Source of the DNA: an uncultured Chloroflexia bacterium | GTDB taxonomy: Bacteria > Chloroflexota > Anaerolineae > CG2-30-64-16 | Direction: 5' to 3' | Length of the DNA: 64,000 nucleotides | Assembly (NCBI GenBank): GCA_963810095.1 | Contig: CAWEMM010000006.1 | Span: 1,419,353-1,483,352 of the forward strand | Part shown: piece after piece, positions 1 through 64,000 of the stretch | Layout: each line of letters starts with the position of its first letter | Numbering within the stretch: position 1 is the first letter of the stretch | Position numbers and translations under genes: made by a program | Notes under the pieces: generated by a model | What the model saw: the letters and a program-made list of their open reading frames with translations, nothing else | What the model was told of the DNA's origin: nothing | Database searches by the model: none

Positions 1-3
1 GCT

Positions 4-32
4 TTGACCCGCTTACTGACATAAACTATACT
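4..32 (+). promoter_or_regulatory. sigma70-like promoter (-35 TTGACC 4-9, 17-nt spacer, -10 TATACT 27-32); predicted TSS about 39, so a near-leaderless transcript of the CDS at 43
   Basis: Hexamers read directly. Identical -35/-10 pair precedes the tRNA-Leu at 35231-35259. Confidence 0.4.
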
Positions 33-42
33 GCGCTTTCGC

Positions 43-1416
43 ATGATGCACCAACCTACGCGCGACCCCCGGCCGCGTAAGTCCGATCCCACGCTCTTGC
101 TGGCGTTCCTGCTGCCTGTTTTCGCCTGGGCCCCGCTGACCTACCCCGGCTATTTTGTGTTCCGCAGCGGCTTCCTCCCCATCTTCAACCTGGCCGACCG
201 GCTCGCGCAATTGGGCAATTTCGCCTGGTTGCCCGCCATCGGGACGGGCTACCACCTGCTGAGCGGGGACGGCGGACTGCCCTACCTGCTGGCGGCGGTG
301 CCGGGCGCGTTGGGCGCGAGCCCGGCGAACGCCGTGAAGCTGCTCTTCGGGCTGGCGTTCGTGGCAGGCAGCGTGGGAGCTTATGCATGGACCCGGCGGC
401 TGCTGCCCGACGCATGGGCTGCGCTCGTCGCCGCCGCGGCGTACGTGTTCAGTCCGATCTGGCTGCCCCTCGTGTACGTGCAGGGGGCCCTTGCCGAGGC
501 GGTTTTGCTCGCCCTGCTGCCGTGGGTGTTGTGGGCGGCGGATTGGGCCGCCGAGGGCCAGCGAGCACGCGTCCTGATTCTCGCGCTGCTTGCAGCGGCG
601 TGCTTGTGGACGCAAAGCGCACTGGCATTGGCGTTCCTGGTCACCGTGTTCGTCTATTTGCTCGTCCTGCTCGCTGCCCGACAGATTGCGCGGCAGGGGT
701 TGGTGGCAGCTGCAAGCGGCCTGCTGCTGGGCCTGCTGCTCGGTGCGGTGGGGTGGCTGCCCGTCCTGATTCAACACGGACTGGGTAGGGCCGAGCCATT
801 CGAAGGCTGGCAGTGGGCGGTGCTCCTGGCGCCGTGGGTCGGGCTCCTGGCCGGCTGGGTTGCGCTGAGGCTCGTCGCGATGCTGCCCCCGGATGCGCCG
901 GGCGTGCGCGGCGCTGCTGCCGAGCGGGCGTCTGCGGAGCGCCACAGCCTGTTCGCCGCCCTGATCGGACTCCTGCTGTTGAGCATGGCCGGCAACCTGC
1001 AGCCTGTCGCGGGCGCTGGCCCGGTCGCGACTGCGCCGCTCGCCGTTTTCGGCGCGAACGAGATCGCGCTGTTGAGCGTCGAAACGGAAGGGACGCCCGG
1101 ACCCGGCGGGACCGTCGCGCTCGACGTTGAGTGGCAGGCGCTGAAGCCGCTGGATCGCGATTACACCGTCTTCTTTCATGTGCTCGCCGCGGACGATCAG
1201 CGATACGGGCAGTTGGACACGATGCCGCAGGCGGGCAAGCTCCCCACGTCGCAGTGGCAGCCGGGCGAGGTGATCCGCGACCGTTACCAGGTGGAAATGG
1301 ACCCGAAAGCGCCCATCCGCAGCGATTACAGCTACTGGCTCGGCTGGTACCTGGGTGAGACGGGGAACGCCTGCCCGCGGTGCAGGCGGGCTCGACCGGC
1401 GATAAATTCGTGGTGA
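43..1416 (+). CDS. polytopic membrane protein, YfhO/PF10131 (PTPS-related)-like, paralog 1
   Basis: 457-aa ORF with many TM helices. N-terminal PGYF motif and overall similarity to the ORFs at 1431 and 13077. Confidence 0.6.
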   Translation: MMHQPTRDPRPRKSDPTLLLAFLLPVFAWAPLTYPGYFVFRSGFLPIFNLADRLAQLGNFAWLPAIGTGYHLLSGDGGLPYLLAAVPGALGASPANAVKLLFGLAFVAGSVGAYAWTRRLLPDAWAALVAAAAYVFSPIWLPLVYVQGALAEAVLLALLPWVLWAADWAAEGQRARVLILALLAAACLWTQSALALAFLVTVFVYLLVLLAARQIARQGLVAAASGLLLGLLLGAVGWLPVLIQHGLGRAEPFEGWQWAVLLAPWVGLLAGWVALRLVAMLPPDAPGVRGAAAERASAERHSLFAALIGLLLLSMAGNLQPVAGAGPVATAPLAVFGANEIALLSVETEGTPGPGGTVALDVEWQALKPLDRDYTVFFHVLAADDQRYGQLDTMPQAGKLPTSQWQPGEVIRDRYQVEMDPKAPIRSDYSYWLGWYLGETGNACPRCRRARPAINSW

Positions 1417-1430
1417 AACCGTGATAGGCT

Positions 1431-3364
1431 ATGGTCCCGATGAGCACTGATTCGATGGCCCGGGCCGGGCGGCGTGCGGAGTGGGTCTATGCGGGCCTCG
1501 TACTGCTGTTTGGCTTGGTCGTGATCGCGCCGCTGTTGCAGCCCGGTTACTTCTGGGGCGCGCACGACGCACGGCACGACGTCTACTTTATCCAGCAGTA
1601 CGGCCTCTCGTTCAAAGAAGGCATCCTCTGGCCGCGCTGGTCGCCCGACTGGACGTTCGGCTACGGCTATCCGTTCTTCACCATCTACGCGCCCTTGTCC
1701 ACTTTCGCGGGCGTGTTGTTCAACCAGGTGGCGGGCCTCGGATACGAGGCAAGCGTCAAGGCGGTGCTGGCGCTCTCGGTGCTCGGCTCCGGGCTGGCGA
1801 TGTACGGCTTCGTGCGCTCGTGGCTGGGCCGGCGTGCCGGGCTGGTCGCCGCAGTCGCCTATATGGCGGTGCCGTATCACCTCGTCAACCTGTTTGTGCG
1901 GGCGGCCCTGGCCGAGTCGGTGGCGCTCGCCTTCCTGCCGCTGGCCCTCTGGGCCTTCAGAGAGGCAGTCGTCCGCCCCCGAATCCGGTCCGTCGTCGCG
2001 GCGGGGTTGACGTTTGGCGCAATCATGTGGACCAGCAACCTCGTGGCGCTGGTCTTCACCCCCGGGTTGGCCGCGTACGTCCTCGTGCTGATCTTGCTGG
2101 AGGCGCGCGGGCGCCAGGCAGAAGGCCGGAGTTTTCTGCGCAGCCTGTGGACGCCCGACACGCTGCGCAGCGTCCTGGCGCCCGGGCTTGCGCTCGCGCT
2201 GGGGCTCGGCCTCAGCGCGGCCTTCTTCGTCCCCGCGCTGGTCGAGCAAGGGTCGTACATCAACAAGACGCAGTGGTTCGGCGATTACTACAATCCCGAG
2301 CAGCACTTTGTCTACTTCAACCAGTTGTTCGATCCGCGTTGGGGCTTCGGCATCAGCCAGGCCGGACCGGACGATGCCGCACAGGGCAGCCTGAGCTACC
2401 AGTTGGGCGCGGCCGCGACGTTGTTCTCGATTATCGCGCTGGCGCTGAGCGGGCGCTTTCGGCCGCGCGTGCGGGCCGAGCTGCGCTTCTGGGGCCTCTG
2501 GCTGGTCGTTGCGGTCTTCCTGATGCTGCCCGTTTCGGTGCTGGCCTGGCGCTACGTGCCCATCGTCCCGTACGCGCAGTTCCCATGGCGCTACCTGATG
2601 CTGGCGATCCTCCCCCTGAGCATCCTGCCGGGCGCACTGATTGCGCTGCCCGGGGCTGCCGACCGGCGTCCTTCGACTGCGCTCCCTTCGGTCGCTCCGC
2701 TCAGGATGCCGGAGGGTGCGGGTGGCGCGCTGGGGGCGTCTTCCCCGCCTTCGTGTTGAGCCTTGTGCTGCTGCTCTCCAGCGCGCCCTACCTCCAGGTT
2801 GAGATTCGCGAGCCGACGGCCGAGCAAGGCCCGGTGTCGATGGCCGCCCTGATGCGCTTCCAGCGCACGAGCGACGAGATGACCGGAGTCACCGCCTGGG
2901 TGGACCCGGCCCAGCGGCCCATTTGGTCGACGATGGCCGACCTGTGGGTGCAGGGGCAGGCAGTCACCAGCCGGGTGGACTACTCGCAGGTGCCGCAGAA
3001 CGAGACGCTGGCGATCAACACGGAAGACGTGGGGACCGCCCACGAACAGATCTTCTTCTATGCCAAGGACCCCGGCAAGTCGATCACGTTCAATCGCTTC
3101 TGGTATCCCGGCTGGACGGCGTGGCTGCTGGATGGGAAGAACGGCCGGCCGGTGCGCAAGTTGGATTTGCAGCGTGAGGACGGGCCGCTTGCACGCATCG
3201 TGGTGCCCATCCCCCAGGGTGAGGGCTACATTTTGCTGCGCTTTGAGGATACACCACTGCGGCGGGTGTCCAAGCTGGTGACGCTGGCATTCGTAATTGG
3301 CCTGTTGGCAATACTGGCGGTCGCGTACGTGCTGAGGCGCCGCCGGTCAGGGAGGAGTGCATGA
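1431..3364 (+). CDS. polytopic membrane protein, YfhO/PF10131-like, paralog 2; apparent frameshift near 2650-2750
   Basis: Frame-0 ORF 1431..2759 carries PGYFWGAHDARHD and the TM core. The C-terminal domain continues in the frame of ORF 1481..3364 (FWYPGWTAWLLDGKNG...). It is collinear with the intact paralog at 13077..14936. Confidence 0.6.
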
Positions 3365-3933
3365 TCTCAGATAATTTGTGGACCGGTCCCAACCTGCGTC
3401 TGACCGGCCTGGAGCGATTCGATGCCCGGGCCTTCTCCATGTGGCACAACGATGCGGGCTTTTTGCGGCTGCTCGATGCGGAATATGCGCGCCCCCGCAG
3501 CGAGGACGAGTGCGTCAAGTGGTTCGAGGATTGGCAGCGAGACGCGAAGATGATTGCCTTTGCCGTGCGCCCGCTGGCCGCCGACGACCTGGTTGGCGTC
3601 GTGATGCTGGAAAGCATCCTCTTCCAGCACGGGGTCGCATGGTTGGGCATGGGCTTTGGCAATCGCGAGCAGTGGGGCAAGGGGTACGGCCGCGAAGCGA
3701 TGTCGCTCATCCTCCGGTATGCCTTCAGCGAGCTGAATTTCCACCGGGTGCAAGCCAGCGTGTTCGAATACAACACGCTTTCCATCGGGATGTGCGAGCG
3801 GGCGGGGTTCCGGCGTGAGGGTGTGTTTCGAGAGTTCCTGCTGCGCGACGGCCGGCGCTACGACATGTACCTTTACGGCGTATTACGTGCAGAGTGGGCG
3901 GCCCTGAACGGCGGAGGAGAAGACATTGGCTGA
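3361..3933 (+). CDS. GNAT family N-acetyltransferase (RimJ/RimL-like)
   Basis: 190 aa with acetyl-CoA-binding motifs (QWGKGYGREAM, FHRV). Confidence 0.8.
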   Translation: MISDNLWTGPNLRLTGLERFDARAFSMWHNDAGFLRLLDAEYARPRSEDECVKWFEDWQRDAKMIAFAVRPLAADDLVGVVMLESILFQHGVAWLGMGFGNREQWGKGYGREAMSLILRYAFSELNFHRVQASVFEYNTLSIGMCERAGFRREGVFREFLLRDGRRYDMYLYGVLRAEWAALNGGGEDIG

Positions 3934-4738
3934 CGAACGGCCGTTGATCCTGTTGACCAACGACGACGGGATTGCTTCGCCCGGGTTGCTGGCGGCAGCG
4001 GAGGCGGTGTGCGACCTGGGCGAACTGCTAATTGTCGCGCCCGCCACCCAACAGACAGGGATGGGTCGCGGCACGCCGCCGATCCTAAACGGGGCGCTGA
4101 CGGTCGAGACGCTGCGGGTCGGGTGCGAGGACGTCCGTGTGTATGCATTGAACGGCTCGCCCGCGCAGACGGTCGTGATTGCGGTGCTTGGCATCGCGGA
4201 GCGGCGGCCGGCGCTGGTGGTCTCAGGCATCAACCACGGCGAGAACCTGGGCACGGCGGTGACCGGGTCGGGCACGGTTGGGGCGGCGCTGCAGGCGGCC
4301 GAAATGGGGATTCCGGGCTTGGCCGTATCGCTCGAGGTCGAGAAGGTCTACCACTACAACCACGCCGAAGACTTGCACTGGAGCGCGGCCGCGCACTTTA
4401 CGCGCTATTTTGCACAGCGCATGCTGGCCCAGACCATGCCGTTCGACGTCGACGTGCTCAAGGTGGACGTGCCGGCCGAGGCGACTGCCGAGACGCCCTG
4501 GCGTATCACAAGACAGGCGCGGCAGTCGTATTACAAGGTCTATCCGCCAAAGATGCGTCTGGCGCCCGGGCCGCTGGCAGAGCTCGACTATGGGATCGAG
4601 ATCGATTGGGATGACCTGCCGCAGGACACGGACGTCTACGTCTTTGCGCGCGAGCGGGTGGTGTCGGTGACGCCGTTGAGCCAGGATCTGACGTCACGTA
4701 CGGACGTTGCCGGCCTGGAGCGCCTGCTGCGGGGCTAG
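3926..4738 (+). CDS. surE: 5'/3'-nucleotidase SurE
   Basis: N-terminal LLTNDDGI motif. 270 aa, typical SurE length. Confidence 0.9.
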   Translation: MADERPLILLTNDDGIASPGLLAAAEAVCDLGELLIVAPATQQTGMGRGTPPILNGALTVETLRVGCEDVRVYALNGSPAQTVVIAVLGIAERRPALVVSGINHGENLGTAVTGSGTVGAALQAAEMGIPGLAVSLEVEKVYHYNHAEDLHWSAAAHFTRYFAQRMLAQTMPFDVDVLKVDVPAEATAETPWRITRQARQSYYKVYPPKMRLAPGPLAELDYGIEIDWDDLPQDTDVYVFARERVVSVTPLSQDLTSRTDVAGLERLLRG

Positions 4739-4784
4739 TGTTTGGTGGGCGACCGGCCAGAGCATGACGGGGCAAATGGTGATG

Positions 4785-5081
4785 TTTGTTGGGGGCCGTC
4801 TGGCCCCCAACGCCCCCGACGGGGGGCTGCGCCCCCTCGTCCCCCAAAGGTTAAGGGGACGCGTGGCTTCCGCCAATTGGCCCATTTGAGCGTCCACATG
4901 GCGGGGCCAGACGGAAGCGGCTTGCGGGAAACCGGCATTTTGTGGAAGCACGGTTCTGATGCCGACTGCCGTGAGCGAGTCCGGCTGCTGCCCGCTGTCA
5001 ACACGGCCGGGGGCGTTGACCTTGGGGGTTTCGGGGGCAAGGCCCCCGAGGCGGGGGCGGCGGGGCAAGCCTGCCCCCGCC
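4785..5081 (+). repeat. composite GC-rich palindromic repeat element, copy A (module 1 TTGTTGGGGGCCG..CCCCCAAAGG 4785-4850; spacer with CCGGCATTTT; module 2 GGGGGTTTCGGGGGCAAGGCCCCCGAGGCGGGG 5021-5081)
   Basis: The same modules recur at 14937-15135, 42901-43290, 58390-58476 and 61603-61740. Stacked perfect hairpins read directly. Confidence 0.6.
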
Positions 5082-5135
5082 AAGACAAGATGTAGCAAGG
5101 GCGGCGGGGCAAGCCGGCCACAACAGTGAGGTTAA

Positions 5136-6818
5136 TTGACAATGTCGAAACGTCTGCTTGCATTATTCCTGATTCTTCTAGTCAGCCTGGTCCTGGCTGC
5201 GTGCGGCGGGCCGGCCACCCAGCCGCTGAGCTACCGCCCCGCGCCGTGGCAGAGCGGGGAGGTCAGCCGGTACGACCTGGTGGACCGCGGCGGCGCCACC
5301 GTTGGCACGGCCGAGTGGACGTGGCAGCGCGCCGGCGATCAGTGGCGCCAAGGCTACACCGTGACCGTCAACGGCGTGCCAGACACGGGCGAGGTCGTGC
5401 TCGACAACAGCTTGAAGTCGTTGAGCTCGTGGCGCGAGGTGGGCGGCAAGCGCTTCGATACCACGTACGGCGCGAAGACCATCGAGGTCAAGACGACGGC
5501 CGCGGACGGCACGGTCACGACGAAGAGCCTGCCCGCACCGGCCGACGCAATCGACAACGACGTCTCGCTGCAGATTCAGCGGGCAATGCCGCTGGCGGCG
5601 GGCTATGCGACCCGCTACACCGACATTATCCCGACCACGGGCGGCGCGGCGCCCATCGTTCTGAGCGTCACCGGCGCCGAAACGATCACGGTTCCCGCGG
5701 GCACGTTCCCGACGTGGAAGGTCAAGATGGCGGTGGGGTCGACCGCGCACGAGGCGTGGTACGCGCAGCAAGCGCCCTACGCGATGGTGAAATACCTCAA
5801 CTCGGGCTCGGGTGCGCAGTTCGTGCTGACCGGCCTGGCAGGTGCCGCATCTGCGACGGCGTCACAGCCGGCGGCCACCCCGGTTCCGGGCGCGGCTGCA
5901 GTTGCTGGCGAACCGGGGGCCATGGCGCCCATCAACTGGCTCTACCTCGCGCTTGTCGTGTTCATCCAATTGCCCTTCCTGCTTGGCTTGCCGATCGTCT
6001 TGGGCTGGTGGATCAAGCGGCGGTATGGCATCGGCTGGGGGGTGTTCGGGTGGGGCGCACTCTCGTTCATCCTGTCGCAGGTCGTCCATATCCCGCTCAA
6101 CATGGCGCTGGGCCTGATCGGCGCGCCGCCCCGGGGCGTGGCCCTGGCGTCCCCCTTCGTGCTCGGCCTGGTCGCCGGCCTGAGCGCGGCGGTGTGCGAG
6201 GAAGGTATGCGGCTGCTCGTGATCACCGTCTTCGCTAAGAAGATTCGCGGCTGGCGCCCCAGTTTGCAGTTCGGCGCGGGGCACGGCGGCGCGGAGAGCA
6301 TCATTCTCGGCCTGCTGGTGGCCGTGAATCTGATCGGCATCCTGGCCTCGCGCAACCTCGGCGCGATTGGACAAGTGCTGCCCCCCGAGGCAGCCGCACA
6401 ACTGCAGGCCGCGCAGGCCGCATTCTGGGGCCAGAGCCCCTGGATTCCATTCGTCAGCGTGATCGAGCGCATTTCGGCTCTCGCCTTGCAGGTGTCGCTG
6501 GCCGTGCTCGTAGTGGCTTCCGTTACGCGGCGCCGGCCGCTCTACTTCGTCGCCGCGCTTGCGCTGCACACCGTGGTCGATGGTTGGACGATCTGGGCGC
6601 AGCCGCTCGGTGTGGCTGCGATCGAAGCCGGGGTGGCGCTGGCGGGACTCCTGGCCCTGTGGATTATCTGGCGGCTGCGTGAGCAACCCGCTGCCCTCCA
6701 ACCCGTATTAACAGGTGAAGCGGGCAGCAGCCCGGTTCCGAACGCAGCCGACCTGTCCGAGCAGGCGCTTTCACCTGATGAGCTGGCCCGGCGGGCCGAG
6801 CGGTCGCGGTACGAGTAA
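5136..6818 (+). CDS. lipoprotein domain fused to YhfC-family intramembrane metalloprotease
   Basis: Signal peptide with LAAC lipobox, then a roughly 230-aa soluble domain and an Ala/Pro linker. The C-terminal half is multi-TM with YhfC-like motifs (CEEGMRLL, FGAGHGGAES). Confidence 0.65.
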   Translation: MTMSKRLLALFLILLVSLVLAACGGPATQPLSYRPAPWQSGEVSRYDLVDRGGATVGTAEWTWQRAGDQWRQGYTVTVNGVPDTGEVVLDNSLKSLSSWREVGGKRFDTTYGAKTIEVKTTAADGTVTTKSLPAPADAIDNDVSLQIQRAMPLAAGYATRYTDIIPTTGGAAPIVLSVTGAETITVPAGTFPTWKVKMAVGSTAHEAWYAQQAPYAMVKYLNSGSGAQFVLTGLAGAASATASQPAATPVPGAAAVAGEPGAMAPINWLYLALVVFIQLPFLLGLPIVLGWWIKRRYGIGWGVFGWGALSFILSQVVHIPLNMALGLIGAPPRGVALASPFVLGLVAGLSAAVCEEGMRLLVITVFAKKIRGWRPSLQFGAGHGGAESIILGLLVAVNLIGILASRNLGAIGQVLPPEAAAQLQAAQAAFWGQSPWIPFVSVIERISALALQVSLAVLVVASVTRRRPLYFVAALALHTVVDGWTIWAQPLGVAAIEAGVALAGLLALWIIWRLREQPAALQPVLTGEAGSSPVPNAADLSEQALSPDELARRAERSRYE

Positions 6819-6829
6819 GCGAGGATTCG

Positions 6830-7798
6830 ATGATTCGCACAGAGGCATTATCAAAACACTTCGAGAGCGACGGCCGAACAATCAAGGCCGTCGACGGGCT
6901 GGACCTCCAGGTGCAGGAAGGGGAGGTGTTCGGCTTTCTCGGCCCCAATGGCGCGGGAAAGACGACCAGCGTCCGCCTGCTGACCAGCCTGATTGCGCCA
7001 ACGGGCGGCCGCGCCTGGGTCAACGGCCTGCAGTTGGGCGAGGACGACGCGAAGATCCGGGCCAGCGTCGGCATTCTGACCGAGTCGCCCGGGCTGTACG
7101 AGCGGCTGAGCGCGTTCTATAACCTGCAGATTTTCGGCGAGCTGTACGGGTGCAAGGACCCGAAGGGGCAGGCCGAGAAGTACCTGCGGCTGCTGGAGTT
7201 GTGGGACCGCAAGGACACCGAGGCCGGAACGTTCTCGAAAGGCATGAAGCAGAAGCTGGCCATCGCGCGGGCGTTGCTCCACGAGCCGCCGGTCGTGTTT
7301 CTTGACGAGCCGACCTCGGCGCTTGACCCTGAGTCGGCCAAGACCGTGCGCGAGTTTATCGAGACGCTGCGCGGACAAGGGCGCACCATCTTCCTCTGCA
7401 CCCATAACCTGGACGAGGCGGAGCGACTCTGCGACCGGATCGGCGTGTTCAAGCAGCGGTTGATCGCCGTGGACACGCCCGACGCGCTACGCAAGAAACT
7501 CTTTGGCCGCCAGACCGTGATCCACCTGGCGCCGGGCAGCGAAGCGGGGCGGCTGGCGGGGGCTGTCGAGTGCTTGCCGGGCATCAAGCACGTGGAGACG
7601 CTGCCTGCGGCCGACGGCGAATCGCCCAAGCTGGTGATCAGCCTGAATGAGCCGGCCCAGCAGAACCCTGCCATCGTGCGCGCCCTTATCGAGCAGGGTG
7701 CGGCCATCCAGTTCGTGAATGAGCTTCGGCATTCGTTGGAAGATGTGTACCTGAGCCTGATCCACAGCGGTCCGACCGGAGAAGGGGGCGCCAAGTGA
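6830..7798 (+). CDS. ABC transporter ATP-binding protein (ABC-2 type)
   Basis: Walker A GPNGAGKTT, ABC signature, Walker B and H-loop are all present. Confidence 0.9.
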   Translation: MIRTEALSKHFESDGRTIKAVDGLDLQVQEGEVFGFLGPNGAGKTTSVRLLTSLIAPTGGRAWVNGLQLGEDDAKIRASVGILTESPGLYERLSAFYNLQIFGELYGCKDPKGQAEKYLRLLELWDRKDTEAGTFSKGMKQKLAIARALLHEPPVVFLDEPTSALDPESAKTVREFIETLRGQGRTIFLCTHNLDEAERLCDRIGVFKQRLIAVDTPDALRKKLFGRQTVIHLAPGSEAGRLAGAVECLPGIKHVETLPAADGESPKLVISLNEPAQQNPAIVRALIEQGAAIQFVNELRHSLEDVYLSLIHSGPTGEGGAK

Positions 7799-8586
7799 GC
7801 GCGATAGGCACAGTGGTTAAGAAAGAGTGGATGGAGGTCCGCCGGAACAAGCTGGTGCTGTCCGTCGTGCTTTTCATCCCACTGCTGATGACGGCGATTC
7901 CGCTCGTGATGATGGGGATTATGGGCCGGGTCGGCGCGAGTGCGAGCGATATGGAAGAAATGAGCATGATGCTCAAGAACCCCATCTTCCAGGGCATGAG
8001 CCCCAACGAAGCCATCCAGGCAACGTTGGCGTCGAACTTCCTTGTGCTCTTCCTGATGATGCCGCTAATGGTGCCGGTGACGATCGCTGCCTACAGCATC
8101 GTGGGCGAGAAGGTTACTCGCTCGCTCGAACCGCTGCTTGCGACGCCCATCAGCACCACCCGGTTGCTGCTGGCAAAGGGGATTGCCGCGGCCGTGCCGG
8201 GCATCCTGGGCGCGTGGATCGCCTACGTGGTTTTCCTGATAGGCGCTCGCTTCCTGGCCGTCAGCGACCAGGTGTTTGCGATCTTTCTGAACCCGATGTG
8301 GTTGGTCGCTATGCTGGTGCTGGCGCCCCTGCTGACGATCATGGCGGTCAACGTTGGCATTATCGTCAGCAGCCGCACGTCAGACCCGCGCGCCGCAGAG
8401 CAGCTCGGCAGCCTGATCATCCTGCCGCTGATGGTGCTGTTTCTCGGCCCGCTGGCCGGCTTCATCCAGCTCAACGTGACCACCTTCATGGTTGCGGCGC
8501 TGATTGCCCTGGCGGCCGACGTCGTACTGGTGTATCTGGGCGTGAAGCTGTTCCAGCGTGAGACGATCCTGACCCGCTGGAAGTAG
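7795..8586 (+). CDS. ABC-2 family transporter permease
   Basis: 263-aa six-TM protein. Start overlaps the ATPase stop (ATGA), indicating translational coupling. Confidence 0.8.
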   Translation: MSAIGTVVKKEWMEVRRNKLVLSVVLFIPLLMTAIPLVMMGIMGRVGASASDMEEMSMMLKNPIFQGMSPNEAIQATLASNFLVLFLMMPLMVPVTIAAYSIVGEKVTRSLEPLLATPISTTRLLLAKGIAAAVPGILGAWIAYVVFLIGARFLAVSDQVFAIFLNPMWLVAMLVLAPLLTIMAVNVGIIVSSRTSDPRAAEQLGSLIILPLMVLFLGPLAGFIQLNVTTFMVAALIALAADVVLVYLGVKLFQRETILTRWK

Positions 8587-8632
8587 GGGCATCGCGCACC
8601 CGGCCGCGCATCTCGGCAGTCGATTGAAACAC

Positions 8633-8705
8633 CAAGAACCGAAGAACCAAAGGTGCACGAAGCCCAAGAGGCTTTGCGGACCTTAGGCTTCTTCGGTTCT
8701 TCGTG
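8633..8705 (+). other. long imperfect hairpin (AAGAACCGAAGAACC ... GGCTTCTTCGGTTCTT) with a nested inner hairpin
   Basis: Inverted repeat read directly in the leader region between the ABC operon and the CDS at 8822. Confidence 0.3.
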
Positions 8706-8745
8706 TGAACGGCCGTCCGCACAGGGGTCTTGCCCGTGTTGACGA

Positions 8746-8790
8746 TCTCGGCGAGGGAACTTATGCTTGAGTTCCCTCGTTTTGTTGGCG
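8746..8790 (+). terminator. intrinsic terminator (CGAGGGAACT-loop-AGTTCCCTCG followed by TTTTGTTGG)
   Basis: Perfect 10-bp stem plus T-tract. Confidence 0.5.
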
Positions 8791-8821
8791 GGGTTTTTTC
8801 CCATTCAGAGGAGGCGGCGTA

Positions 8822-10987
8822 ATGAGCCGTGGCCGTCGGACTTATCTCTACAGCGTGGCCTTGTTTGGCCTCGTGGCTTCGCTGGTCAGCCTGGTATCCT
8901 TCTTGTGGCGGTTTTTCGCCGCCCGCGCCGTGGACCTGCTCGGGGCGTCGCCCCTGACCGGGGTGCTGGACTCGCCCGCGCTGCCCTGGCTGATACTCTT
9001 CCTGCTGACCCTCGCCACGTGGCTCTATCACATCATCGCCGCAAACCGGGCGGCCCGCCCGCTGACCATGGCCGGGGCCGCCGAACGTGCCGCGCCCGAA
9101 CGCAAGATGTACCTCTACATGGGGCGGCTGGCTGTTGTGGCGGTCCTGGCCGGACAGGCCTGGCTGCTGATCCGCCACGTGGCCGTTGCATTTCTCGACA
9201 ACGGCGTTGCCGGCTTACGGGCGGGCAGCGGGTGGACCTTGGCGCTGGCCGCGGGGATCGTCGTCGCCCTGGGTTACTACGTCTACCTGCGCGTCGAGGC
9301 GAGCCGCGATGGTGACTTGGGTCAGGAGCGGGGCAAGGCGGTGCTTTGGCGGAGGGCGTACACGTACGCGGCCGCGCTGGCCGGCGCGCTGCTGACATTC
9401 CTCGGCGGCGGCGAGTTGATCCGTGCGGGGATCCGGGTCTTGATGACGCCGCTGAGCCGCGACGTGACGTGGCATGGTCCTGCCGCGGCTGCGCTTGGGG
9501 CGCTCGTCGTCGGCTTGCCGCTAAGTGCAGCGGCCTGGGGCGCGGCGAACCGGGCCGCGACCATGAACGCGCCCTCGGAGACGAACGCGCTCAGCCGGGT
9601 GCTGCTGCGCTACGGCGGCGTGCTGGTGGCGACGCTCGTCACCCTCGTGGCGTTGGGCTACCTGGTCGAGCAGATCATCCTGACTGCCATCAGCCGGCCG
9701 GTCGGAAATGCAGGCCGGGCCTTATTCGGCATGTTCGACTGGACCTGGGCGCTGGCCTACCTGCCCGTGGCCGCGCTGATGTGGATCAGTTTTTCGGGCG
9801 GCGCGCGGACGGATGCGCTCTGGGGTGGTGAGAAGCCGCGCACGGGCGGCATCCGCCGGGTTGTCCGCTACCTGCTGACGGCGATCTCGCTGGTCGCCTT
9901 CTGGTACGGCTTGACGGAGTTCACGCGGCTGATTCTCCAGGTGTTCCTGGGCGCAGACTCGGCCACGGGCAGCGCGGCCGAATGGGTCCAGCGCTTCGCG
10001 ACCTCGGCGGCGTTCCTTCTGATTGGCGCGCCGGCGTGGTGGGGTCACTGGTGGTCGCAGCAGATGCGCGTGCGTTCGGAGAACTACGAGAGCCGCGGCA
10101 CAGCCGTGAGCGAACGGGGCTCGCGGGTGCGGCGTGTCTACCTGTGGGGGGTTCTGCTGGTGGCTGCCGTGGTGGTCGTCGCCGCGTTTGGGTTCGCCGT
10201 GGTGCTGGCGTTGAACTGGCGGTCGGCCGGCAACCTCGGCGGGGTGCGGGCTGCGGTGGCGGGCGCCGTGGCCGCGGCAGTTGTTGCCGCGTTCTGGGCA
10301 CTCGTCCACGGCCTGGTGTTGAGGAGTGACATGCGTTATCTGTCGCGGGGCCAAGCCGCCGGCGCTGCGGAGCCCGTCATCGTCGCACCGCTCGTGCCGG
10401 CGGCTGCGGCTGCTCCGGCCGGCATCGGGCCTGTCGCAGCGGCCGCGGCCGTCGCCGGTGTAAGCCGGGCGGCGCCGGGCGGGACGCAGCCCCAGCCCCT
10501 TGCCGAGAGCCGCGAGTATCGCCGGGAAGACCTGGCGCCGCTGGCCGCGCAGGCGGGTTTGGACGTCGTGGCAGGAGGGGCAACACCCGCCCTGGTCATC
10601 CTGGACGGTGCCGATGGCGCGCTGGGCGCGCAGCTGACAGCAGCGCTTCGTTCCGCATTCCCGACCGCAGCGCTCTGGCCGGTGGGGTTGAACGAGGTGG
10701 CGCACATGGCTATGCTGGGCGCGCTGGGCCAGGAGCCGCCCGTCCTGCCCGACGATGCCTTCGACCGGGCCGCGGGCATCCTTGCGCCGTCGGACGTGCT
10801 GATCCCCGGTGCGTTGGATGGGCAGGTCACTGCCGAACTGGTCGAGGCGCTCGCGCGGACCACCGCCCGGATCATGCTGCTGCCCCCGCACGACGCCCGG
10901 CTGCGCTGGGTGGCCGCGCCGAATTGGCCGGTGGAGCGCTGGGTGGAAAACGCGGTGATCGAAGCGGGAAACGTGCTTGGGGCGTAA
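8822..10987 (+). CDS. large polytopic membrane protein of unknown function with Ala-rich cytoplasmic C-terminal region
   Basis: 721-aa ORF preceded by RBS AGAGGAGG. Repeated TM hairpins; no family recognised. Confidence 0.6.
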   Translation: MSRGRRTYLYSVALFGLVASLVSLVSFLWRFFAARAVDLLGASPLTGVLDSPALPWLILFLLTLATWLYHIIAANRAARPLTMAGAAERAAPERKMYLYMGRLAVVAVLAGQAWLLIRHVAVAFLDNGVAGLRAGSGWTLALAAGIVVALGYYVYLRVEASRDGDLGQERGKAVLWRRAYTYAAALAGALLTFLGGGELIRAGIRVLMTPLSRDVTWHGPAAAALGALVVGLPLSAAAWGAANRAATMNAPSETNALSRVLLRYGGVLVATLVTLVALGYLVEQIILTAISRPVGNAGRALFGMFDWTWALAYLPVAALMWISFSGGARTDALWGGEKPRTGGIRRVVRYLLTAISLVAFWYGLTEFTRLILQVFLGADSATGSAAEWVQRFATSAAFLLIGAPAWWGHWWSQQMRVRSENYESRGTAVSERGSRVRRVYLWGVLLVAAVVVVAAFGFAVVLALNWRSAGNLGGVRAAVAGAVAAAVVAAFWALVHGLVLRSDMRYLSRGQAAGAAEPVIVAPLVPAAAAAPAGIGPVAAAAAVAGVSRAAPGGTQPQPLAESREYRREDLAPLAAQAGLDVVAGGATPALVILDGADGALGAQLTAALRSAFPTAALWPVGLNEVAHMAMLGALGQEPPVLPDDAFDRAAGILAPSDVLIPGALDGQVTAELVEALARTTARIMLLPPHDARLRWVAAPNWPVERWVENAVIEAGNVLGA

Positions 10988-11005
10988 CGAGAAATGACAA
11001 GGGCG

Positions 11006-11049
11006 AGGCATTGCGGCCTGCACTGCTCGCAGCGCAGGCCGCAATGCCT
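11006..11049. terminator. bidirectional terminator hairpin between convergent genes (16-bp perfect stem AGGCATTGCGGCCTGC / GCAGGCCGCAATGCCT)
   Basis: Read directly. Lies between stop codons at 10987 and 11056. Confidence 0.6.
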
Positions 11050-11055
11050 ACGCCC

Positions 11056-12315
11056 CTACTCCTGCAGGCACTTGAGACAGTAATCCACTTCTTCGCGTGT
11101 GTTGTAGTGCGCCAGGCCCGCGCGCACTACGCCGCCGCTTTCTTCGATCCCCAGGCGCTCGGTGACGGCCAGCGCATAGAAGTTGCCCGACCATACATAC
11201 ACGCCGCGGCGAGCCAGGTGCTCGGCCACCTCGTCCGGATGCTTGCCCGCGAGCCGGAACGCGGCCGTCGGGGTGCGCCGGTCGAACTGGCTTGGATCGG
11301 CGATGCCGTAGAAGGTCAGGCCGGGGATGGCCCGCAGGCCCTGGGCGAAGTGCGCGAACAGGTCCCGCTCATACGCCTTGATGGCGGCCATCGCCTGCTT
11401 CAACGCCAGCCGGCTGCCTGTGAAGCCCGGGAATTGGCCCTCAAACTCGCCTCCGCACATGCTCCCGAGCTCGGCCAGATACTCGACCGCGGCCAGAACG
11501 CCCGCCTGCGCCTCGTGGGCCTGGGTGCCCGTCTCGAACTTGTCGGGCGACGCGTTGCCGGCCGGACGCACCTTGTAGGCCCGCAGCTGCTCCAGAAGCT
11601 CGTGCCGGCCCCACAGCGTGCCCGAGTGCGGGCCGAAAAACTTGTAAGGCGAGCAGATCAGGAAGTCGCAGCCGAGCGCCTGCACGTCGACCGGACCGTG
11701 CGGGACGTAGTGCACCGCATCGACCCATAACCATGCGCCGGCCGCGTGAACCAGGCGGGCAATCTCGGGGATCGGATTGACCGTCCCGACCGCGTTCGAG
11801 GCGTAGCCGACCGCTACGAGCTTGGTCTTGGGGCCGAGCTTGCTCTGCAGGTCGTCGAGGCGCAGCGTGCAGTCTGCCGGGTCGAAGTCGACCTCCTTGA
11901 CCACAACCCCCTTTTCGGCCAGCGCAAGCCAGGGTGCGCGATTTGCGTCGTGGTCGAGCTTCGTGATGAGCACCTCGTCGCCGGGGGCCAGCTCGCGGCC
12001 GATGGCCCGGCTGACGGCAAACGTGAGCGTGGTCATGTTGGCGCCGAAGACGATCTCGGCGGGCGAGGCCGCGTTGAGCAGATCGGCCATGGCCTCATGC
12101 GCGGCGTGCAGCACTGCGTCGCTCTCGCGGGAGGTGCGGAACGCGCCCCCATGGTTGGCGTTCGATCGGATGAGGTAATGCGCCATCGCATCGATCACGC
12201 GCTGGGGCACCTGGGTGCCGCCGGGTCCGTCGAAGTAGACGGCCGGCCGGCCCGCGTCGACCAGGGCGAGCGCGGGGAACTGGGAACGGACGAAGGAAAG
12301 GTCTAGCTGAGACAT
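11056..12315 (-). CDS. aminotransferase class V (cysteine desulfurase-like / isopenicillin-N-epimerase-like PLP enzyme)
   Basis: 419 aa. PLP-lysine motif SPYKFFGPHSG and class-V fold motifs. Confidence 0.85.
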   Translation of the reverse strand: MSQLDLSFVRSQFPALALVDAGRPAVYFDGPGGTQVPQRVIDAMAHYLIRSNANHGGAFRTSRESDAVLHAAHEAMADLLNAASPAEIVFGANMTTLTFAVSRAIGRELAPGDEVLITKLDHDANRAPWLALAEKGVVVKEVDFDPADCTLRLDDLQSKLGPKTKLVAVGYASNAVGTVNPIPEIARLVHAAGAWLWVDAVHYVPHGPVDVQALGCDFLICSPYKFFGPHSGTLWGRHELLEQLRAYKVRPAGNASPDKFETGTQAHEAQAGVLAAVEYLAELGSMCGGEFEGQFPGFTGSRLALKQAMAAIKAYERDLFAHFAQGLRAIPGLTFYGIADPSQFDRRTPTAAFRLAGKHPDEVAEHLARRGVYVWSGNFYALAVTERLGIEESGGVVRAGLAHYNTREEVDYCLKCLQE

Positions 12316-12354
12316 GGTTTGCTCCTGAAGGGATAGACCGTCGCATCTTACCCA

Positions 12355-12435
12355 AGAAACCCGCTTTCTGCCAGAACCACCTTTAGGAAACCAGGTTTCT
12401 CCGAGAAACCGGGTTTCTGCTCTCGCATGCTATAA
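12355..12435. promoter_or_regulatory. divergent promoter region with three palindromic operator-like sites (AGAAACC-N-GGTTTCT) and an extended -10 TGCTATAAT (12427-12435)
   Basis: Palindromes at about 12355-12371, 12387-12401 and 12404-12420 read directly. RBS AAGAGG precedes the GTG at 12476. Confidence 0.45.
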
Positions 12436-12475
12436 TGGCCCGGTCAGACGATTCTCCTGCAAAGAGGTTAACCTC

Positions 12476-13063
12476 GTGGCTACTCAAGTTCGCCTGTTCG
12501 TCAGCGCGGGACCGGCTGAAGAGGGGGCGAGGGAACACCTGGGCCGGGCGCTTGCGGAGCTGCCCATCAGCGTGGGCTGGGTGATCAAGCGCACACCCGA
12601 CGTCGACTCCGTGGCCGAATGCCACCTGTTCGCGGTGCTACTTGGCCGCGATATCGCCGCGCCGGTGGGGCTCGAGCTATGGTGGGCGCGGCGCACGGAG
12701 AAGCCGGTGCTGGCCTATACGGCCGAAGGGCTGCGCACGCCGGCCTGCCAGGTGTTCTTCCAGGACAACTTCTACCTCGACTGGCACCCATTTCCCGATG
12801 CGGTGAGTTTGCGGCGCCTGTTCCTGCTCGACATCTGCCGCTTTCTCCTCGCCCACGACGAGCGGTATGGCGTGACCGTGGTCGAGACGGAGGCGCTGCG
12901 CGGCTTCATGGCGCGATTGGAAAAGCCCGCAGCGGTCGTCCCCGGCCGCGCTCCGGCACGGGAAGGCCCCCTGGCCAGGCCCCAAGGCGCAGGGGGCGGG
13001 GGCGTGATCCTCGCGCCGGGCAAGGACACCCCGCGCGGTGCACGCATCATTGGCGAGGAGTGA
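12476..13063 (+). CDS. hypothetical protein
   Basis: 195-aa ORF with GTG start and good RBS. No recognisable domain. Confidence 0.45.
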   Translation: MATQVRLFVSAGPAEEGAREHLGRALAELPISVGWVIKRTPDVDSVAECHLFAVLLGRDIAAPVGLELWWARRTEKPVLAYTAEGLRTPACQVFFQDNFYLDWHPFPDAVSLRRLFLLDICRFLLAHDERYGVTVVETEALRGFMARLEKPAAVVPGRAPAREGPLARPQGAGGGGVILAPGKDTPRGARIIGEE

Positions 13064-13076
13064 GCCCGCGCAGCCC

Positions 13077-14936
13077 ATGAACCTGTCTCCCAGCGTCCCT
13101 GCCCCGCGCCCTGCGCCCCTCGCACGAGTTACAGCCTGGCTGCGTCGCGATGTGCACCTGTGGTTGGCCCTACTCCTGGTCGTCCCTGCAATGCTGCCGC
13201 TCTTCGCGCCGGGCTACTTCGTGAAAGCCCACGACGCGCGGCACAGCATCTTCTTCCTGGTCGAGTTCGACCGCAGTTTCAGCGAGGGCGCCTTGTGGCC
13301 CGTGTGGGGGCCCGACCATGCCGTCGGATTCGGCTATCCGACGTTCTTGTTGTACGCACCGCTCGCGTTTTACGTGGGCGAGGCATTCCACCTGCTGGGT
13401 CTTGGCTTCGCCGCGGCGACGAAGGCGACCTGGGCGCTCGGCTTCCTGCTGGGCGCGGCGGGCACCTACCGCCTTAGCCGGCGCTGGTTCACCCCCGCAG
13501 TTGCGCTGGTTGCGAGCCTCGCTTTCACGTACGCGCCGTATCACCTGGGGCAGATCTACGTGCGCGCCGCCCTTGCCGAGTTCATGGCGCTTGCCTGGTT
13601 GCCCTGGGCCGTGCTGGCCTTCTTACGACTGTGGGACGAGCCGGGACCGCGCCGGGCGGCGCTGGCCGGGCTGGCGTTGGCGGCGTTGTTGCTGTTTCAC
13701 ACAGTCTCGACGTTGACCTTCGCGCCGCTGATCGGCGCGCTGCTGGCGCTGCTCCTCGTGCGGGACGCGGTGAAGGCGCGCTCGCTCGTGCGGGCGGTGC
13801 GCTCGCCGCAGGCCGGCTGGACGTTCGTGGCGCTGGTCGTGGCGGGCCTGCTCTCCTGCATCTTCTTCGTGCCCATGCTCCTGGAGCGCGGCGGCGTGGC
13901 ACAGTGGCAGTGGGTCAAGGAGACGTACAGCTACCGGCTGCACTTCGTCTATCCGGGTCAATTCCTGCTTCCCACCTGGGGCTATGGCTACTCCGTGGCA
14001 GGCCCGAACGATGGCATGAGTTTTCAGGTCGGCATCCCGATCTTCCTGCTGGCGGTGCTGGGCGCCGGCGTGGCGCTGCTGAGGCGCGCGCGTCCTGAGC
14101 CGACCGCCTTCCAGCTGGAAGGGGTGGAGGCGCCGGTCGCGCCTCCGGCGGGCGGGCGATTAATGGTCCTGTTCCTCACGGCCGTCACGCTGGTGACCCT
14201 GTTCCTGATGACGCCGGCGGCGCAGGGCATCTGGGATGTGCTGCCCCTGGTGGAGTTAATCCAATTTCCGTGGCGTTTGCTGGCGGTGGTCGTGTTTGCG
14301 CTGGCGCTGCTCGCAGGTTGGGGCGCATGGCTGCTCAACTCGCGTGCCTTGCGCCGGGGACCGCAAGGCGTCAGCCCCTTCGTCTACGTTGCCGGGTTGG
14401 CGCTCATCGTGAGCAGCCTGCCGTTCACGCGGCCCGAGATCGTCCCGCTCAGGCCGCAGGATGAGAGCCCGCTCGCGGTGCTCGACTTCGAGATGGCCTT
14501 CCCCGACATGCGCGGGTTGACCGCGTGGGCCGAGCGGCCGCCCGCGGACGCCGACTCGCCGCTGATTGCCCAGTACCTGGCCGGGCAGCCGCTGCAAAAG
14601 GCGGCGATTGCGTCGGGCTCGGGCACGATTCTCGAGCAGTCGTCCGGTGCGCTGTCGGCGCGGGCGAGCGTGCGCGCGACCGGCCCGTTGTCTCTGCGCT
14701 TCTACACGTATTACTTCCCCGGCTGGCGTGCGACGGTCGACGGGCGGCCTGCTGAGTTGCGGGCTGAGGGCCCGAACGGGCTGATGACGGTGGACGTGCC
14801 GGCCGGCGAGCACGAAGTGCGGGTTACGTTTGGGCAGACCCCGGCGAGGATGGCCGGCCGGTTGCTGGCCGCCCTGGGTGCGCTTCTATGCGTGTTTTTG
14901 CTGGTAAAGGGCAAGCGCAAGGCAATTATCGGCTGA
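13077..14936 (+). CDS. polytopic membrane protein, YfhO/PF10131-like, paralog 3 (intact)
   Basis: PGYFVKAHDARH motif and TM core. C-terminal domain (FPGWRATVDGRPAELRAEG) is homologous to the C-terminus of paralog 2. Confidence 0.75.
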   Translation: MNLSPSVPAPRPAPLARVTAWLRRDVHLWLALLLVVPAMLPLFAPGYFVKAHDARHSIFFLVEFDRSFSEGALWPVWGPDHAVGFGYPTFLLYAPLAFYVGEAFHLLGLGFAAATKATWALGFLLGAAGTYRLSRRWFTPAVALVASLAFTYAPYHLGQIYVRAALAEFMALAWLPWAVLAFLRLWDEPGPRRAALAGLALAALLLFHTVSTLTFAPLIGALLALLLVRDAVKARSLVRAVRSPQAGWTFVALVVAGLLSCIFFVPMLLERGGVAQWQWVKETYSYRLHFVYPGQFLLPTWGYGYSVAGPNDGMSFQVGIPIFLLAVLGAGVALLRRARPEPTAFQLEGVEAPVAPPAGGRLMVLFLTAVTLVTLFLMTPAAQGIWDVLPLVELIQFPWRLLAVVVFALALLAGWGAWLLNSRALRRGPQGVSPFVYVAGLALIVSSLPFTRPEIVPLRPQDESPLAVLDFEMAFPDMRGLTAWAERPPADADSPLIAQYLAGQPLQKAAIASGSGTILEQSSGALSARASVRATGPLSLRFYTYYFPGWRATVDGRPAELRAEGPNGLMTVDVPAGEHEVRVTFGQTPARMAGRLLAALGALLCVFLLVKGKRKAIIG

Positions 14937-15135
14937 CGCCTGATGACTATTTTGCGGGGGCGCTCTTGCCCCCGCCGCCCCGACGCGAGTGGCTGCCCAC
15001 GACCGACTCATTGGCGGGGAGCGCTCTCGCCCCCGACGCGAGGGGTTGCCACGACCGACTCATTGGCGGGAGCGCTCTTGCCCCCGCCGCCCCCGACCAG
15101 GGGCTGCGCCCCTTGGAACCCCAAAGGCAGCGCTG
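14937..15135 (+). repeat. GC-rich repeat element, copy B, containing a roughly 56-nt tandem duplication (about 2.5 copies, 14957-15124)
   Basis: GCGCTCTTGCCCCCGCCGCCCCGAC...CGACTCATTGGCGGG repeats. Ends with GGGGCTGCGCCCCTTGGAACCCCAAAGG, as in the other copies. Confidence 0.55.
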
Positions 15136-15322
15136 TAGGTACACGTTCGCCTGGATAAGTCACTGTACGGGGGATGAGCCAGGGCGGCAGGAACCATGCG
15201 TGTGGTTACAACGCCTAACGGGCCACACGGCTGATGAAGGCAGCCGGCCCGCCGTAAGCGTTGCCTTCGGAGGTTCTGGGGGCGGCGGCGGCATGACATT
15301 GGTCGTATCTGCCTGGGCAAAC

Positions 15323-15351
15323 TTGCGTTTGTTCGTGCAGATTATTATAAT
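15323..15351 (+). promoter_or_regulatory. sigma70-like promoter (-35 TTGCGT, 17 nt, -10 TATAAT); TSS about 15358 predicts a leaderless mRNA for the CDS at 15362
   Basis: Hexamers read directly. Confidence 0.45.
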
Positions 15352-15361
15352 CGGTTAACCT

Positions 15362-16513
15362 ATGAGCCAACCGGATACACCTCGGCCGTCCTACGGCCAA
15401 CTGCGCACTTGTCCCAGCTGCGGGACACGGGTCGCTCAGAAAGCTGAAACCTGTTTCTTCTGCGGCGCCGCGCTCGATTCAGAGCCACGCCGCCGGCTGC
15501 GATTGCCCTGGGCCGACCTTGTCCTTTTCGCTGCGATCGCCGCGGTGCTCGCCGTGTGGTGGCTGCGCGCCCCCGACGCACCGGAGACGCGCGGACCGGG
15601 CACGGTCGAAGCCGTCTTGAGCGCGCAGCGGGCCGCCGCGTCGCCCACTGCTGCGATCGTCGCTGCTTTGCAGCTGGACGACCCGACGAACACCCCGATG
15701 CCAACCCGAACGCCGCTTCCCACGTCGACAGTCGCTCCCACTGCTACGCCTGAAGCGGCCTCACCCACTCCGGCGGCGGGTCCGACCCGTCACAAGGTGC
15801 AAGCGGGCGATTCCGTAGCGGCTATTGCTGCCAAATATGGCTCGACGATCAAGGATATTATCTCGGCCAACAACCTGAGCGCGGACGGCCGCCTGAGCAT
15901 CGGACAAGAGCTGCTGATCCCGGTTGCCGGGCCTATGGGTGGCCCGGGACCGACGGCGACCCCCGGCACCACGGGCCTGATGTACAACACGCGGGCCGGC
16001 GACACGATCAGCGGCATCGCGACCCGTTTCAAGTCGCAGGTCGACTGGATCATGAAGGCCAATAATATCAAGCCGGGCGACACGCTGCGCATCGGCCAGC
16101 CGCTCCTGGTCCCGCTGGTGCCGGCCACCCCCACCCCCATACCGACCGATCCGATCACGCCCCTGCCGCCGACGCCCACGGAAATCCCGGGCTTGTCTGC
16201 GCCCCAGCTGTTGACGCCGGCGGACGGCGCAACGATTGCGGGACAAGACACGCTCCTTCTGAGTTGGACGTCGGTGGGTGTGTTGGCTCCGGAAGAGTAC
16301 TACGTGGTGACATTGAAGTCGCCCGAGAAGGAAACCGCTGTCGCAACGTGGTGGACCAAGAGCACGTCGTGGCGGCTGCCGGTCGATTACCGGCCCACCG
16401 GCAGCGCAGGGCTGGATTACGTCTGGCGGGTGCAGGTGCGGCGGGGCGGGCAAGACAAGCCGGGCGAGGCCACCAGTCCCACCAGCGAACAGCGGCGTTT
16501 CACCTGGCGTTAA
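15362..16513 (+). CDS. LysM peptidoglycan-binding protein with N-terminal zinc ribbon, TM segment and Pro/Thr linkers
   Basis: CPSCG...CFFCG, then a TM helix, then two LysM motifs (VQAGDSVAAIAAKYG, TRAGDTISGIATRF). Confidence 0.8.
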   Translation: MSQPDTPRPSYGQLRTCPSCGTRVAQKAETCFFCGAALDSEPRRRLRLPWADLVLFAAIAAVLAVWWLRAPDAPETRGPGTVEAVLSAQRAAASPTAAIVAALQLDDPTNTPMPTRTPLPTSTVAPTATPEAASPTPAAGPTRHKVQAGDSVAAIAAKYGSTIKDIISANNLSADGRLSIGQELLIPVAGPMGGPGPTATPGTTGLMYNTRAGDTISGIATRFKSQVDWIMKANNIKPGDTLRIGQPLLVPLVPATPTPIPTDPITPLPPTPTEIPGLSAPQLLTPADGATIAGQDTLLLSWTSVGVLAPEEYYVVTLKSPEKETAVATWWTKSTSWRLPVDYRPTGSAGLDYVWRVQVRRGGQDKPGEATSPTSEQRRFTWR

Positions 16514-16523
16514 CGGGCGACCC

Positions 16524-16556
16524 CAGTGACTGCAAGTGCCGGGCACCTTCAAGGTG
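16524..16556. terminator. bidirectional terminator hairpin (AAGTGCCGGGCACC / GGTGCCCGGCACTT + TTTCAGTTT)
   Basis: Read directly between convergent stops at 16513 and 16568. Confidence 0.6.
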
Positions 16557-16567
16557 CCCGGCACTTT

Positions 16568-17358
16568 TCAGTTTGCGGTGGGAAGATGCAGCACGGCGTA
16601 TAGGTTCAGATTGCCTTCGTGGCCGTCGGAGAAAAAGGTCTCCTGCGCCCCAAGGCCCGCCGCGGCCGCCATTTCTTTGAGCTCCGCCTCGTCGATGTAC
16701 GCGCAATAGCGGGCCCCCGGCGATCCTTCCCCCCACCCCACCAGGTAGTCGTTGCGCTCGACCTCGGCCAGATCGATCCCGACAGAATCCCAGGAGGCGA
16801 TGCGCTTTCTGAGCCGGTCGGAGGCCATGAACTGCCAGGTGGACACGATCAGGGGCGCGCCGGGCGGCAGCAGGGCTGCGCTCCGCCGCGAGAAACTCGA
16901 TGCGGTGACTGCGGCCGGGGATGTGGTGCAGGACCGCCAGGCAGACCGCTGCGTCAAACGGGCCCGCTTGAGACAAGGCGCCGGGCCAGTCGGGCGCGAA
17001 GAGGTCGGCCTCGACGAGCGCGGACGGGATGCGCGGGCGCTGCGCAGCCGTGGCGGCTGCATCTGCCAGCAGGTTCGTGCTGCTGTCCAGCCCCGTGTAG
17101 CGGCCGGTCCAGCCGCTGTCGTCGAGGAAGACGAGGAACCGGGCGTTGCCGCAGCCCAGGTCGAGGACGTTGAACCCGTTTTCCAGATAGGGTAGAATGC
17201 GGCTGAAGCCGGGGGGCCACGAGCGCCGGGTGCGCGAGAACTCGCCGGCGAAGCGCGCATAGAACTGCCTGTTGAGCGCGAGGAGCGCGGCGACCGTCTG
17301 GGGTTGCATTTGATCTTGCGGTTGGCTTTGATCTTGAGGTTGCATGTGTTGAGGTTGC

Positions 17359-17360
<2 letters not shown>
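16568..17360 (-). CDS. class I SAM-dependent methyltransferase; apparent 1-nt frameshift near 16865-16880
   Basis: N-terminal part (VLDLGCGNARF) lies in the frame of ORF 16500..17522. C-terminal part (PGAPLIVSTWQFMASDRL...) lies in the frame of ORF 16568..17260. The junction is in a G-run. Confidence 0.7.
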
Positions 17361-19095
<1,735 letters not shown>

Positions 19096-19280
19096 GGAGA
19101 GCTCTCGACTCGCGTGCGCCCACGGCTCCGCATCCTTCGATTACGCTGCGCTCCGCTCGGCCTGTTTTTTCGTTGCGGCCGTGCGGCGTGAGCTGTTTTT
19201 GTCCCGCGGTTGTTCATGCTATACTTGCGCCACTTAGAGAGGCTTGAGGACGGGTTTCCACGCAGACAAGGAGCGCGCAG

Positions 19281-19502
19281 ATGGATTTCGGCAAGTTCTT
19301 GCTGGGGTTGTTGGTGGGTGCGGCCAGTGGCGCCGCTGCCGCGTTGATGCTGACGCCTCAGTCAGGCGAGGCGACGCAGAACTCGATTCGCGAGCGCGTG
19401 CAGCTCGTCATGGACGAGGGGAAGCGCGCGGCTGCCGAGCGGCGGGCCGAACTCGAAGCCCAATTTGCGCAAGCGCGGCAGACGCCTCGGCTAGAGGGCT
19501 GA
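19281..19502 (+). CDS. YtxH-like small membrane-associated protein
   Basis: MDFGKFLLGLLVGAASGAAAALMLTPQSGEATQ is the typical YtxH N-terminus. RBS GGAG. Confidence 0.7.
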   Translation: MDFGKFLLGLLVGAASGAAAALMLTPQSGEATQNSIRERVQLVMDEGKRAAAERRAELEAQFAQARQTPRLEG

Positions 19503-19537
19503 CCGAGCGGCGCCGGCATTGTCGAGAGGGGGCTCAG

Positions 19538-20293
19538 GTGCTGACCAGCAAGCTCGAGGCCGCGCAGACCCGTCTCCGCGAACGCTCGTATCCCCATTTT
19601 GCCTGGCTGATCAACAAGGAGATCCCCTGGACCGCCCCCACGCGCCCGCTGCGCGAGTCTTCGGTGGCGCTGCTCAGCACCTGCGGACTGTACTGCCTGG
19701 ATAGCCAAGTGCCGTTTGATGCCTGGAACGACGCCGGCGACCCGTCGTTTCGCGAGATTCATATCGACACTCCGGTCGACCGGCTGGCGATCTCGCATTC
19801 GCATTACGATCATGAGCAGGTCAGGTCCGATCTGAACGTGGCCCTGCCCTTGGCCCGCTTCCGGCAGCTCGTCGAGGAGGGGGTGGTCGGGACGCTGCAT
19901 CCCTGGGCCTACAGCTTCATGGGCTACCTCCCCGAAGCGTTTCAACTGATCAGAAAGACGGCGCCCCAGGTGGCAAAGCGGCTGGCGGGGAGTGGGGTGC
20001 ACGCGGCCTTCCTGACCCCCTGCTGACCGATCTGCCAACAGTCCGTTGGACTGATCGCACGGGCCATCGAAGCGGAGGGCATCCCGACCGTTTGCGTCGT
20101 GATGAATCGCGACATTGCGGAGAACGTGGGCATTCCGCGAGCCTTGCACGTGCATTTTCCGTACGGCGCGCCGCTGGGGCCGGCCGCGCACGTGGAGACG
20201 CAAATGGCCGTGATCCGGGAGGCGCTCGGCCTGCTTGCCACGGCGACTGGCCCGGGGCAGATTCTGGAATCCACGGTCGAGTGGCCGGAGTGA
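19538..20293 (+). CDS. candidate selenoprotein, PrdB/GrdB (glycine/proline reductase selenoprotein B) family-like, with in-frame TGA (Sec) at 20024-20026
   Basis: ORFs 19244..20026 and 20099..20293 share one reading frame, separated only by that TGA. A Cys sits directly before the TGA (C-U-P-I-C). A hairpin begins 9 nt downstream. Size about 251 aa with Sec163. Confidence 0.55.
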
Positions 20294-20329
20294 CCGGCTT
20301 TTCTCAGTGATTCTTCAGGAGGAAGACTC

Positions 20330-20593
20330 GTGCGCGTCAGCATCGAATTCTGCGTAGCCTGAAACTACACGCCGCGGGCCGCCAGTTTGGCGGAAACTTT
20401 GGTCAACACCTTCAAGCCTTTCGTGGGCGGGAAACATCCCATCGAGTCCATCACCCTGATCCCCTCGGGCAATGGCCGCTACGAGGTCACGCTTGACGAC
20501 GAGCTGGTCTACTCAAAGGCCGCAACGGGCAAACACACGACAAACGAGTTTATCGTCGACCAGGTGCGAGCAAGACTGAAACTGCAACACTAG
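20330..20593 (+). CDS. selW: SelW-like (Rdx family) selenoprotein with in-frame TGA (Sec11) at 20360-20362
   Basis: GTG start preceded by AGGAGGA. Translation MRVSIEFCVAUNYTPRAASL continues into ORF 20387..20593. Canonical IE(F/Y)C-x-x-U motif. Hairpin CCGCC-AGTTT-GGCGG downstream. Confidence 0.8.
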
Positions 20594-20603
20594 CCAACAA
20601 TCT

Positions 20604-21953
20604 ATGATCGACATCTCGCTGATCATCACCATCGGCGCCATCTTTCTTTTGTCGCTGACGGCCGCATATTTGCGTTCCCGAACGAGAGACCGCTGCCTGA
20701 AGTCTTGGGAAGGATTTCACGTAACGCTGGAGCGCACGAACGGCAAGCTGGTGTGGGGTGAGCTGCACGTGGTGTCGACGGGGATGGAGTTCGTCTATGC
20801 CGGGTCGGTGCAGGACGAACGCCACCTCGAGTCCTCCTATCTTCTATATGCCTCGGAGTACGCCGAGATCCAGGCGCTCTACCGCTACGTCGCCGACCTG
20901 TCGGACCAGAGCAAGCAGCAACGGCTGCGCGACATCGATTCCTCCTTCCACCCGAACCCTGCGCGCCGCCTGCGCCGCGACGCGCAGAACTTCTTCGGCA
21001 CCGCCACCGACTCCCTGAACGAAGTCATCGGCCTCGTCGTCGGCCGGGCGGGCAAAGTGGGCGGCCGCTATATCGCCGCCGACGGCACGTCCTCGATCAA
21101 GAGCCTGAGCGGCAAGGTGCTCGGCCAGGTCGGCTCGATTTACGATCCGCTCCTCGAACGCTATATTGGGAGCCGCGTCGTGATCGAGTTGCTCGAGGGC
21201 CAGGAGGTGCACGAGCATGTGGGGATCTTGCGGAATTACAGCCAGGACTTCATCGAAATTCTCGACGTGCGTTATCCGCAGCGGCGGTCGGTTGCAGTCG
21301 AGGCAGGTGGGCGGGTCGAAGGAGAGGGGTTAATCGTCGAAAAGGTGCCCGGCAGGATCCATCTGCGCAACTGCAATGACTGGCCGGTGCTGGTCCATTC
21401 GCTGGCTTATGCGGACCACGAGGAGATGATTAATGCGGTCGTCGACGGCGACGAGGAAATCGACCTGAACGTGGAAGACGTGTCCGCACAATCCGTTAAG
21501 CTGATCGTGCGCATTCCGGAAGAACTCGACTTTATCGTGCCGCGCAGCCGCTGCGTGGTGCGTCACCGGGCGGAACAGTACCGCCAGGCCGATTTCAAAG
21601 CGCTCGTCGAGGATGTCGTTTTCGACGTGGGAAGGATATTCTCGACCAGCGGCCGCGACAACGGCCACGACAATACCGAGGCGCGGCTGCGTCAAGATGT
21701 GCGCCGGGACCCGATGAACGCGGCGGCCGCGGCTAACCTCGGATTTCTCTTAATGCAGCGGGACGAGTTGGCCGAGGCTGAGAAGTGGCTGCGGCATGCG
21801 CTGCAGTTCGAGTATTCGCTGCCCGACGGCGGCCGCCGGACGCGCATGCAACTGCGCGAGATCGAACGGCGCCGCGAGGGGTTGGATGCCTATGTCCAGG
21901 GTGCGATTCAGTCCTCGCCGACCGTCATTGGAGGCGAAGGCTCGGATTTGTGA
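20604..21953 (+). CDS. hypothetical membrane-anchored protein (N-terminal TM, C-terminal helical region)
   Basis: 449-aa ORF starting 10 nt after the selW-like stop. No family recognised. Confidence 0.55.
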   Translation: MIDISLIITIGAIFLLSLTAAYLRSRTRDRCLKSWEGFHVTLERTNGKLVWGELHVVSTGMEFVYAGSVQDERHLESSYLLYASEYAEIQALYRYVADLSDQSKQQRLRDIDSSFHPNPARRLRRDAQNFFGTATDSLNEVIGLVVGRAGKVGGRYIAADGTSSIKSLSGKVLGQVGSIYDPLLERYIGSRVVIELLEGQEVHEHVGILRNYSQDFIEILDVRYPQRRSVAVEAGGRVEGEGLIVEKVPGRIHLRNCNDWPVLVHSLAYADHEEMINAVVDGDEEIDLNVEDVSAQSVKLIVRIPEELDFIVPRSRCVVRHRAEQYRQADFKALVEDVVFDVGRIFSTSGRDNGHDNTEARLRQDVRRDPMNAAAAANLGFLLMQRDELAEAEKWLRHALQFEYSLPDGGRRTRMQLREIERRREGLDAYVQGAIQSSPTVIGGEGSDL

Positions 21954-21977
21954 TGTGCTATGAGGAGGGATGCTTGT

Positions 21978-22918
21978 ATGGCAGGTGAAACTTGCTGTGT
22001 GTGCGACAAGCCGATCGCCGGCGCGGCAAAGATGCTGGGGGGCCGCGCGTTTTGCGAGGAGCATTATGCCGCGTGTGGGGCAAAGCCGGCGAGGGCTGTG
22101 GCTCGCCACGGTCTTCCTGATCGTCGGGCTGGCGCTGTTCGTCACTGCCGTATTTTTCGCGGCGCCCGCGGTGCGCGACTCGCTGCAGGGTCCGGCCCTG
22201 GTCTTCGCCGGACTGCTGCTGGCGCTCGTTCCGGCGGCCATCTGGATGGTCGTGTTCTACCTGCAAGACCGGGCCGAGCCGGAGCCGAAGCGTTACGTGA
22301 TTGGCGTGTTTTTGCTCGGCGTGCTCCTGGCTGCGGCAATTGGTCAGCCATTGATCCGGGCGTTCGACGTGAACGCATGGGCCGCGCGGCAGCCTGGCAC
22401 TGCGGCTGCTGGCCGGCGTGTGCGTCATCGGCATCACGCAGGAGTTTCTCAAGTACGCGGCGGTGCGCTACACCGTGTTCGGCAGCGCGGAGTTCGACGA
22501 GCGAATTGACGGCATCATCTACGGGGCGGCCGCGGGCCTGGGCTACGCCACCTACCTGAACGTCAATTACGTCATCTCGAACGGCGGCGTGGACATTGGG
22601 ATCGGAGCCGTGCGGATCGCGGTCGTCGCGCTGGCCCAGGCGTCATTCGCCGGCGTCACCGGCTACTTCCTAGGCCGGGCCAAGTTCGAGAATCGGGGGC
22701 CGTTCTGGCTCCCGGTCGGGCTGTTTCTCGCCGCAGTGCTGAACGGGGTCGTCACGACGCTACTCAGCGAGATTACGCGCAGCGGCCTGCAGCCCACGCC
22801 GCTCAATGGCCTGATCTTTGCCGCCGTCGTGGCGGCGCTCACCTTTATCATCCTGTTCACCGTGATCCGCCGGGGTGCGCGGCCGATGCCCGCCGTGGCA
22901 GGAGGAGTGAACTCATGA
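21978..22918 (+). CDS. PrsW-family intramembrane protease with N-terminal zinc ribbon; two apparent frameshifts (about 22085 and about 22395)
   Basis: CCVCD...CEEHYAAC in frame 0. TM region in frame 1. QEFLKY motif and C-terminal TM region in frame 2 (ORF 22418..22918). Confidence 0.5.
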
Positions 22919-23524
22919 CCGCTGCTGCTGTCAAAATGCCTCGCAGCCGGGGCCGTGCCGAAGAGCCCGAGTGGCTGGTGTGGGCGCTGGTGCTGGTGAT
23001 GCTGGCCATCGGCCTCCTCGCACGGACGGTCGTGCTGGGTCAGACAACCACGTTCACTGCGGGCGGCGTCTCGGTTAAATACCCGGCCGCGTGGATTGCC
23101 CTAACTAAGCAGAATGACGATGACGCTGCTGACTGTGGGCCAGCCTTTTGCGGGCGGGCTTTTCCCGGCGCGTTTCGCGCTGCTGCAGATGCCGGCGAGC
23201 AGCATCAGCCGGAACGCCCAGTCGCTCGGCGACTTTGCGCTGCAGTGGTCGGACCGGGGGGCGCAGGATCTGCTGGGATACAAAGTGCTGAACATCGAGC
23301 CGGTGCAGGTGCGGGGCAAGGACGCGGTGCGGGTCGACTACGTGTACGTCGCCGAGCCGGCCCTTGCCACCCCGAACAGCATCCCCATCGTCGCGCAAGG
23401 GGCCGACATCCTCATTCCGGCGGGCGACAAGATGACGGTTGCCCGGCTCGTGGCTGCGTCCGACGAATTCGACGGCTTGGGCCAAACCTGGGACCGCATT
23501 CTCGGCTCCCTCGAGCTGCAGTAG
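22915..23524 (+). CDS. hypothetical single-TM protein; apparent frameshift near 23110-23140
   Basis: N-terminal TM segment in ORF 22915. C-terminal domain in ORF 23114..23524. ATGA overlap with the preceding gene. Confidence 0.45.
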
Positions 23525-23533
23525 GAGGCGACG

Positions 23534-25111
23534 ATGAAACGTAACTACCGCACGGCAATTCTCGCCGTCCTGGTGCTGCTGAGCCTGGCGGGCACGCTGG
23601 CGGGCAGTGCGCCGCGTGCCGAGGCCGTGGACAAGGACGTCGCCCAGCGCATCCTGCGCGCATCGGTCAAGCTGCTGACCCCCATGGATGCGGACGAGAA
23701 CTCGGGGAGCCTCTGTTCGGGCAGCATGCTGGACCCGCAGGGCTACATCCTGACGAACTTCCACTGCATCGGCTATCCGACGTCGGGCCCGAAGGACCAG
23801 GAGCTGGAAAGCCTGGGCATGGAGCCCGGCGACCTGTTCAACTCGAAGGGGCTGTCGGTGGTGGCGGTGACGGACGACCCCCGCAAGCTCCCGAAGCCCA
23901 CCTATGTCGCGCAGGTCATGTCTTCCGACCCCGAGCTGGACATTGCCGTGCTTAAGGTGATTGCGTACTACAACAGCAAGCAGAAGTTGACGGACAACCT
24001 GCCGGTGATGACGATGGACGTGGCCGATTCGGAGGCCGTTGAGACGCTGGACGACGTCATCGTCGTTGGCTATCCGGGCATTGCGGGCGACACCGTTACG
24101 GCCACGGAGGGCCGTATCTCCGGCTTCATTGACGAGGACGGCGACGATAACTTCGATTGGTTCAAGACCGACGTGTTGGTGAATCAGGGGAATTCGGGCG
24201 GCTCCGCGCTGAACGCCAAGGGCGAATTGATCGGCGTGCCGACGGCCCGGCTGCAGGACAAGTCGGGCAACGTGATCTACCTGATCCGGCCGGTCAACCG
24301 GGCCGCGGCCTATATTGAAGAAGCGCACAAGGTGGGCGCCAGCGGCGGGCAGGTGGCGACAAAGCCGCCAAGCAAGCCGGCCGCGCCTGCTCAGACGAGC
24401 GGCAAGGGGACGTTCGGCGAGCCCATCTTCGGCACGGGCTTCGACGATAACGATGGGATCACCGGCGAAGCAACCACGTTCAACTCGGGCATCAAGGAAA
24501 TTCACGCGGGTCTGCCTTACGAGAACATGCGGGACGGAACCTCCTGGGGCTACCAGTGGCAGTACGAGGGCCAGGACGTGACGGGCGAGTCGGACCTGGC
24601 GTGGGAGTTCGGCCAGTCTGGCGTGGTCGACTTGAGCCTGACCGGCAAGAAGGGGCTCACGGACGGCGAGTACAGCCTGCAGGTATACCTGCGCGGCGAC
24701 CTCGTGCAAGAGACCGGGTTTACGGTCGGACGCAAGCCGGGCAACAACCGGCCGCCCCAGAAGCCGCAGAAGCCGGTGGACGAGGGTGTGACGATCACCG
24801 GCACGATCATCGACCATGCCACCCGGCGGCCCATCCGCGACGCGATCGTCGTATTCCTGAATCCGGGGCAGACGGTGGACGATTTTGATGCGGACTCGAG
24901 TGACGGCAAGACAGAGACGGTATTCGCCTACGGCGTCAGCGACGCAAAGGGGATTTACACGCTGAACAATCCGCTGCCGCGCGGCGAGGTCTACACCGTG
25001 ATCGTTGGTGCGAAGGGCTACGCCCGCATCGCCGAGGACGACGCGCTGGAGATAACGCAGGATGATCCGGACGTGATCGAGCTTGATCCGCTGGAGTTGG
25101 ACAAGCAGTAG
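23534..25111 (+). CDS. secreted trypsin-like (S1) serine protease with C-terminal CarboxypepD_reg-like domain
   Basis: Signal peptide. Catalytic motifs TNFHC, DIAVLKV, GNSGGS. RBS AGGAGG. Confidence 0.85.
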   Translation: MKRNYRTAILAVLVLLSLAGTLAGSAPRAEAVDKDVAQRILRASVKLLTPMDADENSGSLCSGSMLDPQGYILTNFHCIGYPTSGPKDQELESLGMEPGDLFNSKGLSVVAVTDDPRKLPKPTYVAQVMSSDPELDIAVLKVIAYYNSKQKLTDNLPVMTMDVADSEAVETLDDVIVVGYPGIAGDTVTATEGRISGFIDEDGDDNFDWFKTDVLVNQGNSGGSALNAKGELIGVPTARLQDKSGNVIYLIRPVNRAAAYIEEAHKVGASGGQVATKPPSKPAAPAQTSGKGTFGEPIFGTGFDDNDGITGEATTFNSGIKEIHAGLPYENMRDGTSWGYQWQYEGQDVTGESDLAWEFGQSGVVDLSLTGKKGLTDGEYSLQVYLRGDLVQETGFTVGRKPGNNRPPQKPQKPVDEGVTITGTIIDHATRRPIRDAIVVFLNPGQTVDDFDADSSDGKTETVFAYGVSDAKGIYTLNNPLPRGEVYTVIVGAKGYARIAEDDALEITQDDPDVIELDPLELDKQ

Positions 25112-25132
25112 TGCACGCGCTGCTCACATGAG

Positions 25133-25171
25133 AACGACGCCGGGGCGGCCTGAAGCCGCCCCGGCGTCGTT
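25133..25171. terminator. bidirectional terminator hairpin (17-bp perfect stem AACGACGCCGGGGCGGC / GCCGCCCCGGCGTCGTT)
   Basis: Read directly between convergent stops at 25111 and 25183. Confidence 0.65.
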
Positions 25172-25182
25172 TAAGCCGATCG

Positions 25183-25773
25183 TTACTTAAGCAGCGTGCG
25201 CTTCAGGAACTCAACGATCACATGCGTTGGGATTGCAAACCCCACGTCCGGGCCGTTGATCATGGTGTTGATCCCCAGCAGCCGGCCGCGGACGTCCACC
25301 AGTGGTCCGCCGGAGTGGCCCGGCCGCATGTGAAGGCTGACCACCAGCCAGTCTCGCATGGCCGGCCGCATCTCGGGCCACTGCCGGCCCATGCCGATGA
25401 TGACCCCCCCGGTCGCCGCCCCTGTCACGCCCCACGGGTGGCCCAGCGCCATGACCCACTGGCCGGGCCGCACCGCCCGTGAGTCGGCCAGTTGGATCGT
25501 GGGTAGCGTCTTCGCATCGATCCTCAGCGCGGCCAGGTCACAGTCCCGGTCGACGGCCAGGATCTCCGCATCGAACTCCCGTCCGCCAACCAGCTCGACC
25601 TTTAGCGGGCCGCGGCTTGCCACATGCGCGTTTGTGACAATCAGCCCCTCGGGATGCCAGATGGTCCCCGCCCCTGCGCCACGCCGCCCGTTTCGCACCT
25701 GCACCAGGCTCTTGTACACTTCGTCGACTACGTCCGCCGACTCGACATTCAACGCCTGCACCTGATCCATCAT
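25183..25773 (-). CDS. trypsin-like serine protease (S1C) lacking a PDZ domain
   Basis: TNAHV...DLAAL...GHSGGP catalytic triad context. Confidence 0.8.
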   Translation of the reverse strand: MMDQVQALNVESADVVDEVYKSLVQVRNGRRGAGAGTIWHPEGLIVTNAHVASRGPLKVELVGGREFDAEILAVDRDCDLAALRIDAKTLPTIQLADSRAVRPGQWVMALGHPWGVTGAATGGVIIGMGRQWPEMRPAMRDWLVVSLHMRPGHSGGPLVDVRGRLLGINTMINGPDVGFAIPTHVIVEFLKRTLLK

Positions 25774-25797
25774 CTCATCCCCGGTCTTCGATACGCC

Positions 25798-26716
25798 TTA
25801 CCCCTGCTCGCCGACCAAAACGCTAATCTCGGTGACCTGGCCGCCGCGCAACAGGCGAACCGGGACGGCCTTGCCGACGCGGTCACCGCCGAGCGCGGCC
25901 AGCAGGTCGTCGAGGTGCGCGGTGCGCTGGCCGTCGAGCGAGAGCAGCGTGTCGCCCATGAAGAGGCCGCTGCGTTCCGCAGGGCTGCCGGCTTCAACCG
26001 AGCCCAGCAAAAGCCCCGTCTCCTGTCCGACTTGCTCTGCTATAGCCTGCGGCAGGCGCACGGTCTGTGCGCCTACGCCCAGATAGCCCGCGCTTCACCC
26101 GCCCGTGCCGCAGCAGCGCCTCGGCCACCCGCCGGATCGTCTCGGCCGGGATGGTCAGGGTAACGTCGCGCAGCATGGCCGACGTGTTAATGCCGACGAA
26201 CTTGCCCCCGGCACTGACCAGCGGCCCGCCCGAAAAGCCCGGGTACATGAGCGCGTCCGTCTGGAGGTAGTAGTCTAGCTGCCCGCCGGCGGGCGTGCGC
26301 CAGTCCTTTTTGAGCGCGCTGATGATCCCGAGGGTCGCCATAACGCTCTGCCCCGGCCGGCCGAGCGCCAGTGCGAGGTGGCCGACATGGAGGAAGTCAC
26401 CGCCCGCCCAAGCCGGCGCCGCCAGTTCTCCGGCCGCCTGCAGACCGTCGGCGCCGATGCGGAGGAGCGCGAGGTCGGTGGTCGGATCGCGGCCGACGAG
26501 GGTCGCGGTCACCGTGCGCCCGCCGGCCAGGCCAATGCCAATGTTCTCGTCCTGCTCGACGACATGATGCGCGGTAACGATCAACCCGTCCGCAGACCAA
26601 ACGACGCCGGTCGCGGGCAGCCGCCGCCGGCCTTCCACCCGCACGATGCTCGGGCCTGCGATCTCCACTGCCGACGCCAGCGCGTCGGACACTGATGCCA
26701 ATGCTTCGCCAGTCAT
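25798..26716 (-). CDS. HtrA/DegP-like serine protease with PDZ domain; apparent frameshift near 26065
   Basis: Protease domain in ORF 25994..26716. PDZ domain in ORF 25798..26061, which is a different frame. Confidence 0.7.
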
Positions 26717-26819
26717 AGTTGCCTCCGGTAATGGTTTACGGCGGCAGCATACCGCTTCCGACGCGCCGGCGCATCGCTCGTTGTGGGGGGAGGGGACCTG
26801 GAAAAAAGGTTAGGGAGGG

Positions 26820-27467
26820 TTACAGGAACACGAGCCCAAGACGGGTGGCGCGAACGACGGCTTCCGTGCGACTTGCCACGCCGAGCTTGCCAAGGAGGGC
26901 GTTAACGTGGAACTTGACCGTGTGCTCGCTGATGTCGAGCCGCTGCGCGATCGTCTTGTTGGGCAGCCCCTCGGCGAGGAGGCGCAGCACTTCGAGCTCG
27001 CGGGGGGTTAGCTCTTCTATCAGGGCCGGCTCGTCGCCGCCGAACGGCGGCGCGGCTGCCGTGACCGGTGCGGCGCTCAGCACGGAGCGGAACGCGGTAT
27101 CGAACAGGGACAGACCTTCGGCTGCAGCATGCAGCCCGGCGGCAATCCGGGCTGGCGGGGCGTCACGGGCCAGGACGCGCGGGCGCGCCGGCGGCCCACG
27201 CGGCCCGGGCGTCCGGCTCGTCGTTCACCAGTGCGACGACGGGGAGGCTCTTTGGGGCCTCGGCGAGGTGGGCCAGCGCGATCTCCGGTTTCCAGCCCAT
27301 ATCCCAGAGCACCACGTCGGGCCGGTGAGCGTCCAGCTCGGCCCCCAGGTCATCGCCGGCAACCCGGCCGGCAATCGACAGATCGGGGAGGTCGGCCAGC
27401 AGGACGGCCAGGCCGGCGCGTGCCAGCGGATCGTCCGCGACGATCAGGACGCGTAGCGCGCTCATGC
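26820..27467 (-). CDS. NarL/FixJ-family response regulator; apparent frameshift near 27100-27160
   Basis: Receiver domain ([14 protein letters not shown]) at the C-terminal end of ORF 27163..28692. LuxR HTH domain in ORF 26820..27083. Confidence 0.7.
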
Positions 27468-28533
27468 CGGCGCCTCGCCGGGGAGAAAGTCGACGATCAG
27501 CACGTCGGGCGGGCACCAGATGCGGAGGGGCGGCTCGGCCGAGCCGACGCCCGAGGTCACGAAGAGGTGCGTTTGACCGAAGACAAAGTGACCCTGGTCG
27601 AAGAGGCGGCCGTACTTGGAAGGCACGACGAGCGGCCCCAGGCCCGGCACGCGGATTTGGCCGCCATGATAATGGCCAGCGAAGATGGCGTTGAAGCCCT
27701 GGTCGCGCAGCGCATAGACGTTGTCGGGGGTATGCGTCAGGACGAGCTGGAGCTCGCCGGGCATGGGCTGGGGCAAGACCCACCGTTTTTCGCCCCAGGG
27801 ATGCTCGAAGCCGCTCAGCACGACGGCATGGCCGGTTCCGGTTGCCAGGCGCACGGTCTGTCCGCCGATCATGCGGACCCCGGCCGACTCTGCCGTCGCC
27901 CGGACTGCCTCGCTGCCGGCCCAGCGGTCGTGGTTGCCGATGACGCCGAACGAGCCCAGCCGGCCCGTCGCGCGGGGCAGCACGTCGCCCATCAGGGGGA
28001 TGTATTCCCGGTAGGTCACGAAGTCGCCCGTGAAAACGACGACGTCCGGCTCCGCTTCGGCCACCCGGCCCATGGCTTCGCGGAAGTAGCTCAGCGGAAG
28101 ATGGCTGTTCAGATGGAAGTCGCTCAGATGCGCGACGCGCACCGCGCGGCCCGCTCCAGCCCGAGACCGGGACCTCGTAGTGGCGCAGCACGAGGTCAGT
28201 GGTCGTCGCGGGGCGGGCGAGGTCGAGCGCGGGGCCGTGCTGGGCAACGGGCGCGGCGCCGCGGTGACGGCTGCGCACGGCGCGACGGCGGGCTTCGCCG
28301 TAGAGGGTTACGCAGAAACCGGCGGCGGGCAGCAGCACCCAGCGCGACCTGCCGATGCGCCAGCCAACCAGGCCGCTGATCCCGAGGGTGAGCAGTCCGC
28401 CCGCGCGAATCATGAAGCTCTTGAGGCGCTTGCCGCGCATCTGGATCAGGAGGCGATTGAGGACGTACAGATAGCCTGCCGAGGCCGAGACCATCGTCAG
28501 CAGCATGCTTAGGGAGCGGGTGAGGATTGTCAT
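27462..28533 (-). CDS. membrane-anchored metallophosphoesterase; apparent frameshift near 28170-28200
   Basis: N-terminal TM region in frame of ORF 27163..28692. Catalytic domain (HLSDFHL, GNHD) in ORF 27462..28247. Confidence 0.65.
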
Positions 28534-28537
28534 AAGG

Positions 28538-29456
28538 TCAGGCCACGACCGCCCGGTACGATGGGGCAAACTCGAGCGCGGTGCTGATCGTGCGGAACTG
28601 GATGTCGACGGTATCTTCGATGCGACGCGCATAGCCGCCGCCCATGACCACGGCGACGGGGATGCCGGCCTCGCGGCAGCGCTCCAGCACAAGGCAGTCG
28701 CGCCGGGCCAGGCCCTCTTTGGTCAAGGCGAGCCGGCCCAGGGTGTCGCCCGCGAAGGGATCCGCGCCGGCGAGGTAGATGGCGAAGTCTGGGCGGAAGG
28801 TGGGCAGAACGCGGTCCAGAGCGCTCGTCAGCAGGTCGAGGTACAGATTATCGTCGGCCCCGTCGGGCAACTCCACGTCCAGGTCGCTTTGCTCCTTGTG
28901 GTGCGGGAAGTTCTTGGCGCCGTGCATGGAGAAGGTGTAGATGCTCGGGTCGCCGGCCAGGAGGGCGGCCGTCCCGTTCCCCTGGTGTACGTCGCAATCG
29001 ACGATCACCGCCCGGCGCGCCCGGCCCTCGCGCTGCATGGCGCGGCGCGGCCACGACACAATCGTTGAACACGCAGAAGCCCTCGCCGTGATCGGCGAAG
29101 GCGTGGTGCGTGCCGCCGGTCAGGCTGGCGGCCAGCCCCTCTTGCAGCGCGGCCCGGCAGGCCCCCAGCGTGCTGCCCACGGAGCGCCGGCAGCGCTCGA
29201 CCAACTCGGGCGACCAGGGGAGCCCGATACGCCGCACCTCGCGGGCCGACAATTCGCCGGTAACCACCTTGTCCAGGTAACTTTGCTCGTGGGCCAGGAG
29301 CAACTCGTCGTCGGTTGCCGCGTCTGGCACGAGCATCTCGCAGCGGTCGCCCAGCTCGCGGCCGACTCGTTCACGCAGCAACGAGTACTTGGCTGCGGGG
29401 AACCGGTGGCCCTGGGGCAGCGGGTAGGTGAAGTGGTCGCAGTAAAAGACTTTCAC
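28538..29456 (-). CDS. histone deacetylase-family protein (AcuC/HDAC-like); apparent frameshift near 29050
   Basis: N-terminal part in ORF 28848..29729. C-terminal part in ORF 28538..29059. GTGA overlap with the upstream gene. Confidence 0.7.
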
Positions 29457-31075
29457 TGGGCCTGCGTGCCGCCTTGCTGCTTCGGCGTGTCGGGGCGCAC
29501 CACCTCGCCGCGCGCGACCGGCGCCAGCATCTGATCGACCGGCGCGTACTGGTCGGTGAGCACCGTCGCCCGCCCACTCGCGAGGATGGACCGCACGGTC
29601 GAAGCCGGCAGCGCCAGGTCGGCCAGCAGCGTCTCGCCGTCGCCCGCGTCGATGTTCTTGAAGCGCTCCATGTTGATCGGGGCCCGGGAGGCCAGGATGA
29701 CGAAGGTCACCCGGGGCGAGTCCTGCCAACCCCTGATCGCCGGCACAACCTCGACATGGTCGAACGTCTGCTGCAGCGTGTTGACGTACGCGGCCAGGAA
29801 GTCGCGGCGCGGGCCGTCGATCAGGTTAACCATGTAAATGCCGTCGTCGGCCAACCACGCGCTGACCCGCTCGTTGAACTCGCGGGTCGTCAGGTGGTAT
29901 GGTACCGAGTAGTCGTTGAACGCGTCGCCCATGATGAGGGAGTATTGGCGGTCGGGGCGGCGCTCCAGGAACAAGCGGGCGTCCTCGTTGAACGACCGCA
30001 CGCGGGTGTCGCGTTTGAGCCCCAGCAGATCGTACGCCACTTGGGTTACGCCCGGGTCGATCTCGATGACGTCCAGGTCGCTGTTCGGGTAGAGCGCCTC
30101 CATGTAGCGGGGGAACGTGTAGCCGCCGCCGCCGATGAACAGGGCAGACAGCTTTTCGTGACTCAGCGACTGGTAGCGGGCTACTTCCGCGTAGACTTTC
30201 TCATAGCCATACACCAGCCGCCGGGGGTTATCCAGGTCGCTGTACGAATGAACCAGGCGGTCGAGGATCAGCACCCGCACGTTCTCGCCGCGATTCGTGT
30301 CCTGCCGCACCTTGATGCAGAAGTAGTTGGTTTCGAGCGAGCACTGCGACCTCGTCCAGCCTTGCTGCACCGCCGCATACGTCGCGCCGGCCAGGACGAC
30401 CAGCACCAGCAGCCCCGCGACGACCACCCTGCGGCCGCCGGAGCCGGCGAGCAGGAATCCCAGGGCCATCAGGAACAAGACGACGGCGACGCCCCAGATG
30501 ATGGCGTGGGTGCCGAACCAGGAAATGAGCAGGAAGCCGGTGGCGAAGGTGCCGACAATGCTCCCGACGGTGCCTGCGGCCGAAATCCGGCCGACCGTGC
30601 TGCCCGTTCGCGCGAGATCGTGGAGTGCAAGCTTCGTCACCACCGGCGAGACCGTGCCCAGGACCATGGCCGGGATGAAGAAGACGGTGGAGACGAGCAC
30701 GAGGATGCGCAAGACGATGGGCCAGGCATCGGGCAGGGATTGGCCCACGAGGTCTACGAACAGGACCGCCACGCTCGTCAGGCCGCCCAGGAAGAAGAGC
30801 AGGCTCAGAAGACGGTAGGAGGCCCAGCGGTCGGCCAGCCGGCCACCCAGGTAGTTGCCGAGACTCATGCCGGCCAGGATGACGCCGATGATGGTCGTCC
30901 AGGTGTAGAGCGAGACGCCCACGTAGGGCGCCACGATCCGGCCGGCGACCAACTCGAGCACCATCATGCACGCGCTGGAGACGAAGACGATCAGCATTGC
31001 CGCCCACAGGCGCGGCGCCGGTCGTGCGATTTCGCTTTCCATCGGTCCTCGTGGTTCGTCAGTTAATGTCGCCAT
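29453..31075 (-). CDS. fused MFS transporter / spermidine synthase-like protein
   Basis: 540 aa, intact. N-terminal MFS TM bundle plus C-terminal aminopropyltransferase fold. Confidence 0.8.
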   Translation of the reverse strand: MATLTDEPRGPMESEIARPAPRLWAAMLIVFVSSACMMVLELVAGRIVAPYVGVSLYTWTTIIGVILAGMSLGNYLGGRLADRWASYRLLSLLFFLGGLTSVAVLFVDLVGQSLPDAWPIVLRILVLVSTVFFIPAMVLGTVSPVVTKLALHDLARTGSTVGRISAAGTVGSIVGTFATGFLLISWFGTHAIIWGVAVVLFLMALGFLLAGSGGRRVVVAGLLVLVVLAGATYAAVQQGWTRSQCSLETNYFCIKVRQDTNRGENVRVLILDRLVHSYSDLDNPRRLVYGYEKVYAEVARYQSLSHEKLSALFIGGGGYTFPRYMEALYPNSDLDVIEIDPGVTQVAYDLLGLKRDTRVRSFNEDARLFLERRPDRQYSLIMGDAFNDYSVPYHLTTREFNERVSAWLADDGIYMVNLIDGPRRDFLAAYVNTLQQTFDHVEVVPAIRGWQDSPRVTFVILASRAPINMERFKNIDAGDGETLLADLALPASTVRSILASGRATVLTDQYAPVDQMLAPVARGEVVRPDTPKQQGGTQAQ

Positions 31076-31253
31076 GGTCGCTCATGCCACGGCCCGACGG
31101 CCGGCAAGGACCTTCCACGTCGCCGCAGTCGAAGTAGTGGACGTCGTGGCCGGGGTTGCTCGCACGGGTTTCCGCAACGAGCGCGGCGATCCGGGCCAGG
31201 CCATCGGTCGGGCCATGGGTGTCGTTGGTGTGCAATATGATTACGTGTTGCAT
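31059..31253 (-). pseudogene. N-terminal remnant (64 aa) of a 5'-nucleotidase/metallophosphoesterase
   Basis: LHTNDTHG motif only. Too short for the family. Wedged between the mutM stop and the MFS/SpdS start. Confidence 0.35.
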
Positions 31254-32105
31254 CTAGGGCTCGCTTTGTTTCGCAGGCTGACACACGGGGCAGAAGTGGG
31301 TGCTGCGCTGCGTGACCCGAATCCGCTCGATCGGGCCGCCGCACGCGGGGCAGGCTTTCCCGTACTTCCCATAGACCCGCAGGTGGTTCTGAAAGTAGCC
31401 ATCTTCGCCGTACGGCGTGCGGTAGTCGCGCAGAAGCGTGCCGCGCTTGTCGATGGCCTCGTTAAGGACCTCGCGCAGGGAGGCGTAGAGCCGGCCCAGC
31501 TCTTCATCGGTCAGGGTGGAAGACTTGCGCAGCGGGTGAATTCCTGCCCGGTGGAGGGCTTCGTCGGCGTAGATGTTGCCCACCCCGGCGACCGCGGTCT
31601 GGTCGAGCAGTAACGCCTTGATGGCGACCTTTCGCTTGCAGATGCGCGCCGCGAAGTCCTCGGGGCTGAGGTCCCAGGCGAGCGGCTCGGGCCCAAGCTT
31701 GCCGGTCACTTCGTCTACGCTGTTAACCAGCCAGATGCGGCCGAACTTGCGCGAGTCGGTGAACGTCAGCGCGTCCCCGCTCGCACTGCCCAGCGGGGCG
31801 AGCGCGAACCAGGCCCGCAAGTGCTTGTCGTCGAGCAAGGGGCTGTCGGCGGGGACCACGGCCAGCCGGCCCGTCATCCGGAGATGGACGATGAGGGTTT
31901 GCCCGTCGTCGAGGTGCACCAGGATGTACTTGCCGCGGCGGCCCACGTCGACCACCTGGCGGCCGGCCAGCCGCGCTTCGAGCTCGCTCTCCGCGGGCGC
32001 GGCCAGGGTGCGGGCCCAGAGAATATGGGCCTCGCCAAAGCGGCGGCCCGTGATCTGCCCGCGCAGGTCGCCGGCGACGGTTTCGACTTCAGGGAGTTCA
32101 GGCAT
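31254..32105 (-). CDS. mutM: formamidopyrimidine-DNA glycosylase
   Basis: N-terminal PELPEVE. C-terminal zinc finger CPACG...CPVC. 283 aa. Confidence 0.9.
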   Translation of the reverse strand: MPELPEVETVAGDLRGQITGRRFGEAHILWARTLAAPAESELEARLAGRQVVDVGRRGKYILVHLDDGQTLIVHLRMTGRLAVVPADSPLLDDKHLRAWFALAPLGSASGDALTFTDSRKFGRIWLVNSVDEVTGKLGPEPLAWDLSPEDFAARICKRKVAIKALLLDQTAVAGVGNIYADEALHRAGIHPLRKSSTLTDEELGRLYASLREVLNEAIDKRGTLLRDYRTPYGEDGYFQNHLRVYGKYGKACPACGGPIERIRVTQRSTHFCPVCQPAKQSEP

Positions 32106-32138
32106 CTGCAGGCTTTTTCTTCATGGTTCCTGTTGCAC

Positions 32139-32166
32139 AAAAAGGCGGGCATAGCCCGCCTTTGCA
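32139..32166 (-). terminator. intrinsic terminator on minus strand (AAAGGCGGGC-TAT-GCCCGCCTTTTT)
   Basis: Hairpin plus T-run read on the reverse complement, downstream of the anti-sigma gene. Confidence 0.5.
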
Positions 32167-32188
32167 TCGTAAGAGAGGACCGGGTCCT

Positions 32189-34164
32189 TCAGTTCGATCG
32201 GGCGTCCCACATGGCTTCTCGGGTCAGGGGCAGGAGCCCCACGGCCTTGCCGTCGACATCGGTCAGAGTCAGCAGCCAGCCGGTTCCGGTATCGTGTGCG
32301 GCGAGGATCTGGCTCTCGGACACCCACCGCGGGCCAACGATGCTCGTTGCGTTTGCAAGCCGCGCCGGCTCGCGGCCAGGCGCACCGGCGAATATCTGGA
32401 AATTATCCTGGTAAATGAACTCGTTTCCCTGAGGCGACCAGCTGATGAATTCGCCCTGGTTTGTCGACGCGTAGAGCTCAGATTGGGTGCCATCAGCCTT
32501 CGCCAGGTACAACTCCTTTGTCGCCAGCGTATCGTCAGTCCACCGAGTGTATGCCATCGCGTTGCCAACCGGCGACCAATAGACCTCCGACGCATCGACC
32601 TGGCCGGCTTCCTTGGCGTCGCCGTTGGCCGTCACCCGGTACAGCTTCGTCCCGTTTGGCGGCACAGGCGTCCCGTAGTCTGCTGTCGGGATAGCGACCC
32701 AAGCTTGCTTGCCGTCGGGCGCCCAGACAACCTGGTTGTCGTAGCCGTTCTTCCCCGGGCTGGCCGGGAAGGTCAGCACCGTCTTGCTCTTCCCGTCTTT
32801 TGCGTCCACAAGGTTCAGGGTGCCTTCGGGGTTTTCCACGGTGCCGTACTGCAGGACCAGGTACTGCTTACCGTCCGGCGAAAAATAGGGCCGCCACGCC
32901 GCGCCCAACTCGCCGACACGCCGCAGCTTGCCCGTCTCAACATCGACTTGCCAAACCTCGGTCTTGACCTGCAGCGAGGTCTGGGGGTCGGGGACCACCG
33001 CCATCGTGACGGTGAGCGTGTTCGGTTCCGCGCCCCAGCGCGTGTCGCTGATTGCCCGCCGCACGTAGCCCGTGGGTAGTCCCTCGGTTGGCAGCTTGTT
33101 GTCGTCGAGCAGCAGCTTGGGCTGGCCGCCTTCCCAGCGGACCGCCCATACTTGCAGGCCCTGCTCGGCGTAGATCCGATAGACGACCCAACGCTGGTTC
33201 GGCGAGAGCTGGGGCGTGTTGATGCCGCGGCCCTGCACGAGCTGGCGCAGCCCGCCGTCCCGGTCGATGGCCCACAAGGCGTTCAGGTCCGAATACGCCA
33301 TGCGCACGCCCGGGGGCAGCGCTTCGGCCAGCGGCCGGCCGGGCGGGGTTGCCTCGGGCGTCAGGAACTCGGGCGGAATGCCGACCGGCGACGACGGCCC
33401 GCCGCCGCCGCGACCCATCGCGGCCGCACCCATTTCCGGAGCAGCTGCGGCAGCGGCCGCACCTGCCGCCCCGATGCCGGGCGTCTCGGTCGCAGGCGCG
33501 GCCTTGGCCATCAGCGGCGCTTCGACGGTGGGTGAAGGCTCAGGTTGGGCCGGAGTCGCAGCGGGCGCGGGCGCCGGTGCAACGTCCGCCGCTGCATCGG
33601 TGGGCGGGGCAGACATCAGGGCGGGCTGGGGCGCCTCGGTTGCAGCCGGCGGCGCGTTTTCCGCGCTCGACTGGGCTGCGGACGCGGCGGCTGCGGCGGG
33701 AGGCGCTTCAGTGGGGGCGGCGGCAGAAACCGGCTGCGTCTCCGCGAGTTGTGCGACGGGCGCTGGGCTTGGGACCGCGCGGGCGACAGTCTGCGGCGGG
33801 TTCCACGGCGCCTTGTCCGGCTCGCAGCAGGCTGAAGGCGACGAACGCAACCACCAGGACGGCCGCGACCGCGCCGAGGCCGCGCGCGAGCCCGCCCATC
33901 CAGCCGGGCGAGGCGGCGGGCCGGCGAATGCCGACCTGTGCCTCTGAGAGTGTGAATGCGCGAGGCACCGCGACGCGAGGCAGGGTTTGCAGCAGGTACA
34001 CGGTGCGGCGCAGGCTGTCCAGCTCTGCCGCGGCACTCCATGCACTGCTGCAGGTGCGCGTCGATGTACGCTCGCTCGGCCGGCGCAGCCTGTTGATCCA
34101 GGTACGCGGAAAGCTGCTCGACCTGGACGTGGCCCCGGACCGGGCCTCCGAAAAGTGATTTCAT
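32189..34164 (-). CDS. anti-sigma factor: N-terminal zf-HC2, TM, long Ala/Pro linker, C-terminal TolB/WD40-like beta-propeller; at least one frameshift
   Basis: HLQQCMEC motif in ORF 33616..34248. Propeller domain in ORF 32189..34045. Confidence 0.55.
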
Positions 34165-34320
34165 GGAAAACTCACGACCAAAAAGAATACAAACTGTAGC
34201 ATGCGCCAGGTTGGCGACGAGTGGGGAGCGGGTAGAGCAGTTGCCCACCGCCTTGGGCCGCTCCGCCTGGCCTCCGGCCTCGCCGGCGCCTCACCAGCCG
34301 TGCTGGTGCCCGCTCTTATG

Positions 34321-34985
34321 CTAACTGTCAGTGAGACGGTAGCTTGCGGGCAAAAGTTCCTGGTGCTCCAGGAGCAGGTCGCGCACCTTGGCGCGCGCGC
34401 GAGAGCCGCGATTTGACGGTGCCCAGCGCCGCACCGGTCGCATCGGCGATCTCCTGGTAGTCCAGGCCCTCGACATCAGACAGCACGAGTGCGGTGCGCT
34501 GGTCGGGGGGCAGCTGGCTGATCGCCGCCTGGATGGCGACGGCCAGCTCCTGGCGCATCGCATGATCCTCGGGGCGCTCGCCGCCGTCGATCAGCCGGGA
34601 GTCGTACTCGGGATCGTCCTCGTCCTCTTCGCTTTCGAGCGGAGTGGTGGGCCGGCGCTTGCGTGCGCGCAGCGCGTCGTAGCAGGTGTTGGTAACGATC
34701 CGTAGCACCCACGACTTGAACGAGCCCCCGCGGTACTGGCCGAGCCGTTGATAGGCTTTAATGAAGGCGTCCTGCGTGGCGTCTGCCGCAAGGTCGGCAT
34801 CGTTTGTGAGCCGGTACGCGATGTTGTAGGCCAGGCTCTGATAATGGAGGATCAGTTGGTTAAATGCCGGAAGGTCGCCGCGCTGGGCCGCGGCCAGCAG
34901 TGCGGCTTCGTCGTATTCCTGCCGTCCGGGTCCGCGGCCGCGCGGACCGCCCGGCCACGCGTCGTGGTAGCCCTCGTCGCGCACC
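34321..34985 (-). CDS. ECF (sigma-70 family) RNA polymerase sigma factor; C-terminal frameshift inside a (CG)5 repeat at about 34391-34400
   Basis: Regions 2 and 4 in ORF 34328..35089. True C-terminus (KSRLSRARAKVRDLLLEHQ) in ORF 34321..34563. Confidence 0.65.
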
Positions 34986-35230
34986 GATGTGGTCAGCACG
35001 ACGAAAGATGCCCTGGCGGGCCAGGCTAACGCCTGCCACAGCCAGGCTGGCGCTCCTATGATATTCCGGGCCAGATCCGTTCGCGCCACGCTCGGGAATC
35101 CGGCCTAAAAAGCTCAGACATTCACCCCACCAGTTACCACAACATGCTGCAATGGGTGCTGCAGACTGCCGGCACTCGCCCGCAATTCACATCACCGGGA
35201 AAGCCGTGATCAGTTACAAGACGAACAAAC

Positions 35231-35259
35231 TTGACCTAAGCACTGCGTTAGATTATACT
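35231..35259 (+). promoter_or_regulatory. sigma70-like promoter (-35 TTGACC, 17 nt, -10 TATACT) for tRNA-Leu
   Basis: Near-consensus hexamers about 40 nt upstream of the tRNA. Confidence 0.5.
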
Positions 35260-35298
35260 CTGGACTTGCATTGCCGGATGCAACGGCTAGCTATGCTT

Positions 35299-35381
35299 GC
35301 CGAAGTGGCGGAACGGTAGACGCGACGGTCTCAAACACCGTTGGGGGTTGCCCCATGTGGGTTCGATTCCCACCTTCGGCA
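35299..35381 (+). tRNA. tRNA-Leu (anticodon CAA), type II with long variable arm, no encoded CCA
   Basis: Cloverleaf folded by hand. Acceptor GCCGAAG/CTTCGGC. Anticodon stem ACGGT/ACCGT with loop CTCAAAC. T-loop GGTTCGATTCC. Confidence 0.9.
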
Positions 35382-35677
35382 CTTCTGATCCCGTCCGGGT
35401 GCTTTTACACCCGCGACGCCCTCGCTTTCTTCTTTTGTCCTGTTTGTTGCGAGGGACCTTGCCCTTCGTGTGAGCCGCAGTTGCCAGCGCAATTGCTCAT
35501 TGCACGTGCGGCGCCATTATAGCAGTCTTGCGGGTTCGGAAGCAAAGGCTGCGTCCCAAAATCTCAAACGGGGATCTGTCCCAGATGCATGACGCTTCGG
35601 GCAGAGCGTCTGAACCGTCCTGCATAGACCACAGGACGCAAAGGGCGCAAAGCCCTGATTCCCTGCGCGAAAGCCAC

Positions 35678-37009
35678 ATGACAACACACCACCGTCACAT
35701 CCGCGGCCCCCAAGGCCAGCGGCCGGTTCCATTCCGCTTGGTTACGTTCCTCGTGCTGATTGTGCTTGCTCTGCTGGCCGCTGCTTGCGGCGGGCGTGGC
35801 GCCTCCGGCACTTCGGAGAGCCGCGACGTGTCACTGCGCCAGATCGCGGCCCAGTACGCGCAGACGGGCGATCTTCAGCAGGCGCAAACGGCGCTCGACA
35901 AGCTCAATCTGGCCAATCCGGGCCAACTGCTGTTGGCCCTCGGCGAGTCGGACATGAGTGCTGGCGCCCCACGGGATGACGTGCAGGCCGTCGCGAACCT
36001 GGCCGGCGCCCTCGGCGCACGCAGCCAGAAGCTGGTGGCCTACTTGGCGCCGCCGGCGAGCGCCGCGCCGACGAAAGATGCAGGCGCGCCACTGGCAGTG
36101 GAAACCGTCTTGGCGGTCACCCTCGAGGCGCCGACCGTCGCTCCGTCGCCCACTGCTCCACCGCCGACGGCCGCCCCTACGGCGACCGCCGAACCTGCGA
36201 CCGCGACCTCGGCCCCGCCGACGAATAGTCCGACGCCCGAGCCACAGAACCCGCGGGTGGTGGCGAGCAGCGACGTGAACCTGCGCGGCGGCCCCGGCAA
36301 GGCGTATCCCGTCGTGGCACGGCTGCGCAACGGCCAGGAAGTCGCCATCGTCGGCCGCAATGCCTCAGGCGACTGGTGGCAGCTCGAGATGCCCGGCGTC
36401 AAGCAGGCTTGGGTAGCGGGCACCGTGGTCAAGGTGCTTGGGGCCATCGACACGGTCAAAGTGGCCCAGAACATCCCGCCCGTGCCCACCGCTGCACCCC
36501 GACCCACGGCTGCGCCGCAGCCACCGGCCGCCGCAGCACCTGCGCCTGCGCCTGCCCCTTCCGGACCGCATTTCACGCTCGTTGGGCGCCGCCTGTGGAC
36601 GGTCGAGGAAACCGGCGGCGTGGTGGCCGGGGGCCTGTCGGTTAACTGCGGCGGCCAGCACACGCTGCACGTCTATGTCAAAGACGCCGCCGGCAACCTG
36701 CTGAACGGCGTGACCATTAAGGAGACGGGCGGGGTGCAACAGGAGTTAGTGTCGGGCAGCAAGGGGCCTGGCATGGCCGAGTACGATCTGTACCCTCCGG
36801 GCAAGGACGTGGCCATCGCACGGGACGCGGATGGTCGCCAGGCAACGAGCGATACGGGCGCTGCGCCGAGTGTTGTCACTGCCATCCCATTTGATATTCT
36901 ACGCAGTGGGCACTATTGTACGTCTGATGACGACTGCGCTCATCTGGTACGGGAGAACGGCTGCACCGGTCATTACTCGTGGGACCTGGTTTTCCAGCGC
37001 AACTATTAG
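35678..37009 (+). CDS. lipoprotein with SH3b domain, Pro/Thr/Ala linkers and a C-terminal domain of unknown function shared with the CDS at 37069
   Basis: Lipobox LAAAC. SH3_3-like NLRGGPGKAYPV...GDWWQLEM. C-terminal region aligns with 38440-38812. Confidence 0.65.
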   Translation: MTTHHRHIRGPQGQRPVPFRLVTFLVLIVLALLAAACGGRGASGTSESRDVSLRQIAAQYAQTGDLQQAQTALDKLNLANPGQLLLALGESDMSAGAPRDDVQAVANLAGALGARSQKLVAYLAPPASAAPTKDAGAPLAVETVLAVTLEAPTVAPSPTAPPPTAAPTATAEPATATSAPPTNSPTPEPQNPRVVASSDVNLRGGPGKAYPVVARLRNGQEVAIVGRNASGDWWQLEMPGVKQAWVAGTVVKVLGAIDTVKVAQNIPPVPTAAPRPTAAPQPPAAAAPAPAPAPSGPHFTLVGRRLWTVEETGGVVAGGLSVNCGGQHTLHVYVKDAAGNLLNGVTIKETGGVQQELVSGSKGPGMAEYDLYPPGKDVAIARDADGRQATSDTGAAPSVVTAIPFDILRSGHYCTSDDDCAHLVRENGCTGHYSWDLVFQRNY

Positions 37010-37068
37010 CGCACCTACTGATGCCGAGCTGCGCTGACGTGTGTCTCGGCAGACAGGGAGATTAGCCT

Positions 37069-38812
37069 GTGAAAGAATCCATGATGGAAAACACCCCGCT
37101 CTTCTCGGTGCTCACCGAGGAGCAGCGGTCAGTCATCGCAGACCGCATGACGGAGGAAAAGCGCCGGGCGGGCGAGATCATCTACCAGCAAGGCCGGCCC
37201 GCGGGGGCGCTGTTCCTGATTCGCTCGGGCTGGGCGCGGCTCCTGAGCGACCAGATGGGCGTGCTCAGCAACGTGGGCGCCGGTTCGCTGCTGGGCGAGA
37301 CCGACCTGATCCTGGGCCGGGCCTACAGCGTATCGGCCGAGGCCGCCTCTGACGTGTCGCTCTGGGCGCTGCGCGAGGCTGATCTCAAGGTGATTTTCCA
37401 GGAGCAGCCGGCCATCGCGCGTGCGCTGAAGGTGGCGATGGGCGTCAGCGAGGACCAGACGCTGGAGCGGCACCTGCGGAAGCTCGAGATCATGCAGGGG
37501 CTGAGCGCGGCCGACCTGCACGATATCGCGGCGCATCTGCGACCCGAGCGCTTTGTCGCGGGCCAGACGATCTACCGCCAGGGCACGGATGGCGAGTCGA
37601 TGTACCTGATCGACGAGGGCCAGGTGCAGCTGACGGGCACGTCGGGCCTCGTCGCCAGCGTGGGGCCGGGCGACGAGTTCGGCGACGGCGCGTTTCTGAC
37701 GGGCGAGCCCCGCAGCGTGACCGCAATCGCACTGACCGATGTCATCGCCTGGTCGTTCGGCCGGGCCGACTTCGAGCAACTGGCGCTGCGCTACCCGATC
37801 ATGGCGCTCAATCTCAGCCGGGGCGTCTCACGGCGCCTGCGCGAACGCAACCTGCGGGGCGCGGCAGTGGTTTCCGCGGCAGTGCCGCCACCGCCTTCGC
37901 CTGCAGTCACGACCGCGGAGACGGCCGGGGCCCTCACCGCGCTCTATAAGGCATCGACGACCCCCAAAGCCTCCTGGTGGAGCCAGAGCAGCTACGGGCG
38001 CGAAGATCCGCCTGGTGGCCGTGGTGGTCCTCCTGCTCTGGGTGCTGGGCGCCGCTGCGGTTGCGGTCATCAACTCGCTTGTGTCGCAGAACACGGGCGT
38101 CAGCCGGACGGCCCCCATGGCCGCCGGCTTCCAGGAGCGGGCGGTCCTCGTCGCCCTCGCCGCCGACCTGCCGGTCGACATGACGGCCACCTATACACCG
38201 TGGCCCACCGAGACGCCGCTGCCCACGCCGACCTTCACGCCGACGGCAACGCCGACCAACACGCCCATCCCGACGGCCACGTTTACCCCAATGCCGACCG
38301 ACACCCCGGTGCCGCCGACCAAGACGCCTGTGCCGACGCGCGTGCCGGTCAAGGCGGTTGCCCGTGCCGCGGCTGCGCCGGTGGCCGCCGCTGCGCCGGC
38401 CGTCCAAGCGGCAAAGGCCGTTGCCGCACCGAGCGTGCAGTTCAGCCTGGCCGAGATGCGCCACCTCACGCCTTGTGAGAACCACGGCATGCACAATATC
38501 TTCGTCAAGATTGTGGATGCCGGCGGCAACCCCGTCGACGGCGTAACCCTGGCGCAGACCCCCAAGGGGGAATACGGGAATGCCGTGGATCGGCAGGTGA
38601 CCGGTTCCAAGGGCCCGGGCATGGCCGAGTTCGTGATGTGGAAGGGTGCGGAGTATTCCGTGTACATCACCGGGGATGGCGCAAATCCGGGCAACACCGA
38701 TATCGCATCGGGCCTGCATCCCAACTTCCCGGACGAGCCATCGGCCGAGTGTCCCATGGGCAACACGCTATTCCACAATTCCTGGAGCGTGGTGTTCCGC
38801 AAGAACTTCTAG
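37069..38812 (+). CDS. tandem cNMP-binding-domain protein with TM segment, PT linker and shared C-terminal unknown domain; frameshift near 37990
   Basis: Two cyclic-nucleotide-binding domains in ORF 37069..38478. TM, linker and C-terminal domain in ORF 37739..38812. Confidence 0.65.
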
Positions 38813-38837
38813 GCCGCAAGTTGCCGTCGGGCAACGC

Positions 38838-38896
38838 CAACCTCCGAGGTCGCCTCAGCGTCGCTGAGGGTCAGGACCCCGGAGGTTTTTTGTTGC
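38838..38896 (+). terminator. candidate intrinsic terminator (CCTCAGCG-TC-GCTGAGG ... CCCCGGAGGTTTTTTG)
   Basis: Hairpins plus T6 read directly. Confidence 0.4.
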
Positions 38897-38898
38897 GA

Positions 38899-38928
38899 TT
38901 GACACAATCGATCTGCGGGGAGTAAACT
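38899..38928 (+). promoter_or_regulatory. sigma70-like promoter (-35 TTGACA, 17-18 nt, -10 TAAACT) for the acyl-CoA dehydrogenase gene
   Basis: Consensus -35 hexamer read directly. Confidence 0.4.
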
Positions 38929-39037
38929 GGCTTTGCCCTCGCGAATCGGAAGTGGGCATGCGGTTAGATGACGCACCGCGCATTTACAATAACGGCGATA
39001 CTGTGCCCCGATCGAGCAAAGGACGGAGGTTGTACCC

Positions 39038-40180
39038 ATGCTGAGCTACAAGCTGACCGACGAACAGGAAATGATCCGGGACATGGCCCGGAGTTTTGCA
39101 AAGAAGGAAATTCTCCCCGTCGCCGAGCACTACGACACGAGTGAAGAGTACCCCTGGCCGATCATCAAGAAGGCCAATCCGCTCGGCTTGATCAGCTCCA
39201 ACATTCCCGAAGCCTACGGTGGGCCGGGCTTTGGCGTCCTCGAAGAGTGCATCATCAACGAGGAACTGGCGTGGGGTTGCTCGGGCATCCAGACCGCGCT
39301 CATGCTGAACAACCTGGCCGCCTGGCCCATCATTTTGGCCGGGAACGAGGCGCAGAAGCAGAAGTACCTCACCCGGCTGACGGCAGGCGGCGAGCTGGCA
39401 TCGTACGGGCTGACCGAGCCGGCGGCCGGGTCAGACGTGGCAGGCATTCTGACGACCGCGGTCAAGAAGGGCGACGAGTATTATCTGAACGGCACCAAGA
39501 CGTGGATCACGAACGCACCCGTCGCGAGTTTCTTCATCATTTTTGCCAAGACCGACCCCGCGGGCCGGCACCGCGGCATGACCGCCTTCATCGTCGAGCG
39601 CAACTGGCCGGGGGTCAGCGTCGGCAAGCCCATCCGCAAGCTGGGGCAGCACGCGGCCTGGACGGGCGAAATCGTGATGGAGGACGTGTGCGTACCGGCC
39701 GAGAACCGGCTGGGCAACGACGGCGACGGGTTCATGATCGCGATGAAGGTCTTCGATCGCTCGCGGCCGCCCGTGGCAGCCGCCGCGGTGGGGGTGGCGA
39801 GGCGGGCGCTGGACGAGGCAACGAAGTATGCCATGGAGCGCAAGGCATTCGGCAAGCCGATTGCTGTGAACCAGGCGATCAGTTTCATGCTGGCCGACAT
39901 GGCGATGAACATCGAGGCGTCGGAGCACCTGACCCGGCACGCCGCGTGGCTGATCGACCAGGGCAAGTCGAACGTGAAGGAAGCGGCCATGGCCAAGGCC
40001 TTTGCGGCCGACACGGTAATGAAGGCGACGACGGACGCGGTACAGGTCTTCGGCGGCTACGGCTACAGCGCTGAATACCCTGTCGAGAAGCTGATGCGCG
40101 ACGCCAAGATTTACCAGATTTACGAGGGCACGAGCCAGATCCAGCGGGTAATCATCGCACGCGAGCTGACAAAGGGCTGA
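39038..40180 (+). CDS. acyl-CoA dehydrogenase
   Basis: 380 aa, intact. [11 protein letters not shown] motif and C-terminal catalytic Glu context (YEGTSQIQR). Confidence 0.9.
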
Positions 40181-40336
40181 GACGAATTAGGACACTGATT
40201 GAACTGTTGAGACGGATGCACCTGATCTCTTTCGCAAAGACAGGGCAGATCAGTTCAATATGCGTCCCATTCCAGGTCAAAACGCTGACCGCGCCGATGG
40301 TCATGACGGTCGCGGGGCCGGGCGCGTACCAAACCC

Positions 40337-40369
40337 AGACCTCGGAGGTTTTCAAAACCTCCGAGGTCT
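40337..40369. terminator. perfect 16-nt-arm palindrome (AGACCTCGGAGGTTTT-C-AAAACCTCCGAGGTCT), candidate bidirectional terminator
   Basis: Read directly between 40180 and 40392. Confidence 0.4.
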
Positions 40370-40391
40370 TTGATCGTTTCACGGAGGAAGC

Positions 40392-42888
40392 ATGCCGCCA
40401 TTGGTGAAAGCAACCGCCGCCACGCTAAGCGCCACCCTGACCGGCGTTGGTCGCGCCCGCCGGCCCACGCTGAAAGGCCATCTGCGACTCCCCGAGTTGA
40501 GCGGCCCGGTCGAGGTCTTTCGGGATGCGTGGGGGGTGCCCCATCTCTACGCCGGCAGCGCGGCGGATCTCTGTTTCGCGCAGGGCTTTGTCCATGCCCA
40601 GGACCGGCTTTGGCAGATGGATTTCCAGCGCCGCCTCGTCGCCGGCCGGCTGGCCGAGGTATTGGGGCCGGCGGTGGTGGGCGTGGACCGCAGCCTGCGG
40701 GTGCTCGGCATGTACCGGGTGGCAGAGGCGGAGGTAAGCCTCCTGAGCGCGGAGGCGCGGCGAGAGGCTGAGGCCTACGCCTCGGGCGTCAACGCGGCCA
40801 TCGAACGGCAGCCGCTGCCGGTCGAGTTCACCTTGCTGCGCTACCGGCCTTACCCTTGGCGAGCGGCGGACTCGCTGTGCTGGGCGAAGATGATGTCATG
40901 GGCGCTGTCGGTCAACTGGGAGAGCGAGCTGCTGCGCGCGAGGCTGATCGAAGTGCTGGGCGTAGAGCGGGCCGCGCAGCTCGAGCCGCTGCTGGCAAGC
41001 CCGATTGTAACGGGGGGCGAGCGGCGTCCCGCGCACCCCTACGGGCCGCTGCCGCCGCGGAATGCGGCGCAAGGACGTGAAGGGGCCGCTCAAGCCGACA
41101 GCGCACCAGAAATCCACATGCCTTCCACGCCGGGCACCCCCGGCAGCAATAACTGGGTCATTGCTGGCGCGCACACGGCCAGCGGCAAGCCCCTTCTGGC
41201 GAACGATATGCACCTGTTGGTCTCCGCGCCGGCCATCTGGTACGAGAACCACCTTGTCTGCACCGATCCCGGCAGCCCGGTCGACGTCACCGGCGTTTCA
41301 TTTCCCGGGATTCCTTTTGTGGTCGCCGGGCATAATGACCGCGTGGCCTGGGGCTTTACCAACGGCTTCCCCGACGTGCAGGACCTGTTTGTCGAGCACC
41401 TCCGCCGGACCGAGCGCGGGGTGGAGTACGAGCACCGGGGCCAATGGCTGCCCGCCGAGGTGCGGCGGGAGGAAATCCGGGTCAAGGGCGAGGCCGCGGT
41501 AACGGAAGAAGTCATCGTCACGGTCCACGGGCCGGTCATCAACCGGCTGGCGGTGGGACTGGCGATGCAGCCCGGCGCGGACGGTCTGCCTGAGCAGCCG
41601 CTCGCGTTGTGCTGGACCTCGCTGACGCCCCACCCAATGGTGGAGTCGCTGCGGGCCATGAACCGGGCGAGTTCGTGCGCCGAGTTCCGGGAAGCCTTGC
41701 GCGGCTGGGTCGCGCCGACCCAGAACGTGGTCTATGCGGACACGGACGGCAACATCGGCTACACCTTCGCCGGTCGAGTGCCGATCCGCCCGCGGGGCGA
41801 AGGCCGCGTGCCCGCGCCGGGCTGGACCGGCGAGTATGACTGGGCAGGCTGGATTCCTTTTGAGGAATTGCCGCACCAACAGAACCCGGCCGAGGGCTAC
41901 ATCGTGTCGGCCAACAACCAGCCGGTCGACGAGAGTTATCCGTACTTCATCGGGCGGGAGTTTGCCCTGGGCGACCGGGCCGGCCGGATTGCCGAGCTCA
42001 TCCGCTCGGGTTCCGCCATCAAGCCGAGCGACATCCGGATCATGCAGCTGGACCAGGAGGCGTCGTCGCTGAAGCGGCTCGCGAGTGTCTTGGGCGGGCT
42101 GGAGCCCTCCGAGCCGGAGCTGCGGGGCTTGGTGACCCTGGTCAGGGCATGGGACGGCCGGCTGACGGCGGAAACCCCTGCGGGCACGATCTGCGAGATC
42201 AGCGGCCCGCGAGGTGCAGATGCTGGTGATGAGGGCCGTGTTGGGCGAAGCCGGCGTTAGCGTGACGCCTGAGAACCCGATTCCCCTCGTCGAACGGGTG
42301 TTGGGTCGCGGGCCCACCCCTGGGATCCAGGACTTTAGCGCTTTCTATCACCGAGTTTGGGAGTGGCTGTACTCGGTGTTGGAGGAGCCGGCGTCGGAGT
42401 GGTGGGATCTGGGGGGCGGCGAGACGCGCGACGACGTGCTGCTGGTTGCGCTCCGGCGCACCTACGACTACCTCGCCGACCGACTGGGCCAGCCTGACCT
42501 GCCCGGCTACGCACAATGGGCGTGGGGCCGGCTTCATACCGTGACGTTCGGGCACGTTGCCGGGCAGGCCCCCACGGTGGCGCGCCATTTCAATCGCGGC
42601 CCGTACCCGGTCGGTGGAGATGAAAACACGGTGTTTGCGACCGGCGGCGGTGTGACCCCCGAAGCCAGCCGGGCCGTGGTCGCGCCGCCCTTCCGCTTCA
42701 TCGCGGACCTGTCCGACTTGTCGCGCTGCTACGGCTTGCTGGCCCCGGGCAACTCGGGGCGACCTGACAGCCCGCACTATGATGACCAGGTTGAGGCGTG
42801 GTTCAAGGGAAAGTATCATCCGATGCTGTACAAGCGGGAGGATGTGGAGCGGGGCGCCCGGCGCAAGCTCATTTTGGCGCCGGCATAG
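40392..42888 (+). CDS. penicillin amidase (S45 Ntn-hydrolase family); apparent frameshift near 42200
   Basis: Alpha-subunit motifs plus the SNNW nucleophile region in ORF 40392..42260. C-terminal region in ORF 42214..42888. Confidence 0.75.
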
Positions 42889-42900
42889 GGGGGCTTTCTT

Positions 42901-43290
42901 TTGTTGGGGGCCGCCGGCCCCATCCATTGGATATGTCTTCTGTTGGGGGCCGCCGGCCCCCAACGCCCCGGCCGAGGGGCTGCGCCCCCTCGACCCCCAA
43001 ACTTACTCGGGGAACAGTTCATTTGTGGAGCAACGGCTGGGGCCCACGGACCGCTGCGGGGCTGCCAGTTGCGGGCTTGCACGAGGCCGGCATTTTAGGA
43101 AATGCGCGAGCAATAGCCTCCTCGGGGACATGCAGACGCCGATCTCTTTGGCGATAACTACGCCAGGAGCGTAGCAATTGGGGGTCTCGGGGGCAACGCC
43201 CCCGAGGCGGGGTTGGCAGGGGCCGGCCGGCCCCTGCCAAAAGACCGGAACCTCGAAGCGGGGTGGACGGAGGCCGCCGGCCCCTGCCTA
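42901..43290 (+). repeat. composite GC-rich repeat element, copy C (module 1 duplicated at 42901-43001; module 2 at 43177-43290)
   Basis: Same modules as copy A, including the spacer motif CCGGCATTTT. Confidence 0.55.
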
Positions 43291-45054
43291 ACGCCGCGTC
43301 AAGCCCCACACGAATGCGGCGCCGGCCGCGACGAACAGCCCCGTCGTCAGCCCGGACGACCCACTCGACGTCTGGAACATCATTCCCGCCAGGAATAGCC
43401 CGCCCGCTAGCACGGCCCAGGTGAGCCGGTCGACCGAGCGTTCGAGACGGCGGATCGCCTTCGCCGCATCGGGCGCGAGGGCGGTCTGCTGCACCAACTC
43501 GCCGCGCTCGGCCGCGGTGAGGAACCGGTCGAGTCGCACGGGCAGCCGGAGCGCCAGCTGCATGATGCTGCCCAGCTCGTCTAGCACGCCCCGCCAATCG
43601 CGCGCTAGTTCCTGCGATGCGAGACGCTCGGCGAAGGGCAGCGTCGCAGCCCACGGGTCGAAGTGCGGGTCGAGCGTGGTCGCCATGCCCGACAAGATCG
43701 CGACGGCCCGGATCGCGAAGAGCACGTCGGTGGGGAACTGGAAGGGCAGGTCGTACACCAGGTCCCGGTACTCTCGTATGAGGAACGCGGCCTGCTGCAT
43801 GGCCACGCCGGTGAGTTGGCCCATGCGCACGCCGCCGAAGCGGGCGAACAGAACGTCGTGCAACTCCTCGATCCGCTGCCTGTCTGCCCCCGGCAGCAGC
43901 ACGCCCGCGTCGTAATAAGCCTGCACCAGCCGGCGGGCGTCGCGCGTGCCCACCGCGATCGCCACGTCACGCATCGCACCGCGCATGCTCTCCGGGATCA
44001 CCGCCACCATGCCGAAATCCACGAAGATCAGCCAGAACGGCCGCGGACTGCCGGGCGGTGCCGCGGGATCGCGCGGCAGGGGGTGTACGAACAGGTTGCC
44101 GGGATGCGGGTCGGCGTGGACGAAGCTGTGAACGAAGATTTGCTCGAGGTAGGTGTCGTACAGGCGGCGCGCGACTTCGGCCCCGCTGATCCCCGCAGCA
44201 TCCATGGCCGCCACGTCGTCGATCTTGATGCTGGCGACGTTCTCCAGCGTCAAGACGCGGCGGGTGGTGTATTCCCAGAAGACATCCGCAATGTAGATGC
44301 CGGGATCGCCGGCGAAGTCGTCGGCAAACCGGTCCGCGTTGCGGCCCTCTTCGATGAAATCGAGCTCGGCGCGTGTGGTGCGTGCGAACTCGTCGTAGAG
44401 CCGGTCGAGGTCCGCATGCCGGTTGATGGGGGGGTAGAGCTTTAGCCAGTTGGTCGCCAGGCGCAGTGCGGCGAGGTCGGTTTCGACGAGGAGCTCGATG
44501 CGCTTCCGCTGCACCTTCACCACCACTTCCTCGCCGTCCAAGAGCCGCGCCAGGTGCACTTGTGCCAGCGACGCGGCGGCCTGTGGGGTGGGCGAGAGCC
44601 AGGCATAGACCTCTTCGACCGGCCGCTTGAACTCGCCTTCGATCACGGCGCGGACGTCTTCGAGCGTTTCGGCGGGCACCTCGTCCTGCAGACCGCGCAG
44701 CTCAGACGTGACTTCCGGCGGCAGCATGTCGACGCGAATGCTGAGGAACTGCCCCAGCTTGATCAGAACGCCGCCATAGCGAACCGCCAGGGCCCGATAC
44801 CGCTGTGCATGAGCACGCCAGCGCGCGAGGTTGGTTGCCCGCACGTAGGAGCGGAAGCCGGGCAGGTGGCCCAGCACGAGGTTCCAGCCGATGAAGGAGA
44901 GAAAGACACGCGGCGAAGTAGAACGCGACGCGCAAGTAACGCACGCGGTCGAGCGGCGCGCCGGCCGAAGCTGCCGGCTGTACGAAGTTGGAGAGTTCGC
45001 CCAGCGCAACCTGGCTGGCAGGCGCCGTTCTGGGGCGACGGAAGCGGCGCCCAA
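43288..45054 (-). CDS. ABC1/UbiB-family atypical protein kinase; N-terminal region possibly frameshifted
   Basis: 588-aa ORF with ABC1 kinase motifs (VVKVQRK, HADPHPGN, DFG). The first roughly 50 aa are low quality and ORF 44702..45061 may carry the true N-terminus. Confidence 0.7.
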   Translation of the reverse strand: MGAASVAPERRLPARLRWANSPTSYSRQLRPARRSTACVTCASRSTSPRVFLSFIGWNLVLGHLPGFRSYVRATNLARWRAHAQRYRALAVRYGGVLIKLGQFLSIRVDMLPPEVTSELRGLQDEVPAETLEDVRAVIEGEFKRPVEEVYAWLSPTPQAAASLAQVHLARLLDGEEVVVKVQRKRIELLVETDLAALRLATNWLKLYPPINRHADLDRLYDEFARTTRAELDFIEEGRNADRFADDFAGDPGIYIADVFWEYTTRRVLTLENVASIKIDDVAAMDAAGISGAEVARRLYDTYLEQIFVHSFVHADPHPGNLFVHPLPRDPAAPPGSPRPFWLIFVDFGMVAVIPESMRGAMRDVAIAVGTRDARRLVQAYYDAGVLLPGADRQRIEELHDVLFARFGGVRMGQLTGVAMQQAAFLIREYRDLVYDLPFQFPTDVLFAIRAVAILSGMATTLDPHFDPWAATLPFAERLASQELARDWRGVLDELGSIMQLALRLPVRLDRFLTAAERGELVQQTALAPDAAKAIRRLERSVDRLTWAVLAGGLFLAGMMFQTSSGSSGLTTGLFVAAGAAFVWGLTRR

Positions 45055-45147
45055 TACTCATGCGTCAATTGTACCGCGGTTCATAAGCATGTCAATACGT
45101 GCGGCGTCTCTCCCCCAACTCCCGGGCTGAGGTTGACCCGGCGCGAC

Positions 45148-45927
45148 ATGCCCTTTATAATCATTGCGATACAACTATACGCGTTATCCCTGGCGCTCGT
45201 CCTCGGTGCGGCGAGTCACACCACATTGTTGGCAATGATCGAAACGTTCAAGCTGCTATTTTCGAACAATGCAGGCATCCTGGAGATTGTGGCGCTCTCG
45301 CTGAAAGTGTCGGGCATCGCGCTGCTCTTCAGCACGCTAATCGGGATCCCGCTCGGCGCGGCCCTGGGGCTGGGCCGGTTCTTCGGCCGGCGGTTGATGG
45401 TGGCCTTCATGTACACGGGCATGGGGTTTCCACCCGTGGTCGTGGGCCTGTTCGTCTACCTGCTGCTGTCGCGCAGCGGCCCGCTGGGCGGCCTAAACTC
45501 GCCGTACCTGCCGAGCCTCTTCACGCCGGGCGCCATGATCCTCGCGCAGTCGATCATCGCGTTTCCCCTGGTCGCCGGCTTCACGATGGCTGCGGTGATG
45601 GGGGTCGACAAGGCGCTGCGCCAGCAGGTGCGCTCGCTGGGCGCCACGAACTGGCAGACGACGCTGACCGTGCTGCAGGAAGCGCGGATCGGCGTCATCG
45701 TCGCCGTCATCGCGGGTTTCGGCGGGATCATATCAGAGGTGGGCGCGGTGATGCTGGTGGGAGGAAATATCGAGGGCCGGACGCGGGTGATGACGACGGC
45801 CATCGTGCTGGAGACGCGGCAGGGGAACTTCGAGATGGCGCTGGCGCTCGGCGCAATTCTCCTGGCGATCACGTTTGTGGTCAATGTAGTCATGCTGCGC
45901 TTGCAGGGGAAGGCCTTCACGGAATGA
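45148..45927 (+). CDS. ABC transporter permease, TupB/CysTW-like (tungstate/molybdate/sulfate type)
   Basis: About 260-aa six-TM permease within ORF 44554..45927. Confidence 0.75.
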   Translation: MPFIIIAIQLYALSLALVLGAASHTTLLAMIETFKLLFSNNAGILEIVALSLKVSGIALLFSTLIGIPLGAALGLGRFFGRRLMVAFMYTGMGFPPVVVGLFVYLLLSRSGPLGGLNSPYLPSLFTPGAMILAQSIIAFPLVAGFTMAAVMGVDKALRQQVRSLGATNWQTTLTVLQEARIGVIVAVIAGFGGIISEVGAVMLVGGNIEGRTRVMTTAIVLETRQGNFEMALALGAILLAITFVVNVVMLRLQGKAFTE

Positions 45928-46664
45928 ACCATGATCTTCGTGCCGCTTATGCCATTGAAGACCTGACGAAGGTTTACCAGAACCGGCAGGTGTTGGGCAT
46001 CGAGCAGTTGGATATTCGCCCCGGCGAGATCCTGGCTGTGGTTGGGCCGAGCGGGTCGGGCAAGAGCACGCTGCTGCGCCTGCTCAATTTCCTCGAATCG
46101 CCCACCGGAGGCCGCATCACGTACCGGGGCGCGCAATTCGATCCCCAGCACGACGTCGCGCTTGACGTGCGCCGTACGGTGACCACGGTCAGCCAACGCC
46201 CCGTGCTGCTGAATCGCTCAGTGCGGGCCAACGTCGAGTATGGACTGCGGCTGCGGGGCCAGCGTGATCGGGGTGGTGAAGTGCGGGCCGCGCTGGAAAA
46301 TGTAGGCCTGGCCGAGCTTGAGCGGCAGGACGCGCGGACGCTCTCGGGGGGTGAGGCGCAGCGGGTGGCGCTGGCCCGCGCGATGGTGATCCGGCCCGAC
46401 GTGCTCCTGCTCGACGAGCCGACCGCGAACCTGGACCCCTATAACGTGGCCGTGATTGAGGATGCTGTGCGGCGGCTCAACGCGGAGCGGGGGACGACCG
46501 TGGTCCTGGTGACCCACAATGTTTTCCAGGCGCACCGCCTTGCGCACCGGGTGGTATTCATCCTCGAAGGCAAGGTGGTGGAGGTGGCCGACACCCAGAC
46601 GTTCTTCGAGCGCCCGGCCGATCCCCGGACGGGCGCATTCGTGCGGGGGGAGATGATTTGCTGA
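45924..46664 (+). CDS. ABC transporter ATP-binding protein, TupC-like
   Basis: Walker A GPSGSGKST, signature LSGGEAQRV, Walker B. ATGA overlap with the permease. Confidence 0.85.
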   Translation: MNHDLRAAYAIEDLTKVYQNRQVLGIEQLDIRPGEILAVVGPSGSGKSTLLRLLNFLESPTGGRITYRGAQFDPQHDVALDVRRTVTTVSQRPVLLNRSVRANVEYGLRLRGQRDRGGEVRAALENVGLAELERQDARTLSGGEAQRVALARAMVIRPDVLLLDEPTANLDPYNVAVIEDAVRRLNAERGTTVVLVTHNVFQAHRLAHRVVFILEGKVVEVADTQTFFERPADPRTGAFVRGEMIC

Positions 46665-46670
46665 GCGTCT

Positions 46671-46780
46671 GAAATGGGACACTGATGCAACCGGATCTGA
46701 GACCGATCTATCGTTGCTGCGCTGCCTGCGGGAAAAGATCGTGACAATCAGTCCGATCGGTTCGATCAGTGTCCTATTTC
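46671..46780. repeat. roughly 110-bp element bounded by near-perfect 26-nt inverted repeats (GAAATGGGACACTGATGCAACCGGATC / GATCGGTTCGATCAGTGTCCTATTTC)
   Basis: Read directly in the convergent intergenic region. Confidence 0.4.
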
Positions 46781-46812
46781 ATCAGCGTTGACCAGCCCTG
46801 CGGGGTGAATGT

Positions 46813-47814
46813 CTATTTGCGCTTCCCGGGGTCTGCCTGTTTTTGTCCGCCGGGCAGCCTGAGCCTCCCGAAGAACATCTCGCGCAGGGACGAGCCCGCA
46901 CTGGGCACCTCGGTCATCTGGTTGGGCGCCGCGTCCCAATTGCCCGTATAAGTGGCATTAAGCCACCGGTAGCCCTCGGCCAGCCCCCGGTCGATCCGAG
47001 CGACCAGTTCATCGGTCTCGCCCGCGGCCAGTTGATCGCGGTACGACGTCAATTCGGCCACCAGCGCGTCCAGCCAATGAATCACATTGTCCCGGTTTGC
47101 CAGTGGCGCCGCGACCGCCTCCTTGCCCGAACGGGCGACCATCAGGGTGCTGGCGAAGAACTGGTTTGCGGCCAGCTTGCGCATGTCCTGCCACCCTGCG
47201 CTGTCCGACGTGGCCGACATCAGTGCGGCGGCCATCAGCGAAGGTAGCTGCTCGACCCCTGCGACGAGCCCGTCATGCTCCTCGGCGTTCAGGAAGAAAG
47301 GTTTTGCACCCATGGCCTCGGCGAGGTCGGCGGCGAGTTGGACCGCGGTCCCGTCGGTGTTAGGGCCCGGGGTCAGGCAGAACAACTTGCCCTCGAAGAG
47401 ATTCGCCCGCGCGCCTTCGGTCTCCAGGGAGTCGGACAACACGACGGGGTGGCCGCCGACGAAATGGACTTCTGGCGGCAGCAGCTCGGCGGCCCACGCC
47501 ATCACCGGTTCCTTCACATCCGCCGTGTCCACGATCACGCAACCGGGGCGCAACTCGCCCTTGATCGCGTCGAGCGTGGACCGGATTTCGCTGACGGGCA
47601 GCGCAAGGATGACGCGGTCCGCGGGCGCCACGGCGTTGATGAGGTTCCACTCCGTGCGGTCGACCGCGCCGGCCCGCTTCGCCTTACTCGAAATCTCGGG
47701 GCTGGGATCGTGGCCGACCACGGTCACCTTTTCGGCGTATTTATGGAGGGCCAGGCCGGCCGATGTTCCGATGATGCCAAGGCCAACGATGGCCACATGC
47801 AGCTTGTCGGGCAT
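46813..47814 (-). CDS. tyrA: prephenate/arogenate dehydrogenase
   Basis: Rossmann motif VAIVGLGIIG, then the dehydrogenase core. Confidence 0.8.
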   Translation of the reverse strand: MPDKLHVAIVGLGIIGTSAGLALHKYAEKVTVVGHDPSPEISSKAKRAGAVDRTEWNLINAVAPADRVILALPVSEIRSTLDAIKGELRPGCVIVDTADVKEPVMAWAAELLPPEVHFVGGHPVVLSDSLETEGARANLFEGKLFCLTPGPNTDGTAVQLAADLAEAMGAKPFFLNAEEHDGLVAGVEQLPSLMAAALMSATSDSAGWQDMRKLAANQFFASTLMVARSGKEAVAAPLANRDNVIHWLDALVAELTSYRDQLAAGETDELVARIDRGLAEGYRWLNATYTGNWDAAPNQMTEVPSAGSSLREMFFGRLRLPGGQKQADPGKRK

Positions 47815-47884
47815 AGGGGGTCTCTTTCTTGTTGTTGGGCCGGCAGACGAACGCGCCGGACGGCGCTCGTGGCTCCGCGCTAGA

Positions 47885-48307
47885 TCAGTTGTCGTCGTCG
47901 GCACGCTGCAGCGCAAGCAGCAGCGCGTCTTCGCGCGACGGCGCCGAACCGGCGGGCACGGCGTCCTGGTGCCGGCGCATGAGGCTGACGGCCAGCGGCG
48001 CGCAGCCGGCATCGGATGCGAGACGGGCACTCGTCGCCGGATGATTGGCGTGGGCCCAGAGCGGATAGCGCATGCTGCGCCGGCGCGGCTCGGGCGACGT
48101 CTTCAGCCGCTGCCACGCCCCCGGTGCGAACGCCTTGATCAGGACCACCGCAACCCGGTGAAACAAGGTGACGCCGCCCAGATGCTTGGCCACGTCGTGC
48201 AGCAGCGCGGCCTGGGCGAGGGCCGGGTCGTCAAAGCCGCCCGCCCGCAGCGCAGCCCATACTTTCAGCGCGTGCACCTGGTCAGAGCGGGGCATCCCTC
48301 TGAACAA
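47885..48307 (-). CDS. small HD-domain protein (possibly N-terminally truncated)
   Basis: H...V then LLHDVAK motif. 140 aa. Confidence 0.4.
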   Translation of the reverse strand: MFRGMPRSDQVHALKVWAALRAGGFDDPALAQAALLHDVAKHLGGVTLFHRVAVVLIKAFAPGAWQRLKTSPEPRRRSMRYPLWAHANHPATSARLASDAGCAPLAVSLMRRHQDAVPAGSAPSREDALLLALQRADDDN

Positions 48308-48439
48308 CCGCCAACCTGCCTCGGGCAGCGCCCGCCGGGCACGTGCGAGGTCCTGTTCGTCGGGTCCGCGCCTGCCGCGCCCCCAGTGCCTGCCCGAACT
48401 GGCGCACCCGGTAGGCTACACGCCCGCCAAACCCGGCCA

Positions 48440-49075
48440 TCAAATGCCGAGCAGCAGATCGGAAACCTTCGCCGCGCCGACGCTCAGAAAGCCGCCGATG
48501 CTCAATTGGGGCAGCACGAGCGGCACCAGGAAGATCGCCATGAGGATCATCGGGCCGTAGGCCTGCAAGGGAAGCAGCACCGACGAGATACGCTCGCCGA
48601 CAAGCCCGTTCAGCACGGCGAAGCCATCGAGCGGCGGAAGCGGGATCAGGTTGAACAGGAATAGCGTGGCATTGATCAGGATGAACATGTAGACGAAGTC
48701 GAGCACGTTTTGCGACGCGCCCTGCAGCAGGCCCAGGCGATACGCGAGCGCCATCAGGGTTGCCATCAACAGGTTGCTGACCGGACCGGCGGCCGAGACG
48801 AGCGCGTGGCCGACGCGCGGCCCGTACCGCAAGTGATAAGGATTCACCGGCACCGGTTTCGCCCAGCCGAAATGTGCGACCAGCAGGAGGATCGATCCGA
48901 GCGGGTCGAGATGCTTGAGCGGGTTAAGCGTCAGGCGACCCTGCTGCTTGGCCGTGTTGTCTCCCAGCCGGTAGGCCACGAAGGCATGCGCGAGCTCATG
49001 AATAGGGAACCCGACCAGCAGGATCACGAGCAGTGCCGCGAGGGTCGGGAGATCGAGTCCTAAGACGTTTGACAA
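48440..49075 (-). CDS. site-2 protease family (M50) zinc metalloprotease
   Basis: HELAHA motif within a TM helix. 211-aa multi-TM protein. Confidence 0.75.
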   Translation of the reverse strand: MSNVLGLDLPTLAALLVILLVGFPIHELAHAFVAYRLGDNTAKQQGRLTLNPLKHLDPLGSILLLVAHFGWAKPVPVNPYHLRYGPRVGHALVSAAGPVSNLLMATLMALAYRLGLLQGASQNVLDFVYMFILINATLFLFNLIPLPPLDGFAVLNGLVGERISSVLLPLQAYGPMILMAIFLVPLVLPQLSIGGFLSVGAAKVSDLLLGI

Positions 49076-49170
49076 GGGGTGCTCCGTTCACGTACTTCGG
49101 GCGGATTATAGCATACGGTCCGACGCCCACCAAGGCATCTTCATTCCGTTTCGCGTGTGTGTTATGATGA

Positions 49171-51416
49171 TTGCTCCCTATGGCACGCAGCATCGTCGAT
49201 CTAAGCACCCTTCCATGGCGTTTCGGCCAGGTCGCCCGCCAGGGCTTTTCGCACGCGGCCGAGCGACGACCGGCGCGCGGTCGCCAACTGGGAACCCGCG
49301 TCAGTCCCCGGCGACGTGCGAGCGGATCTGCTGGCGACGGGATATCTGCGCGGCCTGGATACACCGGAGGATCTTCCGCGGTCAGGCTGGGTGGACAGCG
49401 TCGACTGGTGGTATCGGGTCGATATCGATCCGGTCGAACCGGGAACCACGGTGGTTCTCGAAGCCGACGGGATCGACTACCTCAGCAGCGTGTGGCTGGA
49501 TGGAGAGTTTCTGGCCGCGCACCAGGGCATGTTTGCGCGGCAGGCACTCGTGCTCCCGCCGCCGCATGGAGGCGCCCGGGAAGCACGAGCTGGCGGTGCG
49601 GATTTGGGGCGCGGGTGCGCTGCCGCGCCTCCCCAACCCTCCGCTGCGCCGGGGCCTGCGCCGGCTGATCTGCGGCCTGGGTGTCGTCGACGAATACTTC
49701 CCCGATCGCCTCGCCACCCCCAAAGCGCAATACAGCTTCGGGTGGGACTTCGCGCCGCGCGTGCTGAGCACGGGCATCTGGGACGGCATCCGCCTGGTCC
49801 ACTGCCGGGGCGCCTATCTTTCCGACGTGCAGGTGCTTGCCGAGCCGCTGAGCGAGGGCGACCCGACCCCTGTCCGCTGGACCGTGCGGCTTACGACCCG
49901 GCGATTCGAGGAGCAGCGGCTCACTGCGCGGGTCGAGCTGCGCACGCTCGAAGGTGAACGGATCCCGCTGGCGCGCGATACCTTCGCGTTGGGCGAGGGC
50001 AATGCGGCGGACCTGGTCTTTGATTCGCCGCGACTGGCCCGCTGGTGGCCGTGGGACCAGGGTGAGCCGGCCCTCTACCGCCTTTCAGTTCGACTGTTCG
50101 ACGAGCGCGGGCCGGCCGACGAGGCGGAGACGGTGGTCGGGCGTGCGCACGGTGGGCCGCGAGCGCTTCAAGAACGGGCAGCCCTGGCGTTTCACGGTCA
50201 ACGGCCGCTCGGTCTTCCTGCGCGGGGCGAACTGGGTGCCCGCCGACATCCTGCCCGGCCGGGTGGCCGAGAATGACTATGCCGGCCTGATCGGGCAGGC
50301 GCGGGCCGGGGGGGTCAACTTCCTGCGGGTGTGGGGCGGCGGCATCCGCGAGAAGCCCGCGTTCTGGGAGCTGTGCAACCGGCAGGGCATCCTGGTCATG
50401 CAGGAGTTCCCCCTCGCTTGCACGTTCCTCGATCACTACCCGCGCGATCCGGGCTACCTCTCCGTGCTCGAGTCTGAGGCGCAAGGCATCGTCCGCGGCT
50501 TGCGCAACCACCCAAGTCTGATCGCCTGGTGCGGGGGCAACGAGATCAGCCCGCAACGTGAGCGGCTTCCTCTGCGTACTATTGAGCGGGTGCTGGCGCG
50601 CGAAGACCCCGGCCGGCCCTGGATTCCGGCTTCTCCGTCGACAGGGCGACATCCACAACTGGGACGTGTGGCATGGCGGCGCGCCCTGGCAGTCGTTGGC
50701 GCGGGTTCGCGCCCCGTTCATGAGCGAGTTCGGCGTGCAGGCGCTGCCCCATGCCGACACCATCGCCGAGATGTTTCCGTCGGGCCCGCCCACGCGGCTG
50801 GACGATGCCGGGTGGGCCGCGCGCAAGCTGCAGGCCGACAAGCTGCGTCACTACTGTGGGCCCTTGCCCGAAGAGGACCTGGTAGCCACGATTGAGGCTA
50901 CTCAGAGGACGCAGGCCGCGGCTCTGCAGGCGGGGATCGAGGCGTGCCGGCTCCGCCGCGAGGGCTCGGGCAGCCCGCGCCCATGCGGCGGGCGTGGCCT
51001 TCTGGCAGTTCAATGAGCCGTGGCCCGCGGTCTCCTGGTCCCTGGTCGACCGGCGCGGCCGGCCAAAGGCGGCCTACAGTATGCTCATGCGCAGCTACCA
51101 ACCCCTGCTCGTGGCGGCCGTGTTCGAGCGGCGGGCATGGCGGGCGGGCGACCGGTTCGACGCCGAGATCTGGGTGGTGAACGACGGGGCGGAAGAAGCA
51201 GCAGAGGGCGAAGTCGAGGCGCTGTTGGACGGGCGCAGCGTCTGCCCACGCAGCCGCGTCGCGGCGCCTCCCGCGTCTGCCCGGCAGGTTGGGGCATTCG
51301 GCGTGCAGTTGGCGGGGCCCCCGGCCACCCTCGCGTTGGCGTGGCGGGCAGGCGGTGCGGTTCTTGCCGCCAACGAGTATGACCTGCAGGTCTACTTGCC
51401 GCCGCCGCAGCCCTGA
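49171..51416 (+). pseudogene. beta-mannosidase-like GH2 glycoside hydrolase, broken into at least 4 frames
   Basis: GH2 segments (RGANWVP, NEISPQRE, FWQFNEPWPAVSWSLVD) spread over ORFs 49316..49957, 49954..50895 and 50892..51416. Confidence 0.6.
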
Positions 51417-51488
51417 TGGGTTGGCTGATGCGCCGCGCCGGCGAACTGCTGCTGCAAATTGGTTGACACATCGGGGTCGTTTCGGATA

Positions 51489-52550
51489 TCCTCGCAAGCA
51501 GATAAAAATGCGGATAGTCGTCAACGGCTGGTTCTGGGACCGGATGACCGCCGGCAGCGGGCAGTACCTGGCCGCGCTCGGCAGCCGTCTTGCCGCGCGC
51601 CGGCTCGGCGCACGAGTTCATTCTGGCGCTGCCGGCGGCGCACGAAGGAGCCGGCGACGCTCGCTCGAGGGTGGCGCACCGTGCGGCGCGGGACGCCGTT
51701 CGACGCGGCTGCAGCGCAGAACCTGGCCAAGCTGTGGTTCGAGCAGGTCACGTTTCCCGAGCTTGTGCCGCCGTCTGGGGGCGGACGTGGGTTTCGTGCC
51801 CTACTGGGGCTCGCCCTGGGCGCGGCCCTGCCCGATGGTCGTCACGGTGCACGACCTGATCCCGCTGCTGCTGCCGCTGTACCGGGGCGGAAGGCTGCAG
51901 CGGATGTACACCGCGTCTCGTCGGCGCGTACGGCTCGGCGGGCCGCGGCGGTCGTGACGGATTCAGAGGCCAGCCGCCGGGACATCGTGGCCCATCTCCG
52001 CGTGCCGGCAGAACGCGTGCATGCGGTCTATCTGGCGGCGGGCCGGCTGCGAGCTGGGCGCGGACGCCGGACGAGCGCGGCCTTCGCGGCGCGCTTGAAC
52101 CTGCCCGGCGGGCCGTTTTTGCTGTACCTGGGCGGCTTTGACGCACGCAAGAATGTGCTGCGGACGCATCGAAGGCTATGCGAAGCTGGCTCGAGCGGCG
52201 TGGCCGCCGAGGGGGCCGAAGCGCCGGCTTCTGGTCGATTGCGGGCCGGCTGCCCGCGGTCGACTCGGACTTTGCGCCGGATCCGCGGCCGGTGGTCCGC
52301 TCGGCTCGGGCGTGGCGGACCGTGTTCATTTTGCCGGCTGGGTGGACGAGGCAGACAAGGCCGCGCTGTACCGGCATGGCAGCAGGCGTCCTGTTTCGTC
52401 AGCGAGTATGAGGGGTTTGGCCTGCCGGTGCTGGAAGCGATGGCCTGCGACCGGGAAAAGAGATCCACGAGACCTGGTAGGTTCAAGCAACCAGGTCACC
52501 AGCTGCGAGATTGGGGAGTCCTGGTGACTGAACCGTGCGAAGACTGAATC
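51489..52550 (+). pseudogene. GT4-family glycosyltransferase remnant with multiple frameshifts
   Basis: MRIVVNGWF N-terminus. C-terminal GT4 motifs (FVSEYEGFGLPVLEAMA) in other frames. Confidence 0.5.
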
Positions 52551-52559
52551 GCGCGGGCC

Positions 52560-53530
52560 CACAACATCCTGACGCGCACGTTCAGCCTGCGGCGCGACCA
52601 GAACCTGCTGATTTTCGCCGACGTCGCGTCGCTGGAAGTGGTGGAAGTGGTGGCGCGGGTGGCGCGCGAGCTCGGCATCAACGACGACCGCGTTTTTCGT
52701 GCCCGCGGGTGCTCCAGCTCGAGATGGGGCCTAACGAAAGCCTGCCGCTGCCTGCCGAGGCCGCGGTGCGTGAAGCCGACGCGATCCTGAGCTGCCTGTC
52801 CGACCAGCCAGAACACCTGCACTATCGGATGCGCGTGCTGCACGCCAGCTGGGGCCGGCGGGCGCAGGCTCGGCCCACGCGCCCGGCATGACGCTCGAGA
52901 TCGCTGCAGCACGCATCGACACCGACTACGCGGCGATCAGCCGAGCAGGCCCAGCTGCTGAGCCTCGCGCTGATCCTGGGCAAGCGGGTCGAGATCGTCA
53001 CGACGGACAGCCAGCGCCGCGAGCACCGGCTGAACGTGCGGGTCGGCGGCTGGGACTATCCGCCCGGCATCAACGACGGGACGATTCGCGAGGGCGCGTG
53101 GAGCAACCTGCCGCCCGGCGAAGTCTACATCGTGCCGCGCGATGGGGACGGCCAGATCGTCGTCAACGGCTCGATTCCCGGCAAGGTGCTGGGGCCGGCG
53201 GAGGAGCTGATCCTGACTTTCCGCGAGGGCCGGTTGGTCGACGTGGAGCCGGAGGATGTGCCCGCCGCGCGTCATCTGCACGAGACGCAGATCGCCTACG
53301 CGGAGCGCCGCGGCGACACCAACTGGTCGAACCTGGCCGAGGTCGGCTTCGGGCTGAATCCCGCGGTGCAAGACCTGACCGGCCTGGGCGATCGTGGACG
53401 AGAAGAAGGCGCACACGGTTCATGTCGCGGTTGGGCACAGCGCCGGGCTGGGCGGCGACGTAGATTCGGTCATCCACTGCGACATGATCGCCAAGAAGCC
53501 GACTGTCTACGTCAACGGCCGGCTCGATCA
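52560..53530 (+). pseudogene. aminopeptidase-like (M29/PepS-like, tentative) remnant with multiple frameshifts
   Basis: Segments IRVGGWDYPPGINDGTIREGAW and DEKKAHTVHVAVGHSAGLGGD lie in different frames. Confidence 0.4.
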
Positions 53531-53975
53531 TGAAGCGGGGCGACTGGCGCATCAACGAGGCGGACTGGCGGCTGGATCACCGCACGGTGACGGTGCCGGT
53601 CGGCTGGTGGGAAAGCATGGGGCAGATTGGCGCGGAGCGGCGCCGCGCACCGAGCGTGAGTCGGGCCGGCTGACATGCGTGTGGAATGCGGGCCGGGGCC
53701 GGTGGGACAGCGCGCCGGTTGGCGTGGAGCAGACGGCGCGCCTGGCCGCTCGCGGTGTACGACCTGCTGCCCGAGAACGGCGTCCCGGTGGGCAAGGCGC
53801 GCGTGGTCGCGCTGGCCGAGCAGGCCGGGCATCCCGTGCGAAGCGCTGCCGCGGCCTGTTCTGGATCATGCTTCAGTTCGACCTGGTCCGGATGTCGCGG
53901 CGCGGTGCCGAGCCAATGCCGACGTAGACCGGAGACGTCGAAGAACGAGGGGTCGTGGATAGCTGGGGAGAGCAT

Positions 53976-55530
53976 CATGACCGCAGTCAAGACCCCGTGG
54001 CGTCAATCGATGCCGGATTTCCTCCAGTTTCTGGATGGAACGCTGGGACACAAGGTCAAGCTCCACAAGGAAGTGCTCGGCTATGACCTGTATCTCGTCG
54101 ATCTTTCGGACTGGAAGCTGCGCTTCTCCGACCGCACGCCCTTGATCATCGTCAAGGAAGCGCGATCTGGCGTCGATGAGTGCCCGCGAGCTCGCGCAGA
54201 GCCTCGCCGAGGTGGTCCGCGGCCAGTCGCTGGCAGAGCGCAACCCCATCGTCGTCGTGCAGGGACCCGGCAGAGCGAACTCAAGGAGCAGCTGCACGCC
54301 GACGTACCAGCCGCTGCTGGTGCTGGACGAGGCGGACGTGCAGGCCGTGCGCGAGTCGCGGCGGCCCTCGGGCGAATTGCTCGACCGGCTCGCGCCGCAG
54401 CTCGACCTGTCGCTCCTGACGCCCTACGAGACGAGCAAGCCCGTCACCGGCTCGCGCTTCTTCGGCCGGGAGTTCGAGGTGCGCCGCATCCTGCAGACGC
54501 GGCGACAGCAATTTCGCCATTATGGGCATCCGGCGCATCGGCAAGACGTCGCTGATGCGCGAGATCGAGCGCCAGCTGAAGGAGCAGGCGCAGGAGGCCG
54601 AGAGCGAAGAGACGCTGGAGCGCATCATCTTTATGGATTGCAGCGCCATCGCGTCGCCCGAACAACTTCATCCAGGAAGTCGTGCGCAAGCTGCGGCCGC
54701 AGGAGCTGACGCGGCTGTCGTCCAAGCAGTACCCGATCTTCTTCCCCGATTTCCTCGAGCGGATGGCGCAGCGCTACGGCGGCCCGATCATGTTCTTCCT
54801 CGACGAGTTCGACAAGGTGCTTACCTGGCACTACGAGGACGACTCGCTGCTCAACGCGCTGCGGGCGTCGAGCAACCAGGGTCACTCGCGCTATATCGTC
54901 GGCGGCTTCCGCGATGTGATGCGTGCGTTCAGCGACCTGGAATCGCCCCTGTACAACTTCGCGCGGCCCATCCGCCTCAAGGAGTTCAGCCGGGAGCAGG
55001 CCGCGGCGATGATTCTCGGCCCGCTGGAGAAGTTGGGCGTGCAGTTCGAGCGCCGCAACGACGTGGTCAACCGCATCTTCGACGAGACCGCCGGCCAGCC
55101 GAACCTGATCCAGTTCTACTGCAGCATCCTGGTCGAGCGGCTGGACCGCGAGGGCAGCCGGCGCATCGCATCGCTCGCCCGAGAGCCTGTTCGACGTCTA
55201 CGGCAACGACGATTTCCGCGCGTTCGTGCTCAGCACCTTCATGGATAACACGACGCACCTGGAGAAGGCGATCGTGTTTGCGGTGATGGCGGACCTGGGC
55301 GCGGAGCATCCATTCGGCGTCCAGCAGATCGACGGCGCGCTCGAACGTCGCGGGCGTCGAAATCCCGCTGTCCGACCTGGACCTTGCCTGCCGCAACCTG
55401 GAGCTTGGCGGGCACCTTCACCTCGCGCGGGCCGATGTTCCGCTTCGCGACGCCGGTTTTCCCGCGCATGCTGAGCGAGAACTACGACGTAGACTACCTG
55501 TTCCGCAAAGTGCTGCAAGAGGGCATCTGA
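53976..55530 (+). pseudogene. STAND/AAA-type ATPase (PF01637-like) with N-terminal domain; many frameshifts
   Basis: FFGREFEVRRIL, IGKTSLMREIE, FFLDEFDKVL and later segments are scattered over at least 6 frames. Confidence 0.5.
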
Positions 55531-55539
55531 CAATGAGCG

Positions 55540-58386
55540 CTAGCATCGAAGCCTGGCGGATCGTTCCCTACGAAGGAGGCGCATCGCCCGTTCAAGAAGG
55601 TGCGGGTGCGCGACGAGGCCGCGGGTGCGCGCGGTCGTGCGGCACCTGATGAACGACGAGTGCGTCGCCTTGCTCGGTCCGCCCATGAGCGAGAAGAGCC
55701 ACCTGCTGCGGGACGTGGCGGAGGCGCTGGAGCAGGGCGGTCGCTTCCGGCCGCTGCATATCGACTTGTGGCGCACACGATCGAACGATGAGGCCGCCTT
55801 CTTCACCAGCCTTGCCGAGTCTGCTGGCCGACGAGCTGCGGGACGCCGGCGCCGCGAGTCCCGACGAGCCGGCCGAGCACGCGCGGTTCCAGGGTTATCT
55901 CGCCGCTTGCGAATGCGAGCGGCCGCAGCCTTGCGCTGCTGATCGATCACCTGCAGGCGCTGCCGCACGACCTCGTCCACAGCCTGCTGCGTCGCCCTGC
56001 GCGCGGCCTACATGGAGCGCGAGGCCGACGCGCCGCACAGCCTGGTCGCGGTGGTCACCGGCGGCATCAACCTCGTCGGTCTGTCCGTCCGGCCCGACCT
56101 CGCCGTTCAACATCGCCAAACCCGTGGTCGCGACACCGCTGACCCTCGAACAGAGCCGCGCGCTGGCCGAGGCGACGCTCAAGCGCTGGAGTGCTCGGCA
56201 TCCGCCAACGGCATGGACCGCTTGCTGAGCCTGGGCGCAGGCGACCGGTACCTGATTCCGCGGCTCTGCGCCGACAGCTCCGAACTGGTCAGCTTGCACC
56301 GCCTGCACCGCGTGACGTCGGCCATTGCGGATCGCGCCGGCGCGGGCGCTCGTCGCCCGCGGACGCGGCCGCCGCCCGTTCGCGCCGCCATCCGCATGAT
56401 CGAGGAAGACCCGGACACGGTGCTGGACGTGCTGCACCTGCTCGACCACGGCTCGCTGCCGCGCTCACGCTCGCGCCAGATGCCGACGCGCACCGGCACG
56501 GACCGGCTGCAGCTCTCGGGCGCGGTGGTCCTGGTCGGATGGGTGCTACGGCTTTATGAACGAGGCGTACCGCGAGGCGTTGGCCGCGCACTTCACCACC
56601 GACCGGGTCGGGCACATGTTGCGGATTGCCGGGCCGGTGGAGCGAGGCGATCGCCTATCTCGCGCCGCAGCGGGCGCGCGTCGCGCGTCCGCAGCTGCTC
56701 GAAGCCATCGTCCAGATCGATCTATGCGAGCTGACTCGTCCGAACAGGCGTATCGGGCTGCTGGCCGACGGCCTGCGGCTCGGCTTCGGCCTGTCGGACA
56801 TCGGCATCTACTGCGGCGCTGCCGGCCGACTGCTCAGCTCGACCGCGTCTATCCGCCCAAGGACGGCGGCCCGAGGAGCACGTCGACCTGCGCGATCCCG
56901 GGTGCGTCGAGGCCCAGACCTTCAACCTGGGCAACTATGCGCTGCGCGGCACCGCGGATGAGGCGCGCCTGGTCGTCGCGCTGGCATCGGCCAGCCGGCC
57001 GCTCGGCGTCGTGACGATCGAACGCTATGTGCAGAACCGCGATCCGCACGAGCTGCCCGACGAACTGCCCGACCTGCTGCGTTTCCTGCAGCACGCAGTC
57101 CGGGGCGCTGGAAAACGTCATCACTCGGGCTGCCTACCGCGCCATCGGACAGGCCGTGCTGGATGCCAAGGCCATGCAGCCGACCGTGGAGCGGGTGCTC
57201 GAGACGGTAGCGGAGGCGCTTGGGCTGCGACTACGGCGCCCTGTATCTGCGGGATGAGACCGCCGCCAGCTGGAGATGGCCGCAGCAGTCGGCAGGGTGG
57301 TGACGGAGGAGTGGCAGGCGCAGGCGCGCTTTCCCCTCGACGGCCGACACCCCGCGGTCACCGCGCTGCTGGAGGGGCGGATGTTGACGGCGCGAGGGGG
57401 CGAGGACGCAGAGGACCGCGTGCTGCACGACCGTTTCGGCCTGCACCGCTACCTGCGCGTCTTCCTGCCTCTGCTCGCCGGCGGCGAACAGCTCGGCACG
57501 CTCGAACTGGGCTACGCGAGCCGGCCGCATGCGCATGTCGGATGAGCTACAAGCGGACGCTGGTCGAGTTCGCCGACCAGGTGGCGATCGCGGTGCATAA
57601 CATGCTGCTGCTGCGGCGGACGGACGAGGCGCTGGCACGCGCAAGCTGGCCGAGCTTGTCGGTGGGCCGCGAGATTCAGCTCAGCCTGCTGCCGAAGGTC
57701 ACGCCGACCGTTCCCGGCTGGCAGTTCGCGGCCATGTACGAGGCCGCCCGCACCGTCGGCGGCGACTTCTACGACTTCTGCGAATTGCCGGGTCCGCCCG
57801 CATCGGCTGGGCGTCGTCATTGCCGATGTGGCGGACAAGGGCGTGCCGGCCGCGCTGTTCATGGCGGTCAGCCGGACGATCATTCGCAGCGTCGCGCTTC
57901 ACCGGCCGCGGCCCGGCCGTCTGCCCTGATGCGAGCGAACCAACTGATTCTCGCCGACAGCCAGGCCGACCTGTTCCTGAGCGCGATCTACCTGGTGCTC
58001 GAGACCGACAACGGGCGCGGATTTCGTTCAGCAACGCGGGGCACAACCGGCCGCTGCTGGTACCGCGCTGCGGACCGCGCAGCTCACGCGAGCTGACCCA
58101 GCGCGGCATCATCCTGGGCGCGTTCGACGAGATCACGCTGCAGGACGACACGGCTGGACCTGGCCGCCGGCGACGTGCTGGTGCTGTACACGGACGGCGT
58201 CACGGACGCGCTCAACGCGGACGGGCGAGGAGTTCGGCGAGCAGCGCCTGTTCGACGTGGTGCGGGGCAGCGCCGCACGGCAGCGCGCAGGAGATCCTGT
58301 GGGCGATCACGGGCGCGCTGGCGGGCTTCATCGGCGACACGGAGCAGGCGGACGACGTGACCTGCGTCGTGATCAAGAAGGACTAG
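55540..58386 (+). pseudogene. multidomain signalling protein (P-loop NTPase - GAF - PP2C/SpoIIE phosphatase); many frameshifts
   Basis: ALLGPPMSEKSHLL P-loop region. GAF segment. PP2C motifs [45 protein letters not shown]. All are in different frames. Confidence 0.5.
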
Positions 58387-58389
58387 GCC

Positions 58390-58476
58390 TTTGTTTGTTG
58401 GGGCCCGGATGACCCTCAACACCTGGTTGCATGGGCCGCCTTGCTGTTGGGGGCCGTCGGGCCCCCAACGCCCCCG
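58390..58476 (+). repeat. GC-rich repeat element, copy D left part (interrupted by the IS481 insertion)
   Basis: TTGTTGGGGCCCGG...TTGCTGTTGGGGGCCGTCGGGCCCCCAACGCCCCCG ends exactly at the IS terminus. Confidence 0.55.
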
Positions 58477-58562
58477 TGTATAGACCGGGGACATAGTAGA
58501 CAGTCGTTCGGAGACATGGTAGACGCTAGAATGGGAATAACTGCCACCGGAAGGAGGCTGAT

Positions 58563-59705
58563 ATGCCCTGGCGAGAGGCAAATGCCATGTCCTTACGACT
58601 TGATTTCGTGACCCGAGCTGGTCACGAAGCTGCTAACGTGCGGGCCCTGTGCCGCGAGTTCGGTATCAGCCCGAACACTGCGTACAAGTGGCTTGTGCGC
58701 TACCAGGCGGCGGGGCCCGCGGGGCTGGCCGATCGCTCACGGCGCCCGAACGCAGTCCGAGCCGACACGCCGCCCGGCCGCGAACAGTTGGTGCTGGCGA
58801 CGCGCCAGGCCCACCCGGCCTGGGGCGGCCGCAAGCTCAAGGCCTACCTGGAGCAGGCCGGCTATGCGGACGTGCCGGCAGCTTCCACCATCACAGCCAT
58901 TCTGCGCCGGCACGGGGCGCTGGATGACCAGGAGGGCGCTCAGCATCGCGCCTTTCAGCGTTTCGAACGTGAGGCGCCCAACGAGCTGTGGCAGATGGAC
59001 TTCAAGGGCCATTTTGCGCTCGGGGATGGTACGCGCTGCGACCCCTTGACGGTCCTCGACGACCATGCGCGCTTCCTGTTGGCGCTGGACGCCTGTGCCG
59101 ACGAGACCCGCCGCACGGTGCAGGCCGCGCTGACCGGCGTCTTCGAGCGCTACGGCTTGCCCGAGCGCATCCTGTGCGATCATGGGCCACCGTGGGGCGC
59201 CCCCAATGCCGGCGACGTGTACACGACGTTGAGTGCGTGGCTCTTGCGGCTGGGCATCGGGGTCGTGCACGGGCGGCCCAAGCATCCGCAGACGCAAGGC
59301 AAGGACGAGCGATTGCATCGCACGTTGCGGGCCGAGTTGCTGCGCCGGCAGACGTTCGCCGATCTGCCGGCCTGTCAGCCCGCCTTCGATACCTGGCGGC
59401 AGATGTATAATGAACAGCGCCCGCATGAGGCGCTAGCCATGCAGGTGCCGGCGGCCCGCTATCGGCCCAGCCCGCGCCCGTGGCCCGCCCGCCTGCCCGC
59501 GATCGAGTATCCGGCCAGCGACCGAGTGCGCCGGGTGCAAGATAAGGGCCAGATCAAAGTCGGCGGCCACGAGTTTCGCATCGGCAAAGCCTTCATCGGC
59601 TACCCGGTGGGCCTCCGGCCCACGAACCAGGACGGCTGCTATGACGTTTACTTCTGCGCCCAGCGCATTGGCCAAATTCAACTATCCGCCGGGCAACGGA
59701 TTTAG
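58563..59705 (+). CDS. IS481-family transposase (DDE integrase core), intact
   Basis: 380 aa. HTH N-terminus and rve core (WQMDFKGHF...LCDHGPPW...NEQRPHEAL). Confidence 0.9.
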   Translation: MPWREANAMSLRLDFVTRAGHEAANVRALCREFGISPNTAYKWLVRYQAAGPAGLADRSRRPNAVRADTPPGREQLVLATRQAHPAWGGRKLKAYLEQAGYADVPAASTITAILRRHGALDDQEGAQHRAFQRFEREAPNELWQMDFKGHFALGDGTRCDPLTVLDDHARFLLALDACADETRRTVQAALTGVFERYGLPERILCDHGPPWGAPNAGDVYTTLSAWLLRLGIGVVHGRPKHPQTQGKDERLHRTLRAELLRRQTFADLPACQPAFDTWRQMYNEQRPHEALAMQVPAARYRPSPRPWPARLPAIEYPASDRVRRVQDKGQIKVGGHEFRIGKAFIGYPVGLRPTNQDGCYDVYFCAQRIGQIQLSAGQRI

Positions 59706-59804
59706 CTCAGCCTGTGGGTAAGGGGCTGTCCGAAAAGTAATCGGGCGGCCCCTTTTTTGCGTGCTTTTCTCGCGTTCTTTAAGGATTCATGGTTTAATGG
59801 GGGC

Positions 59805-61402
59805 ATGAAACGCAAACCTGCTGCCCCCGTCTTCAAGCCCTACACGATGGCTCAGCCGCAGTTGCTGCCGCCGAGCCTGGATGAGTTGATCGAGCCGGAC
59901 CACCTGGTGCGGGTGGTAAATGCGGCGATCGACCAGTTGGATTTGCGGCCGCTGCTGGCGCAGTACCCCGGCGGCGGGACGTCCAGCTATCATCCGCAGA
60001 TGCTGCTGAAGGTGTTGGTGTACGCCTATTGCAGCAAGATCTACTCGTCGCGGCGGATTGCGGCGGCGCTGCGGGAGAACATTCACTTCATGTGGTTGAG
60101 TGGCGGGAACCGGCCGGACTTTCGCACGATCAACGACTTTCGCGGGCAGCGGATGAAGGGCGTGATCGACGCGGTGTTCGCCGAGGTGCTGCAGTACCTG
60201 GTCGAGGCGGGGTACGTGCAGTTGGAGCACTACTTCGTCGACGGGACGAAGATCGCCGCCGATGCGAACCAGCACAAGGTGGTGTGGGCCAAGCGCACGG
60301 CGCGTTACCAGCAGCGGGTGCGGGAGCAGATCGCGTGAGTTGCTGCGGCAGATCGAGCAGGTGAATGCTGACGAGCAGGCCGAGTACGGCGATGCCGATC
60401 TGGAAGAGCGGGGCCGGCGGTGGGGGTGGCGAGATCGACTCGGACGCAACTCAAGGAGCGCATCGACCAACTCAACCAGCGGCTCCGCGAGCGTCAGCAC
60501 CCCAAGCCCGAAGCCCAGGCAGCCGAGAAGGCGCTGAAGAAACTGGCGACGGATTGTCTGCCGCGGTTGGAGAAGTACGAGCAGCAGACCGCGACGCTGG
60601 CGGGGCGGTCGAGCTATGCCCAGACCGACCCGGACGCCACGTGCATGCGGATGAAGGAAGACCGCGGCGCCGAGCGGCCCTGGCCCAAGCCGGCCTACAA
60701 CGTGCAGGTGGGCACGGAAGGGCAATTCATCGTCGGGTTCAGCGTGCACGACCAGGCGGGCGACACCGGGTGCCTGATCCCGCATCTGGAGCAGGTGCGC
60801 CAGAACACCGGCGGCCGCTTACCGCAGAACGTGGTGGCGGATGCGGGGTACGGCAGCGAAGAGAACTACGCCTATCTGGAACAGCAGCAGGTGGGCAACT
60901 ACCTCAAGTACAACACCTTCTACCAGGACACGCATCATTACCGCGACCCGGCCGTGCTGCGGGCGCACCAGTTCCGGGCCGAGAACTTCGCCTACGACGC
61001 GGCCACCGACACCTTCGTCTGCCCGGCCGGCCAGCGGCTGCACTTCCAGTACACCACCCGCTACACCAGCGACAACGGCTACCTGAGCGACCGCCGCATC
61101 TACGAATGCTTCGCGTGTGCCGACTGCCCGCTGCGCAGCCAGTGCACCCGGGCCAAAGGCAACCGCCAGATTCGCATCAGTTTCCGCTTGCTCGCCTACC
61201 GCAAGCAAGCCCGCGACAACCTGACCAGCGCCGACAGGTGAGCGCTTACGCGCCGCGCGCTCCGTCGAGGTGGAAACCGTCTTCGGGCATATCAAACAGA
61301 ATATGGGCTTCCGGAGATTTCACTTACGCGGGCGGGCGAAAGTGAAGACCGAATGGGGGCTCGTGAGCATCGCTCACAACCTGAAGAAGGTGGCGGCCGC
61401 AT
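59805..61402 (+). pseudogene. IS1182-family transposase split over three frames
   Basis: N-terminal part in ORF 59757..60338, middle in 60420..61241, C-terminal tail (RRAVEVETVFGHIKQNMGFRRFHLRG...) to 61402. Confidence 0.7.
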
Positions 61403-61417
61403 AGGCCGCTTTTTTTC
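61393..61417 (+). terminator. intrinsic terminator (GCGGCC-GCATA-GGCCGC + T7) at the IS1182 transposase 3' end
   Basis: Read directly. Confidence 0.5.
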
Positions 61418-61602
61418 TCCGCTTTCCGCGAGCTCCAACTCATCTCCCGCTGACTCCGAATCGGCACAAGAAAGGGGCTGCCTGGATGTTCTTTCCAGAC
61501 AGCCCCTTACCCACAGGCCCGACGCGACGACACCATTCTTTAAGGTGTTCAGGTGTCTACGATGTCCCCGAACACCTGTCTACGATGTATTCGGTCCATA
61601 CA

Positions 61603-61740
61603 CCCCGACGAAGGGCTGCGCCGCTTCGACCCCCTAATTTGCTCGGGCAGCACCGCATCCGCCGTCTAACGCGCACGGCTGCCGGCCGGGACGGGGCCGA
61701 CAGTGGCAGGCTTGCACGAACCGACGCGATGGAAAATGTA
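61603..61740 (+). repeat. GC-rich repeat element, copy D right part (after the IS481 insertion)
   Basis: ACGAAGGGCTGCGCCGCTTCGACCCCCTAATTTGC... continues the module-1 consensus, followed by the CTTGCACGA spacer motif. Confidence 0.5.
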
Positions 61741-61742
61741 CG

Positions 61743-63986
61743 TCAGGCGGTTTCGCTTTGCATCAAGGGCGGCGGGGGCCCGCGGGACCGGGCCAAAGCG
61801 GGAAACCGCCGCCCGTCACAGGCAGGGTGCCGGGCCCACGCAGGACGTCCGACTTGAAGCGCGGGATGATACGGTAGCCCGCGTCGGGCGTCTTCTCGCC
61901 CACGGACTGCCCCAGGACGCCCTGCCGCGGCCCACATCTGCCCGATCTGCACGTAGGGGCGGCGCCAGGGCAGGCTCTCGGGGAAGTAGATGCGGATCAG
62001 CCCGGCCCTGTCTTTCAAGACCAGGCCGCGCGTCTCGTACTTGACCACCGCACCCACGACCTGCACGAGCCTCCCCTCGTTCGCTTCTGCCAGGTCCGCC
62101 GAGGTGACCGGCTGCGGCGCGACAGCCTTGCCTTCGCCCAGCACTGTTAAGTAACCGGCATCGGGGACAGATAACTCGGTTTCTCCGTAGAAGTCGCGGG
62201 TCCAGCCCGTGACCCGCACCCGGCTGCCCGGCTTCAGCGTGGGATAGTCGCCTTTGCGCAGGTAGACCTTGATGCCCCCTGTCTCGTCCTGCAAGTAGAT
62301 CGTCTTCGCAATCAGCCCGGGCGGGAAAGTCACGGTGCCGCTGACGACGGCGCGACTGTCTACCTTCGCCGAGCGGGCCGCCGCGACGGTTTGCGGAACC
62401 GGCGGGGGCGTGGCTTGGGGCGGAGCAGGCGCCGCGGGCGCAGGAGGCGGCAGCAGGCGGTTCGGCTGGCCCGGCGTCGCCTCGCAGTCGGACGTCCACC
62501 CGCCTACGCCGTCGGTGTTCCGACAGTAACTGCGGTCTGCGCCCGGCCCATGGTCATAGGCGAAGCGGTCTGCCAACGTCCCGTCGCTCCTGGTGAGGGT
62601 CACCGAGTCGCGCCAGTCGCTCAGCGAGAGACGGGTCTGGCCGCGGAAGAACAGCATGAAGCTGTGGGGCCAGATCACGGCGCCCGCGGGAATGCGGTAG
62701 CTCGCGGCCTCATCGCCGATCTGCCAGCCCTCCAGGGGGACGGCGCTGCCCGTCGGATTATGCAACTCGATCCATTCGTCCGAGAAGTTCGCCGTGCCGT
62801 CGCGATCCCAGTCGACCGAGCGCGGGTCAGGGAGGATTTCATTCAGCTTGACCTTCAGCGCATCGGGCGGGAGCGGGGTGGGGGTCGGCGTCTGCGTGGA
62901 CGTGGGCGAGGCCGTGACGGTGCCGGTGGGAGTGCGCGTTGGCGTGACAGTGCGCGTGGGTGTGGAGGTGCGCGTGGGCGTGACGGTACGCGTGGGTGTG
63001 GAGGTGCGGGTGGGCGTCGGCGTGGCGGCGGGATCGCGGGTTGGGGTCGCGGTCGGCGTTGCGGTGGGCACGAGGGTCGTGCGCTCGCCTGGGTTGGGCG
63101 CTTGGCGGGTCCAGTCCGCCGCGCTGTCACTGTCCTGGAGGTTCCAGCGGCCTAGTGACTCGCCGGCACGCACTTTCTCGCAGGGCGGCTCGTTAATGCT
63201 CGTGTCCGAGCCGTAGCTCATGGCGTCGACGACGGTGGCGTCGGGTGCGAGGAGGCGGACCGCGTCGCCGGTGTTGCTCAGCCCGTTGCCAATGGCGCCC
63301 TCGAGGCTGACGAGCAGGCCCGAGAAGCCGGGGAAACTGGCGCGGAACGCGGCTTCTTTGGCGGCAACAACGGCATATTCGCCGGGCAGCAGGCTGAACT
63401 CGGGCAGCGCGTCCTGGCCCGTGTTGTCGCCGATGCGCCAGCCCGAGAGCAGGACCGCGTCGCCCGTGGGGTTCACGATCTCGACGAACTCCCAATCGGC
63501 ATCCGCGCCGTCTTGGATAGGGTCGTACAGCACTTCACTTAGGAGCAGCTTCGGCCAAGCCGCCGGATACGGGAGAGTTGGCGAAGGCGTCGGCGTGGCT
63601 GTGCGGGTGGAGGCGGGCGTGCGCGTGACTGTAGGCGTGCGGGTGACCGTGGGACTTGGGCCGGCCGTTCGCGTCGCAGCCGGCGTGCGGGTTGCGCTCG
63701 CGGTCCGAGTCGGAGTCCGCGTGAGGGTTGCAGTCCGCGTGATTGCGGTCCGCGTTGGGCTCGCGGTGCGGGTTGGGCTGGGGGTGCGGGTCGGCGTCGG
63801 AGTGGGCGTGCTTTCGATCGTCCCGCTCACGCCGGGATTGGGGACCGATTGCCCATACCAGTCTTCTGCCGTGCCGGTGTCCATGTCGCTGGGGATACGC
63901 GACAAGGACTCGCCGGCCGCTACCCCGGGGCACGCCGGGTCGAACGCCGTCGTATCTGAGCCATAGCTCATCGCATCTGCCAGCAC
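61743..63986 (-). CDS. large secreted protein with at least two lamin-tail (LTD) domains, Pro/Thr-rich linkers and a C-terminal OB-fold-like domain; 5'-partial (continues past the window end); C-terminal tail possibly frameshifted
   Basis: LTD motifs (LSEVLYDP...EFVEIVNPTGDAV...GWRIGD; NEILPDP...EWIELHNPTGSAVPLEGWQIGD). Runs of TPTxTxTP codons. Confidence 0.7.
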   Translation of the reverse strand: MLADAMSYGSDTTAFDPACPGVAAGESLSRIPSDMDTGTAEDWYGQSVPNPGVSGTIESTPTPTPTRTPSPTRTASPTRTAITRTATLTRTPTRTASATRTPAATRTAGPSPTVTRTPTVTRTPASTRTATPTPSPTLPYPAAWPKLLLSEVLYDPIQDGADADWEFVEIVNPTGDAVLLSGWRIGDNTGQDALPEFSLLPGEYAVVAAKEAAFRASFPGFSGLLVSLEGAIGNGLSNTGDAVRLLAPDATVVDAMSYGSDTSINEPPCEKVRAGESLGRWNLQDSDSAADWTRQAPNPGERTTLVPTATPTATPTRDPAATPTPTRTSTPTRTVTPTRTSTPTRTVTPTRTPTGTVTASPTSTQTPTPTPLPPDALKVKLNEILPDPRSVDWDRDGTANFSDEWIELHNPTGSAVPLEGWQIGDEAASYRIPAGAVIWPHSFMLFFRGQTRLSLSDWRDSVTLTRSDGTLADRFAYDHGPGADRSYCRNTDGVGGWTSDCEATPGQPNRLLPPPAPAAPAPPQATPPPVPQTVAAARSAKVDSRAVVSGTVTFPPGLIAKTIYLQDETGGIKVYLRKGDYPTLKPGSRVRVTGWTRDFYGETELSVPDAGYLTVLGEGKAVAPQPVTSADLAEANEGRLVQVVGAVVKYETRGLVLKDRAGLIRIYFPESLPWRRPYVQIGQMWAAAGRPGAVRGREDARRGLPYHPALQVGRPAWARHPACDGRRFPALARSRGPPPPLMQSETA

Positions 63987-64000
63987 GCCGTTCGGCGCCA

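Follow-up and report, generated by a model that had tools for sequence, protein, structure and literature searches.

The window analyzed here, a 64-kb stretch of chromosomal DNA with a G+C content of ~67%, carries ordinary housekeeping genes whose nearest protein relatives come from Chloroflexota/Anaerolineae MAGs. Genes within it are biased to the plus strand, and the GC skew is uniformly positive from end to end. Several of the genes are split, the amidase and GH2 genes among them, so homopolymer lengths in the G/C-run-rich modules described below may hold assembly errors. Four unrelated intergenic sites spread over 57 kb carry copies of one repeat, here called elements A–D, a count that covers the 64-kb window only. 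All four copies lie in the same orientation, and each starts 0–12 nt past the stop codon of a plus-strand gene, which bears out an earlier sequence-only reading that had placed the repeats at gene 3′ ends. The upstream genes encode SurE (A), a PTPS_related membrane protein (B), a penicillin amidase (C), and a SpoIIE-like ORF (D). Elements A and B precede co-directional genes, while C and D sit between convergent genes. With genes biased to the plus strand and a GC skew that is positive throughout, the shared orientation of all four elements is not significant.

The repeats recur far beyond chance at the places first reported. The hp1 palindrome TTGGGGGCCNNNNGGCCCCCAA has five matches in the window with up to three mismatches (0.07 expected), the 'module 2' motif TCGGGGGCAANGCCCCCGAGGCGGGG has two (0.00 expected), and the spacer motif has two (0.01 expected). 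A degenerate module pattern, CCCCGNCN{2,3}GGGGCNNNGCCCCNNNNNNCCCCAA, matches five times against an expectation of 0.00, at 4814 (+), 5022 (−), 15091 (+), 42966 (+), and 43178 (−). The sequence-only reading had described two distinct modules in a fixed order. Alignment, together with pattern and covariance-model matches on both strands, reveals instead that reverse-complementing 'module 1' yields 'module 2', so that a single module is used in both orientations. This unit of ~70 nt has the form hp1-CCCCG-hp2-CCCCCAA, where hp1 and hp2 are hairpins and hp2 has the core GGGGC-nnn-GCCCC (the parts of one module are written out in Table 1). A complete element spans ~300–400 bp and consists of a left module on the plus strand, a spacer of ~165 nt, and a right module on the minus strand, with the tails of both modules pointing inward. 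Only A and C are intact.

A covariance model (R1) was built from the module and used to scan the whole window. It matched both modules of A, two modules of B, both modules of C, and both halves of D (Table 1), and found no copies beyond A–D. Sequence identity between copies of the module is only ~78%, which indicates either that the family is old or that it was seeded from diverged masters. In A, C, and D the left module is flanked on its outer side by an extra degenerate hairpin, and the same holds for the right module of C. The spacers, noted before as ~170 nt long with shared motifs, have in common only a core of ~25–40 nt (CGGGGCnGnCAGTnGCnGGCTTGCACGAnnCCGGCATTTT), placed at equal offset in A, C, and D (local alignment z=8.8 for C–D and 3.6 for A–C). 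The remainder of the spacer is unalignable, and the spacer of B is unrelated. We treat the composite as one unit, because the core stands at equal offset in three copies and because a closely matching composite with a 163-nt spacer is found in an Anaerolineae MAG (locus L036, below).

Table 1 Features of elements A–D and of the insertion that interrupts D (coordinates in the 64-kb window).
Feature	Position	Strand	Details
A left module	4780..4852	+	cmsearch 90.2 bits, E=2e-24; −41.4 kcal/mol, z=−3.2; hp1 TTGGGGGCC-GTCT-GGCCCCCAA, linker CGCCCCCG, hp2 ACGGGGGGC-TGC-GCCCCCTCGT, tail CCCCCAAA
A spacer	4853..5016	+	core GGCTTGCGGGAAACCGGCATTTT at 4919–4941; aligns with C spacer, z=3.6
A right module, inverted copy of left	5017..5089	−	cmsearch 74.5 bits; −48.3 kcal/mol, z=−3.5
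B left arm	14945..15129	+	partial module 14945–15041 (29.7 bits) and full module 15057–15129 (77.3 bits)
B spacer and decayed, shortened right arm	15130..15296	+	arm at ~15263–15292, GGTTCTGGGGGCGGCGGCGGC
C extra outer hairpin (degenerate hp1 copy)	42897..42925	+	between amidase stop (42886–42888) and left module
C left module	42934..43005	+	cmsearch 80.4 bits; −37.3 kcal/mol, z=−3.0
C spacer	43006..43172	+	core CGGGGCTGCCAGTTGCGGGCTTGCACGAGGCCGGCATTTT (~43057–43096)
C right module, inverted	43173..43246	−	cmsearch 82.9 bits; −50.2 kcal/mol, z=−4.6
C second outer hairpin	43252..43287	.	adjoins convergent ABC1 kinase stop (43288–43290, − strand)
D left piece	58392..58476	+	degenerate outer hairpin 58392–58423; hp1 and linker 58438–58476; 33.6 bits
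D right piece	61603..61742	+	hp2 and tail 61603–61641; spacer core ~61692–61719, CGGGGCCGACAGTGGCAGGCTTGCACGA; 30.3 bits
Insertion splitting D, not element DNA	58477..61602	+	3126 bp, IS481-family IS

The four copies differ in their state of preservation. In A, the left module starts 42 nt past the SurE stop codon (4736–4738). Element B starts 9 nt past the stop codon of the PTPS_related gene (14934–14936), and the internal tandem duplication previously noted for the copy at 14937–15135 is real (14978–15090; period 51, 2.2 copies, 90% matches by TRF) and joins the two modules of its left arm. The decayed right arm of B is visible in alignment with A and C, and an inverted repeat still links the two sides of B (15076–15094 and 15278–15296, 89% complementary); in C the 35-nt arms at 42966–43000 and 43178–43212 are 74% complementary. 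Element D starts 5 nt past the stop codon of the SpoIIE-like ORF (58384–58386) and is without a right module. Position 61743 is the end of the convergent LTD-domain gene.

The pieces of D at 58.4 and 61.6 kb had been listed side by side in a tally of at least five copies. They are the halves of one copy split by an IS, which brings the number of elements to four. We identified the insertion by its Pfam domains (rve, LZ_Tnp_IS481, and DUF772), its inverted repeats, its junctions, and the IS481 names of its homologues. It comprises a transposase gene (58563–59705) and a nested IS5/IS1182-like IS (59710–61518), and it is bracketed by a 5-bp duplication, CCCCG, at 58472–58476 and 61603–61607. The ends of this IS481-type element are unrelated to the modules. 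The density that results, one element per ~16 kb, had been called unusual; it lies within the normal range for REPs and MITEs, judging by REP counts in E. coli and Pseudomonas.

Single modules fold as two hairpins (−34 to −50 kcal/mol, z from −2 to −4.6), and for a whole element the folding energy is about −180 kcal/mol (z about −4.2). Covariation, proposed at the outset as a check on the repeats, is present in the stems: in an alignment of 93 modules, the share of stem cells that are paired is 87.5%, compared with 71% in shuffles. Compensatory double changes occur in 18 of the 20 stem pairs, with the G4/C4 cores invariant, in an alignment that was itself fitted to the model. The balance of G·T and A·C mismatches (41 vs 82) gives only a weak hint that the G-rich strand is the one that folds. 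The elements are non-coding, as first proposed, since 1-nt indels inside the modules distinguish the copies and none of the ORFs that overlap the elements passes a GC3 coding filter under which the real genes are recovered.

A further suggestion of the sequence-only reading was that the repeats form a small-RNA gene family. Under such a scheme the spacer would be the sRNA, and the left and right modules would end the upstream gene and the sRNA, respectively. The conserved core, whose offset is fixed in three copies, would fit, as would the ability of the C core to form a small hairpin, GCATTT-TAGG-AAATGC. However, the spacers are unalignable beyond that core, and B carries an unrelated one. 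No sigma-70-like promoter was found inside A or C, and the scan for intrinsic terminators in these two elements was equally empty, with no T-tract after the hairpins. A search of the whole window against Rfam gave a tRNA (35299–35381) as the sole above-threshold match; the elements matched no family at the gathering threshold, and at gathering and permissive E-value settings the best scores over A and C were at most 21 bits against thresholds of 34–100. With close relatives also lacking the elements (below), we consider an sRNA family very improbable.

Syntenic loci of related genomes were collected through homologues of SurE and the ABC1 kinase, and sites A, B, and C were compared. All three are empty in relatives with 78–90% protein identity, where the gaps measure 0–70 nt. 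At site A, the distance from the SurE stop codon to the next ATG is 19 nt in locus L042 (85% SurE identity), compared with 404 nt in the window. At site B, the gap is 45–70 nt in L044, L043, and L042, and window DNA after position 15297 aligns with the DNA directly past the stop codon in these same three loci. At site C, L050 shows a 15-nt overlap between the convergent genes for the amidase and the ABC1 kinase, their ends abut or overlap in L048, and in L051 they are kept apart solely by a short duplication; the ~400-nt insert is absent from all three loci. The closest relative at site C (L049, 94%) ends 27 nt past the stop codon in a tail that resembles the spacer core, and something element-like may be present there.

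A search of 108 kb of the relatives' DNA with nhmmer and the covariance model detected no modules (best E=0.14), against at least eight strong module matches in the 64-kb window. This pattern is that of a lineage-specific expansion, with insertions at A, B, and C; loss everywhere else would be the less parsimonious account. We also considered whether element B had split a single gene, as a fused 1020-aa PTPS-LysM ORF in L042 might suggest. Since L044 and L043 carry two separate genes, L042 has merely lost a stop codon, and B did not split a gene.

The same comparison bears on the view that the elements are structures selected by the host, such as terminators that lack a U-tract, stabilizers of mRNA 3′ ends, or sites for nucleoid proteins or gyrase, which would have spread by recombination and been kept as insulators. 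Their position is consistent with such a role: insertions A, B, and C immediately follow a stop codon and precede whatever promoter lies downstream, and a TTGCGT-17-TATAAT box (15323–15351) that the relatives also carry is intact after B. The very stable folds point the same way, as does an architecture kept across distant lineages with compensatory changes, and in one Dehalococcoidia family (E14, below) single modules strongly favor one orientation with respect to the neighboring stop codon (8 of 11). Against this, close relatives are without the elements at three sites, a T-tract is absent after every hairpin, and the copies decay, with the right arm of B lost and D both truncated and interrupted by an IS. 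A terminator would, moreover, need neither the spacer core nor the inverted-pair layout. Host selection as the origin of the family is thus improbable.

Modules of the same form occur in other genomes. A generic pattern scan over one genome per GTDB species returned 41 loci, 31 of them from Chloroflexota MAGs. Within individual bins the module is dispersed, with matches on 11 contigs of a Dehalococcoidia bin, eight matches on seven contigs of a Chloroflexaceae bin, and five in another. The covariance model added copies at these loci that the pattern had not matched, many of them in inward-facing inverted pairs 45–300 nt apart. Bearers of the full hp1-CCCCG-hp2-CCCCCAA arrangement include the Anaerolineae MAG Prado092 (locus L036), the Chloroflexaceae bin Prado088, the Dehalococcoidia bin E14, and the lewisrun bin. 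In all of them, hairpin sequences, flanks, and spacers differ from those of the window. The best match outside the window is L036, which has a like layout, with its spacer of 163 nt, and starts directly past a stop codon. The Prado088 family likewise forms inward inverted pairs, within a ~350-nt composite that has additional inner inverted repeats. The E14 module is embedded in a MITE of ~215 nt with the termini CTAGTGTCC...GGACACTAG; it is mostly single, and its tail mostly lies next to a stop codon. Because this MITE has other termini, the module is not always the end that would be seen by a transposase.

A few Actinomycetota genomes contain look-alike double hairpins with GGGGCTCCGCCCC cores, which are candidate relatives only. 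Searching JGI metagenomes with the exact hp1 sequence of the window returned only three unrelated simple hairpins, and a blastn search of the plasmid database PLSDB gave zero matches. Neither topic-based nor sequence-string searches of the literature yielded a description of these repeats. Among the 122 ORFs that flank modules in other MAGs, the 25 most common Pfam families are all housekeeping families, with no transposase family in their number.

The modules are arranged as inverted pairs, the elements were inserted in the window lineage at three sites, and they stand behind stop codons. The original proposal of a REP/BIME- or MITE-like repeat gains support from both the inverted-repeat architecture and the presence/absence pattern at the three sites. 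We conclude that A–D are probably copies, variously decayed, of one mobile element that is non-autonomous and belongs to the MITE or REP-doublet (REPIN) class. An autonomous partner with the termini of the elements is absent from the window, and none of the 43 window ORFs scanned matched Y1_Tnp/RAYT.

A classical DDE-type MITE, that is, an internally deleted IS derivative with the modules as its terminal inverted repeats, moving by cut-and-paste and leaving a short fixed target-site duplication (TSD), would account for the terminal inverted repeats, small size, non-coding content, and insertion polymorphism. The related Dehalococcoidia family is a clear MITE with terminal inverted repeats, and one can mark out 5-nt direct repeats at A (GATGT, 4781–4785 and 5089–5093) and B (ATGAC, 14943–14947 and 15293–15297). 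Yet the flanking repeats at A and B score no higher than shuffles, the repeat at B is suspect as a TSD since the right terminus is truncated, and neither C nor L036 shows a TSD. A 15-nt duplication at C was considered as a candidate; L051 bears it without an element, and it is therefore not attributable to the insertion of C. Inverted repeats of 70 nt rich in hairpins are atypical of DDE elements, and no IS bounded by modules was found in ~390 kb of module-bearing loci. A DDE origin therefore seems rather unlikely.

For the MITE/REPIN-class element that we favor, the two-hairpin module would be recognized at both ends by a trans-acting enzyme, and a hairpin-reading single-strand transposase, similar to HUH/RAYT or TIRYT enzymes, may move the element. 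Hairpin ends, conserved single-stranded C-tract motifs, and the lack of a fixed TSD favor a single-strand enzyme over a DDE enzyme. Once inserted, the element would be co-transcribed with the upstream gene, and its stable module hairpins could act as a barrier to 3′ exonucleases or to read-through. Such a barrier effect would make sites behind stop codons tolerated or mildly useful. Position and stability make such a barrier at the mRNA 3′ end a plausible secondary function.

A more far-reaching proposal is that hp1-CCCCG-hp2-CCCCCAA marks a hitherto undescribed Chloroflexota equivalent of the REP/RAYT system, perhaps extending to Actinomycetota, with hairpin-ended non-autonomous elements that an HUH/TIRYT-like single-strand enzyme would move and that several unrelated MITE families would carry as cargo, and with the linker between the hairpins specifically targeted by IS481-type elements. 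We regard this as speculative and on balance unlikely. The point of most interest is the possibility that the two-hairpin module, shared among these lineages, is the hallmark of a dedicated mobilization system. If the module were the substrate of a dedicated enzyme, the REP/RAYT paradigm would reach past Proteobacteria with another recognition signature. The results add a repeat family, and a recognizable two-hairpin module of several Chloroflexota lineages, to a phylum for which none is described in the literature we found. In practice, the elements yield false ORF calls and break short-read assemblies, flag recent genome rearrangement among close relatives, and are candidate 3′-end RNA structures in organisms with poorly understood terminators.

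Among known repeats, the REP, BIME, and REPIN elements mobilized by RAYT (Y1 HUH) transposases (Nunvar 2010, PMC2817692; Di Nocera 2013, PMC3733652) offer a close parallel. They too are extragenic GC-rich palindromes found mostly just downstream of genes, their abundance is lineage-specific, and they frequently pair up as inverted dimers whose spacer length is conserved. An IS can land inside a REP, as the IS481-type element has done here in the module linker. The differences are equally clear. The window unit is a double hairpin of ~70 nt, whereas a REP is a single palindrome of 20–40 nt, and the spacer of ~165 nt compares with 1–100 nt in REP dimers. The GTAG/CGTC tag is missing in four of five modules (CGTC/GACG occurs only in the left module of A), and the conserved single-stranded motifs are instead CCCCG and CCCCCAA. 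The host belongs to the Chloroflexota, and RAYT is absent from the window ORFs scanned. The window family is outside the GTAG/CGTC REP superfamilies.

TIRYT tyrosine transposases have associated families of TIR repeats (Di Nocera 2013, PMC3733652). Like the modules, these are long inverted repeats that are in part self-complementary ('double palindromic'); they form moderately abundant families, and they occur as dimers or clusters in genomes without GTAG REPs. Unlike several of them, all elements lack the GGGGWSAS motif on both strands. The Correia (Neisseria), ERIC/IRU (enterobacteria), and Nezha (cyanobacteria) MITEs are likewise non-coding elements of 100–400 bp with terminal inverted repeats (PMC3733652).

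As a class, the Correia, ERIC, and Nezha elements share with the window family long hairpins, closeness to stop codons, and polymorphism between relatives, and they are co-transcribed with the coding regions beside them. They have short terminal inverted repeats and a defined TSD (TA for Correia), whereas the window elements have double-hairpin inverted repeats of 70 nt and no consistent duplication. Elements A–D resemble MITEs in size (300–400 bp, below ~600 bp), non-coding content, presence/absence polymorphism (at sites A, B, and C), and terminal inverted repeats, which A and C keep intact, B retains in decayed form, and D is without. They fit best as a new, non-autonomous family of MITE/REPIN-like repeats, one that belongs to an ordinary class of bacterial repeat and is not a new type of system.

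Element D, one of the window's four non-coding repeat copies behind stop codons, is split by an IS481-family insertion sequence that itself carries an inner IS5/IS1182-like element. The 5-bp duplication of the IS481-family element, CCCCG, falls exactly at the linker between the module's two hairpins.

Insertion sequences nested in element D (window coordinates)
Feature	Position	Description
Outer insertion sequence	58477-61602	IS481-family, 3126 bp
Outer element, inverted repeats		~50 nt, beginning TGTATAGACCGGGGACAT
Outer element, transposase	58563-59705	IS481-family
Inner element	59710-61518	IS5/IS1182-like, 28-nt inverted repeats
Inner element, DUF772 ORF	59757-60338	
Inner element, second ORF	60365-61345	

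A second IS481-type copy, 76% identical to that of the window, lies on a metagenomic contig (L052; Logan SRR12687343), where a half module, CCG-hp2-CCCCCAA, adjoins it at 280-341 (cmsearch with the module model, E=1.7e-4) and the junction occupies the same linker position as in element D. No duplication is visible at this copy on the contig, which is assembled from short reads and may be chimeric. A third IS481-type copy (L054) is without an adjoining half module. The IS481-type element at the module linker may be an analogue of the insertion sequences that target REP elements.

The convergent amidase and ABC1-kinase genes that flank element C were compared with those of relatives. In L050, the 3′ ends of the two genes overlap by 15 nt (~2666-2680), and in L051 (~11705-11773) a short duplication of this segment parts them, with no element there. 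In the window, element C stands between the two gene ends and the overlap segment occurs once on each side (42875-42890 and 43288-43303). The window's penicillin amidase is called as two overlapping ORFs (40392-42260 and 42214-42888), as is its GH2 glycosidase (49155-50276 and 49954-50895), while each is a single gene in relatives (870 aa and 757 aa, respectively, in L048). These splits are frameshifts, arising either from pseudogenes or from indel errors in long reads.

Several differences were seen among the relatives syntenic at the SurE/PTPS_related region. PTPS_related and LysM, two genes in L043, L044 and the window, are called as a single 1020-aa ORF in L042 (18915-20813 and beyond) because the intervening stop codon is missing. 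The DUF3108-YhfC gene is present in the window and L042 and absent from L043 and L044. In L043, the SurE stop is followed by a perfect 17-bp palindrome (10814-10870; AGAGACCTCCGAGGTTT...AAACCTCGGAGGTCTC) that differs from the window's repeats.

Within the modelled module stems (alignment A2), A.C/C.A mismatches outnumber G.T/T.G mismatches by 82 to 41, which hints weakly that the folding strand is the G-rich reverse strand (TTGGGGG-hp2′-CGGGG-hp1′). This strand carries four G5 tracts and therefore has G-quadruplex potential.

A scan for the generic module pattern, with one genome per GTDB species, yielded 41 loci. Outside Chloroflexota, double hairpins of the hp-CCCCG-hp-CCCCCAA layout with GGGGCTCCGCCCC cores were found in Actinomadura, Streptomyces and Spirillospora (L009, L022, L024, L026, L032), and likewise in Rhodobacteraceae (L001, L038). 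Their arrangement is inverted and clustered, with ~1 exact pattern match per genome, and they may be module relatives, convergent terminator-like hairpins, or chance matches.

Within Chloroflexota, Dehalococcoidia harbor a MITE of ~215 nt with termini CTAGTGTCCyGA...TCGGGACACTAG (L012, L018, L028, L030 and other loci within L003-L039). It contains three internal hairpins, the module among them, and is kept across MAGs of separate studies (E14, Baikal-deep-G112 and a third). The same genomes hold a second module type, …CTGGGGGATACCCCCAG…GGGGCTTCGCCCC…, sometimes paired with the MITE. Heptamers repeated in tandem (GATTGCA, CGGTCTC, CAATCGT and TCCCGTC) occur in the spacers and flanking DNA of the composite elements from Chloroflexaceae Prado088 (L006, L017, L027, L031), resembling the short tandemly repeated sequences found in filamentous cyanobacteria.

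Follow-up and report, generated by a model that had tools for sequence, protein, structure and literature searches.

An in-frame UGA followed by a conserved hairpin in a SelW-like gene next to a PrdB-like gene: a very probable selenoprotein locus of an Anaerolineae-type bacterium

In the window (the whole 64,000-nucleotide stretch of DNA that was analyzed), a short gene related to the SelW/Rdx family lies downstream of a gene related to the GrdB/PrdB family, and each carries an in-frame TGA that is followed by a hairpin (Table 1). The SelW-like frame opens with a GTG, placed 6 nt behind a Shine-Dalgarno sequence, and reads (M)RVSIEFCVA up to the TGA at positions 20360 to 20362, after which it continues with NYTPRAASLAETLV... 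(these residues are also given, in the same frame, as NYTPRAASLAETLVNTFKP...) and ends at a TAG at 20591 to 20593. An initial annotation of this DNA had a GTG with an AGGAGGA sequence opening a frame that crosses the TGA and continues into a 68-aa open reading frame (ORF), and the sequence does read so. The length of 88 aa that it gave holds for the number of codons with the stop included; the product itself, however, is 87 aa. A mechanical ORF listing yields only the 68-aa ORF, from a TTG at 20387. Upstream, the PrdB-like ORF that ends at its own TGA likewise runs on in frame, to position 20293; it starts with a GTG, and relatives have an ATG there. The stop of the PrdB-like gene and the start of the SelW-like gene are separated by 36 nt.

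Table 1. Positions of the two genes, their in-frame TGA codons and the associated signals in the window
Feature	Position	Strand	Basis or remarks
PrdB-like (GrdB/PrdB family) gene, 251 aa, LTPC-U-PIC, stop TGA at 20291-20293	19538..20293	+	Profiles
In-frame TGA, predicted Sec codon 163 of the PrdB-like gene	20024..20026	+	Conserved in relatives
PrdB-like SECIS-type hairpin, CAGUCC-GUU-GGACUG	20039..20053	+	Invariant stem, 74 sequences
Shine-Dalgarno sequence AGGAGGA	20317..20323	+	Relatives have GGAGG-like purine runs at an equal distance; remaining upstream region unconserved
SelW-like (Rdx family) gene, probable selenoprotein, Sec codon 11	20330..20593	+	Translation, Pfam Rdx, TIGR02174
Predicted redox motif Cys-Val-Ala-Sec (TGC GTA GCC TGA)	20351..20362	+	Conservation, PDB alignment
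SECIS-type hairpin, CCGCCA-GUU-UGGCGG	20379..20393	+	6-bp stem, GUN loop; covariation, geometry

Pfam scans of about 50 ORFs in the window returned ordinary housekeeping and envelope genes. These encode PTPS-related membrane proteins, SurE, an ABC transporter, a cysteine-desulfurase-like protein (TIGR01976), a LysM protein, a radical-SAM/GNAT ELP3-like protein, a YtxH-like protein, PrsW, trypsin-like peptidases, Fpg, an ECF sigma factor, an acyl-CoA dehydrogenase, a penicillin amidase, an ABC1 kinase, a prephenate dehydrogenase, and transposases. The neighbors of the PrdB-like gene are the radical-SAM/GNAT protein, the YtxH-like protein, the SelW-like gene, and an uncharacterized 449-aa protein. 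The ORF for this last protein (20604 to 21953, forward strand) starts 10 nt past the SelW-like stop, and a weak TPR at the C terminus was its only family match. Some syntenic relatives have it (e.g., L003, L004, and L006) and others do not (L002, L005, and L023), which makes it a variable insert in a conserved neighborhood. Farther downstream are three closely spaced genes for trypsin-like serine peptidases (23525 to 25111 on the forward strand; 25183 to 25797 and 25994 to 26809 on the reverse strand) and, at 58530 to 61241 on the forward strand, a mobile-element cluster in which an IS481-type integrase (rve/HTH) precedes a DDE transposase whose coding region appears to be divided between a DUF772 and a DDE_Tnp_1_6 ORF. 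A number of other genes look split as well, at 40374 to 42885, 49002 to 50892, and 21960 to 22918 on the forward strand and at 28541 to 29119 on the reverse strand. Among them are a penicillin amidase with profile positions 1 to 501 and 517 to 674 in two overlapping frames, a GH2 glycosidase in two frames, a PrsW protease (with an N-terminal zinc-ribbon part) in two or three frames, and a fragment with a histone-deacetylase domain; these may be assembly indel errors or pseudogenes.

Scored with Cys written in place of Sec, the full SelW-like protein matched Pfam Rdx (PF10262) at 66.7 bits (cutoff, 22.6) and NCBIfam TIGR02174 (CXXU_selWTH) at 48 bits (cutoff, 34.2), in both cases over profile positions 1 to 73 of 74, which agrees with the membership in the SelW/Rdx family that had been proposed for the conceptual translation. 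The truncated 68-aa ORF scored 35.9 bits against Pfam Rdx, over profile positions 20 to 73. The 19 N-terminal residues that span the TGA thus add about 31 bits, which is beyond what chance supplies. The Campylobacter-type equivalog NF041051 (SelTWH_Campy) was not reached (68 bits against a cutoff of 88), and on these scores the protein is best filed under the broader subfamily. Homologues of known structure were found at E values of 1.5e-6 to 7e-3 (PDB entries 3DEX [SAV_2001], 2FA8 [Atu0228], 2OBK, 2OKA, and 2P0G), and homology to these solved members suggests a thioredoxin-like fold. In the alignments with 3DEX and 2FA8 (E of about 1e-6), the UGA falls on the second Cys of their CxxC motif (CTQC). 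C8-V-A-U11 is the predicted CxxU active-site motif, N-terminal and directly after the first strand.

To collect relatives, genomes were scanned at one per species with peptide patterns taken from the C-terminal half of the protein and with no selection for a TGA. The 80 loci obtained were mostly from Anaerolineae and Caldilineaceae metagenome-assembled genomes (MAGs), with the remainder from some Gemmatimonadota (Palauibacter), Acidimicrobiia, Armatimonadota, and a Nitrospinota. IE(F/Y)C-x-x-TGA was found in frame at 80/80 loci, in keeping with the CxxU motif recognized initially, and the TGA occupied the same codon in all 31 further copies of the gene identified on metagenome contigs. The initial annotation had named Cys in close relatives as evidence against a selenoprotein; no such codon was seen, as all 111 relatives have TGA and none has TGC or TGT at this position. 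Even the nearest relatives are only 70 to 80% identical in DNA, yet syntenic. Relatives start with ATG or GTG at this codon. Across codons 2 to 10 of 22 close sequences, minor alleles numbered 59 at third positions and 25 and 18 at the other two, and conservation ended abruptly at the ATG or GTG, upstream of which only the GGAGG-like Shine-Dalgarno sequence recurred. Variation biased toward third positions, together with an edge of conservation at the start codon, indicates that translation begins 10 codons upstream of the UGA and has to proceed across it.

The expectation that ORF callers would truncate this gene was borne out by the databases. The 120 closest proteins are nearly all fragments of 60 to 70 aa that cover approximately 75% of the query and start with (M/L)AE(T/A)LV just past the TGA, and a set of closest homologues that all begin at this point is the signature of systematic gene-caller truncation. 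Several of them carry the JGI names "selenoprotein W-related" or "predicted Rdx family selenoprotein."

These data bear on the possibility that the UGA is a real stop, in which case the product would be the 68-aa protein from the TTG at 20387, or none at all, and the 10 upstream codons would be left over from a gene that has decayed or been split. This ORF is just what a mechanical listing yields, it passes the Pfam Rdx cutoff by itself, and TGA is the commonest ordinary stop in the window, ending 19 of the 35 Pfam-supported ORFs. We nevertheless regard a real stop as very improbable, because the 68-aa product would be devoid of the first strand and of the whole CxxU/CxxC motif that defines the family, whereas the 10 upstream codons, the start, and the Shine-Dalgarno sequence are kept in frame at 80/80 loci, with substitutions of the coding type. 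In addition, the TTG has no Shine-Dalgarno sequence of its own and sits inside the conserved hairpin described below, and a pseudogene would not be expected to keep one identical TGA across several phyla.

A hairpin of the form CCGCC-AGTTT-GGCGG had been reported after the UGA. A hairpin is indeed present there; the better description, however, is a 6-bp stem (CCGCCA/UGGCGG), one base pair longer than reported, closed by a GUU loop. The hairpin lies 16 nt past the UGA, and the G of its loop is 23 nt from the A of that codon. Folding of the single sequence downstream of the SelW-like TGA gave a z score of -0.14, no different from shuffled sequences, and the values after the two TGAs (SelW-like and PrdB-like) spanned -0.14 to -1.24 relative to shuffles. 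As single-sequence folding was uninformative on its own, a comparative test was needed, and for the SelW-like hairpin it was performed on an ungapped alignment (A2) of 72 distinct sequences in which stem columns 20 to 25 face columns 29 to 34. It was found that 94.7% of the cells of the 6-bp stem were paired. The pair at columns 23 and 31 was CG in 32 sequences, UG in 23, and UA in 17 and was never mismatched, while at columns 21 and 33 the pairs CG, GC, UA, and UG all occurred, one sequence (L019) carrying the compensated arrangement CCACC/GGUGG. The covariation score was reached by none of 500 shuffles, and when the 3' partner was slid by 1 to 3 columns as a control, pairing collapsed from 85% to between 21 and 56%. 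Changes in the stem are at the same time coupled amino acid changes (Ala/Val with Ala/Thr), so that the constraint on the RNA shows up in the protein as well. An extension of the lower helix that was predicted for the window sequence was only 33% paired among relatives and was dropped from the model; neither a conserved lower helix nor a bulged U was found in the 72-sequence alignment.

Bacterial SECIS elements are described as having a stem of 6 to 8 bp and, in the loop, a conserved G at a distance of about 20 nt from the UGA (PMC4605307), with a small apical loop that contains a G (PMC1088965). As judged by its stem, loop, and spacing, the SelW-like hairpin fits this description. The window was also scanned for a strict signature, consisting of a TGA, 10 to 22 nt, a 6-bp stem, and a GUN loop, which returned six sites where about 1.5 were expected. 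Only two of these were in frame with real genes, namely, the SelW-like and PrdB-like sites; the other four were off-frame relative to Pfam-supported genes and were rejected. A scan for further in-frame TGAs based on GC3 proved too noisy in a sequence of 67% GC and missed the TGA of the SelW-like gene.

The PrdB-like gene was assigned at the level of the family. Its product scored 30.2 bits against Pfam GRDB (cutoff, 22), whose profile ends just before the TGA, 148 bits against the NCBIfam PrdB model TIGR04483 (positions 19 to 229 of 238), below the equivalog cutoff of 300, and 44.6 bits against TIGR01918, below the cutoff of 65.45. On these scores it is considered a family-level homologue rather than a PrdB equivalog. 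UxxC is the motif of PrdB (PMC1088965), and the LTPC-U-PIC of the window protein places its predicted Sec within such a motif, at the position where members of the GrdB/PrdB family have Sec. The TGA is kept in 15/15 syntenic genome loci and 80/80 metagenome loci (95/95), and protein alignments run straight across it. ORF callers split the gene in two at this codon. In its hairpin the loop G lies 19 nt after the A of the UGA. Among 74 distinct sequences the stem was essentially invariant, the sole changes giving G.U wobbles, and the third base of the loop took all four values. The Gly codon within the stem was GGA or GGG and never GGC or GGU, and the Gln codon just outside the stem alternated between CAA and CAG while the one inside was always CAG. 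This pattern at synonymous sites suggests that the hairpin is held by constraint beyond that on the protein. No domains of the partner genes prdA and prdC were identified among the ORFs scanned across the window.

To identify whether genes for selenocysteine decoding lie nearby, the window was searched with ARAGORN, Rfam, and Pfam (the last on the approximately 50 ORFs), and none of selA, selB, selD, and the gene for tRNA-Sec was found; the only tRNA detected by ARAGORN and Rfam was a tRNA-Leu. The full insertion machinery that the initial annotation took the gene to imply for the organism is thus only presumed, with indirect support from the two genes with a conserved UGA and SECIS-type hairpin and from the Sec use and tRNA-Sec published for Chloroflexi (PMC1794560; PMC5389517). 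Nor was any Sec machinery gene present within 6 kb of the SelW-like gene in the 80 relatives. Probing with Escherichia coli SelD and SelA by tblastn gave no match in the window or at the 80 relative loci, a result that serves as a lead only. ARAGORN returned no tRNA at all in about 0.65 Mb of DNA flanking the SelW-like gene in 60 genomes (L001 to L060; not N-masked), for which roughly seven would be expected. This is likely because these regions are homologous neighborhoods and not independent samples. The cysteine-desulfurase-like gene on the reverse strand (11059 to 12429) matches TIGR01976 at 491 bits and is not SelA. Its product has weaker similarity to SufS and to the selenocysteine lyase SclA, and any link of this gene with selenium mobilization is pure speculation.

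Taken together, the locus very probably harbors a SelW-like gene that encodes selenocysteine, and what the present comparison contributes is the reading frame, the family, the conservation of the UGA and of the hairpin, and the covariation of the hairpin. Translation would start at the GTG, which has a strong Shine-Dalgarno sequence upstream, and the ribosome would not be released at the UGA, as the hairpin would act as a bacterial SECIS element. From what is established for bacterial Sec decoding, SelB loaded with GTP and Sec-tRNA(Sec) would be recruited to this element when the ribosome draws near. Sec would then be inserted at codon 11, and translation would continue to the TAG at 20591 to give a product of 87 residues. 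The PrdB-like gene upstream would use the same kind of SECIS. A redox role for SelW-like proteins has been suggested on the basis of the CXXU motif (PMC1088965), and established biology of the family would make this motif a thiol/selenol oxidoreductase site.

Near-cognate read-through of UGA occurs in bacteria. If the SelW-like UGA were read through without Sec, by near-cognate insertion of Cys or Trp or under a reassigned code, a full-length protein that is not a selenoprotein would result, and the absence of Sec machinery from the window would be accounted for. Reassignment of the code was rejected, as TGA ends 19 of the 35 Pfam-supported ORFs in the window. Read-through of any kind without Sec also appears highly unlikely in the face of a conserved, covarying hairpin with SECIS geometry after the UGA and the alignment of the UGA with a redox Cys, a classic Sec/Cys pair. 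The same arrangement, moreover, recurs in a gene 300 nt upstream at the known Sec position of GrdB/PrdB, and Chloroflexi are documented users of Sec with a tRNA-Sec type of their own (PMC1794560; PMC5389517), an 8/4-type tRNA-Sec having been reported for them (PMC5389517).

That the organism really encodes the Cys form, with a TGC turned into TGA by an error of sequencing or assembly, can hardly be entertained: the penicillin amidase, GH2, and PrsW genes are each split over two frames in the window, but such apparent errors in an imperfect assembly are indels and would not produce a TGC-to-TGA substitution common to 111 relatives whose sequences were assembled independently and show no TGC or TGT, and a Cys form would give no reason for the adjacent conserved SECIS hairpin. 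The conservation data contradict each of the three alternatives, which together retain only a small share of the overall probability, with Sec insertion in the SelW-like gene as the best explanation.

To examine how regularly the two genes occur together, their arrangement was compared across relatives. In 15 of the 23 close genome loci (paired loci L002, L006 to L017, L020, and L023), the PrdB-like gene immediately preceded the SelW-like gene. For the metagenome loci (L081 to L125 and L149), a SelW-like gene was located 13 to 223 nt downstream on the same strand in 24 of the 32 close loci with enough sequence. No SelW-like neighbor was found in the PrdB-like subclade below 55% identity among the metagenome loci. 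The pair thus appears confined to one Anaerolineae subclade and is not obligatory there. With a gap of 36 nt, the two genes in the window are probably cotranscribed. A 2026 review lists the operons grdA-grdB, prdB-prdC, and Prx-SELENOW-like and not a PrdB-like/SelW-like pair (PMC13188914, section 9); the pair was not found in the literature and is the one mildly new point to emerge here. It is conceivable, if rather unlikely, that it constitutes a dedicated redox module of two selenoproteins in one Anaerolineae clade, in which the SelW-like protein would be the selenol/thiol partner of an orphan PrdB-like reductase. The analogy would be with GrdA serving GrdB, which we put forward tentatively, as a hypothesis and not a finding. 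As about one-quarter to one-third of the close relatives do not have the pair, and the more distant PrdB-like subclade lacks it entirely, it may instead be an inherited gene order. If the module were real, it would give bacterial SelW-like proteins their first concrete partner, and the conserved adjacency is in any event a modest lead on the function of both families.

Descriptions of bacterial SelW-like (CxxU) selenoproteins date back to 2005, and the family and its Sec forms are long known (PMC1088965, PMC2398784, PMC13188914); the 2026 review classes them as "predicted with high confidence" (PMC13188914). In metagenomes they rank with the most abundant families of selenoproteins. PrdB held third place in abundance in the Sargasso Sea and was one of the most abundant families in GOS. 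As SelW-like CxxU proteins are among the commonest known bacterial selenoproteins, the gene in the window adds nothing unexpected biologically. Its main value lies in annotation, where standard callers cut the SelW-like gene down to a 68-aa fragment without the active site and split in two the PrdB-like gene, which is restored here. With both genes corrected, this Anaerolineae-type organism stands out as a likely user of selenocysteine, and a search tailored to the lineage could start from the two SECIS examples, which share the same minimal form (6-bp stem and GUN loop).

Compared with known bacterial SelW-like proteins (PF10262, formerly PF05169; TIGR02174), the window gene shows no categorical difference. 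[quoted passage not shown] In the solved Cys forms, IEYC-x-x-C aligns residue for residue with the IEFC-V-A-U of the SelW-like protein. All five solved homologues (3DEX, 2FA8, 2OBK, 2OKA, and 2P0G) have Cys where the window gene has UGA. Unlike the members of the Anaerolineae clade, they lack an insertion of approximately six residues (VGGKHPIE, with an invariant His36-Pro37). The clade also has an invariant YSKAAT..H motif (YSKAATGxHT) near the C terminus in alignment A1; the insertion and this motif map to window positions 20420 to 20445 and 20510 to 20545, respectively.

The SECIS of the E. coli type, as in fdhF and fdnG, is likewise a hairpin within the coding sequence; it immediately follows the UGA on the 3' side and has a 6-bp stem and a small apical loop in which a G (and U) approximately 20 nt away is conserved (PMC4605307; PMC1088965). 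The conserved part in the window gene differs in its minimal form, a helix of 6 bp with a GUN loop of 3 nt. As for gene order, grdA-grdB, prdB-prdC, and Prx-SELENOW-like each consist of two adjacent selenoprotein genes on the same strand, as the pair in the window would. The window pair has no PrdA or PrdC partner among the ORFs scanned, and with its UxxC in the PrdB-like protein and CxxU in the SelW-like protein, it recalls the combination of GrdB (UxxCxxC) and GrdA (CxxU).

Follow-up and report, generated by a model that had tools for sequence, protein, structure and literature searches.

The five adjacent genes that appeared to be decayed between 49.2 and 58.4 kb of the window (the whole 64,000-nucleotide stretch of DNA that was analysed) are, judging from the sequence and its comparison with relatives, very probably intact and conserved, with reading frames broken by insertion errors in the assembled consensus and no gene decay. 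A preliminary description of this block had offered two alternatives, a pseudogenised and horizontally acquired block or a low-coverage assembly region. The second was favoured, in the sense that indels were miscalled in the consensus while the true frames are intact, with low coverage as a possible setting. The insertions were unique to this lineage, nothing else was wrong with the genes, and the same spectrum was present in the background, which together argue for a local defect of assembly quality and not for gene decay.

Frameshift density along the window

The coding signal on the + strand of the block was cut into many frames in a GC3 frame plot and in a codon-usage Viterbi decoding, and the GH2 and SpoIIE/PP2C Pfam domains were each spread across three frames. 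Viterbi frameshifts were tallied from segment junctions, since leaving and re-entering coding cost less than the explicit shift transitions, which were zero in number. Plain tblastn masked most of the shifts because its gapped extensions crossed off-frame GC-rich sequence, and a purpose-written, frameshift-aware dynamic programming was used instead. Protein-to-DNA alignment of this kind against intact orthologues revealed 6 shifts in the GH2 gene, 11 in GT4, 12 in the M29-like gene, 8 in STAND, and 29 in GAF-PP2C. Multiple alignments (MAFFT) with 6-9 related genomes revealed 68 indels in the block that were unique to the window and not a multiple of three in length.

Altogether, about 66-68 frame-breaking indels were located in the block (one per ~135 bp), versus about 12 real frameshifts in the 54.8 kb outside it (one per ~4.6 kb), a ~34-fold contrast in density (binomial p 6e-45). 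The excess over the flanks noted in the preliminary description was confirmed and was stronger than the ~10-fold given there. Its figure of one shift per 300-400 bp fell short of the true density by about 2.5 times, and that of about one per 3 kb elsewhere was too high. It was right that uniform sequencing error cannot yield such a contrast, as the error rate varies along the contig.

The density within the block was uneven, rising from 2-4 events per kb between 49 and 52 kb to 5-13 per kb between 52 and 58.4 kb. The left edge was gradual. The right edge was sharp, and the probability of finding no event in the IS481 ORF at the rate of the PP2C gene was 4e-6. The ORFs of the neighbouring M50 peptidase and IS481 transposase were both uninterrupted, as originally described. 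The features are listed in Table 1.

Table 1. Coordinates of the block, its five genes, and its neighbours in the window
Feature	Position	Strand	Basis
M50 peptidase gene, uninterrupted, left neighbour of the block	48440..49075	-	ORF analysis
GH2-family glycoside hydrolase gene, about 760 aa corrected, ~6 single-base insertions	49180..51466	+	Frameshift-aware alignment, Pfam
Error-dense interval, first to last event	49253..58276	.	68 non-3n indels unique to the window (63 insertions and 5 deletions)
GT4 glycosyltransferase gene, ~318-331 aa in relatives, 8-11 frameshifts	51508..52500 (3' end approximate)	+	Glyco_transf_4 + Glycos_transf_1
Gene of 462-aa conserved protein, weak M29-aminopeptidase resemblance, 11-12 frameshifts	52515..53900	+	Frameshift-aware alignment
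nSTAND1-type STAND NTPase gene, 512 aa in relatives, 8 frameshifts	53977..55530	+	Pfam, frameshift-aware alignment
N-terminal domain-GAF-SpoIIE/PP2C phosphatase gene, 953 aa in relatives, 29 frameshifts	55533..58386	+	Pfam, frameshift-aware alignment
GC-rich palindromic intergenic repeat (REP-like), two copies	58392..58476	.	Repeat families D2/D5, inverted repeat I4
IS481-family element, transposase ORF 58563-59705 intact	58476..61603	+	Inverted repeat I1, Pfam rve/HTH_32/LZ_Tnp_IS481
IS1182-family element, nested within the IS481 element at its 3' end	59710..61518	+	28-nt 93% inverted repeats, Pfam

The five genes and their restored reading frames

Frameshift-aware alignment covered the corrected proteins in full, at 61-92% amino acid identity to intact orthologues, whereas the same procedure applied to 17 other loci gave 0-2 shifts per gene. 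Full-length ORFs were recovered for four of the five genes (GH2, M29-like, STAND, and PP2C) when 63 unique insertions were removed and 5 deletions were padded. The GH2 gene aligned over its full length with the orthologue of locus L004, with 6 shifts and no stops, and removal of the window-unique insertions restored an ORF of 746 aa. Its corrected protein contained PF22666 (GH2_N2), PF00703 (GH2), and PF02836 (GH2_C) in this order, all above the cut-offs. The GT4 gene was the least conserved of the five, and the alignment-based edit did not fully restore its ORF. An ORF of 457 aa was recovered for the M29-like gene, whose product had a partial match to Pfam M29 (E 6.6e-5, 22.3 bits, below the cut-off of 27). 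The corrected STAND protein was 93-94% identical to intact 512-aa proteins; PF20703 (nSTAND1) was sub-threshold on the fragment in the window and is precomputed on these 93-94% identical homologues. The corrected PP2C protein contained a GAF domain (543-680) followed by SpoIIE (747-937). The edit restored its ORF, and the start and stop of this gene and the ends of the GH2 gene were checked.

The original gene identities held for GH2, GT4, the nSTAND1 NTPase, and GAF-SpoIIE. The label “aminopeptidase-like” was backed by the sub-threshold M29 match only, and “mannosidase” was unsupported beyond a generic GH2 assignment. No specific name for any of the five corrected proteins came from NCBIfam, which had no hit for the M29-like protein, and Rfam and tRNA scans of the block returned nothing.

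Selective constraint on the corrected genes

Genuine pseudogenisation would mean that all five neighbouring genes have lost their function and are now degrading, possibly as a sequel to the IS insertion beside them. In its favour, many frameshifts are confined to a single block, and this block adjoins a nested IS481/IS1182 insertion. The GH2 gene is also dispensable in some relatives (absent in locus L008, for example), as would suit this alternative. However, no in-frame stop was found in the ~3000 aligned codons of the five genes after frame correction, and no large deletion was found in any of them. At 1506 outgroup-invariant sites, 25 residues were changed in the window versus 32 in the sister locus L001, and the 363 invariant residues of STAND showed no change in the window versus six in L001. 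Conserved residues were thus kept no less well than in the sister. The dN/dS values of the corrected genes (NG86) were 0.06-0.29, with STAND at ~0.06, the same as for pairs of intact orthologues; this check, suggested in the preliminary description, indicated normal purifying selection and spoke against its suggestion that the genes could be pseudogenised. Substitutions were not in excess either. Window-specific and L001-specific singleton rates were 6.58% versus 7.28% and 3.78% versus 5.45% in the block, and 5.75% versus 4.46% in the flank. Taken with the properties of the indels described below, pseudogenisation is very unlikely.

Synteny with related Anaerolineae

Between 44.0 and 58.4 kb, the window was collinear with L001, and collinearity was also seen with more than 20 other contigs of Anaerolineae (Chloroflexota). 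The loci that shared the gene order of the block included L001, L002, L004, L010, and L034-L037, and all five genes were intact in short-read and JGI/ENA assemblies, with lengths of 761, 318, 462, 512, and 953 aa. The comparison with orthologous regions that had been proposed at the outset thus showed the same order and intact genes in the short-read assemblies. Relatives without the IS shared the same neighbours (UbiB, ABC transporter, PDH-like, and M50 on one side and an LTD-domain protein on the other). No near-identical sequence was found for the block, with nothing above ~79% nucleotide or 94% amino acid identity among genome and metagenome contigs and in a search of 5.8 billion proteins.

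The two IS elements next to the block, and a GC content that was slightly higher there (0.68-0.72 versus ~0.66), are what a horizontally acquired island that arrived with or beside the IS elements would show. Such an origin is extremely improbable, since the same genes, order, and neighbours were present in many relatives that lack the IS, nucleotide identity to L001 was equal in block and flank, and no meaningful match to the block was found in the plasmid collection. The range of GC content in the block (0.65-0.72) was like that elsewhere in the window (0.61-0.74), and a codon-usage model trained on the window followed the coding frame through most of the block. The earlier proposal of horizontal acquisition was accordingly abandoned.

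Only the 3.1-kb IS composite is inserted, and the five-gene block is ancestral. Comparison with related genomes marked the IS481 element as inserted; 57 bp separate the PP2C gene from the gene that follows it in L008. The terminal inverted repeats of the IS481 element were imperfect, 56 nt in length, and located at 58476-58531 and 61548-61603, and no clear target-site duplication was discerned. The pair of REP-like repeats lay directly 3' of the PP2C stop codon, before the IS. The transposase of the nested IS1182 element carried 3 frameshifts; the merged protein matched Pfam DUF772/DDE_Tnp_1/DDE_Tnp_1_6 and aligned in one piece, with 99% coverage, to IS1182 transposases.

Character of the indels

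The indels of the block were strongly biased, with 63 insertions versus 5 deletions (p 8e-14). In the multiple alignments, 52 1-nt and 8 2-nt insertions were unique to the window, against 4 1-nt deletions, while the other genomes in the same alignments had 0-3 unique indels each. Indels of bacterial pseudogenes are deletion-biased, and the 63:5 ratio therefore speaks against pseudogenisation, as does the location of the indels away from homopolymers. The inserted bases (G21 C17 A8 T6) matched the regional composition, and the homopolymer-length distribution at the insertion sites was the same as the background. A CG/GC neighbour bias of the inserted bases, apparent at first, disappeared once left-alignment of runs was modelled. 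The contexts of the block indels revealed no apparent methylation motif or other sequence-context cause. An excess of mismatches, expected for raw-read-like sequence, was undetected in the block by a test that could miss an excess of less than about 1-2%.

An artefact of a different kind would arise if two strains had been co-assembled and the consensus had emitted both alleles at SNP sites. The density of events (~0.7%) is one that divergence between strains could produce, the region lies beside a strain-variable IS insertion, and the insertions were not linked to homopolymers, all of which would fit. However, SNPs between strains would favour third codon positions, and the insertions fell 15 times after position 1, 13 times after position 2, and 24 times after position 3, which fits a uniform distribution (chi-square ~4, p ~0.14). 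Such doubling of SNPs is thus rather unlikely, and random insertion errors in the consensus are preferred.

Frameshifts of the same kind elsewhere

Frameshifts outside the block were almost all +1, as expected from single-base insertions, and were located inside Pfam domains or orthologue alignments. The genes affected encoded a methyltransferase, PrsW, HtrA, a NarL-type regulator, a metallophosphoesterase, a deacetylase, a penicillin amidase, and UbiB. L001, which is from a Nanopore-only metaFlye+Medaka MAG (PMC12313526), also contained a cluster of 1-nt insertions outside homopolymers, 13-15 in number, in genes different from those of the block. When counted from composition, frame breaks numbered 26 per 21 kb in L001, and short-read loci had 0-3. 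The occurrence of one +1 spectrum in unrelated housekeeping-type genes across the window, and in other genes of a Nanopore MAG, is a further argument against pseudogenisation.

The same observations bear on a real and very recent burst of template-independent single-base insertions, too young for substitutions to have followed. Sequence alone cannot strictly exclude such an event, and the boundary at a mobile element would be in keeping with it. To our knowledge, no bacterial process makes insertion bursts of this kind. Since the spectrum also occurred at low density across the window and at other genes in another long-read MAG, and was absent from all short-read assemblies compared, a real burst can hardly have taken place. 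It is likewise very doubtful that a localised insertion-only burst took place next to the nested IS or, in a milder form, that technical errors resulted from the presence of the block in few cells. If the milder form were true, a sweeping IS-mediated deletion, for example, would have left the block in a small fraction of the cells and hence at low read depth.

Discussion

The block resembled the indel errors of long-read (Nanopore or PacBio CLR) assemblies and MAGs, as exposed by truncated-protein tests of the IDEEL type, in that 1-nt indels fragmented genes with otherwise conserved proteins, and in that the pattern, whose rate in such assemblies depends on local read support, was absent from short-read assemblies of relatives. 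It differed in that nearly all events were insertions with no link to homopolymers, in its unusually high density (0.7%), and in having one sharp boundary. The textbook error of a Nanopore consensus is the homopolymer deletion, from which this near-purely insertional, non-homopolymer spectrum departs. A literature search found no description of insertion-only clusters and gave general statements on long-read frameshift errors; such errors have been described, along with unsupported stretches, for metagenome assemblies from long reads, including soil Nanopore metagenomes (PMC13087279). True pseudogene blocks of reductively evolving or IS-expanded bacteria (Mycobacterium leprae, Shigella, or recent symbionts, for example) also have adjacent genes with multiple frameshifts beside IS elements, but the nonsense mutations and deletions that they carry, together with their relaxed dN/dS and lost conserved residues, were all lacking here. 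The block abuts a nested IS481/IS1182 insertion as IS-flanked genomic islands do, but it is ancestral and syntenic in relatives.

We propose that the block is an ordinary, ancestral, and functional stretch encoding a GH2 hydrolase, a GT4 glycosyltransferase, an M29-like protein, a STAND NTPase, and a GAF-PP2C phosphatase. About 65 spurious and essentially random insertions of 1 nt (occasionally 2 nt) would have entered 9 kb of its assembled consensus, and errors of this kind would be about 34 times rarer in the rest of the contig. The contig probably derives from an error-prone, long-read assembly, in which this stretch may have been built or polished from very few reads or left unpolished. 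Read support may have been poor where the stretch adjoins the nested IS insertion, possibly a strain-variable region, while the multicopy IS481 next door was presumably polished well. Consensus errors can account, only by inference, for both the sharp right edge at the IS and a clean IS481 beside an IS1182 with three frameshifts.

The tests applied here, namely synteny, indel polarity and context, stop count, retention of conserved sites, dN/dS, and ORF restoration, need no reads. Error density within one contig, probably a long-read one, can differ more than 30-fold, and genome-average quality scores give no protection against such local artefacts. An annotation pipeline would label the five genes, although conserved, as pseudogenes or break them up into dozens of short hypothetical ORFs, and any conclusion from this contig that genes have decayed, that the genome has been reduced, or that IS elements have inactivated genes would be wrong.

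Frame disruption and insertions in the block

The GC content of the window was ~67%, which gave a strong frame signal from GC by codon position. A GC3 frame plot and a codon-usage Viterbi model trained on the long ORFs of the window revealed continuous + strand coding from ~49.25 to 58.38 kb, with the frame switching every 40-570 nt, and Pfam searches of the three raw + frames found the GH2 and SpoIIE domains each spread over different frames. The neighbouring M50 and IS481 ORFs were unbroken, and the fragmented block between intact neighbours was thus confirmed. Ordinary tblastn read across the shifts and was replaced by a custom protein-to-DNA alignment permitting frameshifts. Against the orthologues of the related locus L004, all five block genes aligned at full length (61-92% amino acid identity) with no in-frame stops and with 6 (GH2), 11 (GT4), 12 (M29-like), 8 (STAND) and 29 (GAF-PP2C) frameshifts. 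The same method gave 0-2 shifts per gene in 17 related loci, mostly traceable to an imperfect query.

MAFFT alignments with 6-9 relatives showed 52 one-base and 8 two-base insertions unique to the window versus 4 one-base deletions; the other genomes had 0-3 such unique indels. In the block, 63 of the 68 events not divisible by three were insertions (p = 8e-14). The event density was 7.4 per kb, versus 0.22 per kb outside the block (ratio 34, p = 6e-45). Within the block it rose from 2-4 per kb at 49-52 kb to 5-13 between 52 and 58.4 kb, and the left edge of the dense interval was gradual. At the adjacent event rate, a clean IS481 ORF had a probability of 4e-6. The inserted bases (G21 C17 A8 T6) resembled the regional composition, and homopolymer runs at the insertion sites (length 1, 29; 2, 15; 3, 7; 4, 1) followed the positional background. 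An apparent CG/GC neighbour preference disappeared once left-alignment in runs was modelled. Insertions could also arise if the consensus had emitted both alleles at strain SNPs, but the slots by codon position (15/13/24) did not depart from uniform, which argues against this improbable mechanism.

Orthologous loci

The conceptual STAND protein retrieved 23 loci in species-representative genomes, all Anaerolineae/Chloroflexota MAGs, and 10 more from metagenomes; no near-identical reference for the window was found among genome contigs, metagenome contigs or proteins. By blastn, the sister genome L001 was collinear with the window over 44.0-58.4 kb and again from 61.8 kb, and the whole block was collinear with many other loci. 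The order in short-read and JGI/ENA contigs was UbiB, two ABC transporter genes, a PDH-like gene, a 185-aa gene, M50 and then the block genes, whose intact products had 761 (GH2), 318 (GT4), 462 (M29-like), 512 (STAND) and 953 (GAF-SpoIIE) residues. Comparison with these orthologous regions found all five genes intact and in the same order; the block is therefore ancestral, and the proposed horizontal acquisition was rejected.

GH2 varied in its presence in a cluster that was otherwise conserved, being absent between M50 and GT4 in four related loci (L008, L013, L014 and L023). Anaerolineae and Caldilineae-like contigs retained STAND and GAF-PP2C as a pair (orthologues in L001-L037). The STAND protein was unusually conserved (93% amino acid identity at ~79% nucleotide identity, dN/dS ~0.06), and the N-terminal ~500 residues of PP2C had no Pfam match.

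Selection on the block genes

A true pseudogene block with ~66 indels is expected to show nonsense mutations and deletions as well as additional substitutions and a loosening of constraint; none of these was present. Relative-rate counts against L001 found no substitution excess on the window lineage in the block (window- versus L001-specific, 6.58% versus 7.28% and 3.78% versus 5.45%; flank, 5.75% versus 4.46%). Of 1506 residues that were invariant across six outgroup orthologues, 25 were changed in the corrected proteins of the window and 32 in L001 (STAND, 0 versus 6). The NG86 dN/dS check on the reconstructed ORFs gave 0.06-0.29 for pairs with the window, indistinguishable from pairs of intact orthologues, so no relaxed selection was indicated. 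With the 63 unique insertions removed and the 5 deletions padded, GH2 regained an ORF of 746 aa and the M29-like gene one of 457 aa, and STAND and PP2C returned to full length; only the poorly conserved GT4 was incompletely repaired. Pseudogenisation, as suggested in the preliminary description, was rejected on the dN/dS values, the lack of stops, the retained invariant residues and the restorable ORFs.

Frameshifts elsewhere in the window and in other assemblies

Nine genes beyond the block had a frame change inside a Pfam domain or orthologue alignment. The shifts outside the block, including three in the IS1182 transposase, were nearly all +1, as from single-base insertions; therefore, the same error type occurs contig-wide, with a hot spot in the block. 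A second, milder +1 cluster lay at 26.1-29.1 kb (- strand; four in ~3 kb, HtrA-like to deacetylase), and error density is not constant along the contig.

Features in and around the block (window coordinates)
Feature	Position	Strand	Remark
Methyltransferase	16.88 kb		frameshift
PrsW	22.39 kb		frameshift
HtrA-like	26.1 kb	-	frameshift
NarL-type regulator	27.16 kb	-	frameshift
Metallophosphoesterase	28.15 kb	-	frameshift
Deacetylase	29.06 kb	-	frameshift
Penicillin amidase	42.2 kb		frameshift
UbiB	44.9 kb		frameshift
61.9-kb gene	61.9 kb		frameshift
tRNA-Leu (CAA)	35299-35382		in 0.7-kb non-coding gap
M50 peptidase gene	48440-49075	-	unbroken
STAND NTPase and GAF-PP2C	53977-58386	+	adjacent, 2-3 nt apart
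IS481-family element	58476-61603		56-nt imperfect inverted repeats
IS481 transposase ORF	58563-59705		unbroken
IS1182-family element	59710-61518		28-nt, 93% inverted repeats
IS1182 transposase	59829-61398		3 frameshifts
REP-like copies	4783-4850, 14945-14981, 15057-15127, 42936-43003, 58392-58476
Related inverted REP-like copies	near 5006-5078 and 43162-43291
51-nt inverted-repeat pair	40181-40231 and 46733-46783		relatively AT-rich
Window-specific insertions	46668-46797		19 + 37 + 33 nt versus relatives

L001, the closest relative, is a Nanopore-only metaFlye+Medaka MAG (PMC12313526). Within 2.5 kb of this genome (295-2823), the genes for UbiB and the ABC transporter carried 13-15 non-homopolymer 1-nt insertions that were unique to it. 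The interval corresponds to ~44.3-47.0 kb of the window, where the genes were clean; this cluster is the same type of artefact in another place. When frame breaks were counted from composition only, short-read loci had 0-3 per 21 kb, two further Nanopore MAG loci had 4-7 and L001 had 26. Long-read metagenome assemblies are documented to contain frameshift errors and stretches that lack support (PMC13087279).

Nested insertion sequences and interpretation

The IS1182-family element was nested in the 3' end of the IS481-family element, and only the IS481-family segment was an insertion relative to relatives. Related genomes lacked the composite at the corresponding position, where the L008 spacer was 57 bp. 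Two copies of a REP-like, GC-rich palindromic intergenic repeat family (core TGTTGGGGGCCGTCNGGCCCCCAACGCCCCCG) lay after the PP2C stop codon, ahead of the IS481 end. The 51-nt repeat arms each occupied a separate intergenic region, at a distance of 6.5 kb from each other, and the second was inside the window-specific intergenic insertions. The tRNA-Leu was the sole Rfam/ARAGORN match in the window.

Judged from the sequence comparisons, the block is very probably a place where consensus insertion errors cluster locally, in genes that are otherwise intact and under selection. The alternative of a low-coverage assembly region is favoured, and very few reads most likely went into assembling or polishing this stretch. 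The block adjoins the nested IS insertion, which is strain-variable, and polishing may have worked better on the multicopy IS481. The IS1182 transposase aligned in one piece (99% coverage) to intact IS1182 transposases, and its frameshifts are either further consensus errors or signs that this IS copy has decayed. In the former case, the error-rich zone would reach ~61.5 kb and enclose IS481 as a clean island.

Follow-up and report, generated by a model that had tools for sequence, protein, structure and literature searches.

The window, the 64-kb stretch of Chloroflexota DNA analysed here, contains an IS1182-family element nested in an IS481-family element, and this locus is very probably the product of two successive structure-directed transpositions. 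In the first, the 1367-bp IS481 element would have entered a REP-like repeat at the unpaired linker of 6 nt that separates its two GC-rich hairpins, with duplication of CCCCG. In the second, later step, the IS1182 element would have entered the stem of a 49-nt hairpin behind the stop codon of the IS481 transposase, at the cost of the middle 25 nt of that hairpin and without a target-site duplication (TSD). The preliminary description had called the locus a hotspot of mobile-element activity, which adds nothing beyond these two structure-directed insertions. The features are listed in Table 1.

Table 1. Repeats, insertion sequences and their parts in the window
Feature	Position	Strand	Remarks
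Uninterrupted repeat copy	4781-4854	+	empty-site reference; nhmmer, DNA fold
Uninterrupted repeat copy	15059-15129	+	nhmmer match
Uninterrupted repeat copy	42936-43006	+	nhmmer match
Left half of split repeat	58440-58476	+	hairpin 1 (TTGGGGGCC-GTCG-GGCCCCCAA) and C-rich linker
TSD CCCCG, left copy	58472-58476		direct repeat
IS481-family element	58477-61602		outer IS, ~50-bp imperfect TIRs
Left TIR, IS481 element	58477-58526	+	starts TGTATAGACC; two GACATnGTAGAC sub-repeats
IS481-family transposase ORF	58563-59705	+	380 aa, 1143 nt, uninterrupted
Left arm of IS481 post-stop hairpin	59710-59721	+	GCCTGTGGGTAA; IS481 sequence, not IS1182
IS1182-family element	59722-61506	+	1785 bp (±1 nt each end); TIR GGGGCTGTCYGRAAAG; no TSD
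IS1182-family transposase frame	59806-61404	+	broken by four indels
Right arm of IS481 post-stop hairpin	61507-61518	+	TTACCCACAGGC; IS481 sequence
Right TIR, IS481 element	61553-61602	-	two GACATnGTAGAC sub-repeats
TSD CCCCG, right copy	61603-61607		direct repeat
Right half of split repeat	61603-61642	+	hairpin 2 (GAAGGGC-TGC-GCCGCTTC) and CCCCCTAA tail

The IS481-family element and the repeat that it splits

The 64 kb contain four full copies of the repeat and about five partial ones, distributed over four inter-ORF loci, and the repeat also occurs on an unrelated contig (L099). Its unit consists of two GC-rich hairpins with a fold of -21 to -24 kcal/mol (z = -3.3 to -4.9). These short, stable, GC-rich imperfect palindromes are extragenic, multi-copy and clustered, as is typical of REP/BIME-type repeats. 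One copy, which lies where the SpoIIE-type and LTD genes converge, is interrupted: nhmmer matched the left flank of the IS to positions 3-40 of the repeat HMM and the right flank to positions 35-74. When 58387-58476 is joined to 61608-61745, the sequence aligns over the junction without a break to the intact repeats at 4787-4848 and 42940-43084, and in the DNA fold of the rejoined site (-21.1 kcal/mol, z = -3.3) the TSD lies in the unpaired linker between the two hairpins. Thus, the IS481 element splits one repeat copy precisely, as had been proposed.

The ends and the TSD given in the preliminary description are confirmed by the direct repeat at both flanks and by a match of 39/50 nt when the left end is compared with the reverse-complemented right end. 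The left-TIR sequence is also kept in the relatives L081-L083 and L097-L099. No other occurrence of the end motifs was found in the 64-kb window, and 100 shuffles gave 0. The two sub-repeats in each TIR are putative transposase-binding sites, and the insertion may have proceeded by copy-out/paste-in, as is known for the IS3 and IS481 families. The transposase matches the NCBIfam model NF033577 (transpos_IS481) with 265.1 bits (cut-off 224) over profile positions 2-284 of 284, contains the Pfam domains rve, rve_3, HTH_32 and LZ_Tnp_IS481, and aligns end to end with its relatives, which agrees with the earlier view that it is intact. The IS3 model reaches 103 bits, below its cut-off of 160. Transposases of the IS3 family have a programmed frameshift. 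The family model, the single unbroken ORF, the TIRs starting with TGT and the 5-bp TSD all fit the IS481 family. Exact-protein look-ups with this transposase (two alternative starts) and with P0001 returned no identical record.

The IS481 copy on contig L099 is 1367 bp long and lacks the IS1182 element. It is 98.9% identical to the window element in nucleotides and 98% in transposase amino acids. It occupies another locus, flanked by a Cu-oxidase gene and glnE, and has the TSD CCGCC. This near-identical copy at a second locus suggests that the element has been active in transposition. Since the IS481 ORF and both IS481 ends in the window are intact, even the 3.1-kb composite of IS481 and nested IS1182 could still move. 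With the IS removed, the L099 site matches repeat HMM positions 3-73, and the insertion lies at about position 41. The window left flank stops at position 40, so the two copies with usable flanks in the same repeat family (n = 2; window and L099) share the insertion position within about 1 nt, and their orientation in the repeat is identical. The preliminary description had looked to further copies at the same repeat position, and L099, at its other locus, agrees. Two further close relatives, L097 and L082, adjoin similar GC-rich hairpins. The insertion site of L081 (81% amino acid identity) has no hairpin and no TSD, which counts against targeting. A scan of metagenome contigs with a degenerate TIR pattern gave zero hits. 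L097 matches this pattern by eye, so the collection apparently lacks short contigs of the L097 type.

A search with the LTD protein for a close strain with an empty site found no relative above 64% identity. In L100, a 60% relative, the convergent LTD and GAF-SpoIIE genes are conserved and lie 74 bp apart with no IS, but at this distance L100 does not qualify as a true empty site.

Hairpins at insertion sites across an IS481 clade

We then collected 64 insertion sites of IS481 relatives from 33 assemblies. The clade is found in assemblies with the labels Chloroflexota, Nitrospirota, Planctomycetota, Acidobacteriota, Proteobacteria, Verrucomicrobiota and Latescibacterota. The relatives from the scan of genome contigs all have ≤58% amino acid identity and were used for clade statistics, not for the window IS481 itself. 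The clade members have in common bipartite ends of ~50 bp (TGTAyAGACC and two GACATnG-type sub-repeats). At 39/64 sites (61%), a perfect stem of ≥6 bp lies no more than 5 nt away, versus 13.7% of controls (Fisher p = 7e-17); for stems of ≥8 bp, the shares are 44% and 5.5%. The enrichment is thus about 4- to 8-fold over random non-ORF positions, which were drawn outside ORFs of at least 100 aa at 62 of the 64 loci and only approximate true intergenic space. Hairpin-associated insertions occur in 21/33 assemblies, although a single repeat family may be hit repeatedly, which makes sites in the same genome only partly independent. By the strict criterion (perfect stem, ≥6 bp), about 39% of the sites have no hairpin. 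A TSD of 5-6 bp is present at 36/64 sites. The idea of a set orientation, in which the C-rich arm is always at the 5' side of the transposase, was rejected, as Nitrospirales copies occupy one site both ways.

We consider it fairly probable that this cross-phylum clade selects GC-rich hairpins, made of a C-run arm and a G-run arm, whatever the REP family of the host. If true, this would point to recognition of structure (or of the C-run and G-run) by a DDE rve transposase. To our knowledge, a single Pseudomonas strain is the only case in which such recognition by a transposase of this type has been noted.

In P. fluorescens SBW25, an IS481-family element was reported to insert into REPs (Ngan et al. 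2024, PMC11708052). There, 5/5 copies share one REP position, and one of these insertions arose under observation in the laboratory. Together with the shared position and orientation of the window copy and L099 and the hairpin enrichment in the clade, this precedent supports the proposal that the IS481-family element targets the REP-like repeat. The association might instead reflect survival, if insertions persist only in repeat-rich intergenic DNA. With clusters at four intergenic loci in the 64 kb, repeats make up a sizeable share of the non-coding DNA, and the window has only one IS481 copy. However, survival is an improbable explanation for two copies at unrelated loci that coincide to about 1 nt, in the same orientation, in a repeat of ~70 nt, for the 4- to 8-fold lower hairpin frequency at random non-ORF positions, and for the SBW25 insertions. 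It is highly improbable that the repeat halves are extended ends carried by the IS481 element instead of a pre-existing target: the flanks are rich in inverted repeats and local end-to-end alignments often extend into them, but three other loci have intact repeats without an IS, the window copy and L099 are flanked by different repeat variants although the ISs are 98.9% identical, and both copies have a TSD at the junction.

The IS1182-family element and the post-stop hairpin

Three-frame translation and alignment to three intact relatives (L084-L086) located four indels in the inner transposase: +1 near 60336, -2 near 60408, +1 near 60443 and +1 near 61234. The stitched protein is 94% identical to P0121 and matches the NCBIfam model NF033551 (transpos_IS1182) with 446.8 bits (cut-off 270). 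Its fragments contain the Pfam domains DUF772, DDE_Tnp_1 and DDE_Tnp_1_6. The model match and the shared TIRs place the element in the IS1182 family, with a frameshifted rather than an intact transposase, as had been described.

The frame is broken in the given sequence, but the further claim that the transposase is decayed is insecure, as the neighbouring host gene of SpoIIE type is also frame-switched. Consensus errors of the assembly are a serious possibility for all four indels, although we lean slightly against them. The SpoIIE-type gene shows at least six frame changes over about 900 bp with its motifs intact, whereas in L100 the orthologous gene is one ORF of 939 aa; a GH2 gene in the window is split across two frames, and the IS481 ORF differs from that of L099 by a compensated +1/-1 indel pair. 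These frameshift counts come from Pfam splits and three-frame reading, the GC3 frame plot being too noisy. On the other hand, 0/4 of the IS1182 indels lie within a long homopolymer, the flanking ORFs are unbroken (IS481, 1143 nt; LTD, 2244 nt), and 3 of the 4 indels are clustered where substitutions are also many.

The boundaries of the element were set at 59722 and 61506 because homology to 13 relatives starts and stops there. The relatives have the ends (A)GGGGCTGTCC...GGACAGCCCC(T) in 13 different contexts with no TSD, and the TIR GGGGCTGTCYGRAAAG, present at both ends of the window element, is conserved in L084-L096. The element therefore starts 16 nt past the IS481 stop codon. The preliminary description had placed it 4 nt after the stop, with ends at 59710 and 61518 that prove to be 12 nt too far out on each side; its IS481 ends, kept in relatives including L099, stand. 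An IS1182 element with 21-bp perfect TIRs of its own at 59710 and 61518, in an unremarkable site, is very unlikely. A 28-nt inverted repeat, 93% complementary, does exist at 59710-59737 and 61491-61518, but the 13 relatives (79-94% amino acid identity, unrelated contexts) lose homology exactly at GGGG.../...CCCC, and the outer 12 nt, joined by 25 more nt, are present in IS481 copies without IS1182.

These outer nucleotides belong to a 49-nt post-stop hairpin that is intact at the equivalent place in L099, L097, L081-L083 and L098. Its consensus fold includes one compensatory pair, and in L099 the hairpin (GCCTGTGGGTAAGTGGGCAGGCCACACGCCTGCCCACTTACCCACAGGC) forms a perfect 22-bp stem. Compared with L099, the window has kept the outer 12 + 12 nt and lost the central 25 nt, with no duplication. 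The nesting of IS1182 within IS481 is borne out by this comparison of before and after, in which L099, a different lineage, suggests how the window hairpin looked before the insertion. The left-over 12-bp arms resemble an extension of the IS1182 ends. With the inner element wrongly delimited, its choice of a hairpin had been missed. We also considered whether the post-stop hairpin is itself an IS1182 footprint or MITE, and rejected this on the opposite polarity of its inner stem relative to joined IS1182 ends and on the perfect 22-bp stem in L099.

Insertion into a hairpin stem, partial loss of the hairpin and the lack of a TSD correspond to the behaviour of IS1272, a member of the IS1182 family (Furi et al. 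2016, PMC4923244). On the model of IS1272/TnSha1, the cut that the IS1182 element made in the hairpin stem may have been blunt. The staphylococcal IS1272/TnSha1 resemble the window element also in their little primary-sequence specificity. Unlike them, the window element chose a hairpin within another IS instead of a host terminator hairpin, resides in a high-GC Chloroflexota genome and has a transposase frame that is broken as given.

Comparison with known systems and implications

IS481 of Bordetella pertussis, the prototype of the family, is about 1.05 kb long and has been described to prefer the short sequence NCTAGN, not hairpin repeats. It shares with the window element the transposase family, the single ORF and a short TSD. 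By its published description, the SBW25 element resembles the window element, with about 1.3 kb, one transposase ORF, inverted repeats of ~49 bp and a short TSD. Its TSD was reported as 4 bp, versus 5 bp in the window, and the host phylum and the REP family also differ. The extra 49-nt post-stop hairpin of the window IS481 subgroup is another difference from the SBW25 element.

Known REP-targeting ISs include IS1397 and ISKpn1 (IS3 family), ISPpu9, ISPpu10, ISPa11 and IS621 (IS110 family) and ISRm22 (IS4 family), and the survey of Tobes and Pareja (2006), from which IS481 is absent, covers the IS3, IS110, IS4, IS256 and IS5 families (PMC1525189). Like the window IS481 element, these ISs recurrently enter an extragenic palindromic repeat at one fixed position. 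The IS110 members use a bridge or seeker RNA and a DEDD enzyme, a mechanism different from that of the DDE rve transposase of the window element.

As both placements match the reported target habits of the two families, the nested locus is a tidy but ordinary example. For the physiology of the host, it means no more than that two convergent genes are spaced further apart. For annotation, it shows that a palindromic target can mimic the TIRs of an inserted IS, here shifting the IS1182 ends by 12 nt per side. The outer element is a second, phylogenetically remote case, after SBW25, in which REP-like repeats serve an IS481-family element as target, and the clade sample gives a first quantitative hint that the REP/hairpin habit is common to a large IS481 clade. 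It thereby becomes testable whether an rve-type transposase recognizes hairpin or cruciform DNA.

An IS481-family element within a REP-like repeat

The outer element ends in imperfect inverted repeats of ~50 nt, matching at 39 of the 50 outermost positions. The left end begins TGTATAGACC and the right end TGTATGGACC, and each contains two copies of a GACATnGTAGAC motif. This end motif occurs in the window at these two places only, and in none of 100 shuffles. The transposase has rve, rve_3, HTH_32 and LZ_Tnp_IS481 domains and scores 265 bits against NCBIfam transpos_IS481 (cut-off 224); alignments to the 120 top database relatives cover 96-100% of the protein.

Features of the nested insertion and of the split repeat family, in window coordinates
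Feature	Position	Basis or description
IS481-family element	58477-61602	inverted-repeat ends, CCCCG duplication and transposase ORF
CCCCG direct repeat	58472-58476 and 61603-61607	immediately adjoining the IS481 element on both sides
IS481 transposase ORF	58563-59705	380 aa
IS1182-family element	59722-61506	limits of the sequence shared with L084-L096
Full repeat copies	4781-4854, 15059-15129, 42936-43006	HMM
REP/BIME-like clusters	4780-5090, 14945-15130, 42895-43250, 58390-58476 + 61603-61745	four intergenic loci

We rebuilt the empty site by fusing 58387-58476 with 61608-61745. The rebuilt site matches two uninterrupted stretches across the junction, 4787-4848 at 89% and 42940-43084 at 74% over 146 nt. 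The repeat family was also recovered independently, as direct repeats. An HMM built from four copies places positions 3-40 of the repeat to the left of the IS481 element and positions 35-74 to its right, and detects about five additional partial copies; all copies in the window are confined to four inter-ORF loci. The rejoined site is predicted to fold, as single-stranded DNA, into two GC-rich hairpins (-21.1 kcal/mol, z = -3.3), and the duplicated CCCCG falls within the 6-nt unpaired linker separating them. The rejoined flanks, the HMM halves and the position of CCCCG bear out the preliminary description, in which the element splits a repeat copy. Within the clusters, the full units all have one orientation, with weaker opposite-strand matches at 5018-5084 and 43174-43244.

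The targeting of such repeats, proposed earlier, is supported by a second copy of the element at the same repeat position, which is the check suggested with that proposal. Through the protein P0241, from a cluster look-up, we reached the contig L099, which carries a 1367-bp IS481 element with 98.9% nucleotide identity to the window copy and without an IS1182. Its locus, between a multicopper-oxidase gene and glnE, differs from that of the window, and it is flanked by the duplication CCGCC. Without the IS, the site matches the window repeat HMM over positions 3-73, with the insertion at position ~41; the window left flank stops at position 40. In both copies the 5' end of the transposase gene points toward hairpin 1. 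The same REP/BIME-like family is also found on L099. A +1 and a -1 indel ~15 nt apart (window ~58745-58765) distinguish the two transposase genes; they compensate each other, altering about five residues and leaving the ORF open.

The inner IS1182-family element and its hairpin target

The analysis confirms the nested insertion, as well as the families first assigned to the outer and inner elements. The inner fragments carry DUF772, DDE_Tnp_1 and DDE_Tnp_1_6, and the protein stitched from them shows 94% identity to intact transposases of 531-534 aa, scoring 447 bits against NCBIfam transpos_IS1182 (cut-off 270). The boundaries required correction. In 13 relatives from unrelated contexts (L084-L096), similarity to the window is confined to (A)GGGGCTGTCC ... 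GGACAGCCCC(T), and we therefore set the element limits there. A target duplication was seen in none of the 13. The earlier span, 59710-61518, was rejected, the outer 12 nt on each side being IS481 sequence.

These 12-nt flanks, GCCTGTGGGTAA and TTACCCACAGGC, are exactly the outer arms of a 49-nt hairpin that begins 4 nt past the stop codon in uninterrupted IS481 relatives (L081-L083, L097 and L098; 76-82% aa identity to the window copy). The predicted fold is stable (-24 kcal/mol, z = -6.0), and one base pair is altered on both sides in L098 with pairing kept. In L099 the hairpin is intact, GCCTGTGGGTAAGTGGGCAGGCCACACGCCTGCCCACTTACCCACAGGC, indicating that the central 25 nt of the window copy were lost when the IS1182 arrived; the lengths fit such a loss (3126 - 1785 + 25 = 1366). 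The corrected boundaries show that the IS1182 insertion was likewise aimed at a hairpin. Furi et al. described insertion into a stem, with loss of the hairpin apex and without target duplication, for IS1272/TnSha1 of the IS1182 family (PMC4923244), and the window element resembles it in all three respects.

Both IS1182 ends (window 59721-59755 and 61472-61508) are hairpins themselves, the right one being AAGGGGCTGCCTGGA-TGTTCTT-TCCAGACAGCCCCTT; this may be related to the preference of the family for hairpin targets. In L087 (~2400-2500 and 4200-4260), an IS1182 relative of the P0141 protein type is flanked by the inverted repeat AAAACCA / TGGTTTT and lacks 3 nt at the right end relative to sister copies, consistent with insertion into a palindrome with small sequence loss. 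The 49-nt hairpin and ~85 bp around it are found only in the close IS481 subgroup (L081-L083 and L097-L099; 1366-1373 bp), in contrast to L001-L080; most clade members are 1281-1290 bp long, and in most there is hardly any sequence between the stop codon and the right TIR.

Genomic neighbourhood and frame breaks

Two convergent genes flank the IS pair, a SpoIIE/PP2C-type gene ending at 58386 and an LTD gene on the minus strand ending at 61743. In L100, a distant relative, the same two convergent genes are separated by 74 bp containing a simple hairpin and no IS, and the LTD proteins share 60% identity. Named LTD homologues are labelled Chloroflexi, Anaerolineae or Caldilineae, which suggests a Chloroflexota host.

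The inner transposase had been called frameshifted and decayed. Against three intact relatives, its frame does contain four indels (+1 near 60336, -2 near 60408, +1 near 60443 and +1 near 61234). However, the reading frame of the upstream host SpoIIE-type gene (57480-58386) shifts six or more times over ~900 bp, yet every conserved motif is retained, and the L100 orthologue is a single 939-aa GAF-SpoIIE ORF; this suggests either indel errors in the consensus or a very young pseudogene. Similarly, a GH2 gene (49155-50895) is split over two overlapping ORFs in different frames, one with Glyco_hydro_2 and the other with the Glyco_hydro_2_C TIM barrel. Frame breaks in an otherwise well-kept protein sequence resemble indel errors of the consensus more than they do old pseudogenes. 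Biological decay of the IS1182 is therefore about as likely as not.

Hairpin targets across IS481 relatives

We investigated insertion sites of other IS481 relatives. L097 (82% aa) is inserted 9 nt past a hairpin, GGTGGGGGCC-GCC-GGCCCCCACC, that has a C-run after it, and L082 (76% aa) 5 nt past AGGGGGC-GTTC-GCCCCCT; no hairpin was found at the L081 site. A genome scan returned more distant relatives, of 51-58% aa identity; with ends and flanks located, these gave 64 distinct sites in 33 assemblies, with a 5-6 bp duplication at 36. At 39 of the 64 sites (61%) the insertion point has a perfect stem, 6 bp or longer, no more than 5 nt away, versus 13.7% of controls (Fisher p = 7e-17). The controls were drawn at random from sequence not covered by an ORF of 100 aa or more, at 62 of the 64 loci. 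Perfect stems of at least 8 bp occur at 44% of sites versus 5.5% of controls. At least one such hairpin site is found in 21 of the 33 assemblies, covering eight phylum- or class-level labels and two unlabelled metagenome contigs.

In the typical target a loop separates a C-rich arm from a G-rich one; in L066, CCCCTCCCC[GGTTC]GGGGAGGGG, the loop is the target duplication. Flanks of L001-L080, from many phyla, show hairpins with C-run and G-run arms, the duplication often being the loop or an arm end. Copies can face either way with respect to the target, and Nitrospirales copies occupy one site in both directions. In Nitrospirales OZ242346, the repeat CCTCCCCTTTGTAAGGGGAGG has taken six or more insertions, some in each orientation.

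In Pseudomonas fluorescens SBW25, Ngan et al. (2024) described an IS481-family element of ~1.3 kb, bounded by 49-bp inverted repeats, and reported its insertion into REPs (PMC11708052). The families in a 2006 survey of REP-targeting ISs are IS3, IS110, IS4, IS256 and IS5, without IS481 (PMC1525189), and our literature search linking IS481 with REP, REPIN, palindromes or stem-loops returned nothing else relevant. Both behaviours, IS481 in a REP and IS1182 in a hairpin, are thus precedented (PMC11708052 and PMC4923244). The clade-wide breadth of the IS481 pattern appears to be undescribed in the searchable literature, making this hairpin preference the one modestly novel lead.
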